Shown here: positions 1-13,426 of the stretch, piece by piece
How positions within the stretch are numbered: position 1 is the first letter of the stretch
How the letters are laid out: each line of letters starts with the position of its first letter
IMG/VR virus record: IMGVR_UViG_651053022_000002
Location: 1 to 13,426 of that record
Source of the DNA: a virus
Taxonomy: Duplodnaviria; Heunggongvirae; Uroviricota; Caudoviricetes
Direction: 5' to 3' (one strand)
Length of the DNA stretch: 13,426 nucleotides
Program-made: the position numbers and the translations under genes
The notes under the pieces: generated by a model
The model's database searches: none
The model's input: only the letters and a program-made list of their open reading frames with translations
Told to the model about the DNA's origin: nothing

Positions 1-177
1 TTACTGTTGGCGCAGGGTACGGATACCCTCCCTGGCCTGTGCGATACAGGGCAACAGTGCTGCCGAATCTGTTTTATCCTCATCGTTGTCGAAGATAATT
101 CCCGATTCGCAGTCGATATTGTCCTGCAGCCACGTAATCAGAATATCCAGCGCTGTTTCCGTGGTTAATGATTTCAT
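1..177 (-). CDS. Small conserved protein (58 aa) downstream of the cbtA module; possibly DUF957/YpjJ-like
   Basis: ATG at 177..175 and TAA at 3..1, internal to the 181-aa ORF 1..546. Protein MKSLTTETALDILITWLQDNIDCESGIIFDNDEDKTDSAALLPCIAQAREGIRTLRQQ. Position matches the small gene that follows cbtA in CP4-type islands (from memory). No strong Shine-Dalgarno. Confidence 0.45.
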   Translation of the reverse strand: MKSLTTETALDILITWLQDNIDCESGIIFDNDEDKTDSAALLPCIAQAREGIRTLRQQ

Positions 178-193
178 GTTGTGAATTTCCGGA

Positions 194-682
194 TTACCAG
201 TCGAAAGTGGGTAAACCCGGCAGATATCCGGCACTGGCATCCAGATGAATGAGACTGACACCATAACACCGGATGAGTGTGACGACCAGACGACGGAACG
301 TTTTTGACAGCCCCAGGCGCTTAAGCCGCAGAACCGGGTATGACCACGTATCGGTACGTAACAGATAACCGGTACCGGTAAAATGAATCCATTCTGATTC
401 ACCGAAGTCACTGGTCTGGTGTGACAGCGAGTACAGCCAGGCGTTGTCCGTTTCCGTGATATGTGCGGTACTGCAGCGTATGCCGGTAAGGGCAACAAAT
501 GGTGGCGTGCAGTCTGCTGAGGTCCGGTCAGATTCATCAACAACACGAAGGGAGTAGCCGTTATCGCAGACCATGTTAATCAGTTCAGCGAGATTAACAC
601 CATCAATGTCAACGACAATGCGCCCCATGTTCAGCGCCTGCACGTTAACGCTGTCGGCTTCCAGCGTCAGGGCCAGTTTCAT
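194..682 (-). CDS. Hypothetical protein (162 aa), DUF5983-like partner downstream of cbtA
   Basis: ORF 194..682. GGAGG sits 7 nt upstream of the ATG at 682..680, inside the 3' end of cbtA, so the two genes overlap by 38 nt. Family name is recalled from annotation habit, not verified. Confidence 0.5.
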
Positions 683-1055
683 CGTTTCGCCTCCGGATGC
701 TTCCCAGGGTAATGTTATTTACCGTTCTGTAATTGTCGCGGATCATCAGGCCTGTTGCCCGGCGAGCCCGGAGGATATCGATGCTGTTTATTAACTGAGA
801 GTGGGTACAGGCGCTGAATCCCGGCAGGTCGGTACGTACCAGTGCGTATTTTTCCACGAGAAAGTTCACTGCATCACACAGTGAAATGCCTGCCTCAATA
901 TGCTGCTCAATCACACGTTCATCAGCGAACGGTGTGTCATTCAGCGTGAGGCCATAGTGCTGGTCCAGCAGTCGGGTGAGCAGTGTCTGCCAGATGGTGA
1001 CTGGAGACGGGCAGCACGATACCTCCCGTACATGCGTGTCGGGTAATGTTTTCAT
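645..1055 (-). CDS. cbtA: CbtA-family toxin of a type IV toxin-antitoxin system (YeeV/YkfI/YpjF-like), 136 aa
   Basis: Translation [103 protein letters not shown]... matches my recollection of E. coli YeeV across most of its length; the C-terminal tail is longer than the recalled ~124-aa form. Confidence 0.85.
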
Positions 1056-1144
1056 ACTGAAGATTTTCCTGATATGCAGAGATAAAAAATGGGACAGTGG
1101 CGTGGTGAAAACACCAGGCCGGAGCAGAAGGTTATTCTGGTGGT

Positions 1145-1513
1145 TTACTTTTTCGTTTCAGGTGTCGGATAAACAGCCAGATAAACGTAACCACAGGAGC
1201 CGAGGGTGTCGGCTTCACAGGTCAGCCCCTTCGCATACAGTGTCACGGTATGCTGATGGCGGGGATTCAGTTCACCACTGGTGAGCATTAATTTCAGTTG
1301 TTTCATCAGCAGCGGAAAGGCCTGGTCCAGAGGGTACGCATCCGCATCTCTGAACCGGCCTCTGATACCGGCACGGTCGGCAAGGTAATGCAACCGGTTA
1401 CCCTCCTGCACCAGACGGGCGCCGAAACAGGGCGTCACTGTGCAGGGTAGTCCCCACCAGGGATGGTCGTCATTGTCATCGGGATGCGTTGTCCCGGAAA
1501 GTGTGTCTGACAC
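1145..1513 (-). CDS. cbeA: CbeA-family antitoxin (YeeU/YfjZ-like), copy A, about 123 aa with a GTG start
   Basis: Core ...[35 protein letters not shown]...[12 protein letters not shown]...[43 protein letters not shown] is YeeU-like. GTG at 1513..1511 is preceded by GAGGA. The ORF-track extension to 1621 runs into an unrelated remnant. Sits 89 nt upstream of cbtA. Confidence 0.75.
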
Positions 1514-1562
1514 GATAAAATCCTCACAGAAAATCGGTGAATGATAGTTTAACGATGACGGG

Positions 1563-1665
1563 TCAGCCGGCGCGCAGACCGGCTTCGGTAAAGGTGTATT
1601 CGTTGATGAGCAGGACCTCATCCACAGCGGCGTCTGAGCTCTGCCAGTCGTACTCGTTTTCCGGG
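1563..1665 (-). pseudogene. 3' fragment of the 171-aa gene (duplicate of the 2479..2580 segment), not an independent gene
   Basis: ORF 1563..1772 ends ...[32 protein letters not shown], near-identical to the C-terminus of the 2479..2994 protein. Nucleotide similarity runs about 1561..1660 and then breaks. Confidence 0.5.
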
Positions 1666-1917
1666 TGACGGAACATCCAGCAGTCGGGTGAGCAGTGTCT
1701 GCCAGATGGTGACGGGAGACGGGCAGCGCGATGCCGCCCGTACGTGTATGCCTGCCTCAATATGCTGCTCAATCACACGTTCATCGGCAAACGGTGTGTC
1801 ATTCAGTGTGAGGCCATAGTGCTGGTCCAGCAGTCGGGACAGCAGTATCTGCCAGATTTCAACAGGAGACGGGCGAGAACTGGCCGCCTGCCCGGGTAAT
1901 ACAGGTAATGTTTTCAT
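1618..1917 (-). pseudogene. Chimeric cbtA remnant: 5' end of cbtA (about 57 codons) joined to a second partial copy of the cbtA 5' segment
   Basis: Translation begins [57 protein letters not shown] (cbtA N-terminus) and then re-enters ...[17 protein letters not shown]. The segment 1681..1746 is a near-copy of 970..1033. Confidence 0.6.
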
Positions 1918-2012
1918 ACTGAAGATTTTCCTGATATGCAGATATAAAAATGGAAAAGTGGCGTGGTGAAAACACCAGGCCGTAGCAGAAGGCTATTCTG
2001 GAGAGTTAATTT

Positions 2013-2190
2013 TTCATTTCGGGCGTCGGATAAACAGCCAGATAAACGTAATCACAGGAGCCCAGGGTATCGGCTTCGCAGGTCAGTCCTTTCGCATACA
2101 GTTCATTTCGGGCGTCGGATAAACAGCCAGATAAACGTAACCACAACTGCTGAGGGTATCGGCTTTGCAGGTCAGCCCTTTTGCATACAG
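2013..2190. repeat. Tandem direct repeat, 2 x 89 bp, diverged copies of the cbeA 3' end
   Basis: Copy 1 at 2013..2101 and copy 2 at 2102..2190 both start ttcatttcgggcgtcggataaacagccagataaacgtaa and end gcatacag; a third related copy lies at about 1160..1250 in cbeA copy A. Confidence 0.8.
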
Positions 2191-2463
2191 CGTGACGGTA
2201 TGCTGATGGCGGGGATTCAGTTCACCGCTGGTGAGCATGAGTTCCAGTTGTTTCATCAGCAGCGGAAAGGCCTGGTCCAGGTGGTACGCATCTGCATCGC
2301 TGAACAGGCCTCTGATACCGGCGCGGTCGGCAAGGTAATGCAACCGGTTACCCTCCTGCACCAGACGTGCCCCGAAACAGGGCGTCACGGTGCAGGGCAG
2401 TCCCCACCAGAGGCGGTCGTTATGGTCGTCGGGATAATTTGTCTCATGGAGTTTGTCTGACAC
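2083..2463 (-). CDS. cbeA: CbeA-family antitoxin, copy B (126 aa), with a C-terminus altered by the tandem repeat
   Basis: [99 protein letters not shown]... is YeeU-like. The protein ends ...PTPEMNCMRKD, whereas the adjacent repeat copy encodes the canonical-looking ...PTPEMKN stop. Confidence 0.75.
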   Translation of the reverse strand: MSDKLHETNYPDDHNDRLWWGLPCTVTPCFGARLVQEGNRLHYLADRAGIRGLFSDADAYHLDQAFPLLMKQLELMLTSGELNPRHQHTVTLYAKGLTCKADTLSSCGYVYLAVYPTPEMNCMRKD

Positions 2464-2478
2464 GATAAAGTCCTCAGG

Positions 2479-2994
2479 TCAGCCGGCGCGCAGACCGGCT
2501 TCGGTGAAGGTGTATTCGTTGATGAGAAGGGCCTCATCCACAGCGGCATCAGAGGTCAGCCTGTCGTACTCGTTTTCCAGCTGACGGTACAAGTCGCGCA
2601 GGGCTTCGCTGACAGCGGCTTCCGCATCGGCTGTCATAGCCTGACCAGTCGGACTGTTCCGGGTAACAGTGATATCCATGCTGTACGGATGGCAGTAACG
2701 TCCCCGGTGGTGGATTTCAGCCTGCAGTTGCCAGAAGTTACGTTTCTGCACCGCCTGCAGGGCATCCGCGATACGATGGAGTTCATGGTCCTGTGTGGCA
2801 TACTCCCGGAGCCTTCTGGCTGTTGCTGGCTGCCAGTGCCAGCGTCCTTCAAAACAGGCTCCGTCCCCCTGGCTGCAGAATCCGCTGAACCAGATGCACG
2901 CCTCTTCCATAAACCTGCCGTTGCTGAGCCGGAAAACGCGCTGGCGGAGGTCAATTCCGAAAATGCCACAGACCGCCCTGAAGTCCTCATACAC
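2479..2994 (-). CDS. Conserved hypothetical protein immediately upstream of cbeA (171 aa from a GTG); possibly disrupted at its 5' end
   Basis: ORF 2479..2994 begins at GTG 2994..2992; reading upstream in frame hits TGA at 3051..3049. An ATG-initiated ORF in another frame (ATGATG at about 3084, through a T7/A7 run at 3054..3060) covers the upstream sequence. Family not recognised. Confidence 0.45.
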   Translation of the reverse strand: MYEDFRAVCGIFGIDLRQRVFRLSNGRFMEEACIWFSGFCSQGDGACFEGRWHWQPATARRLREYATQDHELHRIADALQAVQKRNFWQLQAEIHHRGRYCHPYSMDITVTRNSPTGQAMTADAEAAVSEALRDLYRQLENEYDRLTSDAAVDEALLINEYTFTEAGLRAG

Positions 2995-3093
2995 GTTTTC
3001 ATACCAGTTGCTGTCAGCATGATGCTGACGGTACCAGTCGCGGGCTTTTCACGATAAAAAAACTTCGGCAATTTCATCATGATTTGAAACATT

Positions 3094-3117
3094 GGCACCC
3101 TGTTAGCAAGGGTGCCA
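3094..3117 (-). terminator. GC-rich hairpin (8-bp stem) at the par-module / TA-island junction; possible terminator after parR
   Basis: ggcaccct-gttagca-agggtgcc at 3094..3117, downstream of parR on the minus strand; the following U-tract is weak. Confidence 0.3.
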
Positions 3118-3165
3118 GAATGATGTGTTGGTCTGTATTTTATTAGTTCACATACAATTATCAGA

Positions 3166-3480
3166 TTATTCTGGGAATAAGGTCTGAATATTCTTTTTTA
3201 TTTTATAAAAATTGCATTCAACTCCGCTAGGCTGATTATCCTGGTATGTTTCCTTGATGCTAACGGTATTGAAGGGGAGGTTGTCCTCTGGCCATTCGGC
3301 CATCCAGTAGGCAAATGCTGGGTTGCGCTTTATGAGCGCTAGCCCAGCCAGAAAGGCCGCGCGTTGCGCGCGGCTGCGTTCGGAGGCTGGCAGGCTATCG
3401 AGGTAATTGCACGCCTCCTGTTCACTCTTGACGGCGGCGGGCTTCAGATAGAAACTTATCCGTCTGGTTGGTGTCGTCAT
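3166..3480 (-). CDS. parR: ParR-like centromere-binding protein of a type II (ParMR) partition system, 104 aa
   Basis: ATG at 3480..3478 lies 4 nt after the parM stop. MTTPTRRISFYLKPAAVKSEQEACNYLDSLPASERSRAQRAAFLAGLALIKRNP... resembles plasmid R1 ParR as I recall it (RRTIAFKL...LDSIPQGERSRLNRAALTAGLALY). The ORF-track extension to 3615 overlaps parM and is rejected. Confidence 0.75.
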   Translation of the reverse strand: MTTPTRRISFYLKPAAVKSEQEACNYLDSLPASERSRAQRAAFLAGLALIKRNPAFAYWMAEWPEDNLPFNTVSIKETYQDNQPSGVECNFYKIKKNIQTLFPE

Positions 3481-3484
3481 TGGT

Positions 3485-4444
3485 TTACTCCTTGTCCATT
3501 GCGTACAGCCCATTAACCAGAGCAAACTGTGGCACCCCGTCCGCGATGAAAGTCGCATTAACTCCGCAGACTTCGCGGATAGCGGGTGCCACAATCTCCG
3601 CCCCTCCACCGACAACCATCACCCGCCCGTAACCCGAAAAAACCGCCAGCGCGCGGATCACGCGTTGTTTCAGTGTTTCTTCCTTTTCACGAATAACCGC
3701 CATCAGGCTGGCGTAATGCGCGTCATTGTGGATGTGCTGGCGCAGCCAGGCTTCATCATGGCGATGTTCGATAATGGTATTGGCGATGTGGTGACTGGTG
3801 CGCATACCGTTAGTGGCCATCACCGACAGTACGGCATCGGCCATCAGGGAAACGCCTACGTGTGGATCGCAAAACACCTGGCTGATACCTGCCAGTTGCC
3901 CTTGAACCTTTGCCACATCCAGCGTGGTTCCGCCTAAATCCACAATCAGCAGGGATTCAAACGGACTCATGTCAGCCAGTGCTTTAAAGCCAGCCGGAAT
4001 GGATTCAGGCATAACCCGCACGTTACGGATAGTGAATGCTTCGCCGTTCTGGTATTCCACCGGGCGCATAACGTTCGCTTTTTTGCGGTTGATGTTGGCC
4101 ATGTCCGGCTGTGCGTTTGTGTCGAAATACTCGCTCAGTGGCAGGGTGACAACCACATCCACCTCCTGTGGCGTGATGCCTGATTTGACCAGCGCGTGAT
4201 GAATGGCGATTACATTCACATCGCTGTACTGGTATTGCGTGTCGGTCGTCTGGACAAAGCGATCGCTAACCGGATCAAAACCATAGCGCACGCCATCAAG
4301 CATGTAGTTCGCGGGCTGCATGCCACCGAACGGCGCAGACCATTCCGACTTGAAGCTGTTCGGGCTGATGGCGTTGCGGCGTTCGCCATTCTCAGTCCAT
4401 GCCAGCTTGATGTTGGTGGAGCCGTCGTCGATACAAATTTTCAT
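3485..4444 (-). CDS. parM: ParM/StbA-like actin-type plasmid segregation ATPase, 319 aa
   Basis: MKICIDDGSTNIKLAWTENG...ISPNSFKSEW...YSDVNVIAIHHAL...VVVTLPLSEY...LIVDLGGTTLDV... carries the actin-fold phosphate motifs (IDDGSTNIK, DLGGTTLD) and closely tracks my recollection of R1 ParM. AAGGAAAA Shine-Dalgarno precedes the ATG at 4444. Confidence 0.9.
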   Translation of the reverse strand: MKICIDDGSTNIKLAWTENGERRNAISPNSFKSEWSAPFGGMQPANYMLDGVRYGFDPVSDRFVQTTDTQYQYSDVNVIAIHHALVKSGITPQEVDVVVTLPLSEYFDTNAQPDMANINRKKANVMRPVEYQNGEAFTIRNVRVMPESIPAGFKALADMSPFESLLIVDLGGTTLDVAKVQGQLAGISQVFCDPHVGVSLMADAVLSVMATNGMRTSHHIANTIIEHRHDEAWLRQHIHNDAHYASLMAVIREKEETLKQRVIRALAVFSGYGRVMVVGGGAEIVAPAIREVCGVNATFIADGVPQFALVNGLYAMDKE

Positions 4445-4462
4445 GTCGCTTTTCCTTATGTT

Positions 4463-4590
4463 GATTAATTAATCGTTTACGGGATTCTGAAATCCCGTTT
4501 TTGCCTGTTTTGTGCGCGCTTCATATATCGCTGCGCGTTTTTTGCTCATTTACGGGATTCGTAAGTCCCGTTTCTGTCTGTTTTTTGTTT
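4463..4590. repeat. Centromere- or operator-like repeats: the AT palindrome gattaattaatc plus two copies (73-bp period) of a hairpin-containing unit
   Basis: gattaattaatc at 4463..4474. Unit A: acgggatt-ctga-aatcccgt at 4479..4498 followed by T-rich sequence. Unit B: acgggatt-cgta-agtcccgt at 4552..4571, same flanks (tttacgggattc...cccgttt...ctgtttt). Unit A is in the rep-parM intergenic region; unit B is inside the rep 3' coding end. Confidence 0.7.
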
Positions 4591-7343
4591 CCACTGGTCA
4601 GGCCACCCCGCAGCAGGTCTGCTTTGCGGCTGGCGCGTTCAGTGGTTTCACTGATTCTCTGTGCGTGCTCTGCGTCGCGGATGGCGCGCAGCATGTCAGA
4701 AAGCACGGTAACGGGTGTTTTCATGGTGTTCTGGCCCTGCTGAAGTGTGGATGCCAGGCGTGCGGCGGCTTCAGGGTCTGATGCCCCCAGCTGTGCCAGA
4801 TAGCTGGCGACCGGGTTATGGCGGATCTCCGTGCTGCTTACGCCATGATTACGGCTCAGGCGCTGCCAGAGCTGCGTGATTCGGCTGTCCGGGCGGGTAT
4901 CCGGTTTGCGTACAATTTCAAATCCCTGCGGTGCAATGATGCTGCCGTCAACGTACAGACTGCCGCCCCGTAACAGGTGCTGCATCTGTTGTTCACCGAT
5001 ATGCAGGCCGAGAGATTCAGCAGACTCCCGCCATTCTTTAGCGAGTAATTCGTGGTTATCAGGCAAAGGCCGCTGCTGTTTGCGGCTCTGTGTCCAGCTC
5101 TGCATTTCATCGCTGCTGTTTTTTGCCTGTTTGTCACGAAGCGAACGCATCAGCGCCCGGCGTTCGTGTCGTTTCAGTGAGCGCATCCATTCGTTCACTT
5201 CAACGCCGTCAGGGAGCTGCGGCCACGGTGCTGGCCGTTCTTCCGGCTGTTCTGTCCCGTTGTTGTCCGTTTCCTGTACACGGGGACAGTTATTGCCACG
5301 AGTCCAAGGGGCGGCAGGGCCGCCCTGAAGGTCAAAACCATTTTCGCGGGCGCTGTCTTCCGCTTCCGGTTTACGTCTTACCAGCTTCCAGTTATCCGGA
5401 TGCGTGCACACACGGGAGGATTCCCCGATGAGTGGTGACCAGATCCCGTAAATCTGTACGCTCTGTTCGCCGTAATCGTTCAGCTCATCTGCGAGGTCGT
5501 AGGCGGTGCGAATCAGGTAGTCCTTGCGTGGAACAAGCACGCCACCCTGTTTTTCAATGTAGGTGGCAAAACACCCGGCATCGGCGGCAGCGAGTACCGC
5601 ATCCATTGCATCATCTTTCAGCCGTTGCGGGCCTTCCGGATTGCGTGCCATCTGGCTGGCAAGGCGGCGCAGTTCACGCCACACCTGACGGGAGGGGATG
5701 CCAAAGAACTGGAACTGACGGACCCGGTGAAGGCGCGCCCAGCCGATGGCGCGCTCCACGCTCTCGGCCATTGATTTTCCGGTTTCGTGGTCCACGCGTG
5801 GCTTGCCCGTTTTCGGGTCGATGCCATCCACGGCGCGGCTGTCCAGGTTCTTTCCGATGTAGGTGGCGATGTAGCTGGTTGGCGTGCCTTTTGAGCCGTC
5901 GACATACTCCACCTTAAAGCGCGGAGTAATATCATTGCCCAGCTCGTGGCGGTCTTCCTGAATGGCAATATCGCGGGTATGGGACACAATGGTGTCGATT
6001 TCTTCCGGATGTGCAAAGACCATCATATGCCAGTGCACGGTGCCGTCATGATGAGGCTCCACCGTGCGGATGCCATACCAGCGCAGGCCGTCGCGGTTCA
6101 GTTTTTTGCGGACCGCCGCAAAAAACGTGTTAACCAGGTAATCGCTGGAGTCGCGCATTGTGGCCCCGTTCCATTTGGGATTCGGATGACCGTTCTCCGT
6201 TGTGGCGTGGTATTTTGACGGGCAGGTGACAGTCAGAAACACCGCTTTGTCGCCACGGGCTTCGGCCAGAAGTTCCAGTCCCTTCATGGTGGCCATCATT
6301 TCTGCCTTACGGTGAACCGGGTTACTTACTCCCGCGTAATACACTGTCTCGAGATCAATCGTGAACCCGTCTTCATTTTCCAGCATGAAACTTTTCAGGA
6401 AATCGCGTGTTTTCTCGCGCTGTGCGCGAAACTCGCTTAACGCGTCCTGGCTCAGATAGGGTGATGTTTTTCTGGAAACCAGACAGGCGGCGCGGAGTTG
6501 TTCTTCTCTCCACTCGCAACGTAACAGCCACAGTTTGCGTTTCCACCATTCCGCACAGGTCAGGCGAAGGATTGCGCCCGGCAGCAGCTCCGTGTCCGGT
6601 TCGTTCCTCCGGTCTTTGTCTGTTGTCAGTGCGTCATAATGTGGAGGCATGGCGTGCAGGTGTAACGCCATGCGGGCCAGCATCTGATACGCCTTCAGGG
6701 TTACATCCATGGTCAGCTCGCCATCGGTCGCGCCAAAGCCATCGCAGAGTTTTTCGAAGGTGCTGCTGAACATCGCCGCCGTCATGGTGGCCAGCGTCTG
6801 TATCTGGTGTTTGTTGAGCTGCGGCAGGTAAAGCAAATCGTCCAGGCGTTCGCGTCCGGCAAGGGAGCGATAACCCGGTGTCAGCCAGCGTCCGTCAGTG
6901 CTATCCAGACGTTCGAATATTTTGCGCAGGGTTCCGCGTGCATAGCGTTCCGCCTGCCAGCTCTTTTTGCCTTTCCGGCGATCGGCTTCCTGTTTTTTGC
7001 GCAGGAAGGAGAGGTGGCGAATAAGCGGATCGCGCAGATAGGACGGCAGCAGGCGCAGCGAGGCCATGGCTTCATCCACCGCGCCACGTGCCTGTTTTCT
7101 GGCGTCTCCTGCCAGTGTGATGGTTTTGTCCTGTTTTTCCTGTGCGTCCAGGCTTTTATTAATCAGGTTGCCCAGCGGCGTGGCTGAGAACGCCGCATCA
7201 GCCATTTCCTGGCGGCGCTCGTTCTCTGCCCGGTAGGCATCCAGCCAGGAGGAAAGCGCGGATTCAGGAGCGGGGATCCCCGTTCCTTCACGCCCCACTG
7301 CGTGGCGCGGTTGTTGCCAGTCCCTGAGGTACTCTGCCGTCAT
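4521..7343 (-). CDS. Rolling-circle replication initiator (HUH endonuclease, phage P2 gpA / phiX174 gpA superfamily), 940 aa
   Basis: Contains the HUH metal-binding motif (TVHWHMMVF) and, about 50 residues later, the paired-tyrosine motif SYIATYIGKNLD (YxxxY) typical of superfamily-I rolling-circle Reps. No Walker A motif was seen, so it is not a P4 alpha-type primase-helicase. Confidence 0.85.
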   Translation of the reverse strand: MTAEYLRDWQQPRHAVGREGTGIPAPESALSSWLDAYRAENERRQEMADAAFSATPLGNLINKSLDAQEKQDKTITLAGDARKQARGAVDEAMASLRLLPSYLRDPLIRHLSFLRKKQEADRRKGKKSWQAERYARGTLRKIFERLDSTDGRWLTPGYRSLAGRERLDDLLYLPQLNKHQIQTLATMTAAMFSSTFEKLCDGFGATDGELTMDVTLKAYQMLARMALHLHAMPPHYDALTTDKDRRNEPDTELLPGAILRLTCAEWWKRKLWLLRCEWREEQLRAACLVSRKTSPYLSQDALSEFRAQREKTRDFLKSFMLENEDGFTIDLETVYYAGVSNPVHRKAEMMATMKGLELLAEARGDKAVFLTVTCPSKYHATTENGHPNPKWNGATMRDSSDYLVNTFFAAVRKKLNRDGLRWYGIRTVEPHHDGTVHWHMMVFAHPEEIDTIVSHTRDIAIQEDRHELGNDITPRFKVEYVDGSKGTPTSYIATYIGKNLDSRAVDGIDPKTGKPRVDHETGKSMAESVERAIGWARLHRVRQFQFFGIPSRQVWRELRRLASQMARNPEGPQRLKDDAMDAVLAAADAGCFATYIEKQGGVLVPRKDYLIRTAYDLADELNDYGEQSVQIYGIWSPLIGESSRVCTHPDNWKLVRRKPEAEDSARENGFDLQGGPAAPWTRGNNCPRVQETDNNGTEQPEERPAPWPQLPDGVEVNEWMRSLKRHERRALMRSLRDKQAKNSSDEMQSWTQSRKQQRPLPDNHELLAKEWRESAESLGLHIGEQQMQHLLRGGSLYVDGSIIAPQGFEIVRKPDTRPDSRITQLWQRLSRNHGVSSTEIRHNPVASYLAQLGASDPEAAARLASTLQQGQNTMKTPVTVLSDMLRAIRDAEHAQRISETTERASRKADLLRGGLTSGNKKQTETGLTNPVNEQKTRSDI

Positions 7344-7349
7344 AGTGAT

Positions 7350-7715
7350 TTACTTCGTCATGCCATTCAGGGTGTCGCGGCAGACTGTAGCCAGCCGCTG
7401 AATTTCCAGCACGGTGTCTTCTGTGTCGGCATGGCGATGTGTGATGCGGATGCTGTCGGCAATCACATCGACGATTGCAGAGGATGGGCGCTGGTAAATG
7501 CCAATAACGGACGGGGTGCCACCTTCAATGCGGTAAAGCCTGTAATTTCCCTCGTGGCTGTCAATCATGTAGCGACCATCAATAACAATCTTTCCGTCAG
7601 CGAGCTGCGGTACAGGCAGGGATTTCAGGTACATGTCATAACGATCACGCACGCGAGCGGCAAGATCACGTTCTGTATTGAGCAGGTATTCAAGAAAGTC
7701 GTTGGCGAGAATCAT
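7350..7715 (-). CDS. Hypothetical protein (121 aa) immediately upstream of rep
   Basis: ORF 7350..7715 with AAGAGGA 7 nt before the ATG; its stop lies 6 nt before the rep start, suggesting co-transcription. Confidence 0.6.
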   Translation of the reverse strand: MILANDFLEYLLNTERDLAARVRDRYDMYLKSLPVPQLADGKIVIDGRYMIDSHEGNYRLYRIEGGTPSVIGIYQRPSSAIVDVIADSIRITHRHADTEDTVLEIQRLATVCRDTLNGMTK

Positions 7716-7787
7716 TGCGGCAATCCTCTTGTTACAGATGTGCGAAGGCCTCCCGCCGCAAGGTGCAGGAAAGGCCCGGAACAGGAA

Positions 7788-8018
7788 TTAATGGAGTTTG
7801 TTTTGCTGCTGGATGAGCTGTTGAAGCTCGTGCAGATCATCCGCCAGATAGCTGAAAACAGAGGCGGAATAAATGTTTGATAGTGCGTGGCTGCGCTCAT
7901 GCAGCATATTGATGTGCATGATTTGCGCGACGCGTGATGCGCGGGAAAGTCTGCGGTTGATTTCAGTCTGGATGTGACGACGCTCCGCGATAGCGCGGTG
8001 CTGTTTGCGGTTTGCCAT
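7788..8018 (-). CDS. Small basic protein (76 aa), possible DNA-binding regulator
   Basis: ORF 7788..8018, MANRKQHRAIAERRHIQTEINRRLSRASRVAQ..., Arg/Lys-rich N-terminus; AAGGGG Shine-Dalgarno upstream. Confidence 0.5.
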   Translation of the reverse strand: MANRKQHRAIAERRHIQTEINRRLSRASRVAQIMHINMLHERSHALSNIYSASVFSYLADDLHELQQLIQQQNKLH

Positions 8019-8196
8019 GGTGTGGCCCCTTGTGTAGTAAGTTGTGAAAACTCACCATCCAGAGCTGCGAAACTGTGGGTGGCGAGACGTACGAGGTTCG
8101 CAGTACCGGCTACACAAGAACCCGGCCCGACCGAAGTCGGCCCCGTACGCCCCGCCATAATTCTGACGCGAAAAAAACGTGGCAATACAGTACGCA

Positions 8197-8218
8197 CAAA
8201 AAAACCGCTGGCGCGGTT
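8197..8218 (-). terminator. Candidate intrinsic terminator on the minus strand inside the early operon
   Basis: Minus strand reads aaccgc-gcca-gcggtt followed by TTTTTTT (plus coordinates 8203..8218 stem-loop, 8197..8202 T-tract), about 120 nt after the 8341..8640 gene. Confidence 0.5.
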
Positions 8219-8340
8219 GTGCGCTTGTGTAGTCAGCAGGCTGCGAAACCCGGCACCCGTTTTATGAGGTGCAGCGGAAATGTAACCTGACTGATTGCGG
8301 CATGGCAAGCGGTTTTTTTGTGTGTGCATGCTCTGGTTTC

Positions 8341-8640
8341 TTACTGGTTCAGAAAAAAATCAAAAACCTTGTCAATACGTTGCAGCAGCTCTTGCTGTAT
8401 TGCTTCCGGCGTTTCCGGTTCGCCTGGCACCTCCAATGTCGCGCAGAAATCAGCGATTTCATGATGGAGCGTCAGGCGAATGGCAGGAGCCGTGGTTCTG
8501 GCGTGCTCCAGCTCATCCAGCAATGCCAGCGCAGCAGACGGCGAGAGCATTGCGCGAAATGCCAGTAATTTTTGAGGTGTTGCCATTCGTTGCAGGGCAA
8601 ATGCCAGTTCGCGTAGCTTCTGGTGGTTGATGGTGCTCAT
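8341..8640 (-). CDS. Hypothetical protein (99 aa)
   Basis: ORF 8341..8640 with GAAGGAAG Shine-Dalgarno; its start overlaps the upstream gene's stop by 4 nt. Confidence 0.6.
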   Translation of the reverse strand: MSTINHQKLRELAFALQRMATPQKLLAFRAMLSPSAALALLDELEHARTTAPAIRLTLHHEIADFCATLEVPGEPETPEAIQQELLQRIDKVFDFFLNQ

Positions 8641-8903
8641 GTTCTGGCTTCCTTCAGTAGCTGGTTAAACATGTGAGTAAGTGGATTGCTACACCCGAAC
8701 GGCATCGGGTTTACGTGGTAAGAAGCCTGGCCTCCAGTTTTGCGAGCGCGACCACCTGTGCTGCGGTTTGTTCTGATGACTAAGCCGCCGCGCCAAAGTT
8801 GGCGTAACTCAGCATTAATGGCTGTGGTTGGAGTATTCAGTGCTGCGGCGATCTCTCCGCCGCTACACCCCGGATGAGTAGCGATGTAGTCCAGAATGGT
8901 CAT
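8637..8903 (-). CDS. Hypothetical protein (88 aa), possible winged-helix DNA-binding protein
   Basis: ORF 8637..8903, AGGAG 6 nt before the ATG; MTILDYIATHPGCSGGEIAAALNTPTTAINAELRQLWRGGLVIR is an HTH-like segment; 4-nt overlap with the neighbouring gene. Confidence 0.6.
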   Translation of the reverse strand: MTILDYIATHPGCSGGEIAAALNTPTTAINAELRQLWRGGLVIRTNRSTGGRARKTGGQASYHVNPMPFGCSNPLTHMFNQLLKEART

Positions 8904-9103
8904 CTGCGTGGCTCCTGTACCTGTCGGATAAGGTTTACCCGCGCCACATTAGTGGCGCAGAAGTAAGTGCCGTCAGTGAGGTAGATGTGGTGTGCATCCT
9001 TTTCCGAACGATGTTTGTCGATAGTGGTAATCAGGCGTTCGTCGACCTCGTATTCGCGCCCTCTGGAGGTAAAGCGAACGACGGGAAAATGCTTAATTGC
9101 CAT
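8900..9103 (-). CDS. Hypothetical protein (67 aa)
   Basis: ORF 8900..9103 with AAGGGGG Shine-Dalgarno. Confidence 0.55.
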   Translation of the reverse strand: MAIKHFPVVRFTSRGREYEVDERLITTIDKHRSEKDAHHIYLTDGTYFCATNVARVNLIRQVQEPRR

Positions 9104-9126
9104 TGCGCCCCCTTTGTCCAGTAACT

Positions 9127-9537
9127 CTATGCGTTAAATACGGTGCACTGTGCGTCATCAATGAATGCGACTTGAGAGCGCTCTATCAGGCGGAGATTTG
9201 TCAGAATTTCTGATTCCCTTATGGGGTGAGGAGTGATCAGGTATTTATCCTGTAACCCGGCGATAATGGTGTATCGCTGTAGCTCCGAGCCAATTGTGTA
9301 AATAAGGCGTCCGGTGTTAGACAAATCCAGTCCGGTGACTGGTTGTGTTCTGAGAACCGCCAGTTCAGCATCCTGTTTTGCGATAATTTCGGCTGCTTCT
9401 GCCGTGACTCTTGCGACTATCAGTGTGTGGGTTGCGACGTCCATATGATTATTTGCTATGGCTTTTTTCGCTACTTCGTTTTCTGTCTTTGAAATTTCTT
9501 TCAGTGCTCTGATGATACCTTCTTCTTTTGCGTGCAT
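9127..9537 (-). CDS. Hypothetical protein (136 aa)
   Basis: ORF 9127..9537 with GGAGA 7 nt before the ATG; lower G+C than the rep region. Confidence 0.6.
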   Translation of the reverse strand: MHAKEEGIIRALKEISKTENEVAKKAIANNHMDVATHTLIVARVTAEAAEIIAKQDAELAVLRTQPVTGLDLSNTGRLIYTIGSELQRYTIIAGLQDKYLITPHPIRESEILTNLRLIERSQVAFIDDAQCTVFNA

Positions 9538-9630
9538 TTTTGTATCTCCGTTATTTGCGTGTGCGAATACCTCCGTTAATACGGATGGTTTTCACGTTTT
9601 CTTATTTAATTTGATGTTTTATTTGTATCG

Positions 9631-9744
9631 TTATTCACCAGTGAAAAAACGTTCAATCTTTTTTACTGAATGAATAATTCGCACAATGCCAATTGCGCAG
9701 ACCACTGAAATAATCAGAACAATCCATGACATAAATATACTCAT
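9631..9744 (-). CDS. Unlisted small hydrophobic peptide (37 aa), probably a single transmembrane helix
   Basis: My own translation: MSIFMSWIVLIISVVCAIGIVRIIHSVKKIERFFTGE. The ATG at 9744..9742 overlaps the upstream stop at 9743..9741 (ATGA coupling); GGGGA lies 7 nt upstream. Too short for the supplied ORF track. Confidence 0.4.
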   Translation of the reverse strand: MSIFMSWIVLIISVVCAIGIVRIIHSVKKIERFFTGE

Positions 9745-9983
9745 GCGATATTCCCCAGCTTATACGGTTCAATATGTTCCCCGCATTCTGCGGCACAGAT
9801 CAGCTCGGAAAGTTCGTTAAGTGCATCCAGATCATCAGCGTAAAAAGCCACGTCATACAGACTCCGGATTGCCCTGGTCAATGAGTCACGGGCTGCACGT
9901 TCAGCATGAGCGCCTGATGCACTTAAGCGAAAATAAAAACGCTCAAGTGCTTTGTTAATGAGAGTTTTATATTCTTTGCCCAT
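9741..9983 (-). CDS. Hypothetical protein (80 aa from the internal ATG)
   Basis: ORF 9741..10034 trimmed to the ATG at 9983..9981 (MGKEYKTLINKALERFYFRL...), which avoids overlap with the upstream gene. Confidence 0.5.
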   Translation of the reverse strand: MGKEYKTLINKALERFYFRLSASGAHAERAARDSLTRAIRSLYDVAFYADDLDALNELSELICAAECGEHIEPYKLGNIA

Positions 9984-9994
9984 CGCAACGCCCT

Positions 9995-10273
9995 TTAATC
10001 TGCTTTCTGAATTTCTGCTTCTGAATCCATACAAATAATTTCGATATAGGGTTCATCGCCATTAGTCTTACGTGCTTTTTCCGCTTCGCTAATGATTTCG
10101 TGTACAGTCTGGTACGGAAGTTCTACGGTCAGGCGCGTGCCGTTCAGATAAACGTAAGTAGCTGCATTTTTTTCGGATGGAACAACTCCGTCAATGGCTG
10201 ATGCGCGTAATAACAGTTCACCGCGAAAATCAATAAAACGGATAAATACACCTTGTGCATGCTCTTTGGTCAT
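9995..10273 (-). CDS. Hypothetical protein (92 aa from the internal ATG)
   Basis: ORF 9995..10333 trimmed to the ATG at 10273..10271 (MTKEHAQGVFIRFIDF...), with AGGTG upstream and a 10-nt gap to the preceding gene. Confidence 0.5.
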   Translation of the reverse strand: MTKEHAQGVFIRFIDFRGELLLRASAIDGVVPSEKNAATYVYLNGTRLTVELPYQTVHEIISEAEKARKTNGDEPYIEIICMDSEAEIQKAD

Positions 10274-10283
10274 AAAGCACCTG

Positions 10284-10634
10284 TTATAAATCAGCCTGTT
10301 TAATAAAACTTTGCCCGTGAAGCAGACGATCAACCGTGCGAAGTGCTTCGTATAATGTGAAATCCTGCCCGAACTGATTGTCGCCGTTGCTCAGTGCAAA
10401 AATGCGGTTTCCGGTAAATGGGTTGCGCTGGCATCTGTGAACCACGATTCCTGCTTTTTCAATCAGCCAAGTGTGTTCACCAATTTGTTTTACTGGGTAG
10501 CCATCCGGCGTTGCGTGTGTTTCGCTCAGGCTGTAGCGAGAGTTGCTACGTGATGCACTGGTAGCGAAACGGTTAGCATGGCGTTCCGCACCGTTGCGGA
10601 AGCGCTGCTGTGAAGAATTGCGCTGTAGTTTCAT
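10284..10634 (-). CDS. Hypothetical protein (116 aa), first gene of the leftward early operon
   Basis: ORF 10284..10634; the ATG at 10634 sits just downstream of a palindrome-containing promoter region. Confidence 0.55.
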   Translation of the reverse strand: MKLQRNSSQQRFRNGAERHANRFATSASRSNSRYSLSETHATPDGYPVKQIGEHTWLIEKAGIVVHRCQRNPFTGNRIFALSNGDNQFGQDFTLYEALRTVDRLLHGQSFIKQADL

Positions 10635-10645
10635 ATTAAAACTCT

Positions 10646-10737
10646 GTACCTTCGGTAAGGTGTACTCGTGTCACCTTGTATTGATTTGTGGTATTTTTTT
10701 TGTGTGTCTAGGACTTGGACTGGCCGGTTCAGGTCCT
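10646..10737. promoter_or_regulatory. Divergent regulatory region with two inverted repeats
   Basis: accttCGGTaaggt at 10648..10661 (5-bp arms); imperfect inverted repeat aggacttggac / gttcaggtcct at 10710..10737 (9 of 11 positions complementary, 6-bp spacer). Lies between the minus-strand early operon and the plus-strand 63-aa ORF. Confidence 0.35.
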
Positions 10738-10771
10738 GGCTTATGTTTAATTAAATTGTTAAGAGGTTTTC

Positions 10772-10963
10772 ATGTCAGAAGATAAAAAAGTTGTTAATTT
10801 GTTGAGTGAACTTAGTGCTGCTCTGGATAACATTAACCCTCCCAGGGTAAAAACGACGGGTGATAAAGACGCATTAAACACAGAGATTCATATATTACTG
10901 GCGTTAGTAACTGACAAAATTCAGCGTAAATACCCACCTGTCACACAACTGGTTGATTTTTAA
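10772..10963 (+). CDS. Small hypothetical protein (63 aa), AT-rich, the only plus-strand gene in the interior
   Basis: ORF 10772..10963, MSEDKKVVNLLSELSAALDNINPPRVKTTGDKDALNTEIHILLALVTDKIQRKYPPVTQLVDF, with AAGAGG 6 nt before the ATG; convergent with the 141-aa gene. Confidence 0.5.
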   Translation: MSEDKKVVNLLSELSAALDNINPPRVKTTGDKDALNTEIHILLALVTDKIQRKYPPVTQLVDF

Positions 10964-10969
10964 TTTGAT

Positions 10970-11392
10970 TTATGCCGGGCTGCTCCCGGCATCTTCTACC
11001 TGCCATAATGTCTCGTCACCTGATAGAGCAAAACGAAATGAGTGAAGTATATCCCCCCGAGAGAAGCTCACGGCTACAGCTGCGGGAAAGTCAAATATAA
11101 TCCCACCTTCATTTTTAAAACGATTACGCAATTGATAGGCTATCGGTTTGATTTGTGCAGGAAGAGTATCTATATCTCTTCCATTGACAACAGAATCTTT
11201 GTTTTCAAGTACTGATTTAGCGATTAGATATAGATGCCAGTAACTGGTTACAATTGTTACTCCTGTGATGTGTCGTAAATTAATTGCAATTCGTCCGTTA
11301 TTATGTTTTTCCGCAAGGTATTTCAGGTTATCAATTAATGCTTGGTCATTTTTTGAAATAGTTATTGTGAAATCTGACGTGTTTGTTTTCAT
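10970..11392 (-). CDS. Hypothetical protein (141 aa) in an AT-rich segment; candidate cargo (moron) gene
   Basis: ORF 10970..11635 trimmed to the ATG at 11392..11390, 4 nt after the upstream stop. Protein MKTNTSDFTITISKNDQALIDNLKYLAEKHNNGRIAINLRHITGVTIVTSYWHLYLIAKSVLENKDSVVNGRDIDTLPAQIKPIAYQLRNRFKNEGGIIFDFPAAVAVSFSRGDILHSFRFALSGDETLWQVEDAGSSPA. I counted 23/60 G+C in line 11101..11160 versus 41/60 in rep line 5701..5760. Confidence 0.6.
   Translation of the reverse strand: MKTNTSDFTITISKNDQALIDNLKYLAEKHNNGRIAINLRHITGVTIVTSYWHLYLIAKSVLENKDSVVNGRDIDTLPAQIKPIAYQLRNRFKNEGGIIFDFPAAVAVSFSRGDILHSFRFALSGDETLWQVEDAGSSPA
10972..10992 (+). terminator. Hairpin (8-bp stem) just after the 63-aa ORF; possible terminator overlapping the 3' end of the convergent 141-aa gene
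   Basis: atgccggg-ctgct-cccggcat at 10972..10992, 9 nt after the TAA at 10961..10963; the following tract (cttct) is only weakly U-rich. Confidence 0.3.
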
Positions 11393-11396
11393 ACGA

Positions 11397-11918
11397 TTAG
11401 TTGCCTCTGTTGTTTCTGAGTTGGTCCAGTTTTGAGCTTCTGCCTGTATAAACTCGCTTACCGTTAATGGTCTGGCAGTCTTCTTTATTAGCTGGAGAGA
11501 ACTTCCTTTTCTGGCGGTCATACGTCCAGTAACTTTTCCAGTTGTGCCATTCTGGGGGCTCGTGCTCTGGTAGCTCATCAGCCAACTTGTCCCACTCTTT
11601 GGCGTTAAACCACCATACTCCGTCTGAGTTTTCATCTTCCGGGTTTGTGCGCGTCTTGTGTCCCGGCATTTGACCGCGATGAATGGCTACGCGCAGTGCA
11701 GATTTTGTTAGCCCAATATATGCCGCGCCTTTTTCCAGAGAGCAAAGCCCGGCGATCGGACCATCCAGCCGCAAAGTCGCTCCTTTTTTGTAGGAACGCT
11801 TTTTCTTGTTTTCTTCGTGCTCGTCGTCGTTGGCGGCATCAATGGATCCGCTGAGTGCGTCACTTTCCTGAAGTGGTTGGTGGTCAGATAACTCTTTATC
11901 GGCAATGAAGTCCCGCAT
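11397..11918 (-). CDS. Excisionase/Cox-like HTH protein (173 aa) with an acidic N-terminus, divergent from the repressor
   Basis: ORF 11397..11918 with AAGAGGA before the ATG. The segment GAAYIGLTKSALRVAIHRGQMPGHK...GVWWFNAKEWDKL looks like an Xis/AlpA/MerR-type HTH with wing; its position mirrors cox/apl in P2/186-type switches. Confidence 0.6.
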   Translation of the reverse strand: MRDFIADKELSDHQPLQESDALSGSIDAANDDEHEENKKKRSYKKGATLRLDGPIAGLCSLEKGAAYIGLTKSALRVAIHRGQMPGHKTRTNPEDENSDGVWWFNAKEWDKLADELPEHEPPEWHNWKSYWTYDRQKRKFSPANKEDCQTINGKRVYTGRSSKLDQLRNNRGN

Positions 11919-11977
11919 TTGTTATCCTCTTGCGTTGGTGCGCTTGTCGCGCCTTGTGATGGTTTGTTTTGGCTTGT

Positions 11978-12001
11978 AAAGATAACCAAAAGGTTATCTT
12001 T
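11978..12001. promoter_or_regulatory. Perfect palindromic operator (10-bp arms, 4-bp spacer) in the divergent promoter region
   Basis: aaagataacc-aaaa-ggttatcttt at 11978..12001; a further half-site ggttatctt at 12025..12033 overlaps the regulator start codon. Confidence 0.6.
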
Positions 12002-12022
12002 GTGCGAGAGGTTAATACTCAA

Positions 12023-12364
12023 ATGGTTATCTTGTCAATAGACTACGCAAAAAAGTTACGTCAGATACGTAAGGCGGAAGGGTTAACACAAAAGCAGTTT
12101 GCGGATATTACTGGGTTGTCTTTGGCAACCATAAGGAATTACGAATCGGGGCAAAAGAACGCTAGAGCAAAAATCGTTGAGGCGGTTCTGCAAGTCGATC
12201 GCTTTGAAAAATACATGCTGTGGCTAATAAAAGATAAGACGCTACCTGTCGCCGGGCAGATTGCTCCGGCTCTCTCTCTTGATGGATCTATTCAGTCGGA
12301 GGGCGATCAGGTTTCAATCGGTATTACCCAAAAATCACCCCGATCAGGCCGCAATGTTGGCTGA
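12023..12364 (+). CDS. XRE-family helix-turn-helix transcriptional regulator (immunity repressor-like), 113 aa
   Basis: The segment LRQIRKAEGLTQKQFADITGLSLATIRNYESGQK is a canonical XRE/Cro-C1 HTH. First in-frame ATG at 12023 (the ORF track begins at a TTG at 11969). Same orientation as int, divergent from the Cox-like gene. Confidence 0.75.
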   Translation: MVILSIDYAKKLRQIRKAEGLTQKQFADITGLSLATIRNYESGQKNARAKIVEAVLQVDRFEKYMLWLIKDKTLPVAGQIAPALSLDGSIQSEGDQVSIGITQKSPRSGRNVG

Positions 12365-12433
12365 CTCTACACATTGAGCGAATTACATATCGCAAGGAGT
12401 GTTTAGTTAATTTATCCGTTGGAGGGGCTAATC

Positions 12434-13426
12434 ATGTCGATTAAGCAACTCAAAGACGGACGTTATCAGGTCGATGTCAGACCGCAGGGGGCGGAAGGAA
12501 AGCGGATTCGAAAAATCTTTGCCCTGAAATCAAAGGCTCAGGAGTTTGAGAAGTATGTGTTACAGAACTTTCATGACAAGCCATGGCAGGCTAAGCCAGC
12601 TGATCAGCGGCGATTATCAGAGCTGCTTGATGCGTGGTGGATGCTTGATGGGCGTAATCAGGCTTACGGGGATAGCTACAGGGTTAGGCTAGGGAAGGTT
12701 GTTCGTGAAATGGGAGATCCTCGCGCCAGTCAGATGACGCGAAAATTTATGCTTGAATATCGGTCAGAGAAATTACAGGCCGGATTAATGCCGTCCAGTA
12801 TTAATCGTGACTTATGCGTACTGTCTACCATGTTCACGGTGCTGATTGAAGCTGAGGTCTTTCACAACGCGAACCCTGTACGCGGTATACGAAAACTGAA
12901 AGTTCAGAACACAGAGATGGCCTTTCTTTCTGATGATGAGATTGAACGGCTTCTTGAGCGACTGGAGGGTGATGTGCGTCGTGTTGCCATTCTGTGTCTT
13001 TCTACTGGTGCCCGATGGAGTGAAGCATCGGAACTACGTGGAGAGCATATCGTTGGCAACCGGGTGACGTTCTTTAACACCAAAAACGGAAAATCCCGTT
13101 CGGTTCCTGTGGCGGATTCGGTCGTGCCTCTGATTAAAACCCGTCGAACGGGGTTATTGTATCAGGTTGATTATCTGAAGTTCCGGGAGATTCTTCAGGA
13201 GGTGAAACCGGATTTGCCGAAGGGGCAGGCTACGCATGTCATGCGTCATACATTTGCCACACACTTTATGATGAATGGCGGAAATATTGTTACGTTGCAA
13301 CGAATCCTGGGGCACGCAACGATTCAGCAAACAATGACGTACGCTCATTTTTCGCCGGACTTTTTACTGGACGCGATCAACTTTAATCCGCTGGCTGAAA
13401 GTGTCCATAAACTGTCCATCGATTAG
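12434..13426 (+). CDS. int: Tyrosine site-specific integrase, 330 aa
   Basis: GGAGGGG lies 7 nt before the ATG at 12434. N-terminal arm-binding-like region (MSIKQLKDGRYQVDVRPQGAEGKRIRKIF...), catalytic signatures (ARWSEASELR; HVMRHTFATHF; LGHATIQQTMTYAHF). The stop codon is the last three bases of the window. Confidence 0.9.
   Translation: MSIKQLKDGRYQVDVRPQGAEGKRIRKIFALKSKAQEFEKYVLQNFHDKPWQAKPADQRRLSELLDAWWMLDGRNQAYGDSYRVRLGKVVREMGDPRASQMTRKFMLEYRSEKLQAGLMPSSINRDLCVLSTMFTVLIEAEVFHNANPVRGIRKLKVQNTEMAFLSDDEIERLLERLEGDVRRVAILCLSTGARWSEASELRGEHIVGNRVTFFNTKNGKSRSVPVADSVVPLIKTRRTGLLYQVDYLKFREILQEVKPDLPKGQATHVMRHTFATHFMMNGGNIVTLQRILGHATIQQTMTYAHFSPDFLLDAINFNPLAESVHKLSID

Follow-up and report, generated by a model that had tools for sequence, protein, structure and literature searches.

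Does a stretch of viral DNA that carries two antitoxin genes beside several partial toxin and antitoxin copies record repeated recombination among toxin-antitoxin cassettes? We analysed a window of 13,426 nucleotides, which is positions 1 to 13,426 of the IMG/VR record IMGVR_UViG_651053022_000002 (Caudoviricetes). A first-pass annotation had read the cbeA/cbtA region near its left end as nested partial duplications left by recombination between paralogous cassettes, with the caveat that mis-assembly could mimic such a structure. CbtA/CbeA (YeeV/YeeU) pairs are type IV modules with named cases in CP4-44, CP4-6 (YkfI/YafW) and CP4-57 (YpjF/YfjZ). Every gene in the left 3 kb of the window lies on the minus strand.

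Segments of the window were searched one by one against 5,426 complete E. coli genomes. In E. coli genomes with at least one match, the median number of such cassette places is three. The ST131-type chromosome NZ_CP032201.1 served as the reference, and three of its CP4-type loci were taken as candidate parents. Loci A, C and B lie at the same 0.18, 1.74 and 2.85 Mb in ST131-type chromosomes, for instance in AR_0086.

0.18 Mb: locus A (L005)
2.85 Mb: locus B (L006), the CP4-44 yeeU/yeeV locus, which adjoins yeeA
1.74 Mb: locus C (L007)

Judged by alignment, window 1-3049 is a mosaic of near-exact pieces of three paralogous CP4-type cbtA/cbeA cassettes. The pieces are all in one orientation and are followed by prophage sequence.

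1-1675: locus A, 99.8%, three differences
1676-1747: locus C, 100%
1748-1903: locus B, 100%
1904-2051: locus B or C, which are identical over this 148-nt stretch
2052-2101: locus C, 100%
2102-3049: locus B, no mismatches and one private 12-nt deletion
3050 onward: P88/P2-like prophage, 100%

The first segment is a single colinear match at 99.8% in the top genomes among the matches listed, and in 433 records of complete E. coli genomes the best match to it reaches 99% identity or more. Its three differences are a 1-nt deletion at 702 and SNPs at 948 and 954 that both carry locus-C alleles. Segment 2102-3049 is found in complete E. coli genomes at another chromosomal site than 1-1675, at 98.8% and with the 12-nt gap as the sole difference. 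The short tract 1676-1747 has five mismatches to locus A and eight to locus B. Positions 2030-2101 are 100% identical to locus C and differ from locus B by nine mismatches, all within 2052-2093. The whole of 1748-2102 is also 100% identical to locus B of strain 22270, which bears a C-type conversion tract.

Four junctions were aligned to the true parents on either side.

1675/1676 (J1): locus A to locus C, 2 nt of microhomology
1747/1748 (J2): locus C to locus B, 0 nt
2101/2102 (J3): locus C to locus B, 0 nt
3049/3050 (J4): locus B to the P88/P2-like prophage, 0 nt

Each mosaic segment begins further back in the cassette than the preceding segment ended. The intra-cassette jumps are all backward, by 712, 150 and 89 nt, which is why the region resembles nested duplications. 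The offset at J2 equals exactly 150 nt, a common Illumina read length, to which no meaning can be assigned. None of J1, J2 and J3 falls in sequence common to both parents, as a crossover by homologous unequal recombination would. The joins J1-J4 likewise share 0-2 nt rather than the exact k-mer (at least about 21 nt) that a De Bruijn mis-join would require. The 0-2 nt of microhomology therefore excludes both homologous recombination and k-mer mis-joins at these junctions, and unequal crossing-over and k-mer graph mis-joining were rejected on these alignments. Only the switch from B to C inside 1904-2051 falls in shared sequence. J4 lies outside the stretch covered by the first-pass annotation, which missed this junction with the prophage as well as a frameshift in the toxin gene that it had called intact.

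The genes and gene pieces follow the parent segments closely, and their boundaries were placed from colinearity, Pfam matches and maps of mismatches.

1..177, minus strand: DUF957 gene of locus-A type, colinear with L005 3001-3177, where DUF957 is annotated
194..682, minus strand: DUF5983 (yeeW-like) gene of locus-A type, Pfam DUF5983_N and DUF5983, colinear with locus A
645..1055, minus strand: cbtA copy A, an A-type toxin of 136 aa with a 1-nt deletion at 702
1145..1513, minus strand: cbeA copy A, Pfam CbeA_antitoxin, translation identical to the locus-A antitoxin of L005
1561..1675, minus strand: 3' remnant of the 214-aa gene (37 codons and the stop) in the cbeA-DUF987 spacer of locus A
1618..1917, minus strand: chimeric ORF of 99 aa, Pfam CbtA_toxin, profile positions 1-58 of 112
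1676..1747, minus strand: cbtA codons 8-31 of locus-C type, 100% to L007 3079-3150, between J1 and J2
1748..1917, minus strand: cbtA codons 1-57 of locus-B type, 100% to L006 2736-2905
1918..2005, minus strand: cbeA-cbtA intergenic spacer, mostly within the stretch 1904-2051 that is identical in loci B and C
2006..2101, minus strand: extra cbeA 3' end (stop and 31 codons), C-type from 2052, ending at J3
2102..2463, minus strand: cbeA copy B of locus-B type, no mismatches to L006 from 3001, with an ORF (2083-2463) that crosses J3
2479..3049, minus strand: 214-aa gene of locus B, codons 1-21 missing, with the private 12-nt in-frame deletion after 2591
3050..3082, plus strand: end of a prophage gene (last 33 nt; 843 nt in MK439959.1), starting at J4
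3166..4444, minus strand: StbB-like (3166-3480) and ParM (3485-4444) partition genes, Pfam Plasmid_stab_B, StbA_N and ParM_N, 100% to phage and ST131 records

Both cbeA genes reported by the first-pass annotation encode the Pfam CbeA_antitoxin domain at full length. Copy A matches PF06154 with E 3.8e-53 over profile positions 1-100 of 101, and copy B (ORF 2083-2463) with E 7.9e-53 over positions 2-100 of 101. Copy A is followed in the same orientation by its toxin gene (cbeA from 1513 to 1145, then cbtA from 1055 to 645), the layout of a type IV pair, and is predicted to be a standard type IV module. Copy B lacks its last 7 nt and its product ends in ...PEMNCMRKD* instead of ...PEMKN*, which makes it a putative near-intact antitoxin. 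Downstream of copy B, the toxin is represented only by a 57-codon fragment. The claim that this antitoxin has no intact cognate toxin is supported, with toxin fragments alone coming after it.

The one toxin gene described as complete, cbtA copy A, does match CbtA_toxin (PF06755) over profile positions 1-112 of 112 (E 5.8e-62), but the deletion at 702 shifts the frame of its C-terminus. The frameshift alters the tail from codon 118 on, and the 125-aa A-type protein becomes a product of 136 aa in which the last 8 residues are replaced by 19 others. The deletion shortens a run of four C to three and adjoins a CCAGG site. The 136-aa product is on record from 17 contigs. Of these, 16 exceed 1 Mb and several contain many fragmented genes. 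All ten loci inspected (10/10) had the normal locus A context. We read the deletion as a probable recurrent consensus error of long-read sequencing. Such an error signature suggests that the window comes from a long-read-based assembly too.

The remaining toxin sequence is fragmentary. The 99-aa ORF encodes residues 1-57 of the B-type CbtA, then residues 8-31 of the C-type toxin in frame, and ends in an out-of-frame tail read from spacer sequence. Residue R15 of CbtA contacts MreB and F65 is needed for FtsZ binding (PMC5624674). The chimera keeps R15 and lacks F65, as nothing of the toxin is present from residue 58 on. The Pfam match to the first 58 profile positions confirms the 5' fragment of cbtA that had been proposed here.

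Self-BLAST and a repeat finder recovered every repeat named in the first-pass annotation, with slightly refined coordinates and E-values from 1e-25 to 1e-165. The longest pair joins 1152-1675 to 2102-2591 (83%, E 1e-165), and 886-1241 matches 1748-2102 (86.6%, E 2e-119). The second partial 5' copy of cbtA is the match of 964-1034 to 1676-1746 (93%, E 1e-25), and the extra 3' end of cbeA that of 2013-2101 to 2102-2190 (89.9%, E 6e-30). That annotation had suggested comparing the region with itself and with other CP4-type islands; on both comparisons the repeats are real, and their parents are loci A, B and C. Local tandem duplication followed by divergence was rejected, since every copy matches its own resident paralog at 100%. 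The supposed duplicates reproduce, almost exactly, loci that related genomes carry megabases apart. Recombination of paralogous cassettes holds up in so far as the pieces come from three paralogous loci at 99.8-100%, although J1-J3 are non-homologous with 0-2 nt shared.

The gene upstream of copy B had been described as a gene of 171 aa with a duplicated 3' end. It is instead a 214-aa gene without its first 21 codons, cut at 3049, and without the four internal codons removed by the 12-nt deletion. This deletion allele occurs in none of the 5,426 complete E. coli genomes. RefSeq names the product 'antitoxin of toxin-antitoxin stability system', DUF8835 or hypothetical, and it has no match in Pfam or NCBIfam. 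The repeated 3' end exists (1561-1675 against 2477-2591, 90% identity), but the copy at 1561-1675 is ordinary spacer of locus A and falls outside the private rearrangement. It is a natural locus A remnant present in hundreds of genomes. A 3' end common to the 214-aa gene and DUF987 was also considered and proved wrong, as the matching piece is the spacer that adjoins DUF987 in locus A.

On the prophage side, NZ_MK439959.1 covers 3050-9779 and ST131 chromosomes cover 9700-13426, and database records match the 10.4 kb of unique phage DNA beside the mosaic at 100%. At J4, the 214-aa gene of locus B is cut after codon 21 and the prophage gene is reduced to its last 33 nt. In P2-like phages, the interval from gpA to gpQ is a hypervariable hotspot for cargo (Rousset et al. 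2022, PMC9122126), and about a quarter of these phages have ParM/StbB partition cargo there (PMC9122126). Illegitimate recombination has been proposed for the gain of cargo at this hotspot. J4 lies inside it, directly after the ParM/StbB cargo. The gpA/ParM/StbB side is seen, and the window ends at the DUF957 stop with only this one flank visible.

None of the four junctions had a colinear match in the 5,426 complete E. coli genomes. The exact string across J1 is absent from GTDB species representatives, JGI metagenome contigs and IMG/VR, that across J3 from GTDB species representatives, and that across J4 from JGI metagenome contigs and IMG/VR. PLSDB and INPHARED returned no colinear match to window 1-3200/1-3400, only ordinary cassettes or intact phage. 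The protein database holds no record of the exact products of the chimeric ORF, of cbeA copy B or of the truncated 214-aa gene. The 99-aa chimera has no full-length relative in 5.8 billion protein clusters, where high-identity matches cover at most its first ~58%. Plasmid CP088843.1, annotated with two cbtA genes, was considered as a natural precedent and carries a normal cassette with a mislabelled cbeA. A heritable variant would recur in independent genomes or assemblies; the junctions were found in none of those searched, an absence that does not disprove a private variant. The comparisons establish that the sequence is a private and evolutionarily instantaneous patchwork, in which three resident paralogs are joined without homology and fused to a truncated prophage.

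How such a patchwork came about can be weighed from the same evidence. We consider an assembly or finishing chimera in a multi-copy repeat, not present in the cell, as the most likely origin, and give it about an even chance. Sequence from the three paralogs would have been placed one piece after another in a long-read-type assembly, with the overlaps left unmerged. Unmerged overlapping pieces would give just the backward jumps of 712, 150 and 89 nt seen here, and the segments match separate loci of NZ_CP032201.1 at 99.8-100%. All four junctions, the 12-nt and 1-nt deletions and the two paralog-type SNPs fall in the repeated 3 kb, while the adjoining 10.4 kb of unique DNA are free of errors. 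The structure is private although ST131-type genomes are densely sampled, and the deletion at 702 bears the signature of long-read consensus errors. The microhomologies of 2, 0, 0 and 0 nt also favour a chimera. To our knowledge, E. coli is without classical NHEJ, and four blunt joins within 1.4 kb would therefore be exceptional. Some observations do not fit a chimera well. De Bruijn graph assemblers need a shared k-mer to join sequences, and the polishing of long-read assemblies normally strips unsupported insertions of 70-350 nt. No specific pipeline error that we can name yields exactly such a pattern. Mis-joins are uncommon in unique, non-repeated phage sequence, which is where J4 falls, and the pieces match their parents at 100% without noise. 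Natural B/C gene conversion exists in the same segment in strain 22270.

The main rival is a genuine and very recent one-off complex illegitimate rearrangement, which we hold to be somewhat less probable. DNA broken at the P2-like prophage or a CP4-type island, or between the two, would have been repaired by end joining or template switching, possibly at a large inversion junction or in an event that truncated the prophage. Short filler tracts would have been copied in from the resident paralogs, with 72 nt of C, about 350 nt of B/C and about 950 nt of B. Blunt junctions cannot be made by k-mer assemblers, polishing usually strips unsupported insertions, and clean segments in one orientation are what homology-guided copying would give. 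The C-type tract in the locus B cbeA of strain 22270 indicates that patchy conversion among paralogs is real, and the C-type patch at 948/954 fits the same kind of homeologous interaction. The position of J4 in unique sequence within the gpA-gpQ hotspot, where illegitimate recombination has been proposed, also speaks for a genuine event. However, such an event would have to pack no fewer than four joins without homology, the 12-nt deletion and patches of conversion into 3 kb, and to be evolutionarily instant because the pieces show no divergence from the parent loci. Template-switch models predict several nt of microhomology where 0-2 nt are observed, and the structure is private to one sequence despite dense ST131-type sampling. 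As a special case, the gpA-gpQ hotspot may have taken up the distal end of CP4-type islands. It is improbable in our judgement that a P88/P2-like prophage hotspot in an ST131-type host captured the CP4-type toxin-antitoxin end de novo, through joins without homology and with all three resident paralogs as templates for the filler. Repeated homologous unequal recombination, with nested tandem duplications in place and later divergence, as first proposed, is very unlikely. The repeats are indeed cassette-derived and in direct orientation, and the switch from B to C sits in the 148-nt stretch identical in both loci. But the positions joined at J1-J3 are non-homologous and share 0-2 nt, the copies are 100% copies of three different loci rather than diverged from one another, and 1561-1675 was already present in locus A in hundreds of genomes. 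Diversity-generating or programmed shuffling was briefly weighed as well; no reverse transcriptase or recombinase accompanies the cassette, and the pieces are exact and not mutagenised. In our view, the mis-assembly caveat of the first-pass annotation was well placed, and mis-assembly is the slightly more likely reading.

The Pfam families, the 99.8-100% identity to resident E. coli alleles and the gene order DUF987 / 214-aa gene - cbeA - cbtA - DUF5983 - DUF957 are those of CbtA/CbeA modules. Unlike these modules, the window has two antitoxin genes, a frameshifted toxin and three fragments in 2.5 kb with homology-free joins, in an arrangement found in no other genome searched. Natural decay and conversion are known in CP4-type loci. 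In locus A, 115 nt of the 214-aa gene survive as a natural remnant, and strain 22270 has a C-type tract inside the cbeA of locus B. Natural remnants and mosaics keep homologous register without backward jumps, and at least the locus A remnant is common to many genomes. The junctions of the window, by contrast, are blunt, out of register and private. Known gpA-gpQ cargo has phage genes on both flanks and recurs across prophages, whereas here one flank is visible, the phage gene is cut to 33 nt and the junction occurs in no other prophage. Repeat-associated assembly chimeras share with the window a multi-copy region, a private structure, backward jumps, pieces of different paralogs and a nearby homopolymer error of long-read type. 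The window differs from them in having no shared k-mers at the joins and clean segments. The parts are known CbtA/CbeA modules and no new kind of system is defined.

For toxin-antitoxin function, the locus raises no new question. YafW, YfjZ and CbeA each neutralise non-cognate toxins, as shown for the K-12 paralogs (PMC5371832). Whether cbeA copy B neutralises the toxin of copy A is largely answered by this published cross-neutralisation, and cross-protection by paralogous CbeA is already shown (PMC5371832). If the structure is an artefact, it would be a mistake to list this region as an orphan antitoxin, a tandem toxin-antitoxin array or a phage-borne toxin-antitoxin system. It would then illustrate how multi-copy CP4-type cassettes give convincing-looking 'nested duplications'. 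If real, it would be a private scar in E. coli in which filler DNA from several paralogs marks an illegitimate junction. Its interest would be modest, for repair mechanisms and, under the hotspot reading, for the acquisition of cargo by P2-like phages. Should hotspot capture be true, the window would be a snapshot of the first pick-up of chromosomal toxin-antitoxin modules by phage hotspots.

The cassette and prophage parts of the window meet at 3049/3050, where the inside of a P88/P2-like prophage is joined to a CP4-type cassette with no homology at the join. This junction lies within the gpA-gpQ cargo hotspot, directly past the ParM/StbB genes. Of the prophage gene at this point only the last 33 nt remain, and the window lacks the side of the prophage that carries portal and terminase. 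The ParM/StbB plasmid-partition pair itself occupies 3166-4444 within the integrated P2-like prophage. Partition genes of the ParM/StbB type are a known class of cargo and are carried by about a quarter of P2-like phages (PMC9122126).

The cassette side of the junction ends in a conserved gene:

Window 2479-3049; 3378-4022 in locus B of AR_0086 (L006): conserved 214-aa gene, upstream of the antitoxin gene cbeA.

Labels for this gene differ by record (antitoxin of toxin-antitoxin stability system, DUF8835 or hypothetical), and no match was found in Pfam-A or NCBIfam. An in-frame 12-nt deletion at 2591/2592 removes residues AFWL and is private to the window; it was not found among 5,426 complete genomes. 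The deletion starts at the same nucleotide at which the natural locus A remnant of the gene ends.

The toxin gene cbtA copy A (645-1055, minus strand) is frameshifted at 702 by a 1-nt deletion, C4 to C3, adjoining a CCAGG Dcm site. A 136-aa product identical to that of the frameshifted gene was recovered from 17 contigs, of which 16 exceed 1 Mb. The deletion has the appearance of a consensus error that recurs in long-read assemblies, not of a polymorphism. The same gene is A-type elsewhere and carries locus-C alleles at two SNPs, 948 and 954, which stem either from conversion over a very short patch or from mis-polishing with paralogous reads. Among the cbtA pieces, the offset from the C-type piece to the homologous part of the next B-type piece is exactly 150 nt (1676-1825). 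Short reads commonly have this length, a match that may be coincidental.

In strain 22270 (L019, NZ_CM190140.1), a locus-C tract of about 230 nt lies within the locus B cbeA (5305-5532), with 17 differences from locus B of AR_0086. The tract is a clear case of gene conversion in nature between paralogs of the antitoxin gene.

Follow-up and report, generated by a model that had tools for sequence, protein, structure and literature searches.

The stretch analyzed here, referred to as the window, spans 13,426 nt and corresponds to positions 1–13,426 of IMG/VR record IMGVR_UViG_651053022_000002 (Caudoviricetes). It contains a non-phage left end and, from position 3050 onward, a P2-type early region in which a rolling-circle initiator gene is followed by parM and parR. 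For the coding sequences of the early operon, boundaries follow the EC958 annotation (subtracting 15951 from the locus coordinate gives the window coordinate), and the features are as follows.

1–1677 and 1678–3049, strand not given: left non-phage part, two abutting CP4-type island-end fragments
3166–3480, (−): parR, 104 aa, predicted adaptor that binds the centromere in a type II partition system (Pfam PF10784, PHROG 2515)
3485–4444, (−): parM, actin-like segregation ATPase, 319 aa (Pfam StbA_N and ParM C-terminal domain)
4473–4514 and 4546–4587: candidate parC, two copies of a 42-nt direct repeat whose starts lie 73 bp apart (repeat search)
4521–7343, (−): gene A, P2 gpA-type HUH rolling-circle replication endonuclease, 940 aa (Pfam PF05840, PHROG 91)
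7350–7715, (−): conserved early-operon ORF, 121 aa (PHROG 3237, E 3e-55; no Pfam match)
7788–8018, (−): derepression-family protein, 76 aa (Pfam PF25738, E 6.3e-8)
8075–8162, (−): C4-type antisense RNA (Rfam RF01695, 83.2 bits, gathering score 45)
8198–8272, (−): isrK-like RNA element with a 3′ hairpin followed by U7 (Rfam RF01394, 65.2 bits, gathering score 50)
8341–8640, (−): early-operon ORF with a weak Ead/Ea22-like match below the Pfam cutoff
8637–8903, (−): MarR-type wHTH ORF (Pfam/PHROG)
8900–9103, 9127–9537, 9995–10273 and 10970–11392, (−): early-operon ORFs (Pfam/PHROG matches, EC958 boundaries)
9741–9983, (−): DUF4754 ORF (Pfam/PHROG)
10284–10634, (−): DUF4761 ORF (Pfam/PHROG)
10772–10963, (+): small opposite-strand ORF within the early-operon region
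11397–11918, (−): cox, Cox-family excisionase/early-promoter regulator, first gene of the early operon (Pfam Phage_Cox)
12023–12364, (+): C-type immunity repressor (HTH_3), divergent from cox (Pfam HTH_3, E 3.8e-11)
12434–13426, (+): tyrosine integrase (Pfam Int_N, E 1e-27; Phage_integrase, E 1.5e-18)

The left 3 kb carry cbtA/cbeA toxin–antitoxin paralogues together with one DUF5983 gene and another annotated as DUF957. Fragment 1–1677 is 99.9% identical to one island block (L004–L010), and fragment 1678–3049 represents a second paralogue, with 83–95% identity to references. The discontinuity at 3049/3050, where these island fragments meet unrelated phage sequence, is blunt, and the junction is absent from every collection searched. 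At its right end the window stops at the last base (13426) of the integrase stop codon.

Gene A encodes an initiator with a complete domain. The Phage_GPA profile (PF05840) is matched over its whole length (1–321/321) by residues 179–503 of the product (E 4.9e-131), and PHROG 91, “nicking at origin of replication”, matches at E 9.5e-275. The HUH motif of the product, HWHMMV, lies at residue 437, and its paired tyrosines (YxxxY) are those of YIATY at 491; short repeats are present in the 3′ part of the gene. Immediately downstream, the parM product matches the two ParM domains (E 2.7e-82 and 1.1e-68) and, over residues 2–316, the R1 ParM structure 1mwk (E 1.1e-92), an alignment in which the nucleotide-binding motifs DDGSTNIK, DLGGTTLD and GGGAE are conserved and intact. 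The parR gene begins 4 nt past the parM stop codon. Its product matches Plasmid_stab_B (PF10784, E 1.9e-28), PHROG 2515 “partition protein” (E 1e-54) and, weakly (E 0.012), the solved structure 2jd3, deposited as StbB. EC958 carries the same 3166–3480(−) coding sequence as a plasmid partitioning/stability family protein; a 149-aa ORF reaching 3615 was rejected as parR, since it overlaps parM and EC958 annotates the 104-aa sequence. We note that PGAP and PHROGs already name the parM and parR products partition proteins.

The direct repeat lies just upstream of parM, with one copy in the 76-bp spacer between A and parM and the other inside the final 20 codons of gene A. Each copy contains a 25-nt palindrome, AAACGGGAyTnnnGAATCCCGTAAA (4476–4500 and 4549–4573), and a search with this pattern returned exactly two matches in the window against 0.00 expected. 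Both palindromes recur with few substitutions in P88, phiSM, 520873 and pZ1323PEC0009-2. We infer that the palindromes may be bound by ParR as a centromere, and refer to the repeat as candidate parC. Between A and parM, neither a sigma-70 consensus promoter nor a (−)-strand terminator was found, and parMR may therefore depend entirely on the early, lytic operon for its expression.

At the other end of the operon, the Phage_Cox match (E 1.9e-7; 31.2 bits, cutoff 27.5) agrees with the RefSeq product “Cox family DNA-binding protein”, and the counterpart of the C repressor in ON470599 is annotated “immunity repressor protein GpC”. Upstream of A lies a second set of potential controls. The 76-aa derepression-family protein, whose P88 homologue is annotated “derepression protein”, is likely an anti-repressor. 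Segment TTCTTGTGTAG of the C4 RNA ((−) strand, 8110–8120) is complementary to CTACACAAG at 8222–8232 and 8027–8037; the latter site, 9 nt upstream of the ATG at 8018, extends into AAGGGG, likely a ribosome-binding site. We therefore find that database searches bear out what the initial annotation had read from the DNA: a P2 gpA-type HUH initiator, a ParM/ParR pair with upstream repeats, Cox, a C-type repressor and a tyrosine integrase.

The initial annotation also noted that no structural genes appear in the 13 kb and suggested a phage-plasmid, satellite or integrative plasmid, in a combination that it did not recognize as a described family. The reading as a satellite, or as an undescribed family without structural genes, does not stand. 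Positions 3050–13426 are the early arm of an E. coli ST131 prophage, being 100% identical to ST131 chromosomes and to phage records ON470599, ON470623 and PV468777; the same 10.4 kb are 95.1% identical to P88, 94.4% to phiSM and 95.3% to Xuanwuvirus P884B11, over 65–69% of the segment. The EC958 prophage sits between serS and dmsA, with the integrase gene next to dmsA, and carries portal, terminase, scaffold, capsid, lysis, baseplate, tail and ogr genes. Its portal gene lies 2.7 kb beyond parR, and a full P2-type virion set, including the capsid and tail genes looked for in the flanks, runs on from there. In fact, every complete genome examined continues the identical 10.4 kb into a full P2-type virion module.

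A new family of satellites or integrative plasmids devoid of structural genes could be argued from the window itself, in which a Pfam/domain search found no virion genes, which lacks the P2-type virion module of Xuanwuvirus, and in which the virion arm is missing left of 3050. However, the window is without virion genes because it stops at the integrase stop codon on one side and breaks off bluntly at 3049/3050 on the other, their absence being a boundary effect. The left 3 kb are two unrelated island fragments whose junction occurs in no collection, and neither P4 sid-, psu- or delta-like hijacking genes nor a satellite primase–helicase were recognized in the early arm by Pfam and PHROG searches. 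With a complete virion set beside the identical segment, the element is therefore neither a satellite nor an undescribed family; we regard this reading as very improbable and largely refuted. Since the virion arm is replaced by unrelated sequence at 3049/3050, we may be dealing with a truncated copy or a chimeric contig.

Judged from these matches, positions 3050–13426 correspond to the lysogeny–replication arm of a P88-like temperate myophage of the genus Xuanwuvirus, family Peduoviridae, a comparison that covers the early arm only, with the genus taken from record taxonomy lines. P88 (PMC5285337) and phiSM (PMC6456863) are both active temperate phages. P88, phiSM and the EC958 serS–dmsA prophage share the order int, C, cox … A, parM, parR, and the phage segment shows no substantive difference from them beyond the window copy being cut from its virion arm. 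The order gpA–parM–parR recurs in all five annotated P88-like records (P88, 520873, phiSM, ON470599 and pZ1323PEC0009-2), as expected of a single element rather than of two adjacent islands, and forms a conserved core of these phages. Of 5426 complete E. coli genomes, 1304 (~24%) contain the module. The element is thus a common, already catalogued E. coli prophage type, and its finding here is a re-discovery.

Several observations bear on the age and state of the partition genes. ParM of the window is 98.7–99.1% identical to that of its P88-like relatives. Within the phage collection, ParM is confined to 14 P88-like records and the P1-like phage D6. The closest plasmid ParMs are at most 53% identical to that of the window, so that this is a long-standing phage lineage rather than a recent plasmid insertion. 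Both genes are intact in five of five P88-like copies compared, with dN/dS of 0.02–0.08 for parM and 0.21–0.37 for parR; the A–parM spacer is nearly invariant and retains both palindromes in all five. The cassette is thus under purifying selection. These data, along with the presence of the module in about a quarter of complete genomes, make it very unlikely that parMR is a decaying, now functionless relic of plasmid–phage recombination, despite the seeming dispensability of partition in a prophage that is almost always chromosomal.

ParR, in contrast to the nearly invariant ParM, is mosaic among relatives. Two alleles exist, the ST131/O157 type found in the window and the P88 type, which are identical at 56 of 104 residues and have in common the first 18 residues and the C-terminal LFPE. 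Such mosaicism would be expected if specificity diversifies, and the cassette borders the cargo region between A and the portal gene, whose gene content varies among relatives. Both observations could fit a trans-acting competition or exclusion device that disturbs the segregation of incoming related phages or plasmids. However, the two alleles share both palindromes as well as the N-terminus with which ParR is predicted to contact DNA, so centromere specificity seems not to diversify, and the distance to plasmid ParMs makes cross-reaction with R1-type systems unlikely. We consider an exclusion role improbable.

Whether the phage also exists outside the chromosome can be approached through its genomic locations. 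In the 5426 complete genomes the module occupies 1444 places, 1442 of them in chromosomes and 2 in plasmids; over the long term, the phage is overwhelmingly carried in integrated form. A circular “plasmid” record of 34,461 bp is a whole P88-like genome, and if it is split at one point near int, its halves correspond to opposite ends of a 34.5-kb prophage of another strain. Its contiguous attP junction was found in none of the 5426 genomes at ≥80% coverage, a collection that does not include the chromosome of the source strain. This record hints at an episomal form, but it could also be an excised, replicating lytic intermediate. In combining phage genes with plasmid-type replication and partition genes, the element shows the gene content of phage-plasmids as defined by Pfeifer et al. 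2021, who include P88 among the putative ones and give it “episomal and integrative states” (PMC7969092). A dual lifestyle of P88-like phages has thus already been suggested in a phage-plasmid census, and it is reasonable to consider both integrated and episomal states for this element.

The strongest form of this idea is that P88-like phages are true facultative phage-plasmids, in which the repressed genome is kept at low copy by the gpA replicon and ParMRC for many generations as an alternative to integration, in a P4-like dual state. Expression of A and parMR would then be gated by the C4/isrK RNAs and the anti-repressor beyond the C/Cox switch, yielding a partitioned episome before integration or when integration is unavailable. 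Beyond the circular record, this is favored by the position of A and parMR downstream of a separate RNA-based control cassette, by gpA homologues on 30–37 kb phage-sized plasmids (Arsenophonus, Pantoea, Enterobacter and Salmonella) and on 9-kb Klebsiella plasmids, and by the P2-like Burkholderia phage KS14, a proven plasmid prophage shown by plasmid preparation (PMC3091744). Nevertheless, the near-exclusive chromosomal location, the missing attP junction and the ambiguity of the lone circular record all argue against it. Moreover, gene A lies within the C-repressed early operon, where C repression should silence it and leave a plasmid state unsustained. We therefore view sustained plasmid maintenance as possible but unlikely.

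The explanation we favor, and hold with good confidence, is that of a P88-like early arm whose ParMR stabilizes the circular form of a phage that is carried mostly integrated. The element follows the P2 layout, with C and int in one direction and the early operon in the other, running from cox through small ORFs to gene A, and with Cox and C acting as the switch. In Xuanwuvirus this operon region is lengthened by a type II partition cassette (candidate parC, parM and parR), and upstream of A it carries an internal cassette of C4/isrK RNAs and an anti-repressor. Nicking of its ori by gpA would start P2-type rolling-circle replication and yield monomeric circles. The palindrome pair beside parM would be the binding site of ParR, and ParM–ATP filaments captured by ParR–parC complexes would push sister circles apart. 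The circular form would be present (I) after infection and before integration, (II) after excision, or (III) in hosts without a free attB. Most likely, the cassette gives such an extrachromosomal circle plasmid-like segregational stability; here we infer both the timing of parMR expression and episomal maintenance. The near-exclusive chromosomal location, the missing attP junction and the expected silence of gene A under C repression also weigh against this role, as do the possible restriction of parMR to the early, lytic operon and the finding of only two palindromes, since known parC sites hold many more repeats.

The element can be compared with several known systems. R1 parMRC has the operon order centromere, parM and parR, as does the cassette here with its candidate parC; its ParM aligns over the full length and its ParR belongs to the same Pfam family. 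However, about half of the ParM residues differ, R1 parC consists of ten 11-bp iterons whereas the candidate here is two 25-nt palindromes 73 bp apart, and the host replicon is an integrating rolling-circle phage rather than a theta-replicating plasmid. P2 shares the divergent C/int and cox-to-A operons, the gpA HUH initiator and accessory genes between A and portal. In contrast to P2, whose A protein has 761 aa and whose A gene is followed by orf91/tin/old, gpA here has 940 aa and is followed by parMR, and A is preceded upstream by a cassette of C4/isrK RNAs and derepression protein. A homologue of P2 B was not recognized. The only phage outside the P88-like group with a ParM homologue in the collection, D6 (47.8% identity), has a P1-like genome of 91 kb that encodes a StbA-type partition protein and lacks the P2 architecture; phages of its type are obligate plasmid prophages. 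P4 resembles the element in bearing an integrase and having two possible lifestyles, and its RNA immunity factor and derepression protein epsilon upstream of the replication gene recall the order C4 RNA, derepression protein, ORF, A; yet P4 has an alpha primase–helicase, lacks parMR and virion genes, and depends on P2, whereas the element here is part of a complete helper-type phage. KS14 and the “VP882 community” of phage-plasmids, to which P88 is also assigned (PMC7969092), similarly combine P2-type virion genes with plasmid partition genes, but KS14 uses ParA, a RepB initiator and a serine recombinase in place of ParMR, gpA and a tyrosine integrase, and the element here is found integrated.

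Here a P2-family phage that integrates has retained an actin-type partition cassette on which strong purifying selection acts. If P88-like phages were facultative phage-plasmids, they would offer the first characterized pairing of a P2-type rolling-circle initiator with actin-like partition in an integrating phage. Should the cassette stabilize genomes that are excised or not yet integrated, the boundary separating integrative prophages from phage-plasmids would become less sharp in a lineage carried by major pathogens (ST131 and O157), and this would bear on how these prophages are retained, lost and transferred.

Comparison with sequenced relatives indicates that integrase, switch, Rep and ParMR form a single element, apparently a complete P2-family phage, a reading based on the gene set of the EC958 prophage, the P2-like layout and the known activity of two relatives. 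Positions 3050-13426 are matched at 100% identity by E. coli ST131 chromosomes, EC958 and JJ1886 among them, as well as by three deposited phage records (ON470599, ON470623 and PV468777), and P88, Citrobacter phage phiSM and other members of Xuanwuvirus match about two thirds of this stretch at 94-95% identity. The EC958 copy forms the right arm of a ~38-kb prophage located between serS and dmsA, with the following gene order:

first part: hok, ogr; tail; invertible tail-fibre segment; baseplate; lysis; L, M, N, O, P, Q
continued: three cargo genes; parR, parM, A; early ORFs; cox, C, int

The early region shares the layout of P2, in which the C/int and cox-to-A operons diverge. Among the relatives, P88 is known as an inducible prophage (PMC5285337), and phiSM, an active temperate phage, lysogenises K-12 (PMC6456863). 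The initial annotation had assigned integrase, switch, Rep and ParMR to one element, and this stands, since they are contiguous in the complete EC958 prophage and gpA, parM and parR are syntenic across the genus. Its proposal of a satellite or integrative plasmid is contradicted by the same prophage, of which the identical segment is one arm. Likewise, the absence of structural genes holds for the window, which contains none, and not for the element itself, which carries the full virion set in EC958; there, virion genes lie beside the identical segment, with the portal gene 2.7 kb past parR. As for the tRNA or tmRNA target envisaged, the window contains no such gene, and the EC958 site is the one between serS and dmsA.

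We note that the slot between parR and the portal gene (16406-19033 in L001, the EC958 prophage locus; 90-1180 in L020; 635-1153 in L022) varies in content in every relative. EC958 has a DUF4760 gene and two hypothetical genes, P88 four other small ORFs and phiSM a membrane protein; the counterpart in P2 is the tin/old region.

The replication and partition genes were identified as follows:

4521-7343, minus strand: gene A, 940 aa; full-profile match of residues 179-503 to Pfam Phage_GPA (E 4.9e-131)
3485-4444, minus strand: ParM; both ParM domains matched, R1 ParM structure aligned end to end (E 1.1e-92)
3166-3480, minus strand: ParR, true CDS; Pfam PF10784 (E 1.9e-28)

The initiator retains both the HUH motif (HWHMMV at residue 437) and the paired tyrosines (YIATY at 491), which together with the full-profile match bears out the HUH Rep call. 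The ParM and ParR calls also survive database search; the nucleotide-binding motifs of ParM are intact in the alignment to the R1 structure, and 4 nt separate the parM stop codon from the parR start. Cox, a C-type HTH repressor and a tyrosine integrase were confirmed in the window, as initially called.

The order gpA, parM, parR is identical in P88, 520873, phiSM, ON470599 and the circular PLSDB record NZ_CP148288.1. In the phage collection, ParM homologues were restricted to 14 P88-like records (95-100% identity) and the P1-like phage D6 (48%). Among 72,556 plasmids, six records carry a ParM at least 95% identical, the next best reaching 52.9%; in all six, a P88-type replication endonuclease adjoins parM, and one is a complete phage genome. 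This conserved order, the distribution among phages and the lack of a close ParM on other plasmids indicate that the parMR cassette is an old lineage-specific core module. A recent plasmid insertion beside a prophage was considered and rejected, because other plasmid ParMs are at most 53% identical and synteny of the cassette holds throughout the genus; the same synteny disposes of the two adjacent unrelated islands that had been raised as an alternative.

Of 5426 complete E. coli genomes, 1304 carry the module. Across the five copies compared, dN/dS (0.02-0.08 for parM, 0.21-0.37 for parR) indicates purifying selection. ParR itself is a mosaic: the ST131/O157-type and P88-type alleles are identical at only 56 of 104 residues, against ~99% identity in the neighbouring ParM. 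The two alleles agree in residues 1-18 and in the C-terminal LFPE, which we take to be the DNA-contacting strand and the ParM-binding tail, respectively. In about four fifths of the sampled E. coli matches, the first 260 nt of the query, corresponding to distal parR, are wholly or partly missing.

The repeats reported upstream of parM were recovered as a 42-nt direct repeat (4473-4514 and 4546-4587), each copy containing the palindrome AAACGGGAyTnnnGAATCCCGTAAA, for which a pattern search returned 2 matches in the window vs 0.00 expected. One copy lies in the spacer of 76 bp that separates A from parM, and the other falls within the final 20 codons of gene A. The spacer hardly varies, and each of the five copies compared has both palindromes. 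The 4546-4587 copy looks like a duplication of the intergenic one; lying in coding sequence (…TGLTNPVNEQ…), it is at once protein-coding and a probable cis element. A consensus promoter scan of the A-parM spacer found none, nor is there a coding-strand terminator between A and parM, so that parMR may simply form the end of the early operon; alternatively, an autonomous promoter under ParR control may drive it. Only on the non-coding strand do the palindromes score as terminators, and a hairpin (3093-3117) is located after parR.

Within the early operon, upstream of gene A, lies an RNA-based cassette (7788-8272, minus strand) composed of three parts:

8198-8272, minus strand: isrK-like element, with a hairpin and U7 at its end
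8075-8162, minus strand: C4-type antisense RNA
7788-8018, minus strand: 'derepression' protein, 76 aa

The sequence TTCTTGTGTAG in the C4 RNA is complementary to CTACACAAG at two sites, of which the upstream one (8222-8232) is inside the isrK-like element and the downstream one (8027-8037) stands 9 nt before the ATG at 8018, running into the likely ribosome-binding site. The same arrangement is known from P1, where c4 is paired with icd-ant, and from the CI RNA of P4. The cassette may gate the expression of A and parMR independently of C/Cox.

The window ends at the last base of the integrase stop codon, leaving the att site outside, and at 3049/3050 it switches to unrelated sequence; hence it contains no virion genes. 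Phage homology begins bluntly at 3050, 33 bp before the stop of a cargo gene (843 bp in EC958). The left flank is pieced together from two fragments, both from paralogous ends of CP4-type islands:

1-1677: 99.9% identical to the distal-end block of a CP4-type island, carrying cbeA, cbtA, a DUF5983 gene and one short gene with a DUF957 annotation
1678-3049: another paralogous cbtA/cbeA block (83-95% identity to references), beginning mid-cbtA

The joint at 1677/1678 is equally blunt, and a hybrid truncated cbtA ORF (1618-1917) runs across it. The piece 1-1677 is as if cut at gene boundaries: in the matching island, position 1 falls on the end of one annotated gene and position 1677 one base outside the next. 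The flank also contains an 89-bp tandem duplication (2013-2101 and 2102-2190, 90% identical).

The 3049/3050 joint may be either a real truncation of the prophage or a misjoin. It shows no microhomology; no complete E. coli genome spans it or covers at least 80% of the window, and a 40-mer spanning it has no match in GTDB species representatives, IMG/VR or JGI metagenomes. Exact-product searches with the hybrid cbtA ORF and a 171-aa ORF (2479-2994) gave no match, and those with the 136-aa CbtA and 158-aa CbeA returned only ordinary CP4-type islands with no adjoining phage. We rejected a simple deletion joining the prophage to a neighbouring island, because by the gene order at the prophage locus it would remove essential genes such as ftsK, lolA and serS, assuming from the K-12 map that the tRNA-borne island is seated at serW upstream. 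Whether truncation or misjoin, the left 3 kb does not belong to the element.

With respect to an extrachromosomal state, a complete P88-like phage genome is found as NZ_CP148288.1, a circular 'plasmid' record of 34,461 bp from an E. coli isolate of a cat. In another strain, the two halves of the int-proximal joint of this record sit at opposite ends of an integrated prophage of 34.5 kb, as expected of a precise attP product. Next to this presumed attP are a hok/gef gene and a Com-regulated DNA methyltransferase; the integrase is of a different type (178/331 residues identical to that of the window). We count the circular whole-genome record and its attP-like joint as evidence that an episomal form can exist. 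Evidence against common stable plasmid carriage comes from the places of the module in complete E. coli genomes, 1442 chromosomal vs 2 on plasmids, and from the contiguous attP joint of the circular record, found in 0/5426 genomes of a collection that leaves out the assembly of the strain with NZ_CP148288.1. A dual lifestyle of the element is conceivable.

This hypothesis is already that of Pfeifer et al. 2021 for P88, which is included in their phage-plasmid census (PMC7969092). KS14 is a P2-like phage truly living as a plasmid; it uses ParA and RepB and is without a tyrosine integrase (PMC3091744), whereas the present element combines ParMR, gpA and a tyrosine integrase. P2-type initiators serve true plasmids too, since gpA-type endonucleases (31-43% identity; homologues H129, H130, H161-H164) occur on 9.1-kb Klebsiella pneumoniae plasmids, 33-36 kb Arsenophonus nasoniae plasmids and ~200-kb conjugative plasmids.

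In sum, the element is already known and very common, and the claims of novelty and of an element devoid of structural genes do not hold. Rather than an undescribed family, it is a P88-like phage whose genes are named by PGAP ('plasmid segregation protein ParM'; 'plasmid partitioning/stability family protein'), both partition proteins being covered by PHROGs families. A search of the literature on ParM in P2-like phages and Peduoviridae found no functional study of parMR, whose role in partition in P88-like phages is a prediction. From family biology, gpA would nick its own origin for P2-type rolling-circle replication, ParR would bind the palindromes, and ParM filaments would push apart sister circles bound by ParR. 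We favor a role in which the cassette would stabilise the extrachromosomal circular phage genome before integration, after excision or when attB is unavailable.

Follow-up and report, generated by a model that had tools for sequence, protein, structure and literature searches.

A pair of dyad boxes upstream of parM is a candidate parC-like site in P88-like prophages

We examined a 13,426-nucleotide stretch of viral DNA (the window) that carries a replication gene, rep, and the segregation genes parM and parR, in that order and all on the minus strand. The 4.3 kb around the repeats described below match Escherichia phages vB_EcoM-569R5 and 705R2 and an ST131 prophage record at 100% identity, and P88 and other Xuanwuvirus members (Peduoviridae, P2-like) at 93–98%. 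By sequence comparison, the window is a P88-like (Xuanwuvirus, P2-like) prophage. The gene order of P88 is early operon, rep, parM, parR and small cargo genes, followed by portal and terminase genes in the opposite orientation. This order places the par genes in a variable cargo region, which in P2 contains tin and old. The features of the rep–parM–parR region are the following.

4521–7343, minus strand: rep, GPA-family replication endonuclease of 940 amino acids (Phage_GPA, E 4.9e-131); only its 3′ end overlaps the distal unit
About 5283–5325, minus strand: rep-internal sequence homologous to the P2 ori nick site, with a putative nick between 5305 and 5304
4581–4586: A6 tract, the outer edge of the distal unit and upstream boundary of the mobile par block
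4546–4587, minus strand: distal unit, candidate ParR box 1, with palindrome core 4552–4571 and conserved GGG-N10-CCC dyad 4554–4569; in the last ~21 rep codons
4515–4545, minus strand: 31-bp spacer between the units, with the rep stop codon (4523–4521) and a degenerate GCG-N10-CGC dyad (4516–4531)
4473–4514, minus strand: proximal unit, candidate ParR box 2, with perfect palindrome 4479–4498 and GGG-N10-CCC dyad 4481–4496; intergenic
4463–4474, no strand assigned: perfect 12-bp AT palindrome GATTAATTAATC, 19–30 nt upstream of the parM ATG at 4444
4469–4461, minus strand: sub-box ATTAATCAA of the AT palindrome region (4461–4474), just 5′ of the parM Shine-Dalgarno sequence and kept in Hafnia and Plesiomonas relatives
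4445–4457, minus strand: parM ribosome-binding region, AAGGAAAA at 4457–4450, then GCGAC before the ATG
3485–4444, minus strand: parM, actin-like segregation ATPase of 319 amino acids (Pfam StbA_N, E 2.7e-82; ParM C-terminal domain, E 1.1e-68)
3166–3480, minus strand: parR, adaptor protein of 104 amino acids (Plasmid_stab_B, E 1.9e-28)

The ParM protein matches R1 ParM structures in the PDB over residues 2–316 (E 1e-92). The parR gene directly follows parM and encodes an N-terminal strand-helix-helix, a variable linker and a C-terminal NIxxLFPE tail, as expected of the small ParR adaptor of a type II locus. ParR aligns weakly but specifically to pB171 ParR (PDB 2jd3). It differs from this Plasmid_stab_B protein in being only ~21–30% identical and in its cognate DNA repeats. 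A structural model of ParR is of modest confidence (pLDDT 67), and a Foldseek search with this model gave no match.

The DNA upstream of parM contains a 42-nt direct repeat (4473–4514 and 4546–4587), identified by a repeat search, with copies that are 83% identical and 73 bp apart from start to start. The original prediction, made from the DNA letters alone, had described a unit that occurs twice with a 73-bp period, once in the intergenic region and once in the 3′ end of rep. The repeat search confirms this arrangement; the unit itself is real but, at 42 nt, longer than had been described. The predicted AT palindrome GATTAATTAATC is likewise present at the distance from parM that had been given for it. 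Type II centromeres consist of repeats upstream of parM that may be split in two blocks (PMC2241845, PMC5016525), and repeated DNA lies directly upstream of parM here as well.

The proximal palindrome, ACGGGATT-N4-AATCCCGT (4479–4498), has perfect 8-bp arms, and the distal palindrome, of the type ACGGGATT-N4-AAGTCCCGT (4552–4571), has one mismatch. With up to three mismatches allowed, this pattern has just these two matches in the 13.4-kb window, and two matches were reached in 0 of 200 dinucleotide shuffles. GGG-N10-CCC occurs nowhere else in the window, and the two units are the sole repeat family within 2.3 kb around parMR. Because the rep stop codon lies at 4523–4521, the distal unit falls within the last ~21 rep codons, and the 76-bp rep–parM spacer contains the proximal unit.

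The 31 bp between the units (4515–4545) vary more in the P88-like population than any other part of the block. They include a third, degenerate dyad (4516–4531) midway between the boxes and of the same geometry, which reads GCG-N10-CGC in the window and CGCG-N10-CGCG in most relatives; this dyad is not conserved in Hafnia or Plesiomonas. The AT palindrome varies as well. In some relatives GGTTAATTAACC replaces GATTAATTAATC, two symmetric substitutions that leave the 12-bp palindrome intact, and others have only one of the two changes (loci L043, L050, L073 and L095). Its ATTAATCAA portion is the only part conserved in Hafnia and Plesiomonas.

We identified 120 loci in viral contigs that match ACGGGATT-N4-AATCCCGT, all except five of which carry the same parM junction. 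The five exceptions (L045, L056, L116, L120 and L123) are unrelated chance hairpins at non-parM sites. Among the palindrome loci with a parM junction, ParM is 95–99% identical, Rep 31–98% identical and ParR about 50–100% identical. A scan of genome contigs with ParM returned only three near-identical relatives. We found more distant relatives by protein search and contig look-ups; P0003 and P0004 proved to have the same junction type, and P0018 comes without upstream DNA.

One viral contig, L051, is particularly informative about which gene the repeats accompany. It encodes a GPA rep of 773 amino acids that is 31% identical, followed by an extra 159-amino-acid ORF, yet it contains both units and parM (97.8% amino acid identity). 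The A-tract that forms the outer edge of the distal unit (window position about 4587) is the exact point where homology to the window begins, and a second contig, L071, has this boundary as well. Judged by these alignments, the repeats belong to parMR rather than to rep. Since L051 has both units and parM beside a 31%-identical rep, the overlap with rep is a mosaic junction, in which the last ~21 rep codons are par-cassette DNA. The original prediction noted that a centromere overlapping the replication gene would be unusual. The overlap is real, but it reflects this mosaic junction, and both units are intergenic in L051.

The last ~21 rep codons show no visible protein constraint, and several Rep C-termini occur among relatives. 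In 6 of 83 unique junctions (L006, L080, L107, L119 and others), the A6 tract is instead A5 or A7, a change that moves rep into another frame and so alters the Rep C-terminus. These length variants could represent real variation or homopolymer sequencing error. One alternative Rep C-terminus reads through to a TAA within the AT palindrome.

ParM homologues identified by protein search are 62% identical in Hafnia (L134) and Plesiomonas (L136) and 54–59% identical in Serratia and Enterobacter. All of these distant homologues are in P2-like prophages, between the GPA rep and the portal gene, and the Hafnia and Plesiomonas layout is rep–parM–parR–portal. Upstream of parM, the Hafnia and Plesiomonas sequences have mostly diverged, yet GGG-N10-CCC occurs exactly twice in each. 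Relative to the parM ATG, the distal and proximal dyads lie at −125 and −52 in the window, −128 and −55 in Hafnia, and −131 and −59 in Plesiomonas, with a dyad spacing of 72–73 bp in the latter two. By composition-matched shuffles, a GGG-N10-CCC pair 70–76 bp apart has a chance probability of at most 2e-5 per lineage. In a three-way alignment of window, Hafnia and Plesiomonas, only the GGG(A)/CCC of both boxes and ATTAATCAA form invariant islands.

The inner ten bases of the dyad are not self-complementary in Hafnia or Plesiomonas, so a tight 8-bp stem is confined to the P88-like lineage. On this comparative evidence, the conserved feature is the DNA dyad and not the stem. The distal dyad lies in the rep tail in the window and in Plesiomonas, in a different ORF and frame in Hafnia, and between genes in L051. 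Coding constraint thus does not explain the distal dyad, as its frame differs, or it is non-coding, between lineages. Units within a lineage resemble each other (83% identity in the window, 81% in Plesiomonas) more than orthologous units resemble each other between lineages, as would be predicted if a single co-evolving protein reads both sites. Within the P88-like population, diversity of the block is slightly lower than at synonymous sites (0.044 versus about 0.06), which is weak evidence of constraint.

The next ParM lineage out, in Serratia and Enterobacter prophages (L137, positions 3871–3980, L138, L139 and L140; 54–59% identity), has a different upstream architecture. It comprises 14–19-bp inverted repeats, AGGAACGAAATAGAAAAAT and ATTTTTCTATTTCGTTCCT, that are 26 bp apart, and a GCCGTTTAAACGGC palindrome. 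The upstream region of these prophages still opens with a window-like CAAAAACGGGAAC motif.

We also compared ParR homologues in these prophages, using 45 cluster representatives that are 39–95% identical to the window protein. The stretch R6-R7-I8-S9-F10-Y11-L12-K13 (RRISFYLK), the putative DNA-reading beta-strand, is invariant in all 45, and the next two helices are largely conserved. Residues from about 65 to 95 are hypervariable, and the C-terminal NIxxLFP(E) tail, common to plasmid ParRs, is conserved. The Hafnia and Plesiomonas ParRs retain TRR(I/V)SFYL. In plasmid ParRs that go with other iterons, the strand differs; R1 has RRTIAFKL, and IncI and IncL/M have RKCSFYIY. Within the P88-like population, we detected no association between ParR allele and box variant; both major ribbon-helix-helix alleles occur with the same boxes.

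ParR diversity has several further aspects. ParRs form dozens of 90%-identity clusters that are mutually 50–75% identical, while ParM is 95–99% identical in near-identical prophages. The variation is centred on residues about 65–95, and the helices occur in two allelic forms. DNA similarity between the window and P88 ends at parR codon 18.

For comparison with known type II centromeres, we used an IncF StbA/StbB locus, taken as R1/R100-type, and an IncL/M locus as controls. In both, the repeats upstream of parM are split in two blocks and form iteron arrays; A/T-tract phasing is strong (p≤0.002), and a central promoter is readily recognised. R1 parC itself spans 159 bp: two sets of five direct 11-bp iterons (5+5) flank a 39-bp promoter region, and the DNA is strongly curved (PMC2241845). 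The block in the window resembles R1 parC in its position directly upstream of parM, in its two repeat-bearing halves about 70–100 bp apart, and in a coding strand that is rich in A-tracts with some helical phasing. The resemblance extends to ParM, which is 47% identical to StbA of the IncF control plasmid, and to a similar Shine-Dalgarno context (CATAAGGA).

The original prediction had proposed a comparison with the repeat architecture of R1 parC, and in detail the two are not alike. Instead of 5+5 direct 11-bp iterons, the window has two 42-nt units with one dyad each. R1 has a promoter (TTGACT-16-TAAACT) in its 39-bp centre, and none is recognisable in the window. The ParR beta-strand is RRTIAFKL in R1 versus RRISFYLK here, and the site in the window overlaps the upstream gene and lies within a phage early operon. 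Tandem Repeats Finder (TRF), with a minimum score of 30, detected no tandem array of 10–11-bp iterons in the window. A-tract helical phasing is weak (p about 0.03), although no other place in the window has stronger phasing, and Hafnia and Plesiomonas show none. AAACG occurs four times versus 0.6 expected in the window, with irregular spacing, and is enriched in two lineages and not in Plesiomonas. We rejected an iteron organization based on A-tract or AAAC phasing, which may at most be an accessory feature. On their sequence organization, the repeats would be an architectural variant of parC.

Several other functions could account for a pair of hairpins at this place. The original prediction judged the hairpins to be poor minus-strand terminators for rep, and a terminator scan agrees: it called no terminator-like site on the minus strand at the rep–parM junction. 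On the plus strand, both hairpins are called terminator-like, with 8-bp stems followed by the T-rich tails TTTTTGCC and TTCTGTCTG, and the distal unit lies at a mosaic boundary. They might act as intrinsic terminators against antisense transcripts that enter from parM, or insulate in both directions at the edge of a moron. Ordinary plus-strand terminators had been named as a result that would speak against the original prediction. The terminator-like appearance of the plus strand is real in this lineage, but no terminator-like sites occur at the homologous Hafnia or Plesiomonas positions, where the tight stem and the T-tracts are lost. Moreover, no plus-strand gene ends nearby, the 960 nt upstream on the plus strand are antisense to parM, and the sole plus-strand promoter-like site is about 1.4 kb away. 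The stems are modest (about −10 kcal/mol), and the T-tail is the complement of the A-tract within the repeat. We consider a terminator function quite unlikely. A role at the RNA level, in which the hairpins would stabilise or help process the rep–parM polycistronic mRNA or modulate translation of parM, is also unlikely, if slightly easier to entertain. Minus-strand RNA of both units folds into hairpins of −9 to −10.7 kcal/mol (z −2.6 to −3.3), and the proximal hairpin lies about 30 nt before the parM Shine-Dalgarno sequence. Across 83 unique P88-like junctions, however, 14 distal and 12 proximal stem variants include 0 compensatory changes in 16 pairs, and the changes in the distal unit are mismatches on the coding-strand RNA. 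One-sided stem changes are G-U-compatible mostly on the plus strand in the distal unit and on the minus strand in the proximal unit; because these fall on opposite strands in the two units, no single strand is favoured. Hafnia and Plesiomonas stems have 3–4 bp with 10-nt loops and energies that are not consistently better than those of shuffles, and neither strand has an Rfam match at E≤1.

A protein-binding function other than that of ParR can be weighed in the same way. The hairpins sit next to rep and partly within it, and hairpins are a frequent nicking target of HUH-type initiators, which would suit an origin or nick site for the GPA Rep. In the P2 record, the experimentally mapped ori nick is at 29892, inside gene A at codon 620. 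We found that the P2 nick sequence, GCCGCGCCTCG/GAGTCCTGTCAATAACTGT (nick at the slash), aligns to GCCGCCCCTTG/GACTCGTGGCAATAACTGT in the window rep, where the position corresponds to codon 620 of P2 gene A. The nick sequence can be aligned to the divergent L051 rep as well, at the equivalent place in the protein. Because the nick site aligns inside both reps, the likely origin is about 750 bp from the repeats and travels with rep, and the repeat block travels with parM. The segment 5283–5325 is, from this alignment, likely the true origin and separate from the repeats. The repeat block is unchanged beside the 31%-identical rep, and its loops vary freely (TCAG, TAAA, CACA, TACG). We therefore rejected an origin or nick function for the repeats, which is extremely improbable given the nick-site homologue inside rep and a block that is not co-inherited with rep type. 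Equally hard to credit is that the repeat is a neutral leftover of a duplicated small ORF or rep 3′ end with no cis function. In-frame peptides of the two units are similar (Rep tail ...TGLTNPVNE versus ...TGFQNPVND in a 27-amino-acid small ORF), and a 31-amino-acid small ORF crosses unit 1 in L051. These small ORFs are not conserved in Hafnia or Plesiomonas, though, the dyad is conserved in spite of differing frames or a non-coding context between lineages, and A-tract length variants give several alternative Rep tails. A larger, still low, probability attaches to the boxes being operators for a non-ParR protein (a phage regulator or host factor) that controls read-through from rep to parMR, with no centromere function. 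The conservation pattern points to a DNA-level dyad site and does not by itself identify the binder; with no promoter in the block, a roadblock or regulatory role is conceivable, and two boxes are few for a parC. The block nonetheless moves with parM–parR among rep backgrounds, ParR is the sole DNA-binding protein encoded in the shared module, and the ParR beta-strand is invariant where the remainder of ParR is divergent.

The short ORFs over the units are a 27-amino-acid ORF in the window (MSKKRAAIYEARTKQAKTGFQNPVND; 4469–4549, minus strand) and the 31-amino-acid ORF in L051 (6952–7047), which has a good Shine-Dalgarno sequence. The C-terminal halves of both mirror the Rep tail. We rejected a small-ORF reading of the region (the 27-amino-acid ORF from 4549 and the L051 ORF), as it has no conservation in distant lineages.

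Several observations point to ParR as the likely reader of the boxes. The linkage of the block to parMR, the conservation of a DNA dyad instead of a stem, and the invariant ParR beta-strand make ParR binding the best supported reading. We conclude from sequence comparison that the block at 4461–4587 probably acts in cis for a type II ParM/ParR segregation module, as its parC-like centromere and operator; the module is cargo that lies between rep and the portal gene of a P88-like prophage. Counting against this reading are the departures from characterised parC sites (two dyad-symmetric boxes, weak phasing, no iteron array and no recognised promoter), the different Serratia and Enterobacter arrangement, the slight constraint on the block in the P88-like population and the modest ParR model. 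The original prediction considered ParR binding or an origin or nick function likely. Its candidate ParR/parC reading is the one that comparative evidence best supports, and its origin reading is not upheld, since the P2 nick-site homologue lies elsewhere.

A plausible mechanism follows from the geometry of the site. Each 42-nt unit would present a 20-bp palindrome with the conserved core GGG-N10-CCC, and we infer that ParR, as a ribbon-helix-helix protein, may bind each palindrome as a pair of dimers. Ribbon-helix-helix repressors such as Arc, Mnt and CopG use ~20-bp dyad operators bound by a pair of dimers. By analogy, this is the mode proposed for each box; the repressor sites differ in being simple operators that overlap promoters, and neither the pairing of boxes at 73 bp nor the link to a filament motor has a counterpart there. 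The 73-bp separation (about seven helical turns) would place both complexes on the same face of the DNA, where they could combine to form a single partition complex. Through their conserved C-terminal tails, the ParR proteins would then capture the ends of ParM filaments, which would push or position the DNA bearing the site. The hairpin potential and the terminator-like appearance on the plus strand would be by-products of a palindromic protein site beside an A-tract.

We found no sigma-70-like promoter within 200 nt upstream of parM, including the spacer and the AT palindrome, even at a lenient threshold. A non-canonical promoter is possible. Since no promoter was recognised in the block and rep and parM have no minus-strand terminator between them, parMR is probably read through from the phage early operon. 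Such co-transcription would leave parMR silent in the integrated prophage and active only in the excised or infecting circle, which would be the DNA that ParM filaments move. A constitutively active centromere in the chromosome would be a liability, and expression by read-through would fit a prophage lifestyle. Tentatively, we propose that a P2-like integrating phage positions or segregates its excised or infecting circles by a minimal two-box centromere and ParMR, during early lytic replication or the establishment of lysogeny, and that the lack of an own promoter keeps the chromosomal centromere silent in the lysogen. We consider this proposal possible but less likely than not. If true, the site would be a promoter-less, palindromic parC variant and the module a Gram-negative counterpart of the AlpAC system of prophage CGP3.

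The Corynebacterium prophage CGP3 is the best functional precedent for ParMR in an integrating phage, as it likewise encodes an actin-like filament protein and an adaptor. Its adaptor AlpA binds repeats (alpS) upstream of its own operon, the system is expressed early after induction, and the excised circle requires both AlpA and AlpC to replicate efficiently (PMC4446434). The proteins come from unrelated lineages, with AlpC only distantly actin-like and AlpA not belonging to the PF10784 ParRs. The alpS motif (TTAAnnG), the host and the phage type differ as well.

We identified the rep–parM junction in 1302 of 5426 complete E. coli genomes (~24%), with up to three copies per genome and 1439 chromosomal places versus two on plasmids. 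ParMRC is a textbook plasmid-segregation machine, and here a close homologue is found in the early operon of an integrating P2-like phage. In the literature on Xuanwuvirus, P88 and P2-like diversity, we found no paper on the par locus of P88-like or other P2-like phages. The two 20-bp boxes offer a small, precise target for asking what actin-like segregation does for a temperate phage. With this site one can also test if two dyad boxes are enough for a centromere, and how a chromosome tolerates resident copies of one. If ParR binds the boxes, the known range of parC architectures would be wider.

The left part of the window, downstream of parR, is unlike P88. Positions 194–1917 encode a CbtA toxin (645–1055), a CbeA antitoxin (1145–1621), a truncated second CbtA (1618–1917) and a DUF5983 protein (194–682). 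These CbtA, CbeA and DUF5983 genes occupy the place of the P88 cargo genes and portal gene. We also detected an 89-bp tandem duplication at 2013–2190 (2.0 copies, 89% identical) within an unannotated plus-strand ORF of 165 amino acids (1963–2460).

Follow-up and report, generated by a model that had tools for sequence, protein, structure and literature searches.

The 940-amino-acid Rep protein encoded in the 13,426-nucleotide stretch of DNA analyzed here (the window) is very probably the gpA-type HUH rolling-circle initiator encoded by a prophage of the P88-like group (Xuanwuvirus, Peduoviridae), and it belongs to a subfamily for which 940 amino acids is the normal architecture. The protein is already known, being routinely annotated as the replication-nicking enzyme or endonuclease of P88-like phages. 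Its extra length relative to P2 A has three sources, namely, an insert near the N terminus, a complete C-terminal domain, and a helical extension. Rep is therefore longer than P2 A because its subfamily carries extra N- and C-terminal pieces and not because of a new domain or origin.

The rep gene occupies positions 4521 to 7343 on the minus strand, running from an ATG start through 940 codons to a stop. The Pfam profile PF05840 (Phage_GPA) matched residues 179 to 503 only, the catalytic region (positions 5835 to 6809, minus strand), scoring 437 bits (cut-off, 31.4; E = 4.9e-131), and PHROG 91, "nicking at origin of replication," a profile of 852 positions, aligned to residues 4 to 940 (E = 9.5e-275). 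The whole protein had no match in NCBIfam, and a search of PDB sequences with the family profile returned nothing up to an E value of 1. In our alignments the HUH motif, H437-W438-H439 (6027 to 6035, minus strand), was invariant across P2, 186, and 30 relatives, and the YxxxY motif formed by Y491 and Y495 (5859 to 5873, minus strand) aligned to Y450 and Y454 of P2, the catalytic tyrosine pair of its A protein. If it works like this homologue, Rep would nick the phage's own ori via Y491 and Y495, with a metal held by H437 and H439. Initiators of this family nick at a specific site, become covalently attached to the 5' end, and act in cis. The full-length AlphaFold2 (AF2) model was weak (mean pLDDT, 60.7) and gave weak matches (E values of 0.05 to 0.2) to the Helitron transposase 7lcc and the origin-binding domain of AAV2 Rep, in a part modeled with moderate confidence. 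The papers describing P88 and Citrobacter phiSM make no statement on Rep architecture; the nick site, the action in cis, and the role of the tail would be as in P2 and 186, from which we carry them over by analogy.

A first-pass annotation of this DNA had called Rep unusually long for a P2 gpA-type initiator and had placed the HUH and YxxxY motifs in the middle of the protein. The 940-codon reading frame and the central motifs were confirmed, with approximately 430 residues before them and 445 after, and the size of about 760 amino acids given for P2 A was correct (761 amino acids; 2286 nucleotides in NC_001895); 186 A has 694. What did not hold was that the length is unusual, as it recurs in P88 and in identical phage records and is the commonest class among close relatives. 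Clusters of proteins of 940 to 946 amino acids held 707, 16,881, and 3,025 members, or approximately 20,000 sequences in all, and the more distant gpA proteins retrieved by profile search ranged from 721 to 943 amino acids. The gene was identical at the nucleotide level to those of Escherichia phages vB_EcoM-569R5 and 705R2 (100%), was 97.9% identical to P88 gp16, and was present in approximately one-quarter of complete Escherichia coli genomes, in P88-like (P2-family) prophages. These relatives, together with the family profiles, showed the length to be typical of a known gpA subfamily. As originally posed, the matter of the 940-residue length is thus of little consequence, since it is typical of P88-like phages.

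The first source of extra length is an insert of approximately 65 amino acids relative to P2 and 186, placed by alignment at residues ~22 to 98 (7050 to 7280, minus strand) or, more narrowly, ~25 to 97. It was common to all 30 of 30 close relatives and was also found in distant relatives of 857 to 868 amino acids, whereas P2 and 186 do not have it. AF2 predicted two long helices there, residues 29 to 53 and 56 to 97, with a pLDDT of 50 to 73. The insert is variable and exists as at least two alleles: P0020, P0022, and P0027 were approximately 20% identical within it and approximately 97% identical in the core. It probably represents a variable helical hairpin that follows a conserved N-terminal W-x-x-P-R motif. 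Separate Pfam searches of residues 1 to 178, 504 to 699, and 700 to 940 (E values up to 10) yielded only subthreshold noise (Death domain, 13.6 bits; PSK_trans_fac, 18.5 bits).

The second source is a conserved gpA C-terminal domain at residues ~757 to 865 (4749 to 5075, minus strand), which carries the motifs LLRGxxLxxxG and RNHGxxxxEIRxNPVxxY. Profile searches placed it at the C-terminal end of gpA homologues of 841 to 868 amino acids, and it recurs in gpA proteins drawn from many clusters built at 50% identity; P2 aligns to its first half only. A tail-only AF2 model reached a pLDDT of 87.4, and pN/pS across the domain was 0.04 to 0.10. These data indicate a conserved domain that is predicted to be folded and is under purifying selection. 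Neither Pfam nor NCBIfam has a family for residues 504 to 940, and a structure search with the tail returned no fold analogue. When homologues of the isolated tail were sought by a word-indexed search, the matches were only fragments of this gene. One further candidate, P0129, a 373-amino-acid protein with a terminase domain, was set aside as an assembly or fusion artifact. The lack of a family or structural analogue, and the position of the tail at the edge of a known defense hotspot (PMC9122126), would be compatible with a novel enzymatic or defense-related domain acquired specifically by P88-like phages. We regard that as extremely improbable, given that the domain is spread over many gpA clusters, that its first half is present in P2, and that its approximately 110 residues include no catalytic-looking invariant residues; the only positions conserved at 90% or more are Rep L790, G793, and G808, which are numbered L84, G87, and G102 in the tail fragment. 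The suggestion in the first-pass annotation of an added domain is thus upheld insofar as Rep has sequence that P2 and 186 do not, with a folded domain within it, but that domain was not added in this phage, being shared across gpA-family proteins. Likewise, the structure prediction proposed for the flanking regions produced a well-modeled C-terminal domain (pLDDT of 87), while domain prediction assigned it no family. This shared C-terminal domain may serve the replisome as a module that docks protein or DNA. It lies outside the Pfam model, no structural analogue was found for it, and it offers a defined target for studies of replisome recruitment by P2-family initiators.

Between the catalytic region and this domain lies the ori core, GCCGCCCCTTGGACTCGTGGCAATAACTGTCCC (5283 to 5315, minus strand; codons 677 to 688, AAPWTRGNNCP), identified by homology to the rep_origin annotations of P2 and 186. 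The annotated nick positions of both phages align to window position 5305. We infer that the ori and its nick site are inside the initiator's own coding sequence, with the nick expected near 5305. The ori core was identical in nine loci with flanks that were just 40 to 80% identical, and the weakest matches in E. coli genomes spanned the ori-core island only. The sequence is housed in a predicted disordered linker (residues 660 to 706; 5226 to 5366, minus strand), for which AF2 gave a pLDDT of 26 to 42 and no secondary structure. We propose that this placement allows constraint at the DNA level and constraint on the protein to coexist without conflict. The earlier idea of an in-gene origin is therefore supported by homology with P2 and 186, but at this conserved linker rather than in the C-terminal extension or the repeat unit B discussed below.

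The ori core also marks a boundary of exchange. Five independent mosaic junctions abut it, with locus L007 diverging on the left and L009, L011, L012, and L013 diverging on the right within 1 to 10 nucleotides, and both the Rep tail type and the downstream cargo vary among loci. The region between gpA and gpQ is a known defense and cargo hotspot of P2-family phages (PMC9122126). The invariance of the ori core, together with the five junctions abutting it, indicates that the third of rep that follows the ori moves along with the gpA-gpQ cargo, such that everything downstream of the ori, from the Rep tail through the cargo to the portal gene, is very probably swapped between phages as a mosaic module. 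It is conceivable, though somewhat short of an even chance, that the ori nick region is the preferred left crossover of the hotspot, which would then be bounded by two phage DNA-break sites, the ori nick and cos. If this is true, the post-ori third would be swapped together with par, defense, or toxin-antitoxin genes, which would explain both how gpA lengths come to range from approximately 760 to 946 amino acids although the core hardly varies and why reading frames that precede the par cassette run into the par leader. The invariant ori core marks the exact boundary at which exchange begins, and this refines the map of the hotspot (PMC9122126), the variable region of which starts inside gene A. 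It also suggests a link between nicking and recombination.

The third source of length is a helical C-terminal extension under looser constraint (residues 866 to 919; 4587 to 4748, minus strand), which together with the last 21 codons amounts to approximately 75 amino acids. AF2 placed a helix at residues 877 to 916 (pLDDT, 50 to 64), and pN/pS was 0.35 to 0.86 with few changes; since so few substitutions resolve selection poorly, residues 866 to 918 may either have a function or evolve almost neutrally. The extension is absent from Rep variants of 761 to 879 amino acids but present in the Hafnia relative P0083, and its retention there at 62% identity argues for more than accident. The last 21 codons and the stop (4521 to 4586, minus strand) come from the leader of the par cassette. 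Of the 21 residues encoded, 17 (81%) are also found at the C terminus of an unrelated 155-amino-acid open reading frame (ORF) in L008, where the DNA is approximately 95% identical, and the shared DNA runs from AAAAACAGACA to parM whatever lies upstream, following the 155-amino-acid ORF in L008. In L007 a 1-nucleotide deletion shifts the frame and yields a Rep of 925 amino acids. We propose that Rep has these 21 codons solely because its reading frame enters the parM/parR leader before meeting any stop. A derivation of the extension from the 155- or 143-amino-acid ORFs that follow shorter Rep variants was rejected, since the similarity is confined to the 21 C-terminal residues that the par leader encodes.

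These features also bear on whether the 940-codon ORF is a fusion, in which a Rep of approximately 870 amino acids acquired, in frame, a small and once separate gene that begins at M874 (MKTPVTVLSDMLRAIRD...) and may still be expressed alone. There is an in-frame ATG at codon 874, at which gene callers begin fragments in other assemblies (P0168 and P0174); an overlapping ORF of 138 to 155 amino acids occupies the same position after shorter Rep variants; and selection is looser past residue 860. However, no variant was found in which the segment forms a complete gene of its own beside a shorter, intact Rep, the Hafnia relative retains the fused form, no convincing Shine-Dalgarno sequence precedes M874, and, apart from the par-leader tail, the extension has no homology to the ORFs downstream of short variants. 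We therefore consider a fusion unlikely and retain the interpretation of a single reading frame with a helical extension that ends in the par leader.

Downstream of rep lie genes for ParM, an actin-like segregation ATPase of 319 amino acids that is also annotated in P88 (3485 to 4444, minus strand; PF06406, E = 3e-82; PF21523, E = 1e-68), and for a ParR/StbB-type partition adaptor of 104 amino acids (3166 to 3480, minus strand; PF10784, E = 2e-28). As the first-pass annotation had noted, repeat unit B lies in the region encoding the Rep C terminus: its first copy, a 42-nucleotide direct repeat with the palindrome ACGGGA-N8-TCCCGT, is in the last codons of rep (4546 to 4587), and the second, 83% identical and 73 nucleotides away, is in the spacer between rep and parM (4473 to 4514). 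Terminator-like matches at the two repeat hairpins were rejected as Rep terminators, since they lie on the plus strand, antisense to rep and parM. A promoter scan of positions 4300 to 5400 detected no sigma-70-like site. In R1-type ParMRC systems, the parC centromere/operator sites lie immediately upstream of parM. The two spaced repeats, each with a palindrome of 6-bp arms, the ParM/ParR cassette downstream, and the deposition of a P88-like genome as a 34.5-kb circular "plasmid," which makes an extrachromosomal state plausible, could together be taken to mean that the extension with its repeat B acts as another in-gene origin or as a set of iterons, bound by the Rep tail and used, for instance, in plasmid-type (theta) maintenance. 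This is very unlikely, as the repeats are inherited with parMR and in L008 follow the unrelated ORF and a different Rep tail, Rep variants of 761 to 879 amino acids do not have them yet keep the ori core, they occupy the parC position of R1-type systems directly upstream of parM, and there are just two copies. Repeat B is instead a candidate parC or regulatory site that moves with parMR rather than with Rep.

Compared with named systems, Rep was 33% identical over the whole core to P2 A (NP_046795, 761 amino acids), which has the same motifs (H399-W-H and Y450/Y454). The P2 ori is likewise inside the gene, at codons just ahead of N-N-C, and its nick region, GCGCCTCGGAGTCCTGTCAATAACTG, is homologous to GCCCCTTGGACTCGTGGCAATAACTG in the window. 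Unlike Rep, P2 A has neither the N-terminal insert nor the helical extension, its C-terminal domain stops after the first half, and orf91, tin, and old lie downstream of it in place of parM and parR. The 186 A protein (NP_052289, 694 amino acids) shares 34% identity and the same motifs, with an in-gene ori placed by similarity to P2, but it stops shortly past the ori and has no C-terminal domain or N-terminal insert. The cassette resembles R1-type ParMRC in its ParM (PF06406/PF21523), its ParR/StbB-family adaptor (PF10784), and the repeated sites directly upstream of parM. R1 parC consists of two blocks of five 11-bp iterons, whereas the window has only two 42-nucleotide units with internal palindromes, the first of which is translated as the end of Rep. 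P88 gp16 (YP_009113059, Xuanwuvirus), annotated as a replication endonuclease, has 940 amino acids and is followed by ParM and a partition protein in the same order as in the window. The window is thus a P88-type prophage or phage, with essentially no difference from P88.

The Rep gene is a 940-codon open reading frame (ORF) on the minus strand (4521 to 7343), whose ATG start lies 6 nt past the stop codon of an upstream 121-codon ORF (7350 to 7715, minus strand). The Pfam Phage_GPA profile matched residues 179 to 503 (E value, 5e-131), and PHROG 91 ("nicking at origin of replication"), a profile of 852 positions, aligned to residues 4 to 940. The HUH motif, H437-W-H439 (6027 to 6035, minus strand), and the tyrosine pair, Y491/Y495 (5859 to 5873, minus strand), lie in the middle of the protein, as the first-pass annotation had stated. 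Together, the profiles and motifs establish membership of the gpA family. The nucleotide sequence of the gene shows 100% identity to those of the Escherichia phages vB_EcoM-569R5 and vB_EcoM-705R2 and of a P88-like prophage record, and 97.9% identity to that of gp16, the 940-residue "replication endonuclease" of phage P88 (genus Xuanwuvirus, Peduoviridae). A 630-nt segment around the origin in the Rep gene was present in 1,568 of 5,426 complete Escherichia coli genomes and was matched over at least 80% of its length in 1,359 of these. A PDB sequence search with the family profile found no solved structure for the Rep family. The records of phages 520873 (NC_049344) and 503458 (NC_049341) divide the Rep gene into three or four coding sequences, with names including "DNA replication domain protein," "nicking at origin," and "replication endonuclease"; these probably reflect frameshift sequencing errors or pseudogenes and no real split.

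In P2 and 186, the annotated nicks (nt 29892 and nt 28576) map to codons 620 and 611 of gene A, within the sequences CTCGGAGTCC and TTCTGTCAATAACTG, respectively. A homologous 33-nt core, GCCGCCCCTTGGACTCGTGGCAATAACTGTCCC, is located at 5283 to 5315 (minus strand), where it lies within codons 677 to 688 (AAPWTRGNNCP) and places the aligned nick position at 5305. This core is identical in nine loci in which the flanking gene sequence is only 40 to 80% identical. Furthermore, the weakest matches in the E. coli genome search reached query positions 286 to 335 only, corresponding to the origin island, and lie in genes annotated as "replication endonuclease" that are otherwise dissimilar. At the sequence level, the homology and invariance of the core are clear, and with the origin-only matches they argue that the in-gene origin is real, P2 type, and constrained as DNA. 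An origin within the gene had been proposed to explain the extra length of Rep; the origin exists, but it is not new and lies approximately 700 nt upstream of repeat B, outside the extra sequence. By analogy with P2 and 186, Y491/Y495 would nick at about 5305, and covalent attachment, rolling-circle replication, and cis action of Rep would be expected.

Comparison with related loci indicates that the variable region starts inside gene A, at the origin. In locus L007 (a contig of Logan ERR2749070), the early region resembles that of 186 (CI, CP76, Fil, DksA-like, and Dam methylase) and the Rep core is approximately 50% identical to that of the window; there follow a tail that is 98% identical and the same parMR cassette, and divergence sets in directly left of the origin core. 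L007 is a chimeric phage, its 186-like immunity/early region being joined at the origin to parMR and a Rep tail of the P88 type. Loci L009 (830 residues, no par), L011 (879 residues, Fic/antitoxin cargo), L012 (829 residues), and L013 (761 residues, Salmonella type) have cores 70 to 98% identical to that of the window and diverge 1 to 10 nt right of the origin core; in L008, the break comes later, near codon 735. Five junctions at the origin in eight comparisons are suggestive, this being a count and not a statistical test, and the core may simply be the one stretch of identity on which homologous recombination could act. In the gpA-gpQ region, which adjoins cos, Rousset et al. (2022; PMC9122126) described a hotspot for cargo and defence genes, and they proposed one recombination event at the cos ends and a second, homologous one. 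Each of the shorter Rep variants (761 to 879 residues) is accompanied by an ORF of 138 to 155 codons overlapping the Rep stop codon (L008, 6628 to 7095; L009, 6490 to 6921; L011, 5637 to 6092; L012, 5089 to 5505; L013, 5279 to 5722). A comparison of two of these ORFs found them to be unrelated, and the 940-residue form lacks such an ORF. The first approximately 100 Rep codons (7050 to 7343) form a second mosaic segment, in which identity to L009 and L011 is 44 to 55% over the first 300 nt, approximately 70 to 74% over nt 301 to 400, and 91 to 93% or more from about nt 400; its alleles are approximately 20% identical at the protein level.

Elsewhere in the window, GC content is 0.38 to 0.44 at 9500 to 11500 versus 0.52 to 0.59 in the replication region, and this low-GC stretch is possibly foreign cargo or an immunity region. 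A 205-codon ORF two genes upstream of Rep (7712 to 8329, minus strand) matched the Ash protein family (PF10554) at 26 bits, exactly the Pfam cutoff.

Directly after Rep, this integrase-bearing P2-family phage carries a ParM/ParR (type II partition) cassette (3166 to 4444, minus strand) consisting of ParM (3485 to 4444; PF06406 and PF21523) and a ParR/StbB-type protein (3166 to 3480; PF10784). The 34,461-bp pZ1323PEC0009-2 (NZ_CP148288.1), deposited as a circular "plasmid," is a P88-like genome with a 946-residue Rep and ParM/ParR; the cassette and this circular record hint that the carrier state could be extrachromosomal or that of a phage-plasmid. The two copies of the 42-nt repeat B (4546 to 4587 and 4473 to 4514; 83% identity, 73-nt spacing) both contain the 20-nt palindrome ACGGGA-N8-TCCCGT. 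Copy 1 encodes the last residues of Rep, and copy 2 falls within the 76 nt that separate Rep from parM. L008 encodes an 876-residue Rep with a different tail, then an unrelated 155-codon ORF, and then parM/parR of the window's type. The 155-codon ORF ends in EKQTKTGFTNPVNEQKTRRDI, a 17/21 match to the last residues of Rep, and the shared DNA begins exactly at AAAAACAGACA (window position approximately 4585) and continues into parM irrespective of the upstream sequence. In L007, a 1-nt deletion in an A-run shifts the frame, so that its 925-residue Rep ends differently. The final 21 codons of the window's Rep thus derive from the par leader, which is open in this frame by chance. Repeat B thus goes with parMR, and from their position we infer that the copies are candidate parC/operator sites. 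The repeat hairpins resemble terminators on the antisense strand only, no sigma-70-like promoter was detected in a scan of 4300 to 5400, and the 171-nt leader folds better than shuffled sequences (z = -3.0). Repeat B may be bound by ParR, act as an RNA element, or do both. In copy 2 of L007 and P884B11, ACGGGA...TCCCGT is changed to GCGGGA...TCCTGT, and pairing (G-U) is kept only in the sense-strand RNA.

Gene A of P2 (2286 nt) encodes 761 residues, in agreement with the length of about 760 that the first-pass annotation gave, and that of 186 encodes 694, so that Rep is indeed longer, by 179 to 246 residues. It is not unusually long, however. Close relatives form a full-length class of 940 to 946 residues (clusters of 707, 16,881, and 3,025 sequences) and further classes of 910 to 916, 870 to 879, 829 to 835, and 761 to 765 residues, and full-length gpA homologues in other 50%-identity clusters span 721 to 943 residues, many being 840 to 870. 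A length of 940 residues is thus at the long end, yet no other form is as common in E. coli, and P2 and 186 stand at the short end. Such a length is usual in a gpA subfamily that is already known and annotated.

The architecture of Rep was derived from a three-way alignment with P2 A and 186 A (33 to 34% identity), a 23-sequence alignment, and AF2 models, which together establish the domain boundaries. Residues 1 to 21 carry a conserved W-x-x-P-R-x-A motif common to P2 and 186. An insert at residues ~22 to 98, absent from both, is predicted to form two long helices (29 to 53 and 56 to 97; pLDDT, 50 to 73); it was found in 30/30 close relatives and in distant homologues of 857 to 868 residues, and at least two alleles, approximately 20% identical, occur on a core approximately 97% identical. 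The core common to P2 and 186 (residues ~100 to 655) includes the HUH/Tyr region and a confident helical domain (100 to 290; pLDDT, >80). Residues 660 to 706, the stretch that encodes the origin, are predicted to be disordered (pLDDT, 26 to 42). Residues ~757 to 865 are modelled as a compact domain of two helices, a three-stranded sheet, and three helices (tail-only model pLDDT, 87.4), with the motifs LLRGxxLxxxG and RNHGxxxxEIRxNPVxxY, and residues 866 to 940 as a long helix (877 to 916) and a disordered end. Residues 691 to 860 are under purifying selection (pN/pS, 0.04 to 0.10); constraint on 866 to 940 is looser (0.35 to 0.86, with few changes). Our guess for the C-terminal domain is that it is a docking site for DNA or for a partner in the replisome.

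The proposal of an added domain was correct in that the tail contains a folded domain, but when 1.8 billion representatives were searched with a profile, it was found at the C terminus of gpA homologues from many clusters, so it is not new. Rep is thus an ordinary member of its subfamily, in which neither domain nor origin is novel; of modest interest are the conserved C-terminal domain, the read-in of the ORF to the par leader, and the origin-bounded mosaic exchange. The P2 A alignment reaches only the first half of the C-terminal domain, and 186 A lacks it.

Follow-up and report, generated by a model that had tools for sequence, protein, structure and literature searches.

What is encoded between the immunity switch and the replication gene of a P2-like element, and how might these genes be controlled? 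The stretch analysed here (the window, 13,426 nt of a Caudoviricetes record) includes such an interval, for which a preliminary description had proposed an early operon of eight tightly packed, unrecognized small proteins, two of them DNA-binding. We read the interval, with a probability of about 0.7, as the early (Pe) operon of an intact P88-like, P2-family prophage, running right to left in window coordinates and carrying an RNA-gated epsilon-type anti-repressor cassette, which possibly gates the replication gene A too (Table 1).

Table 1. Features of the early region and its flanks, in the direction of reading
Feature	Position	Strand	Remarks
C repressor	12023-12364	+	immunity switch
cox	11397-11918	-	immunity switch
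DUF4761 protein, 116 aa	10284-10634	-	P88-group core gene
phrog_3800 protein, 92 aa	9995-10273	-	phrog_3800 E 1.7e-57; RefSeq 279 nt; SD AGGTG
DUF4754 protein, 80 aa, helical	9741-9983	-	Pfam DUF4754 181 bits
Single-pass membrane ORF, 37 aa	9631-9744	-	RefSeq CDS in JJ1887; "membrane protein" in P88
Accessory phrog_9338 protein, 136 aa	9127-9537	-	phrog_9338 E 1.9e-75
phrog_3459 protein, 67 aa, core gene	8900-9103	-	PHROG; 81-97% identity in six related phages
Winged-helix (MarR-type) protein, 88 aa	8637-8903	-	MarR_2 29.1 bits (cutoff 27), HTH_24; phrog_1687 "MarR family" E 7e-32
phrog_4144 protein, 99 aa	8341-8640	-	phrog_4144 E 2.8e-61
Promoter-like site (predicted)	8279-8308	-	TTGCCA-N18-TACATT; just upstream of IsrK-like leader; position equals P4 P_LE
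IsrK-like leader RNA (P4 "seqA" equivalent)	8198-8272	-	Rfam isrK 65.2 bits (gathering 50), E 2e-13
Upstream target b1	8241-8247	-	UUCGCAG, in IsrK-like leader
Upstream target a1	8224-8232	-	CUACACAAG, in IsrK-like leader
C4/CI-type antisense RNA	8075-8162	-	Rfam C4 83.2 bits (gathering 45), E 1e-16
C4 recognition element a'	8110-8120	-	UUCUUGUGUAG
C4 recognition element b'	8097-8103	-	CUGCGAA
Downstream target sites (P4 "seqC" / P1 a2-b2 equivalent)	8027-8071	-	complementarity and covariation
Downstream target b2	8065-8071	-	UUCGCAG
Downstream target a2	8027-8037	-	CUACACAAGGG; covers epsilon-like gene SD AAGGGG (ATG 8018)
P4 epsilon (E) anti-repressor homologue, "derepression protein", 76 aa	7788-8018	-	Pfam PF25738 Derepression 32.7 bits (cutoff 27)
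Distant DUF5405 protein, 121 aa, extra N-terminal helical region	7350-7715	-	immediately upstream of gene A
gpA rolling-circle replication initiator (rep)	4521-7343	-	Phage_GPA 437 bits; last gene behind the predicted RNA gate

The element and its early operon

The element is a very common P88-type (P2-like, Xuanwuvirus) Escherichia coli prophage, and the interval is its ordinary early operon. Positions 3050-13426 are 99.99% identical to a P88-like prophage adjoining dmsA in E. coli ST131 (JJ1887), which carries P2-type capsid, terminase, and portal genes, and 100% identical to phages vB_EcoM-569R5/705R2, while P88, P88_4B11, and Shae_phiSM cover 86-100% of this stretch at 91-93% identity; the 3.3-kb region is matched in 1554 of 5426 complete E. 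coli genomes. Given these relatives and the structural genes of JJ1887, we rejected a satellite identity in favor of a full P88-like phage. With C and cox on one side and gpA on the other, the proposed siting of a P2-like early operon between switch and rep is borne out.

The small same-strand ORFs first described are real, but their number was put too low: nine minus-strand ORFs of 67-136 aa are present, plus a 37-aa membrane ORF that had been overlooked. Every ORF of the run starts with ATG behind a plausible Shine-Dalgarno sequence (anti-SD duplex -3.8 to -10.7 kcal/mol). The packing is tight only in places: three junctions are 4-nt ATGA overlaps and three are short gaps (10, 11, and 23 nt), whereas three further gaps measure 93, 322, and 72 nt. 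Each ORF recurs as a phage protein family (PHROG, E 1e-38 to 1e-75) and is kept in related phages at 55-100% amino acid identity. The impression that none belonged to a known family thus did not survive profile searches of the kind that the preliminary description had itself suggested (here Pfam and PHROG), which placed all of them: DUF4761, DUF4754, a MarR-type winged helix, P4-epsilon "Derepression", a distant DUF5405, and five PHROGs of unknown function. These families mostly come without functional assignment, and most products are still without a demonstrated function. Comparison with P2 and 186, also suggested there, gave no P2 or 186 early-protein homologue apart from the DUF5405-like protein; homologues of P2 orf78, B, orf80, and orf82 and of 186 cII, fil, and dhr were undetectable in the operon.

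The operon falls into two parts, a promoter-proximal one (10634-8341) with eight small, genus-specific proteins and a distal control cassette. At its proximal end, the DUF4761 protein combines a basic, disordered N-terminal region of about 40 aa with a C-terminal domain of five strands plus a helix. For the next gene, a TTG start at 10333 was rejected and the ATG at 10273 taken as correct, as phrog_3800 spans only residues 21-112 of the long ORF and RefSeq gives 279 nt; its product has no Pfam match even at E ≤ 1. The DUF4754 protein is 99-100% identical in P88, Shae_phiSM, P88_4B11, and Chuche, and a likeness to the C-terminus of P2 B (weak BLAST, E 0.005 in a 23-sequence database) was unsubstantiated. 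Its stop overlaps the start of the membrane ORF (ATGA), which has a hydrophobic core visible in the sequence and is kept in all seven phages (56-100% identity). A 93-nt AT-rich spacer precedes the phrog_9338 gene, whose product matches nothing in Pfam or PADLOC; among the related phages compared it is found only in this prophage and Shae_phiSM, and therefore marks a variable slot. A second variable slot lies just upstream of the RNA cassette, where relatives carry an SPFH protein or a 184-aa multi-HTH protein. The gene at 8637-8903, with ATGA overlaps at both neighbors, had been taken to encode a DNA-binding protein, and its profile matches indeed point to the winged-helix type, with a single wHTH and without the MarR dimerization helices. 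The phrog_4144 product bears a sub-threshold likeness to the Ead_Ea22 N-terminal region (20.7 bits vs a Pfam cutoff of 27).

These small ORFs had been suspected of being mainly host-takeover, anti-defense, or helper-manipulation factors. In favor of such roles, profile searches left eight of the ten products without a functional homologue, the DUF5405-like protein alone resembles early proteins of P2 or 186, phrog_9338 is encoded by an accessory gene, the relatives' second slot holds SPFH or multi-HTH cargo, and the proximal half is AT-rich (GC 0.38-0.47 vs 0.52-0.59 distally). A defense-model search of the operon ORFs gave no match, and we consider this explanation unlikely for the run as a whole; "helper manipulation" came accidentally near for one gene only, the epsilon homologue.

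Covariation of C4-type RNA loops with their targets

The distal cassette is self-contained and of the P4-CI/P1-c4 kind, its predicted order being promoter-like site, IsrK-like leader with intrinsic terminator, C4-type RNA, epsilon-like gene, DUF5405 gene, and A. The 322-nt gap ahead of the epsilon-like gene (8019-8340) is no empty spacer: two RNAs with significant Rfam scores and a strong intrinsic terminator lie on its coding strand. This RNA module had been overlooked. Sequence conservation among relatives starts about 10 nt upstream of the promoter-like -35, and in the alignment the site persists in P88, L013, and Salmonella s1, although another insert lies upstream of it there. The leader (isrK being the equivalent of P4 seqA; PMC3632133, PMC10111431) forms two hairpins and ends in the terminator (stem 8203-8218 and a T7 run, terminator scan), and the C4-type RNA has a tRNA-like scaffold with a 3' CCACC (MFE -47.7 kcal/mol).

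The C4 elements a' and b' are complementary to two site pairs, one within the leader and the other downstream, over the epsilon ribosome-binding site (a'-a1, 9 bp; a'-a2, 11 bp over the SD; b'-b1 and b'-b2, 7 bp each), and these pairings co-vary in all relatives. Across 12 relatives, 100% of upstream and 99% of downstream cells are paired, with 10 of 16 and 9 of 18 pairs, respectively, changed on both sides, and the C4 scaffold is 99.7% paired. Covariation scores were 0.66 upstream and 0.60 downstream vs 0.13 and 0.14 for shuffles, none of 500 of which reached the observed score or, for the downstream sites, the observed level of paired cells; slid controls scored at most 0.14. A small independent IMG/VR sample yielded at least 29 C4 loci with epsilon and gpA context. 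Among the 29 loci listed, with at least 20 different a'/b' combinations, cognate b' targets were found downstream in 29 and upstream in 28, and cognate a' targets in 23 and 22, vs 1-8% for non-cognate loops. In each of the eight P2-like loci examined, including four distant ones (gpA ~31-33% identity), the epsilon ATG lies exactly 108 nt past the C4 core. RNAs and epsilon are jointly present in the window, P88, Shae_phiSM, and P88_4B11 and jointly missing from 520873, 503458, Chuche, P2, and 186; as some P88-like phages are without all of it, the cassette is not essential.

The same DNA could conceivably be coding, with the RNA matches incidental: a 205-aa ORF (7712-8329), which some records name "ash family protein" or "transcriptional regulator", is open in the window, sits exactly at the Pfam Phage_ASH cutoff (26.0 bits), and is annotated in P88_4B11 and some RefSeq genomes. 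However, Phage_ASH also matches an obsolete P4 "cI protein" ORF overlying the CI RNA region, the alignment places 1-nt indels within the ORF in relatives, and the ORF overlaps the entire epsilon gene in another frame. The variation, moreover, is concentrated in the RNA loops and compensated at two distant sites each, which coding constraint does not explain, and we regard a coding origin as highly improbable.

The epsilon homologue and the predicted gate

The gene behind the RNAs had been listed as the other DNA-binding candidate. Homology instead makes its product a relative of P4 epsilon, itself a full-length PF25738 member (170 bits): the BLASTP match is modest (29% over 66 aa, E 4e-9), and NCBI names its relatives "derepression protein". 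P4 epsilon does not itself bind DNA but acts through the C repressor of P2, to which it binds; P2 C mutants at T67 and I70 lose this binding (PMC2995052). The C protein of the window is a P2 C-type repressor (37% identity), and its sequence makes it a plausible epsilon target in cis. Invariant C residues (F58, K60, Y61, W64, G75, Q76, P79, L81, G85) flank positions 67 and 70, but Thr67 of P2 C is Lys in the C protein of the window, a point against this reading. Epsilon is 96-99% identical among the window, P88, and P88_4B11, and 100% identical between Shae_phiSM and E1535, whereas the corresponding C proteins share only 32-48% and 40% identity. Epsilon does not, therefore, co-vary with its own repressor, suggesting that it recognizes either a conserved C surface or another target.

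Downstream, DUF5405 is matched by 8 of 11 relatives of the 7350-7715 protein (best E 8.7e-6), the window copy itself scoring 13.9 bits, under the cutoff of 21.6. The best Foldseek BFVD match belongs to DUF5405 as well (E 1.6e-3, prob 1.0), and hhalign against P2 Orf83 gave E 0.0024 over 76 columns at a probability of only 12%; P2 Orf81 and Orf83 and 186 gp31 all belong to this family. Because gpA starts 6 nt past the stop of this gene and has no Shine-Dalgarno sequence (SD -1.5 kcal/mol), it is probably translationally coupled to it; according to the 186 record, A there appears to need translation through the end of orf84.

By analogy with P4 and P1, C4 RNA in a lysogen, or once enough of it has built up, would pair with the downstream sites and block epsilon translation. 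This pairing would also lower A expression through premature termination, given that the epsilon mRNA is rich in C and poor in G (C 0.32/G 0.19, the strongest skew in the operon) and that A would be coupled downstream. With the gate open, the epsilon-like protein would bind the P2-type C repressor of the phage, and possibly C repressors of other P2-like prophages too, leading to lytic commitment. Promoter activity, RNase P processing, translational block, and Rho polarity are likewise predicted from the known systems. No LexA box was found that would link the cassette to the reported mitomycin C induction of P88.

Related immunity systems and possible targets in trans

The P4 immunity region (P_LE - seqA - cI RNA - seqC - eta/kil - epsilon - orf151 - cnr - alpha) resembles the cassette in its promoter (TTGCCT-N17-TATAGT at the equivalent place), IsrK-like (seqA) leader with terminator, C4/CI RNA, target over a ribosome-binding site, epsilon-family gene, and ensuing replication gene; Rfam places isrK at the seqA region and C4 at the CI RNA (74.9 bits), with epsilon following. 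Unlike in P4, the window cassette is part of the early operon of a phage that is complete and of the P2-type helper class. Its downstream target lies over the start of epsilon, without an intervening eta/kil ORF, and it leads to the rolling-circle nickase gpA rather than the alpha primase-helicase. P4 orf151 and orf106 have no counterpart in the window, and the RNA specificities differ from those of all P4-like loci listed.

The same Rfam family includes P1/P7 immI (c4 RNA - icd - ant) and the N15 anti-immunity locus. There, Citron & Schuster 1990 and Ravin 1999 are said to have described a processed antisense RNA whose a'/b' pair meets repeated up- and downstream targets and blocks translation before the anti-repressor, its loops reportedly setting specificity and hence hetero-immune types. 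In the window, by contrast, the anti-repressor is an unrelated small epsilon-type protein, and no icd-like leader ORF is present; the cassette does not form an immunity locus of its own but belongs to the main early operon, ahead of the replication initiator. Salmonella Gifsy-1 (isrK - orf45 - anrP) shares the Rfam isrK match, with a leaky intrinsic terminator ahead of an RNA-controlled anti-repressor gene (PMC4825925), but its anti-repressor is of another family and its short IsrK promotes anrP translation in trans, whereas here the conserved pairing partner is a C4 RNA, with a predicted negative effect. Many Stx/lambdoid phages also carry an isrK-C4 cassette of ~70% identity at, or adjoining, their Ant/Rha anti-repressor genes. 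P2 and 186 share the divergent C/cox (cox/apl) switch, a string of small ORFs (P2 orf80-83), a DUF5405 gene directly adjoining A, internal terminators, and an A gene apparently coupled to the preceding ORF. The 186 anti-repressor, Tum, is LexA-controlled and lies after A, whereas that of the window lies before A, is predicted to be RNA-controlled, and has no LexA box.

The cassette might also be aimed at other elements, with epsilon derepressing resident heterologous P2-like prophages, or with the C4 RNA of the prophage silencing P4-like satellites (or rival phages) that enter the cell and have its target sites in common, the latter being an anti-satellite idea put forward for lambdoid IsrK-C4 systems (PMC3632133). 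A nearly invariant epsilon beside so divergent a C fits a broad-range trans-acting factor, P4 employs the homologous cassette in inter-element conflict, and single b' elements are common to P2-like, P4-like, and other classes among the IMG/VR loci listed. Against this, no full a'+b' combination is shared between the 29 P2-like and 25 P4-like loci listed, a small sample, and the downstream target lies, at fixed spacing, on the ribosome-binding site of the phage's own epsilon, so that self-regulation is certainly part of the design; a role directed at other elements appears doubtful. For the RNA-gated early operon that we favor, the new point is the content of the 322-nt gap, in which an IsrK-like leader and an antisense RNA of the C4/CI type immediately precede an epsilon homologue. 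By analogy with the known systems, specificity would be carried by the RNA loops rather than by epsilon, which may give rise to many hetero-immune RNA types.

The P2-like element and the layout of its early region

From position 3050 to the end of the window (13426), the DNA is 99.99% identical over 10.4 kb to a prophage adjoining dmsA in E. coli JJ1887 (ST131), in which P2-type capsid, scaffold, terminase and portal genes are present. Both this identity and the gene order, running int, C (the phage repressor), cox (its partner switch gene), small ORFs, gpA (the replication initiator) and parM, are those of the early region of P88-like (Xuanwuvirus) members of the P2 family, with identities between the window and Xuanwuvirus phages of 91-100%. 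The 3.3-kb early-operon interval (7350-10634) is 100% identical to phages vB_EcoM-569R5/705R2, while three phages of the genus Xuanwuvirus (Peduoviridae), namely P88, P88_4B11 and Shae_phiSM, the last a Citrobacter phage, cover 86-100% of it at 91-93% identity. The interval was also matched in 1554 of 5426 complete E. coli genomes (29%), over at least 80% of its length in 978 of these, with ST131 and O157 lineages among the carriers. Given the JJ1887 identity, the P2-type structural genes, the Xuanwuvirus matches and this prevalence, the interval is, on sequence grounds, the early operon of a P2-like phage that is both intact and common. A reading as a satellite or a rare element was rejected, as the prophage is intact, has structural genes and is widespread in E. 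coli.

All genes of the interval lie on the minus strand and are ordered leftward from the C/cox switch (see table), with ATG starts throughout and plausible Shine-Dalgarno sequences. The preliminary description of eight tightly packed ORFs was right that the small ORFs are real, but nine of them fall between 67 and 136 aa, and the packing, with intergenic spacings of -4, -4, -4, 10, 11 and 23 nt, is broken by gaps of 93, 322 and 72 nt. The 322-nt gap had been taken as spacer; it instead holds IsrK-type and C4 RNAs (Rfam) and is the most informative part of the operon. Overall, the observation is partly confirmed and its interpretation partly supported, the region being a routine, widespread P2-like early operon.

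Features of the early region and its flanks, ordered leftward from the C/cox switch
Feature	Position	Strand	Length
C	12023-12364	+	
cox	11397-11918	-	173 aa
140-aa ORF	10970-11392	-	140 aa
63-aa ORF	10772-10963	+	63 aa
DUF4761 protein	10284-10634	-	116 aa
phrog_3800 protein	9995-10273	-	92 aa
DUF4754 protein	9741-9983	-	80 aa
Membrane ORF, overlooked in the preliminary description	9631-9744	-	37 aa
phrog_9338 protein	9127-9537	-	136 aa
phrog_3459 protein	8900-9103	-	67 aa
MarR-type winged-helix protein	8637-8903	-	88 aa
phrog_4144 protein	8341-8640	-	99 aa
Spurious ORF over RNAs and epsilon-like gene	7712-8329	-	205 aa
IsrK-type RNA	8198-8272	coding strand	
C4 antisense RNA	8075-8162	coding strand	
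Epsilon-like protein	7788-8018	-	76 aa
DUF5405-like protein	7350-7715	-	121 aa
gpA	4521-7343	-	940 aa
ParM/StbA	3485-4444	-	319 aa
Plasmid_stab_B protein	3166-3480	-	

Several features lie outside or between these genes. A 335-nt break (10635-10969) separates the cox-proximal genes from the DUF4761 gene, and includes a plus-strand 63-aa ORF in an AT-rich stretch (GC about 0.39-0.44) that is without family match and hypothetical in RefSeq. None of the other six phages in the comparison has a close counterpart of this ORF, the 173-aa cox or the 140-aa ORF, and cox alone of the three finds a match, at 29% identity in P88; this stretch, from the break through the 140-aa ORF and cox, has the appearance of an immunity/moron segment that was swapped. 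The 72-nt spacer between the epsilon-like and DUF5405-like genes (7716-7787) contains a GC-rich inverted repeat, GGCCTTTCC...GGGAGGCC, which is without a T-run and was not called by the terminator scan. Directly downstream of gpA is a minus-strand, plasmid-type partition pair (ParM/StbA and Plasmid_stab_B, together 3166-4444), which P88, Shae_phiSM and further Xuanwuvirus phages have conserved; it may indicate an extrachromosomal (plasmid-prophage) phase that recalls the plasmid mode of P4. The left 3 kb of the window (1-3049) is unrelated to the prophage, holds CbtA/CbeA-type toxin-antitoxin genes and is internally duplicated at about 83-87% identity (886-1241 versus 1748-2102, and 1152-1675 versus 2102-2591). 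Identity to JJ1887 begins abruptly at 3050, and because the 3049/3050 junction is absent from all complete E. coli genomes, the window stems either from an assembly that is rearranged or chimeric, or from an unusual replacement of the cargo downstream of parM.

An RNA cassette ahead of an epsilon homologue

Rfam models place two RNAs on the coding strand of the 322-nt gap, namely an IsrK-type RNA (RF01394; 65.2 bits, gathering threshold 50) and, just downstream, a C4 antisense RNA of the type of P1 c4 and P4 CI (RF01695; 83.2 bits, gathering threshold 45), with its 3' CCACC motif visible in the sequence. The IsrK-like element has two hairpins, ends in a strong intrinsic terminator (8203-8218, T7), and is preceded by a promoter-like TTGCCA-N18-TACATT; conservation among relatives starts just upstream of this promoter-like site, even where a different insert flanks it. 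The C4 RNA has two recognition elements, a' and b' (UUGUGUAG and CUGCGAA in the window, UGUAGUUG and GUGGAAA in P88). Its loop UUCUUGUGUAG (8110-8120) is complementary both to CUACACAAG in the leader (8224-8232) and to CUACACAAGGG (8027-8037), a target that covers the AAGGGG Shine-Dalgarno sequence of the epsilon-like gene, and CUGCGAA (8097-8103) is likewise complementary to UUCGCAG at 8241-8247 and 8065-8071.

When 12 P88-like prophages, drawn from E. coli, E. albertii, Salmonella and Citrobacter, are aligned, the loops are seen to vary in concert with both pairs of targets. For the upstream interaction, 100% of alignment cells are paired and both sides have changed in 10 of 16 pairs, and for the downstream one, 99% are paired with both sides changed in 9 of 18. 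The corresponding covariation scores of 0.66 and 0.60 compare with 0.13-0.14 for shuffles, none of which reached the observed values (0/500), and at most 0.14 for slid partners; the level of paired cells was also reached by 0/500 shuffles. The C4 scaffold, meanwhile, is 99.7% paired over its 27 pairs in the 12 relatives, three having changed on both sides. The cassette thus encodes an RNA whose scaffold is conserved and whose loops are hypervariable, with targets matching these loops in the RNA's own leader and across the ribosome-binding site of epsilon. A pattern scan of IMG/VR extended this to 29 C4 loci in an epsilon and gpA context among the matches listed, with 20 loop combinations, and cognate targets were found in 22-29 of these 29 listed loci, compared to 1-8% for non-cognate loops. 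In all eight P2-like loci examined, including four with a gpA about 31-33% identical to that of the window, epsilon starts exactly 108 nt past the C4 core. Covariation, cognate targets across IMG/VR and a spacing that is fixed even alongside distant gpA proteins therefore indicate that the arrangement of C4 RNA, targets and epsilon is old and under selection.

The cassette is distributed in an all-or-none manner, with RNAs and epsilon found together in the window, P88, Shae_phiSM and P88_4B11, and jointly absent from phages 520873, 503458, Chuche, P2 and 186. It also occurs at about 70% identity at or beside Ant/Rha anti-repressor genes in many Stx phages. On each of the viral contigs L039 (IMG/VR 2554235145_000016), L119, L023, L032 and L045 there are two C4-type RNAs; their loop specificities differ, and the distance between them ranges from several hundred bases to 8 kb. 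Only one of the two on L039 precedes an epsilon-gpA pair.

The 76-aa protein belongs to the Pfam family 'Derepression' (PF25738; 32.7 bits, cutoff 27), of which the anti-repressor epsilon (E) of satellite phage P4 is a full-length member (170 bits). The two proteins match pairwise at E 4e-9, P4 epsilon shares 19 invariant columns in the alignment of the 76-aa protein, and relatives of this protein are named 'derepression protein' at NCBI. P4 E binds the P2-type C repressor without binding DNA itself (PMC2995052). A repressor of this type is encoded in cis, as the C protein of the window is 37% identical to P2 C, with invariant residues flanking the positions at which P2 C mutants escape P4 E. 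Epsilon was examined for co-variation with the C protein of its own phage, and none was found; since it hardly varies among phages that have C proteins only 32-48% identical to one another, it must recognise a conserved C surface or have another target. No LexA box, which would provide an SOS tie as in 186 Tum, was found near the operon, and matches across the window were at chance level; induction of P88 by mitomycin C has been reported (PMC5285337).

In P4 itself, the same two Rfam models match the seqA leader and the CI RNA, and epsilon comes next, as in the window; the equivalence of isrK with seqA and of C4 with CI has been stated previously (PMC3632133; PMC10111431). IsrK-C4 systems have been described for P4-like satellites, P1, P7, N15 and some lambdoid prophages (PMC3632133). 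Neither the cassette nor an epsilon homologue was found described for P2-like phages in the literature searched, and a survey of P4 satellites names delta as the only P4-specific gene with clear P2-phage homologues (PMC8628076), so that the cassette is known in kind, its host element, a P2-like phage, is unreported, and the rest of the operon is ordinary. The cassette adds epsilon and the CI RNA to this list of one.

The locus also raises annotation problems. The exact C4 loop type of the window is present in 401 of the 5426 complete E. coli genomes, and because no RefSeq feature lay under any of 30 sampled matches (30/30), the RNA is systematically unannotated. Conversely, the 205-aa ORF that overlies both RNAs and, in another frame, the epsilon gene is labelled 'ash family protein' or 'transcriptional regulator' in some records. 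This ORF matches Pfam Phage_ASH (PF10554) at 26.0 bits, exactly the cutoff, and so does the obsolete 'cI protein' ORF over the CI RNA region of P4 (59.7 bits); given both matches, Phage_ASH appears to be a family built on translations of an RNA locus. Since a published detector and census of P4 satellites used PF10554 as its 'epsilon' marker (PMC8628076), and this family matches ORFs over the P88-like RNA locus, P88-like prophages may add confusing matches to such detection.

Family assignments of the small proteins

None of the small proteins had initially been recognised as belonging to a known family. A family of phage proteins could in fact be assigned to each product of the interval (PHROG E 1e-38 to 1e-75), and several are also covered by Pfam, as two DUFs, one MarR-type winged helix and one 'Derepression' member. 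A search of the ORFs against NCBIfam returned only weak HTH matches, Pfam at E<=1 gave no match either for the ORFs left unassigned or for their most diverged relatives, and the PADLOC models of anti-phage defence yielded, at E<=0.01, a single CARF wHTH fragment (E 0.007) in the MarR-like protein. This 88-aa protein aligns to MarR_2 (29.1 bits) through residues 2-53, onto profile positions 9-61 in the winged-helix part, and because the MarR fold spans about 140 aa, the dimerisation helices cannot all be present. For the phrog_4144 protein, the Ead/Ea22 score stayed below its cutoff (20.7 versus 27 bits) and covered 30 residues only.

BLASTP against all early proteins of P2, 186 and P4 gave one significant match, that of the 76-aa protein to P4 epsilon, along with weak ones of the DUF4754 protein to the C-terminus of P2 B (E 0.005) and of the 121-aa protein to P2 Orf81 (E 0.004). 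The last of these held up as DUF5405-like: the 121-aa protein beside gene A is probably, by profile, fold and position, a distant member of DUF5405, the family of P2 Orf81/Orf83 and 186 gp31. The window copy scores 13.9 bits, under the Pfam threshold of 21.6, and the model is matched by 8 of its 11 relatives (best E 8.7e-6); hhalign to P2 Orf83 gave an E of 0.0024, but a probability of 12%. The best BFVD fold match of its predicted structure is a DUF5405 protein, P2 Orf81 and Orf83 are both DUF5405, and the position upstream of A is the same. No similarity to P4 orf151 or orf106 was detected for this ORF. AlphaFold models of the DUF4761 and 121-aa proteins (pLDDT 71 and 68) had no informative PDB neighbour. 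A profile search of genome contigs with the epsilon alignment recovered only six loci and word-indexed protein searches close relatives alone, so the protein alignments behind the models used here are shallow.

Across seven related phages, seven of the ORFs are core genes and phrog_9338 is accessory, with the DUF4754 protein 99-100% identical in four of the seven. Just ahead of the RNA cassette lies another variable slot, which is empty in the window and occupied by an SPFH protein in P88 and by a 184-aa multi-HTH protein in Shae_phiSM, E1535 and CM2. A literature search on Xuanwuvirus, P88, DUF4761/DUF4754 and C4 antisense RNA in P2-like phages found no functional work on the operon. The remaining small proteins represent a defined, conserved set for functional screens, and nothing found marks them as unusual.

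A candidate RNA-encoded immunity layer

P4 CI lowers the expression of P4 alpha by premature termination, and the immunity specificity of P1/P7 resides in the RNA. By analogy with P4 CI and P1 c4, the C4 RNA would be generated from an internal promoter or by processing of early transcripts, and would pair with the downstream sites to block epsilon translation. As for CI acting on alpha, the untranslated epsilon region could also lower A expression through premature termination, which we propose because no other mRNA of the operon is as rich in C and as poor in G as that of epsilon (C 0.32, G 0.19), gpA is without a Shine-Dalgarno sequence (-1.5 kcal/mol), its ATG lies 6 nt past the DUF5405-like stop (7343-7350), and, according to the 186 database record, A appears to need translation of the preceding ORF. 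The short gap and missing Shine-Dalgarno sequence suggest that gpA is translationally coupled to the DUF5405-like ORF, as noted for orf84-A in 186. Epsilon, once made, would act like P4 E, binding the P2-type C repressor without contacting DNA, and specificity would then sit in the RNA, as in P1/P7.

Taken together, we tentatively propose, with a probability of about 0.3, that helper-class P2-like phages possess a second layer of immunity, encoded in RNA, which would gate both anti-repression and replication and share an evolutionary link with P4. We also considered that a resident cassette might act against satellites: single RNA elements are common to P2-like and P4-like loci, but no complete RNA specificity is shared between them among the 29 and 25 loci listed.

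If the proposed immunity layer is real, a wide P2-like clade, and not P4 alone, would have a CI-RNA/epsilon cassette directly before its replication initiator, with dozens of RNA specificities, and P4 and its helpers would have exchanged the immunity-derepression module, which P4 perhaps acquired from them. Induction of prophages with non-cleavable P2-type repressors, such as P88, would then be explained by the epsilon homologue, and cross-induction would be possible among co-resident P2-like prophages. Through the cassette, both where the immunity system of P4 came from and how P2-C-type prophages are induced become open to testing. Because the 3.3-kb region occurs in 29% of complete E. coli genomes, the control of this prophage's induction is relevant to prophage activity in major pathogens.

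Follow-up and report, generated by a model that had tools for sequence, protein, structure and literature searches.

The 322-nt gap at positions 8019-8340 of the window (by which we mean the whole 13,426-nt stretch of DNA analysed) very probably represents an RNA immunity cassette of the P1 immI/P4 type, lying within the early operon of a P88-like prophage. This assignment is directly supported by RNA family membership, by the complementarity of antisense and target sites, by three-way covariation among those sites, by the overlap of one target (b2) with a Shine-Dalgarno sequence, by the homology of the adjoining gene to epsilon, and by the maintenance of a reading frame through the region; the promoter, the transcript ends and an RNase P cleavage in this phage would be as in homologous systems. 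The cassette is a known system, newly placed in P88-like phages, and it reveals no new principle. It does explain how, in a very common E. coli prophage family, the replication gene can be separated from the early genes by a strong terminator, and it places two regulatory RNAs in a region that databases usually leave blank or call 'ash family protein' or 'antirepressor'. The 322-nt region is present in 1283 of 5426 complete E. coli genomes, with 1432 copies in all and up to four per genome; RefSeq shows nothing there or, sometimes, an 'ash family protein'. The original prediction, which saw in the gap a terminator and structured sequence that might encode a small regulatory RNA, is supported by these comparisons and was broadly right.

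The gap lies in a P2-family early operon

The window derives from a P88-like (Xuanwuvirus, Peduoviridae) prophage of E. coli, a member of the P2 family. Positions 7700-8700 match three deposited phages at 100% identity and P88 relatives at about 87-96%. Gene calls for the operon are those of the PV468777 annotation, shifted to window coordinates. The genes and frames around the gap are as follows.

11397-11918, minus strand: cox, early operon (PV468777 annotation)
8637-8903, minus strand: MarR-like gene, among the small genes of the early operon (PV468777 annotation)
8341-8640, minus strand: Ead-like 99-aa gene, early operon, upstream of the gap
8329..7712, minus strand: Eta/Ash-like ORF, 205 aa (Pfam Phage_ASH PF10554, 26.0 bits, exactly the cut-off)
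8018..7788, minus strand: epsilon-like 'derepression' (anti-repressor) gene, 76 aa (Pfam PF25738 Derepression, E = 6e-8)
7350-7715, minus strand: orf121 (phrog_3237, E = 3e-55), same transcription unit, downstream
4521..7343, minus strand: replication endonuclease gene A, 940 aa, the 'rep' of the original prediction (Pfam Phage_GPA, E = 5e-131)

The gap is bounded by the stop codon of the 99-aa gene (8341) and the ATG of the 76-aa gene (8018). Gene A is annotated as a replication endonuclease, and parM-like genes follow it in the minus-strand early operon. A search of NCBIfam with all four local proteins gave zero matches, orf121 shows no significant likeness to either orf151 or orf106 of P4, and no equivalent of kil, which in P4 is a nested gene, was recognised at the locus.

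Two RNA family matches fall within the gap

Scanning the whole window with Rfam returned only two matches, isrK and C4, both on the minus strand and both inside the gap, so that two curated RNA families occupy the space in which a small regulatory RNA had been suggested. These matches, together with the sites that they contain or adjoin, define the following elements.

8308..8279, minus strand: putative constitutive promoter (-35 TTGCCA 8308..8303, 18-nt spacer, -10 TACATT 8284..8279)
8272..8198, minus strand: IsrK / c4-a1b1 / seqA-like small RNA (RF01394, 65.2 bits vs gathering score 50)
8249..8240, minus strand: a1 target, GUUUCGCAGC, core UUCGCAG at 8247..8241, in the loop of IsrK hairpin 2
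8232..8224, minus strand: b1 target, CUACACAAG, 9/9 complementary to b'
8218..8198, minus strand: IsrK intrinsic terminator (stem 8218..8213 / 8208..8203, loop GCCA, U7 at 8204..8198)
8162..8075, minus strand: C4 antisense RNA, homologue of P1 C4 and P4 CI (RF01695, 83.2 bits vs gathering score 45)
8118..8110, minus strand: b' antisense loop of C4 (P3), CUUGUGUAG, hypervariable, perfect complement of b1 and b2
8103..8097, minus strand: a' antisense segment of C4 (CUGCGAA), P3-P1 junction, 7-nt complement of a1 and a2
8086..8047, minus strand: alternative hairpin, in which the 3' strand of C4 P1 pairs with GGAUGGUGAG and a2 lies in the apical part
8073..8064, minus strand: a2 target, GUUUCGCAGC, beginning 2 nt past the end of the Rfam C4 match (8075)
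8037..8029, minus strand: b2 target, CUACACAAG, in the leader of the 76-aa gene

The isrK match is full length (model positions 1-77 of 77) and comprises a 5' hairpin (8272..8253), a second hairpin (8252..8237) that presents a1 in its loop, b1 immediately 3' of this hairpin and, finally, the intrinsic terminator. In the isrK model the terminator forms the 3' hairpin, and it is invariant among 12 type representatives; its AACCGC-GCCA-GCGGTT stem-loop and U7 tract had been picked out in the original prediction, and a terminator scan agrees. Taken alone, the IsrK stretch has an unexceptional folding energy (z = -1.0), and it is the covariance model and the comparison with other loci that support it. 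A discrete, Hfq-binding sRNA would be expected of this family, and the window offers a promoter-like site and a terminator for one. The related c4-a1b1 model (RF03163) has no match in the window at its gathering threshold. For the Gifsy-1 IsrK, Hershko-Shalev 2016 (PMC4825925) report a terminator that is partly read through, and the regulated read-through proposed earlier for the terminator in the gap would fit this counterpart.

A separate promoter upstream of the replication gene had been offered as another way past the terminator, and a candidate of sigma-70 type (TTGCCA-18-TACATT) does end 7 nt before the 5' end of IsrK, with a predicted transcription start at G8272. The putative promoter, picked up by a consensus scan, is nearly invariant across 83 copies of the locus; lambdoid, Hafnia, Klebsiella and P1 copies each have a -35/-10 pair equally far from the 5' end of the RNA, and the P1 counterpart carries the annotation P1c4/P51b. 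The second promoter-like site of the scan (TTGCCA-17-AATTAT, 8185..8157) would start transcription inside the P1 stem of C4, and the scan found 2 sites vs 1.3 expected by chance; we treat this second site as a chance match.

The C4 match, 35 nt beyond IsrK, likewise spans its model from end to end (positions 1-87 of 87, E = 1.5e-15). It consists of a 17-bp P1 stem, a P2 hairpin with a UUCG loop (8140..8127) and a P3 hairpin with b' in its loop, and the minimum free energy (MFE) fold reproduces the Rfam model structure. The second hairpin described earlier, ccgac-cgaa-gtcgg at 8127-8140, is found where it had been placed and is P2. Compensatory changes are seen in both P1 and P2, and the structure exceeds what chance would give (-47.7 kcal/mol, z = -4.5, with 0 of 200 shuffles as good). 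From alignment to the annotated P1 c4, the mature RNA is predicted to extend from about 8156 to 8078. At the 5' end of C4 lies a conserved AUG, AAUUAUGG.

On either side of C4 are its prospective targets. The a1 and a2 sites are the same 10-mer, complementary to a', and the b2 site covers the first 3 nt of the Shine-Dalgarno sequence AAGGGG (8031..8026) of the 76-aa gene, whose ATG follows the last base of b2 by 11 nt, as in P1 icd. That gene starts 57 nt after C4, and its product is 29% identical to P4 epsilon (E = 4e-9); by analogy it is the first gene under C4 control. We also considered the protein as an Icd and rejected the idea: it has no similarity to P1 Icd, and its Pfam match is to Derepression, not to Ant.

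C4 and its two sets of targets covary

The original prediction had named covariance analysis across homologous elements as a check on the structured region. We assembled 83 copies, consisting of the window, P88, Shae_phiSM and 80 IMG/VR loci with a protein of 92% or higher identity to the 76-aa product. The scaffold hardly varies among them, and the variation sits in the six a/b sites, where the minor-allele fraction is 0.18-0.29 as against 0.01-0.10 elsewhere. Five a-types and ten b-types reassort to give 13 combinations, and in every one a1 equals a2 and is the complement of a', while b1 closely resembles b2 and is the complement of b'. The cognate helix of b' has 9 bp with b1 in all combinations and 7-11 bp with b2, compared with a mean of 4.6-5.0 for non-cognate partners. 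Among four pairs of copies that share an IMG/VR genome identifier, which we take to be co-resident, two differ in a/b type and two are the same; the latter speak against heteroimmunity of co-resident copies, although they are perhaps assembly duplicates.

Pairing statistics were taken from an alignment of the 12 type representatives. Both a helices (a1:a' and a':a2) have 7 pairs, 4 of them changed on both sides, with 100% of cells paired; b1:b' has 9 pairs, 6 changed on both sides and 100% paired, and b':b2 has 9 pairs, 5 changed on both sides and 96% paired. For these four long-range helices, 0 of 500 shuffles reach the observed score, and when one partner is slid by 1-3 columns pairing falls to about 40%. 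This is strong comparative evidence for pairing of C4 with each of the two sets of targets and for a role of the sites as specificity determinants, as in P1/P7 heteroimmunity. The copies thus constitute a natural series of matched antisense/target variants that can be used for testing the specificity of RNA-based immunity.

A model for control of the replication gene

By analogy with P1, P4 and Gifsy-1, the elements of the cassette suggest the following mechanism. A constitutive internal promoter (about 8308..8279) would start transcription at about 8272, and most transcripts would end at the U7 terminator to give an IsrK of ~75 nt carrying a1 and b1. Transcripts that read through would carry C4, which may be cut out as a stable antisense RNA of ~79 nt (in P1, the 5' end is made by RNase P). 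By pairing a' and b' with a2 and b2 in the epsilon-like leader, C4 would cover the ribosome-binding site and block translation. In P1, the translational block causes Rho-dependent polarity. Here, polarity or termination would probably silence orf121 and gene A, in the lysogen as well as in any phage of the same type that enters it, and the hypervariable a/b sites would set the specificity of this immunity. The a1 and b1 sites of IsrK, acting in cis or in trans, could compete for C4 and tip the balance toward expression; in the MFE structure of the read-through transcript, they pair with a' and b' of C4 in cis. Transcripts from the early promoter would instead be translated through the cassette in the Eta/Ash-like frame, as in P4, and this translation should prevent both termination and C4 action, such that gene A is made during lytic growth.

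In an alternative that follows P4 more closely, C4 would pair with a1/b1 and a2/b2 on the nascent transcript to cause premature termination, as CI does in P4 at a Rho-dependent site, and its main role would be to shut off gene A. The mechanism is summarised in PMC10111431, and the synteny of the locus, with isrK and C4 inside an Eta-like ORF and followed by epsilon and a replication gene, is closest to that of P4. A suitable structure also exists: the alternative hairpin, which overlaps the 3' strand of C4, folds over 8086..8051 with -16.5 kcal/mol (z = -3.0) and is followed by UUUU, an element of the GGUGGUGAG type is present in the diverse copies that were read, and overlapping terminator hairpins of such a type were noted in C4 loci by Weinberg et al. 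(PMC2864571). The UUUU tract is short, however, and is not called by the terminator scan, and the position of b2 on the Shine-Dalgarno sequence, with its 11-nt gap to the ATG, is a hallmark of the P1 mode. We regard the P4 mode as possible, if on the unlikely side, for this phage, and note that the two modes are not mutually exclusive; the alternative hairpin itself is possibly an attenuator or a hairpin that presents the target.

Beyond the P1-like mechanism, one may ask what such a cassette does for a P2-family prophage. A tentative reading, which we think more likely wrong than right when all its parts are taken together, is that IsrK-C4 gates the replication gene according to the promoter used. 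RNA started at the internal promoter might be stopped or silenced by C4, and transcripts of the early operon might escape through Eta-like translation, helped by a lineage-specific, long-range 21-nt helix that undoes the terminator. The a/b 'barcodes' could then record an arms race of RNA-based heteroimmunity among prophages carried by roughly one in four complete E. coli genomes, and the epsilon-type anti-repressor might give an induction route that is independent of SOS.

An inverted repeat surrounds IsrK

The helix invoked above would arise from two segments that flank most of IsrK.

8325..8305, minus strand: upstream arm of the inverted repeat, Eta-like codons 2-8, including an A7 tract just upstream of the -35 element
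8212..8192, minus strand: downstream arm, comprising the terminator loop, the 3' half of its stem, the U tract and 6 more nt

The arms are complementary at 19 of 21 positions, for which a rough by-hand estimate gives a chance expectation in 470 nt of about 5e-5, and when the stretch 8325..8192 is folded a long helix forms and the terminator is lost (-54.7 kcal/mol, z = -5.3). The repeat is kept in 83 of 83 copies whatever lies upstream, its upstream arm being conserved despite at least 5 different upstream contexts. One might accordingly suppose that the repeat is the key device of the locus, with transcripts from the early promoter pairing the upstream arm with the 3' half and U tract of the terminator; the helix would act as an anti-terminator or RNase III site, and read-through would depend on the promoter used. 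The arms are so nearly invariant, however, that they offer covariation no handle, and the local terminator hairpin, with its 4-nt loop, should win kinetically over a partner 90 nt upstream. No analogue of the repeat was found in the P4, lambdoid, Hafnia or Klebsiella copies, and the A7 tract equally suits an UP element, for which we take it to be well placed in the upstream arm. A central role for the repeat is thus doubtful, and possible functions include anti-termination, an RNase III site, or an UP element of the promoter combined with coincidence.

The RNAs are nested in an Eta/Ash-like reading frame

The 205-aa ORF starts upstream of the internal promoter, crosses IsrK, C4 and, in another frame, the whole epsilon-like gene, and ends in an ATGA overlap of its stop with the start codon of orf121, so that an unbroken chain of translation runs from the 99-aa gene through the Eta-like ORF and orf121 to gene A. 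The Shine-Dalgarno sequence of the ORF is weak. The gap had been described as non-coding, with no credible ORF and with the 205-aa frame dismissed as of low complexity; its boundaries and hairpins are real, but the RNA genes are nested inside a maintained reading frame, which matches Phage_ASH at its cut-off and several PHROG families (at about 1e-15, including 'transcriptional regulator') and is open in 78 of the 83 copies, from an ATG at the homology junction to a common stop. This overlapping frame, the identities of the RNA families and the antisense targets are features that went unrecognised in the earlier description.

Several observations bear on why the frame persists. Its ATG is supplied by at least 5 different upstream contexts, and the frame that begins at the conserved AUG (AAUUAUGG) spans the module in 14 of 17 diverse loci. 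Relative to C4, the 205-aa ORF has the frame and position of the P4 eta ORF, which scores 82 bits on Phage_ASH exactly over seqA..CI..seqC; in lambdoid phages the 'Ash' domain covers isrK-C4 and extends Rha-type regulators at the N terminus. Part of the maintenance of the frame is inherited, the 83 copies being close relatives. Selection on the frame is argued from compensating frameshifts, seen in three independent cases (copy L059, copies L073/L087 and copies L078/L086). On our reading, translation would be the reason that the frame stays open, as in P4.

The same evidence raises the possibility that the locus is a protein gene only, encoding an Ash-family or Eta-like regulator of 205 aa, with the RNA matches a by-product of coding conservation. 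The Phage_ASH and PHROG matches, the openness of the ORF with its compensated frameshifts and the occasional RefSeq label would all be expected in this case. The Pfam score, though, is no higher than its cut-off, and pairwise BLASTP of the 205-aa product against P4 Eta, and against the old 'cI protein', is not significant. Past the ATG at 8018, moreover, the frame accumulates 30 synonymous vs 196 non-synonymous codon differences, as compared with 104 vs 123 in the epsilon-like frame; the Eta-like amino-acid sequence does not look constrained in this overlap. The variable positions are those of the paired RNA sites and change together in three places, for which codon constraint is no explanation, and the P1 module has no spanning ORF, yet its C4 is annotated as an RNA with target sites. 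A protein-only locus is thus very unlikely, and the likeness to 'Ash' proteins would itself be a by-product of RNA conservation. Least probable of all, to the point of being nearly negligible, is plain operon punctuation (a non-coding spacer with an attenuating terminator before rep, hairpins that are GC-rich but incidental, and no RNA acting in trans): in its favour are the terminator-like site and the unexceptional folding energy of IsrK alone, but both hairpins belong to covariance-model matches well above gathering scores, the cassette recurs in lambdoid phages, P1 and P4, and a passive spacer cannot give rise to covariation in three places between sites as far as 200 nt from one another.

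Relationship to known immunity systems

The locus links P1 C4, P4 CI/seqA/eta and Gifsy-1 IsrK/orf45, which were studied separately, as one cassette. Weinberg 2010 (PMC2864571) described C4 together with an a1b1 motif and proposed that a1/b1 compete with a2/b2 for C4. In every one of 14 non-P1 phage loci compared (P88, Citrobacter Shae_phiSM, lambdoid phages including Stx-converting ones, and phages of Salmonella, Klebsiella and Hafnia), isrK is the immediate upstream neighbour of C4, as it is in P4; P1 has a c4-a1b1 model match in its place. The c4-a1b1 element (RF03163) resembles IsrK in having two hairpins, the second of which holds a1 in its loop and is followed directly by b1, and its matches overlap those of isrK in P4 and in Klebsiella phage NAR688; the isrK model, which is the one matched here, differs in adding the terminator.

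In Gifsy-1 (IsrK-orf45 (STnc1160)-anrP), a short IsrK ends at its own terminator and is complementary to the downstream RNA, an AUG stands at the C4 5' end (AAUUAUGG), and the output is an anti-repressor, all as in the present locus. [quoted passage not shown] The cis pairing of a1/b1 with a'/b' in our MFE fold resembles 'structure A' of that system. On our own reading, STnc1160/orf45 is a C4 homologue, which PMC4825925 does not state. The systems differ in that the AUG frame here runs for 149 codons and ends (ATGA) on orf121 rather than at the start of the anti-repressor, and in that the output protein belongs to another family.

The immI region of P1/P7 has the same order of elements (promoter (P51b)-a1-b1-c4-a2-b2-first gene) with nearly equal spacings: 67 nt separate the end of b1 from the predicted mature 5' end of C4, and 11 nt separate b2 from the ATG. 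Its C4 belongs to the same Rfam family, and its a/b sites set specificity (P1/P7 heteroimmunity). P1 immI controls icd/ant, however, whereas here the controlled gene is epsilon-like; the upstream element here has its own strong terminator, in the IsrK form; and the cassette lies inside an operon and a long ORF, P1 having no ORF that spans the module.

The P4 immunity region (PLE-seqA-CI-seqC within eta/kil) shares both RNAs, with isrK at 8692..8615 and C4 at 8507..8420 (the CI RNA) upstream of epsilon, and with a replication gene downstream; the Rfam C4 and isrK models detect P4 CI and seqA (PMC10111431). In P4, too, a Phage_ASH-matching ORF opens ahead of the internal promoter and continues across both RNAs, and PMC10111431 summarises eta translation from the upstream promoter as preventing termination. 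The P4 spacings are longer, with 107 nt between IsrK and C4 vs 35 nt here and 245 nt from C4 to epsilon vs 57 nt here; P4 replicates with an alpha primase as opposed to a P2-type gpA, and is a satellite rather than a full P2-like phage. In sequence comparison, therefore, the synteny of the locus is closest to that of the P4 left operon, and the geometry of its sites is closest to that of P1.

Reading frames and regulator annotations across the cassette

The stop codon of the 205-aa Eta/Ash-like open reading frame (window 8329..7712) overlaps the start of orf121 in the sequence ATGA at window 7712-7715; a gap of 12 nt separates the preceding 99-aa gene from the 205-aa frame, and one of 6 nt lies before gene A, such that predicted translated frames run unbroken across the cassette. 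Matches to Pfam Phage_ASH (PF10554) and to several PHROG 'transcriptional regulator' families fall on the translation of the isrK-C4-a2b2 segment, both in the window (8006-8284) and in the compared loci L097 (8330-8704), L009, L007 and L015. Many database N-termini named 'Ash family', 'antirepressor' or 'transcriptional regulator' are probably the RNA cassette read as protein.

An inverted repeat around IsrK and the left end of the cassette

IsrK is flanked by two closely matching arms:

window 8192-8212 and 8305-8325: 21-nt inverted repeat, 19/21 positions complementary between arms

The upstream arm (8305-8325) corresponds to codons 2-8 of the Eta-like frame and contains an A7 tract directly 5' of the -35 element, while the downstream arm (8192-8212) spans the U tract and the 3' half of the terminator. 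This repeat is kept in the 83 related copies; among the compared cassettes, those of P4 and the lambdoid phages are without it. Alignment of cassettes that have differing upstream genes (window 8322-8329 against loci L002, L036, L045, L075, L086 and L095) shows that homology ends just 5' of the inverted-repeat arm, and that an in-frame ATG at the junction is retained in every upstream context, of which there are at least five kinds. The cassette has a defined left end and, on this comparison, acts like a mobile unit.

The 5' end of C4

A conserved AUG lies at the 5' end of C4 (AAUUAUGG; window 8156-8158), and the same AUG serves in Gifsy-1 as the start of 'orf45'. From homology with the annotated 5' end of P1 c4, RNase P would be predicted to cut between the U and G of this triplet, in which case C4 maturation would destroy that start codon. 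The IsrK-C4 spacer also holds a second promoter-like match:

window 8157-8185: TTGCCA-17-AATTAT

Transcription from this element would start within the C4 P1 stem, and the match is therefore probably due to chance.

Other features of the window

Downstream of gene A, ParM-like segregation and partition genes (window 3166-4444; so annotated in the phage record PV468777) form a plasmid-type maintenance module within an integrating P2-like phage. Over part of the early operon (window 9200-11600), GC content drops to 0.37-0.45, and this stretch contains a lone frame:

window 10772-10963, plus strand: 63-aa open reading frame

The stretch looks like a moron-type insertion.

The cassette in possibly co-resident copies and in other phages

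Assigning loci to one genome by shared IMG/VR genome ID, we found differing a/b types in two P88-like copies of the same genome in 2 genomes (L017/L095 and L090/L096), a very small sample that hints at heteroimmune co-residence of P88-like copies; 2 further same-genome pairs have identical a/b types and resemble duplicate contigs. Close to the cassette but outside it, Rfam reports an sRNA-Xcc1 match in phage TL-2011c (L016 535-618) and an ALIL pseudoknot in Stx2_131990 (L005 47-163). In lambdoid phages (L004-L011), the cassette has cII/roi-like genes on one side and the O/P genes for replication on the other; as in the window, an anti-repressor gene and the replication genes lie immediately downstream of it.

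Follow-up and report, generated by a model that had tools for sequence, protein, structure and literature searches.

A conserved 37-codon gene of P88-like prophages encodes a predicted small inner-membrane peptide

Comparative analysis of related loci shows that a 37-codon reading frame in the early region of a P88-like prophage is a real protein-coding gene under purifying selection. The gene lies in the window, by which we mean the whole 13,426-nt stretch of DNA analyzed here (positions 1 to 13,426 of the IMG/VR record IMGVR_UViG_651053022_000002). We tentatively interpret its product, with a probability of roughly 0.45, as an accessory small membrane protein of the early lytic phase that would act by binding another membrane protein, most probably one of the host.

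Reading frame and translation signals

The coding sequence occupies 9631..9744 on the minus strand, including its TAA stop codon, and translates to MSIFMSWIVLIISVVCAIGIVRIIHSVKKIERFFTGE, which is identical to RefSeq WP_000021715.1. The gene immediately upstream (9741..9983, minus strand) encodes an 80-aa DUF4754 protein (Pfam PF15946, E = 2.8e-54; phrog_2549). The two genes overlap in an ATGA junction at 9741..9744 (minus strand), in which the ATG of the peptide (9744-9742) shares bases with the TGA of DUF4754 (9743-9741), and a GGGGA Shine-Dalgarno sequence (9756-9752, minus strand) is positioned 7 nt 5′ of the peptide ATG, within the last DUF4754 codons. An earlier reading of the window from its letters alone (the sequence-only reading) had picked out this frame, the overlap and the Shine-Dalgarno sequence, all of which are present on the minus strand at these coordinates.

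The bases shared by the start codon of the peptide and the stop codon of DUF4754 point to translational coupling, and a model in which the peptide is translated in dependence on the upstream gene is supported by comparison among relatives. The ATGA junction was found in every locus checked (20 sequences, 80 loci and 18 loci). In each upstream context inspected, a purine-rich Shine-Dalgarno sequence (GAGG, GGAG or GGGGA) was located at the same distance from the start, even in relatives with a differing C-terminus of DUF4754.

The gene had also been described as sitting in an AT-rich gap, and the base composition agrees: G+C content is 33% in 9538-9740, compared with 51.5% for the whole window. 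The peptide ORF itself has 32.5% G+C, a low value that follows from its abundance of Ile, Phe and Val codons. When the gap 9538-9740 was shuffled with its composition kept, an ATG ORF of at least 37 codons arose in 12.7% of cases, a frequency that lends some credit to the idea that the peptide is functionless, the frame being either a chance ORF or one in which only the act of translation matters (for example, by keeping the mRNA occupied by ribosomes before they reach the spacer and the following gene). An ORF of this length that also encodes a 19-residue stretch with a Kyte-Doolittle value of at least 2.5 arose in only 0.02% of the same shuffles.

Conservation and purifying selection

A HMMER scan of 1.84 billion representative proteins identified nine clusters, all of them belonging to the peptide's own family. 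Among them are 41-aa forms with 49-65% identity, whose C-terminus reads ...IExLFTG[DE]xxxK. The contigs carrying these clusters are syntenic, with DUF4761, an 80-aa DUF4754-like gene, the peptide gene with its 4-nt overlap, more small genes and gpA. Likewise, a tblastn search with the peptide against 50,697 phage records matched only Xuanwuvirus-type phages. On the evidence of these searches, the family is narrow and undescribed, and is limited to Xuanwuvirus-type prophages of Escherichia, Citrobacter and Salmonella.

For tests of selection, 118 related loci were gathered from the contig, phage-record and IMG/VR sets. A contig scan with a single DUF4754 sequence gave 2 loci, a first IMG/VR scan returned loci with near-identical DUF4754, and a re-ordered alignment gave the divergent set. 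Over the first 111 nt, a stop in the peptide frame was present in only 2 of 57 distinct alleles, and each of the other five frames was interrupted in 35-57 of the 57. Pairwise differences were distributed over codon positions 1/2/3 as 320/131/529. Pairwise dN/dS ranged from 0.07 to 0.65 and was at most 0.38 except in one close pair differing at five sites only; synonymous sites are saturated between the deepest lineages. In four phylogenetically independent pairs, the peptide gene had a pN/pS of 0.28 (binomial p = 9.6e-9), compared with 0.41 for DUF4754 in the same pairs. The peptide is also 49-89% identical where DUF4754 is 26-44% identical.

The open frame, the pN/pS value and an identity above that of the neighboring gene together indicate that the peptide sequence itself is selected, and not merely the act of translating it. 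Conservation of the frame in related elements, on which the sequence-only reading had made its proposal depend, was thus found, with the frame open in 55 of the 57 alleles. A functionless peptide is close to refuted by these data, and we leave it only a very slight chance. Although the last four residues can be replaced through a frameshift in 8 of the 118 loci, that idea has to contend with a pN/pS of 0.28 at p of about 1e-8, with the conservative nature of the hydrophobic replacements, with seven invariant columns among 40 distinct full-length peptides, with the higher identity relative to the adjacent gene, and with the maintenance of only one of six frames.

The frameshift in those 8 loci results from the loss of one T from a T6 run (9643-9651, about codons 32-34, in CGTTTTTTC), which swaps the last four residues for a 12-residue tail and generates 45-aa forms in several sequence backgrounds. 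This one-base loss may represent real slippage or a homopolymer sequencing error. The major full-length forms are each present on at least about 1000 contigs, and the tail-frameshift forms on 1-16 contigs. The T6-loss variants suggest that the extreme C-terminus tolerates change. Two further interruptions were observed, a stop at codon 31 in phage Chuche and a frameshift at residue 11 in the prophage-derived phage 503458, which indicates that the gene is dispensable in at least some members of the group.

Predicted membrane topology

The sequence-only reading described a hydrophobic core followed by a charged tail, and both parts were recovered by quantitative analysis. Codons 3-21 (9682..9738, minus strand; IFMSWIVLIISVVCAIGIV) encode a predicted transmembrane helix with a mean Kyte-Doolittle value of 2.83, and the corresponding stretch in relatives scores 2.59-2.94. 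Codons 22-34 (9643..9681, minus strand; RIIHSVKKIERFF) encode a predicted amphipathic, positively charged juxtamembrane helix with a hydrophobic moment of 0.78, a value reached by 1.6% of shuffles; the moment is weaker in the 41-aa forms. AlphaFold2, run on the single sequence, predicted one helix over residues 2-34 with a pLDDT of 92.

Charged residues are absent before the hydrophobic stretch, and three Lys/Arg residues lie within the ten positions after its end. By the positive-inside rule, this charge asymmetry suggests an N-out/C-in orientation. The peptide is therefore predicted, from the hydropathy scale and the positive-inside rule, to be a bitopic inner-membrane helix with an amphipathic part on the cytoplasmic side, an arrangement that would leave just two residues on the periplasmic side. 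Among 40 distinct full-length peptides, M1, S6, W7, L10, G19, I24 and F34 are invariant and A17, K28, I30 and E31 nearly so. All 40 peptides have either Ser or Ala at position 13, giving a small-xxx-small spacing with A17. Conservation along a single helical face was not significant, as 9-11% of shuffles reach the observed value.

A length below 50 aa and a single transmembrane-grade stretch of at least 19 residues are the defining features of small single-pass membrane proteins, and the peptide has both. It resembles the bacterial proteins AcrZ, MgtS, MgrB, CydX and YohP (PMC12648545), which have fewer than 50 aa, one transmembrane helix and very short termini and likely act by partner binding. 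Unlike AcrZ-type proteins, the peptide is phage-encoded, lies in an early operon, is coupled to its neighbor through a stop/start overlap and has no sequence relation to them. In having a short N-terminal transmembrane helix followed by an amphipathic helix, it also recalls TatA/TatE, but it lacks the rest of TatA and the match is weak and sub-threshold; membership of the TatA family was rejected, as the relative P0005 scored 16.9 bits where the cut-off is 104. Also rejected was the reading as a lipoprotein or cleaved signal peptide, for which a basic n-region and a lipobox with an invariant Cys would be expected: residues 1-21 contain no Lys or Arg, and position 16 varies among the 40 distinct peptides, with Cys in 32, Met in 6 and Phe and Tyr in one each.

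Comparison with toxins and holins

The same physical features would fit a pore-former equally well. In such a scheme, the peptide would be a depolarizing toxin comparable to Hok or TisB, or a holin or viroporin, whose oligomers collapse the proton-motive force and bring about host shutdown or help to set the timing of lysis. Its size, single transmembrane helix, short termini and positive flank match the published description of type I toxins (PMC12648545), and the conserved [S/A]13-xxx-A17 followed by G19 could support self-association. The resemblance extends to Hok/Gef, TisB, Ldr, Ibs and ShoB, which are hydrophobic, shorter than 60 aa and equipped with one transmembrane helix and basic residues at the membrane edge. 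The peptide departs from these toxins in being operon-coupled and in having no antisense RNA partner, promoter of its own, long leader or family match.

Searches of the peptide against PHROGs, Pfam, NCBIfam, PADLOC and PDB sequences returned nothing above chance. None of the known toxin families (Hok/Gef, Ldr, Ibs, TisB and others) was matched; the hits in Pfam and NCBIfam were at chance level only, with PET117 at 15 bits (cut-off 27) and Gpos_tandem_5TM at 11 bits. No holin family was matched in Pfam or PHROG, and an Rfam scan over the peptide ORF detected no antitoxin RNA family. The number of promoter-like sites did not exceed that in shuffles, and the lone antisense match (9686-9714, plus strand) was at chance level, with its -10 element located on codons that differ in divergent alleles. 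The locus does not fit the definition of a type I toxin-antitoxin system, as it has no antitoxin RNA family, no conserved antisense promoter and no independent transcription unit. Holins are encoded beside an endolysin in the lysis cassette and expressed late; judged by position, the gene is not one of them, being situated between cox and A in the company of DUF4761, DUF4754 and wHTH genes and away from any lysis gene.

A pore-forming role is also at odds with the placement of the gene, which is ATGA-coupled within an operon rather than a separate transcription unit and lies in the early region away from the lysis genes, and with the cost to the phage of killing its host early. We consider it unlikely.

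Prophage context and annotation status

The window is shown to comprise the immunity and early region of a P88-like prophage (Xuanwuvirus, P2 family), and it matches a chromosomal prophage present in many E. coli strains. In NZ_CP023844, the gene order is integrase and C-type repressor, followed divergently by Cox, two hypothetical genes, DUF4761, a 92-aa gene, DUF4754 and the 37-aa CDS. Downstream of the 37-aa CDS are a 136-aa gene, a 67-aa gene, a MarR-type wHTH gene, more small genes, a replication endonuclease of the gpA type and ParM. Among named phages, those closest to the window are P88, P88_4B11, the Citrobacter rodentium phage PhiSM and other Xuanwuvirus members (Peduoviridae).

The early lytic operon of P2 and 186 runs from cox/apl to A and is shut off by the immunity repressor. 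The peptide gene shares its strand with cox and with the replication gene A, and from this strand and position we infer that it lies inside the corresponding cox-to-A early operon. The early-operon location proposed in the sequence-only reading therefore agrees with the P2-type layout, with operon membership deduced from the arrangement of the genes.

The DUF4754-peptide region was detected in 1377 of 5426 complete E. coli genomes (about one quarter), including ST131 and O157:H7 strains, and a CDS was annotated beneath the match in nearly all sampled rows of this search. The exact peptide sequence occurs on at least 1000 contigs. PGAP annotates it as a 'hypothetical protein' (WP_000021715.1), the phage P88 entry YP_009113050.1 as a 'membrane protein', two phage records as a 'putative membrane protein', and UniRef as a 'Prophage membrane protein'. 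The description of the peptide as hidden and missed by annotation was accordingly not borne out, given its presence in RefSeq, P88 and UniRef. The broader remark that small genes of this kind are routinely missed holds for two of the annotated phage records examined (phage 520873 and Shae_phiSM), from which the CDS is omitted, and does not hold for this peptide generally. The gene is thus already in the databases, and it is of a familiar kind, the phage small membrane proteins. No functional study emerged from literature searches on DUF4754, Xuanwuvirus, P88, or the sequences and accessions of the peptide.

One locus in our set (L003, on the 226-kb contig NZ_JBQPOM010000071.1) is labeled Vagococcus sp. 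WN89Y and carries a DUF4754 that is 98% identical to that of the window together with a P88-type peptide. This probably reflects contamination with enterobacterial DNA or mislabeling.

Relationship to DUF4754

Given the close linkage of the two genes, the peptide could be a membrane anchor or obligate partner of DUF4754, such that coupled translation yields a 1:1 complex in which DUF4754 is tethered to the inner membrane and the pair forms the functional unit. In every locus examined the genes adjoin each other through an ATGA overlap, and DUF4754 is predicted to be a small, soluble, helical protein. Its structural model is all-helical (pLDDT 88.8), and comparison of the predicted structure with the PDB gave a generic helical bundle (best E = 1.7) with no informative fold match. 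Exchange between alleles speaks against such a partnership: in locus L119 the peptide is 89% identical to that of the window and DUF4754 only 44%, whereas in locus L016 DUF4754 is 83% identical and the peptide 65%. Allele types thus recombine freely across the junction, with no co-variation seen, which argues against tight co-adaptation of the peptide and DUF4754 and makes an obligate complex a quite doubtful proposition.

In some strains (E. coli NR363, NR341 and NR319) the region is interrupted by IS1. One database protein (P0126) is a call that fuses the IS1 transposase with DUF4754.

Proposed role

The interpretation we prefer remains that of an accessory early-lytic protein that binds another membrane protein. 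If P2 is taken as the model, C would repress the early promoter in the lysogen, and synthesis of the peptide would consequently be confined to the time after infection or induction and keep pace with that of DUF4754. The peptide would then insert into the inner membrane and contact another membrane protein helix-to-helix, the candidate contacts being S6, W7, L10, [S/A]13, A17 and G19 together with the cytoplasmic residues K28, I30, E31 and F34. Its effect may be to tune an early lytic step, for example by acting on host cell-envelope or division functions or on the entry of competing DNA. Considering the stop in Chuche, the frameshift in 503458 and the mosaic neighborhood, in which adjacent genes vary among relatives, we infer that this role is accessory and not essential.

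Small membrane proteins of bacteria generally act by binding larger membrane proteins (PMC12648545). In the Staphylococcus aureus phage PhiNM1, the small membrane protein Gp11 is an early gene product that blocks division and has MurG and DivIC as binding partners (PMC11237401). Gp11 is the best functional precedent found and offers a plausible working model, being likewise a small membrane protein encoded in an early operon, although it belongs to another host and phage family and is likened to the peptide by description and not by sequence. Phage 186 provides a positional parallel in Fil, a cell-division inhibitor, and Dhr, an inhibitor of host replication, both of which are small non-essential genes that come directly after the switch genes in that phage's early lytic operon. 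These proteins differ from the peptide in length (75 and 66 aa) and in having no N-terminal transmembrane helix, and they are not homologous to it. Homology to Fil was rejected, as BLASTP gave only a 6-residue match (IVRIIH/IIRIVH) with an E-value of 0.089.

A stronger proposal is that P88-type phages would use the peptide early in the lytic cycle to inhibit, specifically, one essential inner-membrane protein of the host, for instance a divisome component or one concerned with lipid II or transport. The binding surface would then consist of S6, W7, L10, G19 and A17 plus K28, I30, E31 and F34. LysM of the ssRNA phage M is a 37-aa single-gene lysis peptide that inhibits MurJ. It has the same length as the peptide and a single transmembrane helix, and it illustrates that so small a molecule can specifically inhibit a host membrane enzyme. 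LysM, however, belongs to an unrelated virus class and serves in lysis, whereas the present gene is in the early operon of a tailed phage whose lysis cassette lies elsewhere. We hold this stronger proposal to be rather improbable; if true, about one quarter of E. coli genomes would encode a 37-residue 'protein antibiotic'.

Superinfection exclusion, in which the peptide would block the entry of competing phage DNA at the inner membrane during the lytic cycle, is a special case of our preferred interpretation and overlaps with it. Exclusion is known to be brought about by small phage proteins of the inner membrane, as exemplified by T4 Imm and HK97 gp15, and the peptide gene is non-essential and situated in a mosaic accessory region. 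On the other hand, exclusion would be most useful in lysogens, in which an early operon of the P2 type is repressed, the P2 exclusion genes old and tin are driven by a promoter of their own that lies outside this operon, and PADLOC defense models matched no family for the peptide or for two relatives. Exclusion is, in our estimation, decidedly unlikely.

The prevalence of the gene gives it wider relevance: P88-type prophages are among the commonest in E. coli, and the peptide is more conserved than the genes that surround it. If a host membrane protein is targeted, the peptide would offer a compact and easily synthesized probe or inhibitor, and the P2 family would be added to the few sources of phage early-gene membrane effectors. 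Even if its role proves minor, the locus is a clean case of a 37-codon gene validated by evolutionary tests.

Neighboring features

The peptide gene is followed by a 93-nt spacer (9538-9630) that contains a predicted 5-bp hairpin, UCCGU-AUUA-ACGGA, and then GG (9572..9585, minus strand), approximately 46-59 nt after the peptide stop. The motif TCCG[C/T]-N4-[G/A]CGGA + GG is found in 107 of the 118 loci and travels with the peptide module. The stem is 100% paired across 12 sequence classes, which include nine tetraloops, one C:G-to-U:A double change and one G:U pair, and its local fold has a z-score of -3.2. The sense strand is A-rich before the hairpin, and on the opposite strand a T-rich run follows it; in this configuration, the element looks like a weak terminator for the opposite (plus) strand.

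Directly after the peptide, the 136-aa gene (9127-9537, minus strand; phrog_9338, with no Pfam match) is missing at this place in P88 and several relatives, and DNA similarity to P88 and the relatives that lack it ends at about 9554. This gene is a mosaic insertion located just after the peptide and hairpin module.

In relatives, other tiny ORFs occur between cox and DUF4761 (398-505 and 502-609 in L009, 3039-3149 in L011 and 1522-1611 in L018). They are unrelated to the 37-aa peptide and have no counterpart in the window. Three of the four are strongly hydrophobic, including MCGMDKLDLMLIVILSINFGYLLSGAILMCGGKRK (35 aa) and MGSILFIITAFFISGFFMGRLYERNQKIR (29 aa).

Elsewhere in the early region, two Rfam families were matched above their gathering scores, namely the C4 antisense RNA (8075-8162, minus strand; 83 bits) and the isrK Hfq-binding RNA (8198-8272, minus strand; 65 bits). 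The two matches lie side by side, just upstream of a gene called 'derepression protein' in relatives (approximately 8018-7788), and the whole looks like an RNA-controlled antirepressor module.

Follow-up and report, generated by a model that had tools for sequence, protein, structure and literature searches.

An AT-rich two-gene accessory cassette directly behind cox in the early operon of a P88-like Escherichia coli prophage

Introduction

An AT-rich stretch next to the cox gene of an Escherichia coli prophage raises the question of what two small convergent genes are doing in this part of a P2-like phage, and how they came to be there. The host element is a P88-like (Xuanwuvirus, P2-like) prophage integrated next to dmsA; the DNA analysed, referred to here as the window, is a stretch of 13,426 nucleotides. 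A preliminary description of the window had proposed a compositionally foreign, self-contained cassette between the immunity switch and the early operon, with a function in superinfection exclusion, toxin-antitoxin activity or anti-phage defence. Moron and defence loci described in P2-like phages lie between genes A and Q and between genes G and FI (PMC3573123; PMC9122126). The analysis given below provides good support for a horizontally acquired two-gene accessory module inserted into the early operon right behind the stop codon of cox.

Extent and Composition of the Cassette

The limits of the cassette are given by a natural prophage that lacks it. In the prophage of E. coli PRO_A-1504-6M-A_ESBL (L003), window positions 9400-10712 and 11400-12500 are contiguous by BLAST and the rest is near-identical, so that precisely 687 nt are absent, with an ambiguity of 1 nt at the junction. 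These sharp bounds agree with the earlier reading of a foreign insert, as does the formal calculation of composition. Positions 10640-11400 have a G+C of 0.382 versus 0.515 in the window as a whole, just 0.7% of 761-nt windows reach this value or a lower one, and the hand counts first reported (23/60 in 11101-11160 and 41/60 in 5701-5760) are exact. GC3 is 0.29 in the larger gene of the cassette and 0.31 in the smaller, as against 0.54 in cox, 0.48 in the DUF4761 gene and 0.64 in gpA. The cassette stretch is the lowest-G+C patch in the window, though other AT-rich patches exist; the wider region 9300-11550 is also under the average and 9451-9750 goes down to 0.34.

The position proposed in the preliminary description has to be corrected. 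As the early operon opens with cox and the cassette comes after that gene, the cassette is inside the operon rather than between it and the immunity switch. The cox stop codon (TAA, 11397-11399) abuts the cassette, the DUF4761 gene on the other side is kept across P88-like phages, and gpA is approximately 3.3 kb away, the cassette being on the repressor side. The E. coli allele of the cassette is present in 270 of 5,426 complete genomes (~5%). The hosts listed include several clinical isolates of O25b:H4-ST131. The features of the locus are summarized in Table 1.

Table 1. Features of the post-cox locus, in window coordinates.
Feature	Position	Strand	Basis
DUF4761 early gene, left flank of the slot	10284..10634	-	Pfam DUF4761, 2.2e-68
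Candidate extended -10 element TGTGGTATTTT (TGn-TATTTT)	10687..10697	+	Five-lineage alignment
Relic of post-cox sequence CTAGACACACAAAAA	10697..10711	-	14/15 local match to L004
Hairpin i, 14-bp stem-loop followed by T-rich run	10708..10739	+	Terminator-like; dG -20.9 kcal/mol, z -4.3
AT-rich cassette, 687 nt	10713..11399	.	BLAST indel versus L003; G+C 0.38
Shine-Dalgarno sequence AAGAGG of small gene	10761..10766	+	Read from the sequence; 5 nt before ATG
Small gene, 63 aa, acidic (pI 5.6)	10772..10963	+	ORF; convergent on large gene
Large gene, 140 aa	10970..11392	-	ORF; runs with the early operon
Hairpin ii, TGCCGGG-CTGCT-CCCGGCA	10972..10992	+	dG -13.7 kcal/mol, z -2.5
Cox-family regulator, 173 aa, early operon gene 1	11397..11918	-	Pfam Phage_Cox, 1.9e-07 (above curated cutoff); phrog_23196, 1.3e-116
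C-type immunity repressor (HTH_3), divergent from cox	12023..12364	+	Pfam HTH_3, 2.7e-11; public annotation

The Post-cox Slot in Related Phages

Among related elements the slot behind cox occurs in three states, i.e. with the cassette, with a gene for a 68-aa protein with two transmembrane (TM) segments, or with nothing, as anticipated by the suggestion of a variable hotspot. Most relatives carry the 68-aa membrane-protein gene, for example the dmsA-site prophages of UMNK88, C11 and SMBL and the phages Shae_phiSM and Chuche, and the slot is empty in phage P88. The 68-aa gene resembles the cassette in position, between cox and DUF4761, but it is unrelated in sequence, single, on the operon strand, of higher G+C (0.44-0.45) and codes for a membrane protein. 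In phages with this gene, cox ends and continues as AAC TAA ACACACAAAAA TG, and a relic of the part immediately behind the stop codon is found at the left border of the cassette; the probability of its match to L004 is about 0.002 by shuffling. Displacement of the 68-aa gene of relatives by insertion of the cassette is well supported.

The L003 junction retains the C of GGCAAC together with a second CTAG copy, and its right flank is 100% identical to that of a cassette-bearing prophage. For these reasons L003 more likely represents a secondary deletion than an ancestral empty site, although the junction falls short of proof. Since one natural prophage exists in this form, the cassette is dispensable for the prophage, and the strain already provides a comparison for strains that carry it. 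A transposable element or MITE was considered and rejected: terminal inverted repeats are absent from the cassette ends as read off the sequence, and none was listed by a repeat scan of the region up to window position 11450.

The Two Genes and Their Proteins

Both members of the convergent pair noted earlier are present. The large gene is 141 codons long, hence 140 aa plus the stop rather than the 141 aa first given, and 4 nt separate its ATG (11390-11392) from the cox stop codon. The small gene is the sole plus-strand gene within the early operon. Of 20 E. coli copies examined, covering 10 haplotypes, every one has both ORFs intact. Substitutions among these copies, about 8 nonsynonymous and 5 synonymous, are too few to show selection; between lineages, pN is lower than pS for both genes in every pair. 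That the two genes encode real proteins, belonging to two tiny undescribed families, is well supported.

Both proteins are annotated as hypothetical in public records, and no paper was found that mentions their RefSeq accessions. The earlier failure to recognise a family was confirmed by searches of Pfam, NCBIfam, PHROGs, PADLOC and PDB sequences, none of which gave a match with the single proteins or with family alignments; family and structure library searches returned sub-threshold noise alone (e.g. DUF1408, E 0.022). AlphaFold2 models were too poor for use, with pLDDT of 37.6 from the single sequence and 51 from a 4-sequence alignment, and Foldseek found nothing under E 0.4 for these models in either PDB or BFVD. 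Rfam and tRNA scans were empty. The proteins are acidic to neutral and hydrophilic (GRAVY -0.17 and -0.20), with neither a TM segment nor a hydrophobic stretch. Paralogy with neighbouring early genes was considered and none was found, and a ribbon-helix-helix N-terminus in the small protein was discarded as a visual resemblance unsupported by any search.

Remote Relatives of the Pair

The same pair recurs, at 20-45% identity, in four other lineages, and the view of the two genes as one unit is thereby strengthened. One of the four is a Salmonella P2-like prophage (L012); the other three, L014, L025 and L036, are two IMG/VR contigs and a short contig from a read assembly. In an exhaustive HMMER search covering 1.84 billion cluster representatives, only one remote homologue of the large protein was genuine, a 1,073-aa hit (P0015) being rejected as a spurious repeat match; a profile search brought a second homologue. 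The large proteins of the other lineages are 136-146 aa long. Invariant columns of the large protein number only 13 and are mostly hydrophobic. Small proteins of 60-70 aa are encoded in all four, convergent on the large gene, with BLASTP E values of 7e-16 and 6e-14. Neither gene was found without the other. No member was detected in two scans of 185,579 GTDB species-representative genomes, a metagenome scan gave only E. coli copies, and an exact-pattern scan of IMG/VR with the conserved 5' end of the small gene gave only the two contigs already known. A distant search of E. coli genomes with the L036 allele gave nothing, and among 50,697 phage records the Salmonella large protein matched only the three E. 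coli records by tblastn.

The layout of the pair is fixed. In all five lineages the large gene is co-directional with the flanking genes and the small gene is opposed to them, and in the four other lineages the 3' ends abut or overlap, with an overlap of 4 nt in L012, L025 and L036. The gene neighbourhood is visible in three of the four, and the pair is found in a phage early operon in each, at varying distance from cox and with different switch types upstream. Between L012 and L025 the flanks are 90-95% identical up to approximately codon 13 of each gene, and the sequence in between is unalignable. Because the flanks are so similar while both genes are replaced from about codon 13, the pair is exchanged between phages as one unit.

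This pattern also bears on the possibility that shared history alone links two genes of independent function, of which the large one would be an early accessory gene (e.g. for an anti-defence protein or a host-takeover inhibitor) and the small one a lysogen-expressed moron. Such independence is doubtful. The large protein does resemble phage early inhibitors in being small, acidic to neutral, fast-evolving, without homologues and at the front of the early operon, and a ribosome-binding site and a candidate promoter of its own precede the small gene while a hairpin trails it, which is the layout of a moron. Yet independent genes would not be expected to keep the same convergent, abutting arrangement in five of five lineages when cox distance and switch type vary, nor to be missing as single genes; moreover, as the recombination breakpoints fall within the 5' end of each gene, the two variable parts are always swapped together.

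Transcription Signals

On the strand of the large gene no consensus sigma-70 promoter was found, and within the cassette the early strand has no terminator-like site. Because the gene starts 4 nt behind cox and no such promoter was detected for it, it should be silent in the lysogen. Upstream of the small gene, the motif TGTGnTATnTT is invariant in the five-lineage alignment and occurs once on the two strands of the 13.4-kb window taken together, versus 0.13 expected. The element in the window that carries this motif is the putative promoter of the small gene; it comes without a good -35 and is absent from the list of the consensus promoter scan. The description of the cassette as self-contained is only half true, since the large gene has to be transcribed with the early operon and the putative promoter serving the small one sits in flanking DNA just outside the indel.

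Two hairpins accompany the small gene. Hairpin i, located 33 nt upstream of the ATG, has strong counterparts in L012 and L036 (z -4.6 and -5.2) and weak ones in L014 and L025 (z -0.7 and -0.2). Hairpin ii, reported earlier as lying between the genes, is real, but it is found 9 nt past the small-gene stop, within the last codons of the large gene. A hairpin follows the small-gene stop in five of five lineages, with differing sequences and z from -2.5 to -4.9. On the plus strand hairpin ii precedes TCTTCT and is a candidate, if a weak one, for terminating the small-gene transcript; on the minus strand an A-rich run comes next, and early transcription should therefore pass through the hairpin. 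Some lineages, L012 and L014 in particular, have a weak U-tract at this place.

The expected silence of the large gene weighs on the functions first proposed. A lysogen-expressed anti-phage defence or superinfection-exclusion system would fit an AT-rich cargo at a variable prophage slot that is kept intact in 270 genomes, and P2-like phages are known as a reservoir of defence systems (PMC9122126). It is nevertheless unlikely. PADLOC-DB 2.0 matched neither protein at E up to 1, the membrane-spanning segments required for membrane-type exclusion (SieB or Rex-like) are absent from both, and no enzymatic domain typical of exclusion or abortive-infection proteins is present. The slot also differs from the known A-Q and G-FI loci (PMC9122126; PMC3573123), and the large gene should be repressed together with the early promoter, Pe, so that this gene makes a poor candidate for a classic defence moron expressed in the lysogen. 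As for the suggested toxin-antitoxin system, the genes are convergent and do not form a type II operon.

The placement of the signals recalls lysis-lysogeny control of the 186 CII/pE or lambda CII/pRE type, in which the large protein would activate the backward promoter. From that promoter, RNA antisense to cox would extend in the direction of the repressor and integrase genes. In phage 186 cII directly follows the Cox/Apl gene, which is the position of the large gene here; the candidate promoter is aimed at C and int and shares the missing -35 with activator-dependent promoters, and the weak U-tract of hairpin ii makes read-through conceivable. A control module of this kind is, however, very improbable. 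Searches of the five large proteins detected no helix-turn-helix, CII or other DNA-binding family, and the proteins are acidic. A DNA-binding activator should co-vary with its site, whereas lineages with only 32% identity in the large protein share 88-90% identity in the promoter-side flank. The cassette is missing from relatives whose Cox, C and Int are the same, and such a module would not account for the protein-coding constraint on the small ORF.

A Possible Effector-Antagonist Mechanism

The best reading of the locus, although a tentative one whose function is inferred, is an early-lytic effector with a separately transcribed cognate antagonist. The 140-aa protein would be made only when Pe fires, because its gene lies immediately behind cox with no consensus sigma-70 promoter found. 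It may act as an effector early in lytic growth, by binding rather than by catalysis, since the invariant columns are mostly hydrophobic and the proteins are acidic to neutral and TM-free. The acidic 63-aa protein would be transcribed in the opposite direction from its own weak extended -10 promoter, and its transcript would terminate at hairpin ii, within the 3' end of the large gene. As the two transcription units collide, opposite expression states are expected: in the lysogen, with Pe repressed, the small gene would be on; in lytic growth the large gene would be on and transcription from Pe would pass antisense through the small gene. The small protein is predicted to act on the large one as cognate antagonist or partner because both are exchanged between phages as one block, and it could render leaky effector harmless in lysogens. 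A physical interaction between the proteins is suggested only by linkage and joint exchange, a pattern that tight physical linkage alone could also give.

An extension of the effector-antagonist reading, improbable at present, is that the pair is a phage specificity module, in which the large protein is an early weapon or switch component employed at infection and the small protein, made in the lysogen, neutralises the cognate allele only. If this is true, the module would be an allele-specific immunity layer between competing P2-like phages and would diversify by cassette exchange, much like polymorphic toxin-immunity pairs. Should the cassette influence prophage stability, phage competition or host fitness, this would be relevant to the pandemic lineage O25b:H4-ST131.

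Comparison with Known Systems

Like the P2-like morons old, tin, Z/fun and neaT of CFT073 phi-b0847, the cassette is extra DNA between conserved genes that is present, absent or replaced depending on the relative and has an un-ameliorated low G+C. The neaT gene opposes its flanking operon (PMC3573123), as does the small gene of the cassette. The cassette differs from these morons in its site directly behind cox, and in that its large gene forms part of the early lytic operon rather than being an autonomous lysogen-expressed unit. With regard to the promoter and terminator of its own by which a moron is recognised, the small gene has the conserved TGn-TATnTT element and a trailing hairpin without a consensus promoter, and the large gene has neither. 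The post-cox slot constitutes a third variable cargo site in P2-like phages, beside the two described.

Overlap of a backward unit with the 3' end of an early gene is also a property of lambda cII/oop, P22 ant/sar and 186 pR/pE, and expression of the two units of the cassette should therefore be mutually antagonistic. The cassette differs from these systems in that there is no Rfam match, the early gene is not a recognisable regulator, and the backward unit codes for a conserved protein under purifying selection.

Type II toxin-antitoxin and effector-immunity pairs, of which P4 gop/beta is an example (cited in PMC9122126), resemble the cassette in being small adjacent genes that are co-inherited, diverge fast and are exchanged as a unit, with one partner small and acidic. 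Unlike type II toxin-antitoxin operons, the cassette is convergent in all five lineages and not co-transcribed, it shows no resemblance to toxin or antitoxin families, and its candidate antidote is without a recognisable DNA-binding domain. Its proteins form two new families, with no relatives detectable beyond the five lineages among the 1.84 billion cluster representatives searched. The fixed convergent layout and the exchange as a block lead to a testable hypothesis of a cognate effector and antagonist tied to the lysis-lysogeny state.

Prophage setting and composition of the cassette

Window positions 9400-12400 show 100% identity to Escherichia phages vB_EcoM-569R5 and vB_EcoM-705R2 and to an O25b:H4-ST131 prophage record, all of which are P88-like (Xuanwuvirus, Peduoviridae) and of the P2 type. 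The cassette, an AT-rich insert of 687 nt at 10713-11399, is a foreign, mobile two-gene accessory module of conserved architecture. The hand base counts of the preliminary description were exact on recount and its low G+C is borne out: 10640-11400 has a G+C of 0.382 versus 0.515 for the whole window, and just 0.7% of windows of equal length fall this low. GC3 is 0.29 and 0.31 in the two ORFs versus 0.54 in cox, 0.48 in the DUF4761 gene and 0.64 in gpA. Although the wider 9300-11550 stretch is somewhat AT-rich too, the cassette still contrasts sharply with its immediate neighbours. A second AT-rich patch (9451-9750, G+C 0.34) spans a 37-aa ORF (9631-9744, minus; annotated as a membrane protein) and a 93-nt gap before a 136-aa ORF.

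The large ORF, first given as 141 aa, has 140, and its ATG starts 4 nt past the cox TAA. The small ORF is, as originally described, alone on the plus strand among the early genes, and the hairpin placed between the two genes exists (10972-10992, z -2.5) but falls inside the final codons of the large ORF. At 173 aa the Cox-family protein is of unusual length (Cox has 141 aa in P88 and 95 aa in Shae_phiSM and Chuche); ahead of its Phage_Cox domain (residues 58-129) it carries an acidic N-terminal stretch of some 55 extra residues, and it has a weak PADLOC match to mad1 (E 0.0016).

Public annotations conflict at 7712-8329 (minus): one record has a 205-aa ORF, another a 76-aa "derepression protein" (about 7788-8018) and an ash-family pseudogene remnant. 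Below gpA (window 1-4500) this prophage has its classical A-Q variable locus. According to the annotation of PV468777, the locus contains, besides a ParM-type segregation gene, a gene for partition/stability, a DUF4760 gene and several hypothetical ones; G+C falls to 0.40 at 3001-3300. Rousset et al. report that roughly one P2-like phage in four has a partition system at this locus (PMC9122126).

Features of the window and of related loci (L003, E. coli PRO_A-1504-6M-A_ESBL prophage; L004-L006, L008 and L009, relatives with the 68-aa gene; L012, Salmonella P2-like prophage; L025, IMG/VR contig)
Feature	Coordinates	Strand	Remark
Integrase	12434-13426	+	then dmsA in full records
C-type HTH repressor	12023-12364	+	
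Cox-family protein, 173 aa	11397-11918	-	early gene
Large ORF, 140 aa	10970-11392	-	early gene
Small ORF, 63 aa	10772-10963	+	
DUF4761	10284-10634	-	early gene
92-aa ORF, DUF4754, further small genes		-	early genes
gpA replication endonuclease	4521-7343	-	early gene
ParM-type segregation gene, 319 aa	3485-4444		A-Q locus; annotation of PV468777
Cox, 185 aa	L003 2532-3089		
68-aa gene	L004 2310-2516; L005 2588-2794; L006 2310-2516; L008 4364-4570; L009 4154-4360		
Bracketing repeats	L012 5986-6021 and 6751-6786; L025 3744-3774 and 4451-4481		

A variable slot behind cox

Comparison of related elements shows that the slot between the cox stop and the DUF4761 gene is variable. It holds this cassette, a gene for a 68-aa two-TM protein in operon orientation (same-site prophages of UMNK88, C11 and SMBL; phages Shae_phiSM and Chuche) or, in P88, only a 37-nt gap. 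The 68-aa protein is the usual occupant behind cox in relatives (G+C 0.44-0.45), with two hydrophobic segments in each of the three translated copies (L004-L006); an analogous 58-aa membrane ORF is found in the Salmonella prophage (locus L013, 5672-5848). The 15 nt at the left border of the cassette, read on the early strand (CTAGACACACAAAAA), match the sequence after the cox stop in phages with the 68-aa gene at 14 of 15 positions (p about 0.002). Together with the slot comparisons, this match indicates that the cassette entered right behind the cox stop, with loss of most of the 68-aa gene.

Among 5,426 complete genomes of E. coli, 272 carry the cassette with 95-100% identity (270 of these have most of it), always on the chromosome and as a single copy, and several listed hosts are O25b:H4 or ST131. 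One genome, PRO_A-1504-6M-A_ESBL, has the same prophage at dmsA exactly without 10713-11399. Cassette loss removes the cox stop, and the resulting 185-aa Cox has a 12-residue extra tail (LDTQKIPQINTR) encoded by DNA that was previously intergenic. The junction keeps both copies of a short CTAA/CTAG repeat context, and to its right the sequence shows 100% identity with a prophage that has the cassette; the absence is provisionally read as a secondary deletion.

Relatives of the gene pair and exchange as a block

Neither protein has a match in Pfam, NCBIfam, PHROGs, PADLOC or PDB sequences, in agreement with the initial impression of no recognised family. A word-indexed search of 5.8 billion proteins with both proteins returned only E. 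coli copies of at least 96% identity. For the large protein, an exhaustive HMMER run against 1.84 billion cluster representatives yielded a single true distant homologue (Salmonella, 138 aa, 34% identity, E 3e-7), and a profile search one more relative of 139 aa. Scans of 185,579 species-representative genomes gave no family member, and 50,697 phage records gave none beyond the three E. coli ones. Fold searches on predicted structures (poor models, shallow sequence depth) gave no match, and a literature search found no paper mentioning either protein.

Both ORFs are full-length in all 20 E. coli copies examined (10 haplotypes), and four further lineages carry the pair. L012 has the order int, C-type HTH, Cox (135 aa), small membrane ORFs, 138-aa gene and a 62-aa ORF convergent on it with a 4-nt overlap, with gpA further on. 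In L014, a 2-kb read-assembly contig that shows no cox or switch gene, a convergent 70-aa ORF overlaps the 139-aa gene by about 31 nt. Of two IMG/VR contigs, L025 has 136-aa and 60-aa genes behind a CI-type switch and L036 has 146-aa and 62-aa genes behind a 192-aa Cox related to that of the window. In all five lineages the large gene is co-directional with the flanking genes and the small gene opposed; in four of them (the window, L012, L025 and L036) the flanking genes can be recognised as a phage early operon that follows a switch of the Cox or CI type. The small proteins are homologous to one another (BLASTP with the window protein: 7e-16 for L012, 6e-14 for L036), and the large proteins align at 20-32% identity between lineages. 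For both genes, pN (0.35-0.57) is below pS (0.65-0.86, saturated) in every pairwise comparison.

The flanks of L012 and L025 are 90-95% identical on both sides to about codon 13 of each gene, and the stretch between these points is unalignable. Direct repeats of 19-36 nt bracket the module in L012, L025 and L036; each repeat comprises a ribosome-binding site plus initial codons, one copy belonging to the large gene and the other to the next early gene. In L012 and L025 they measure 31-36 nt and include the first seven codons (MK[IL]T[TI]ED); the next early gene encodes a 259-aa or 292-aa protein of no assigned function. Matching flanks, unalignable middle and bracketing repeats together indicate that the variable parts of both proteins move together.

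Transcription signals and possible function

Each of the five lineages has a hairpin behind the small-gene stop, where the large gene has its final codons; its sequence is unrelated from lineage to lineage, but the folding is significant (z -2.5 to -4.9). Another hairpin, this one with a T-run, precedes the small-gene start by 25-35 nt; it is strong in three lineages (window, L012, L036) and weak in the other two (L014, L025). Directly upstream of it, TGTGnTATnTT is invariant across the five lineages, occurs once in the window (10687-10697; 0.13 expected) and may, from its sequence, be an extended -10 element that lacks a good -35. The T-run between this candidate and the upstream hairpin (10692-10701) differs by 1-2 T among E. 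coli copies. The sole consensus sigma-70 match in 10200-12200 (TAGATA-18-TACAAT, 11225-11254, plus) lies antisense inside the large gene and probably arose by chance in AT-rich sequence. No terminator-like site was found on the early strand within the cassette, and early transcription should therefore continue to the replication genes.

Few polar residues of the large protein are invariant, and it lacks enzymatic motifs and membrane segments; for these reasons it is read as binding-type. We tentatively favour an early-lytic effector of this kind, which the small acidic protein, transcribed separately and probably in the lysogen, would antagonise or partner; convergent transcription would reinforce mutually exclusive expression of the two genes. 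That the two are accessory genes independent of each other seems less probable. A defence system expressed by the lysogen is unlikely, given that PADLOC was negative and the large gene is apparently under the early promoter Pe. More doubtful still is a CII/pE-like establishment module, as no DNA-binding domain was detected and the promoter flank is conserved while the large protein diverges.

In P2-like phages, morons and defence genes have been described at two loci, A-Q and G-FI (PMC3573123, PMC9122126). The cassette occupies a different site, which is a new cargo site in these phages.

Follow-up and report, generated by a model that had tools for sequence, protein, structure and literature searches.

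The closest described systems are the immunity switches of P2-like phages. Direct-repeat recognition has been described for the C repressors of P2, P2 Hy dis and WPhi (PMC1904268, PMC2995052), and P2 C-type repressors are also presented as binders of non-palindromic direct repeats in PMC1904263; however, the crystal structure of P2 C is a symmetric dimer resembling palindrome binders (PMC2995052). In P2, the operators consist of 8-bp direct repeats at a distance of 22 bp, without a dyad, and they follow the site order of the WPhi layout with two turns between them. In WPhi (P2-like immunity class III), the Pe spacer holds one site, and the other is downstream of +1 (PMC1904268, PMC1904263). 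The cox-boxes of P2 are spaced 10-11 bp apart and lie over Pc and at attP (PMC3936717). In phage 186, CI binds inverted repeats, and Apl binds direct repeats one helical turn apart (PMC7498355). A survey of P2-like prophages placed the UTI89 prophage in a tentative immunity class IX and noted that the 'group 2' Cox proteins were larger (Nilsson et al. 2011, PMC3448106). For these classes, the same survey defined no operators and left function undetermined (PMC3448106).

The window, which is the whole stretch of 13,426 nt (13.4 kb) that was analysed, contained a replication endonuclease of the P2 gpA type (Pfam Phage_GPA, E 5e-131) and further P2-like early genes. Three deposited records of P2-like E. 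coli phages were 100% identical to the stretch 11300-12450, which was also found in 324 of 5426 complete E. coli genomes, chromosomal in every case. Annotations in the genomes with the identical stretch were Cox family DNA-binding protein, helix-turn-helix protein or immunity repressor, and phage integrase. The element was identified as a P2-type prophage because of its 100% identity to P2-like phages and the presence of gpA, int and other P2-type genes. On these matches, the window covers the early region of a P2-like (Peduoviridae) E. coli prophage, and the region of cox and C is its predicted immunity switch. The features of the switch are listed in Table 1. An earlier interpretation made from the DNA letters (the sequence-only reading) had described a palindrome flanked by a divergent regulator and a 173-aa gene, and this arrangement was found, with the 173-aa ORF on the minus strand and a helix-turn-helix (HTH) regulator on the plus strand. 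The regulator starts at ATG 12023, and a mechanically listed TTG at 11969 is not the real start. The int gene begins 70 nt downstream of C on the same strand. A 140-aa ORF after cox (10970-11392) had no significant family match in Pfam, PHROG or NCBIfam.

Table 1. Genes and putative control elements of the immunity switch (positions in the window).
Feature	Position	Strand	Evidence
Long Cox gene, 173 aa	11397..11918	-	Pfam, PHROG, homologue alignments, AF2 model, fold match
cox Shine-Dalgarno GAGG, 7 nt before ATG at 11918	11926..11929	-	Read from sequence
Candidate Pc (low confidence): TTGGTG, 17 nt, GATGGT with TGT before it	11935..11963	+	Position, P2 Pc analogy
Putative Cox boxes, four (G)(S)YTTGT direct repeats	11943..11977	+	Phased-repeat scan, shared 11-mer, P2 analogy
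Putative operator O2, inverted repeat AAAGATAACC-aaaa-GGTTATCTTT; core 18-bp dyad 11981-11998	11978..12001	.	Repeats, covariation with C
Predicted Pe -10 hexamer TAACCT, 18-nt spacer	12009..12014	-	Column frequencies across family
Putative operator O1, imperfect dyad AATACTC-aaat-GGTTATC	12014..12031	.	18-bp dyad match
C immunity repressor, P2 C type, 113 aa	12023..12364	+	PDB, Pfam, phage C alignments
Third GGTTATCTT copy ('further half-site' of the sequence-only reading)	12025..12033	+	Exact match search
Pe -35 hexamer TTGACA, within codons 4-6 of C	12033..12038	-	P2 / WPhi homology
Tyrosine integrase, second gene of lysogenic (Pc) operon	12434..13426	+	Pfam Int_N + Phage_integrase, annotation

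The phmmer comparison matched the regulator to the PDB entries 2L49/2XCJ, 'C protein' (E 1.1e-14, residues 9-89), and Pfam assigned it to HTH_3. It shared 50.6% identity with WPhi C and 35.5% with P2 C, and the motifs GQIAPAL and FxKY..W were common to the C homologues in the alignment. The role of lysogeny repressor, which had been proposed for this XRE regulator, was thus borne out by homology to the P2 C immunity repressor (2XCJ), an HTH protein with five helices. The 113-aa protein is, by homology, a P2 C-type immunity repressor, and it is predicted to bind DNA, to repress Pe and to confer class-specific immunity. The locus had been called a 'P2/186-type switch', of which the P2 part stands and the 186 part does not. 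Phage 186 has a two-domain CI of ~190 aa and cII after apl, whereas the repressor here is a small, single-domain protein of the P2 C type, and neither a CI-type repressor nor cII was found in the switch. Common to 186 and, by prediction, to this locus are the face-to-face promoters, a Cox/Apl-type dual repressor and excisionase on one-turn direct repeats (PMC7498355), and a lysogeny repressor on inverted repeats (CI in 186).

A sigma-70 and terminator scan of 11700-12250 with strict consensus gave no promoter, no terminator and no T-run; for this reason, promoter positions were taken from the homologous P2 and WPhi switches and from column statistics of the family. The Pe -35 position corresponds to the annotated Pe -35 of P2 and to TGTCAA in WPhi. 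For the family, 80 further C-homologue loci were taken from one genome per species, and 90 loci were examined in all; 68 of them had an exact TGTCAA between -25 and +30 relative to the C start. Alignment of 56 non-redundant loci on the -35 hexamer gave a -10 consensus of (T/A)A(T/A)ATT at positions 24-29, and the best Pe spacer was 18 nt in 26 of these loci and 17 nt in 19. The proposed Pe -10 and the Pc candidate are both weak matches, and the Pc candidate is poorly conserved in the prophage of strain 154. By homology with P2 and WPhi, the genes are divergent yet the promoters are placed face-to-face, with the Pe -35 probably inside the first C codons.

Comparison with WPhi showed the same gene order (int-C / cox), TTGACA as Pe -35 at the C start, and the same placement of the two sites, which are 34 bp apart in WPhi and 33 bp apart here, about three helical turns. 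The operator sequence of WPhi is heteroimmune, and its sites were described as 10-bp direct repeats, whereas the distal site here is a perfect dyad; the spacer measures 152 bp in WPhi and 104 bp here, and the WPhi Cox has 90 aa (annotated CDS) as against 173 aa. With P2 (2XCJ, 4LHF), the locus shares repressor homology, the Cox fold, face-to-face Pe/Pc and a Pe -35 overlapping the C start codon; phased cox-boxes are also common to both, those of this locus being predicted from sequence. The P2 proteins differ in length (C 99 aa, against 113 here; Cox 91 aa), and so do the boxes in sequence (TTAAAG/CNCA, against (G)SYTTGT here). The locus is an already-annotated, widespread P2-type switch, and its departures from the family norm are dyad-symmetric C operators and a two-tailed Cox of twice the usual length. 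The basic picture of the P2-type switch is unchanged.

Direct reading and a repeat search showed that the arms AAAGATAACC (11978-11987) and GGTTATCTTT (11992-12001) were 100% complementary and separated by 4 nt (AAAA). This element had been described as a perfect 24-bp palindrome; its 10-bp arms are perfect, but the AAAA spacer is non-symmetric, so that it is an inverted repeat and strictly no 24-bp palindrome. Exactly three copies of GGTTATCTT were present in the window, at 11979-11987 (-), 11992-12000 (+) and 12025-12033 (+). The third copy includes the G of the regulator's ATG (12023-12025), in agreement with the further half-site reported at the regulator start codon. Perfect inverted repeats with arms of at least 10 bp occurred anywhere in 13.4 kb in 35 of 300 dinucleotide shuffles and are hence not rare; within the 122 bp of the switch region, even repeats with 8-bp or longer arms were rare (186 of 20000 shuffles). 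When the 18-bp dyad GATAACCnnnnGGTTATC was searched with up to 3 mismatches, it matched the window only at 11981-11998, the core of O2, and at 12014-12031, designated O1. The proximal arm of O1 is perfect, and its distal arm matches at 4 of 7 positions. O1 repeats O2 directly at a spacing of 33 bp (ATAACCAAAAGGTTATCTT / ATACTCAAATGGTTATCTT). On this dyad match, the further half-site belongs to a second, imperfect dyad, of which it forms the conserved arm.

The dyad arrangement was also found across the C-type loci. Inverted repeats were counted when the arms were perfect and at least 7 bp long, with a spacer of up to 6 nt, within 75 nt on the cox side of the TGTCAA hexamer. Among 72 non-redundant C-type operator regions, 26 had such a repeat (shuffles: mean 2.5, maximum 7), which corresponds to an enrichment of about 10-fold over shuffles at the C operator position. 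An inverted repeat together with an extra copy of the proximal arm next to the -35 hexamer was present in 13 of the 72 loci (shuffles: mean 0.08, maximum 1). The distal O1 arm was also compared with its ideal partner over 11 independent immunity types and matched at 50 of 75 positions, with about 20 expected (P ~6e-11). The two direct repeats of the published definition are formally present, the copies 33 bp apart bracketing the Pe -10, and each direct copy doubles as a dyad arm, perfect at O2 and 4/7 at O1. The simplest reading of the sequences is two dyad operators 33 bp apart, a perfect O2 and an imperfect O1. No description of dyad operators for P2 C-type repressors was found in the literature searched, in which subscription journals were thinly covered, so this absence is weak evidence.

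Seven diverged or recombinant E. coli versions of the region (L004-L010) were compared with the window. The window and strain 154 (L004) had the same O2, AAAGATAACC-nnnn-GGTTATCTTT, and the same copy at the C start, GGTTATCTT, while Cox and the left spacer were diverged in strain 154. Cox and the left spacer were also diverged in L005 and L006, in which the inner arm bases of O2 were altered on both sides with symmetry retained (GATACTC...GAGTATC in L005); the copy at the C start was GGTTATC or GAGTATC. In these two versions, the inner arm positions of O2 shift symmetrically and O1 retains the other variant. In UMNK88 (L008) and UTI89 (L009), Cox and the left spacer were 97% identical to the window over 11850-11977, O2 was CTTCACC-ctgt-GGTGAAG, and the copy was GGTGAAC at ATG+2. 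The similarity of these two prophages to the window ends at ~11977, the left edge of the palindrome, which marks an exchange breakpoint, and their C has a different DNA-binding half. PhiECO5 of UTI89 therefore resembles this locus in Cox, the Cox-side half-spacer, the integrase family and the overall architecture, whereas the DNA-binding half of C and both operators (GGTGAAG type) are replaced. N51 (L010) had Cox and the left spacer as in strain 154, with TGTCG-aaatta-CGACA as O2 and TTCGACAC as the copy at the C start.

Several combinations of Cox variants and C variants thus occurred among the prophages. In prophages with 97-99% identical Cox but different C, both the palindrome and the third copy were replaced, and the same palindrome was also present in prophages with different Cox variants. 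Since the palindrome and the third copy change with C while Cox is unchanged, they were assigned as C operators and not as Cox sites. This covariation across prophages supports the sequence-only reading, in which the palindrome and the third half-site were proposed as repressor operators, with binding as a prediction. By the same comparison, C and its operators form an exchangeable cassette, and the window probably represents a sister immunity specificity to the UTI89 type.

The proposed scheme is a P2-type switch in which C acts on the dyads O1 and O2 and Cox acts on phased boxes. We give this scheme as a whole a probability of about 75%; all binding, start sites, stoichiometry and the roles of the Cox tails are predicted. 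C would bind as symmetric dimers to the two 18-bp dyads, 33 bp (about three helical turns) apart. O1 would fill the 18-nt Pe spacer, and O2 would cover about +1 to +24 of the Pe transcript, counted from the inferred start. For Pe, the start is predicted at about 12001-12003 (-), and for Pc at about 11970 (+). With both O1 and O2 occupied, Pe would be off, cox and the replication genes would be off, and lysogeny would be maintained. O2 would also lie in the leader of the converging Pc transcript, so that high C could dampen its own synthesis. When Pe fires, the 173-aa Cox would be made and would polymerise on the four or more 10-bp-phased YTTGT boxes over Pc, which would turn C and int off. To direct excision, Cox would act on a similar array in the attachment-site arm next to int.

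Among the alternatives, C might read only the direct repeats 11992-12000 and 12025-12033, 33 bp apart, with the left arm of the palindrome incidental or otherwise used. The pair ATAACCAAAAGGTTATCTT / ATACTCAAATGGTTATCTT mirrors the 10-bp half-sites of WPhi, which lie 34 bp apart and flank the -10 (PMC1904268), direct repeats are the family paradigm (PMC2995052), and P2 itself has no comparable dyad. However, perfect inverted repeats were present at this position in 26 of 72 loci, against 2.5 in shuffles; the arms covary symmetrically with the C type, and O1 also retains dyad symmetry. In our reading of the WPhi sequence, even its O1, AGTCACC-aata-GGTtACT, is a 6/7 dyad. We consider exclusive direct-repeat recognition unlikely.

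The 6/7 dyad of WPhi O1 would fit the report that WPhi C binds a single 'half-site'; this is our own reading and is not published. It is conceivable, at slightly less than even odds, that P2-type C repressors in general are ordinary binders of dyad sites, and that each of the two dyads has a single well-conserved arm in P2 and WPhi. If this is true, it would explain how a symmetric dimer came to be seen as a reader of non-palindromic direct repeats, a long-standing puzzle, and this prophage and its relatives would be natural perfect-dyad cases. Clean dyads are present in about one third of the relatives, exactly where P2 and WPhi have 'half-sites', which offers a simple, testable resolution. 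The natural operator-repressor pairs could also be used for specificity studies.

The palindrome could instead act mainly as an RNA hairpin or DNA cruciform, either as a 5' stem-loop stabilising the Pe transcript or as a Pc-leader structure modulating C and int. Stable stems are predicted for both strands (-11.9 kcal/mol for that of Pe and -15.9 kcal/mol for that of Pc), and the Pe start used here puts the stem at the extreme 5' end. The compensatory, symmetry-keeping changes in L005 and L006 are equally well explained by a hairpin, and WPhi-like loci have a different inverted repeat, TCAAAAGGT-12-ACCTTTTGA, at the same position. A hairpin leaves unexplained, however, why the third copy and the second dyad in the promoter spacer change in step with the repressor; Rfam gave no match in the switch, whether with the gathering threshold or with E values of up to 1, and a T-run that could serve termination was absent. 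As the main role of the palindrome, a nucleic acid structure is very unlikely, while as an additional function beside the repressor site it is plausible, the two roles being compatible.

The palindrome lies between both genes, and the sequence-only reading had allowed either protein as its ligand, but its use as a Cox operator, or as a site common to both proteins as for lambda CI/Cro, is extremely improbable, given that 97-99% identical Cox proteins occur with unrelated palindromes and different Cox variants with the same palindrome, and that Cox-family proteins bind phased direct repeats (PMC3936717, PMC7498355), an array of which adjoins. In lambda, both regulators compete for the same dyads, whereas here the palindrome tracks C and a separate array tracks Cox.

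This array consists of YTTGT boxes starting at 11943, 11953, 11963 and 11973, in exact 10-bp phase, between the cox start and O2, and it overlaps the expected position of Pc. When both strands of 25 kb were scanned, no other place had four or more phased YTTRT in a row, and none of 100 shuffles gave such a run. The 11-mer TGTTTTGGCTT (11965-11975) had one further exact copy in 25 kb, 28 nt after the int stop codon. The second copy sits in a similar phased array of TTTGT, TTTGT, CCTGT and CTTAT (L001 14134-14167), in which the CCTGT box is imperfect, and this array lies where a phage attachment arm is expected. In 10 of 62 loci, the spacer on the cox side had words of at least 10 nt in common with the 160 nt following int; among mismatched pairs, this was so in 1 of 62. 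When C is exchanged, the box segment stays with Cox. The array at 11943-11977, and not the palindrome, was assigned to Cox because P2 Cox and 186 Apl bind such phased repeats; it is likely the Cox site.

In the Pfam search, the 173-aa protein matched Phage_Cox (PF10743; cut-off 27.5 bits) with a score of 31.2 bits, and its residues 58-129 aligned to positions 11-86 of the 87-position profile. PHROG 23196 matched the protein end to end, and NCBIfam was without a model for the long Cox. Homologues numbered 64, in Escherichia, Shigella, Yersinia, Salmonella and Serratia, and the full-length ones were mostly 166-192 aa. Because only 24 proteins at E <=0.001 were found among 1.8 billion cluster representatives, the long-Cox subfamily is narrow. 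The protein comprises a disordered acidic N-tail (~1-45), a winged-helix core (~50-130) including PPEWHxW, and a basic C-terminal extension (131-173). Conserved in the homologues are the N-terminal MxxFIADKELSD (45 homologues), the winged-helix core and the Trp-rich EPPEWHNWKSYWTYDRQKRKF, and the acidic linker is variable. The net charge of residues 1-44 is -5 (family median -7), and that of the C-tail is +7 (family median +8). Substitutions in codons 1-48 were biased to third positions (L004 was left out, as an indel shifts the ungapped comparison), and the N-terminal extension is therefore translated, though fast-evolving.

The Cox proteins of P2 and WPhi aligned to residues ~52-131, including the W..W of their oligomerisation tail, and PPEWHxW aligned with the C-terminal W..W of P2 Cox. 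Relative to these proteins, which have ~80-90 aa and lack the extra regions, the long Cox has an extension of ~50 aa at the N-terminus and of ~40 aa at the C-terminus. The unusual length and the acidic N-terminal region before the HTH, both pointed out in the sequence-only reading, were confirmed by these alignments and by the net charge; the basic C-terminal extension is a further feature, absent from that reading. A usable AF2 core needed distant homologues, and the model from the 45 close homologues alone had a pLDDT of 43. In the AF2 model, the core reached pLDDT 76-89, residues 1-40 were disordered, and a small C-terminal beta-sheet was of only moderate confidence. The top Foldseek match was P2 Cox, 4LHF (E 2.4e-4, probability 1.00, TM (target) 0.68 over 78/79 residues), followed by excisionases. 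Comparison of the long Cox with P2 Cox alone in hhalign was weak (E 0.003, probability 10%), and PDB sequence searches with the long Cox, single or as a profile, gave no relevant entry.

With PF10743 above its cut-off and P2 Cox as the best fold match, the Cox-like nature proposed for the 173-aa protein is supported by homology and modelling. It is a real, conserved member of a long Cox family, for which DNA binding, Pc repression, excision and filaments are predicted. The subfamily extends the Cox/Xis fold by two oppositely charged tails. As a guess, these tails might gate filament formation or DNA wrapping, or contact another partner.

The prophage is common among E. coli lineages of clinical importance, ST131 included, so that its immunity type and its exchangeable C/operator cassette are relevant to prophage induction and superinfection exclusion in those strains. 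The GTTATC at 11921-26, beside the start codon of cox, was weighed as a possible fourth site for C and rejected, as it is kept in prophages with unrelated C types. It more probably belongs to the ribosome-binding region of cox; CATTTGTTATCCTC, around the cox Shine-Dalgarno, was kept in all related loci compared.

Comparison of the repressor genes showed that the C-terminal approximately 30 residues of the immunity repressor C (SLDGSIQSEGDQVSIGITQKSPRSGRNVG; window 12275-12364) were near-identical between prophages with different C DNA-binding halves (the window and the diverged or recombinant E. coli versions of the switch, L004-L010). Therefore, the exchangeable immunity cassette was limited to the segment from the left edge of O2, the perfect dyad proposed as a C operator, to about codon 85 of C. 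In the majority of P2-type C genes among the further homologue loci (L011-L090), the -35 element of the early promoter Pe (TTGACA) was found on the opposite strand within the first C codons (ATGTCAA, encoding Met-Ser-...); thus, the N-terminus of the repressor is constrained by the promoter that C represses.

In phage WPhi (L002), O2 was enclosed by the inverted repeat TCAAAAGGT-12 nt-ACCTTTTGA (L002 822-852), and similar CCCGAAAAG...CTTTTCGGG repeats were present in four loci with a WPhi-like C from other genera (L018, L020, L024, and L026). As read from the sequence, O1 of WPhi was a 6/7 dyad (AGTCACC-aata-GGTTACT; L002 866-883) that abutted the Pe -35 element.

The features annotated in the remainder of the early region are listed in the table below.

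Coordinates and annotation of features in the early region of the window
Feature	Window position	Strand	Annotation
ParM actin-like segregation ATPase and Plasmid_stab_B protein	3166-4444	-	adjoin gpA
76-aa ORF	7788-8018	-	Pfam 'Derepression protein family' PF25738, 32.7 bits
C4 antisense RNA	8075-8162	-	RF01695, 83 bits
isrK Hfq-binding RNA	8198-8272	-	RF01394, 65 bits
140-aa ORF, directly after cox	10970-11392	-	ATG at 11392 is the start in the deposited annotation

For the 140-aa ORF, searches of Pfam, PHROGs, and NCBIfam gave no significant match. Other small ORFs took its place in related prophages, and its position was occupied by orf78 in P2 and by cII in 186.

The two RNAs lay directly upstream of the 76-aa ORF, and the whole module covered 7788-8272 (minus strand), a region where the deposited record carries an ash-family pseudogene. 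It looks like an anti-repressor module under RNA control that a P2-like phage carries in its early operon, and its targets may be the C repressors that other P2-like prophages encode.

The longest inverted repeat of the window (6101-6126) was located inside the replication endonuclease gene gpA and was perfect, with 11-bp arms (GTTTTTTGCGG-accg-CCGCAAAAAAC). This repeat could be origin-related; alternatively, it could form an internal bidirectional terminator-like hairpin. In the neighboring partition cassette, the ParM-like ATPase matched StbA_N (E 1e-82) and ParM_N (E 1e-68); it is unusual for an integrating P2-like prophage to carry a plasmid-type cassette of this kind.
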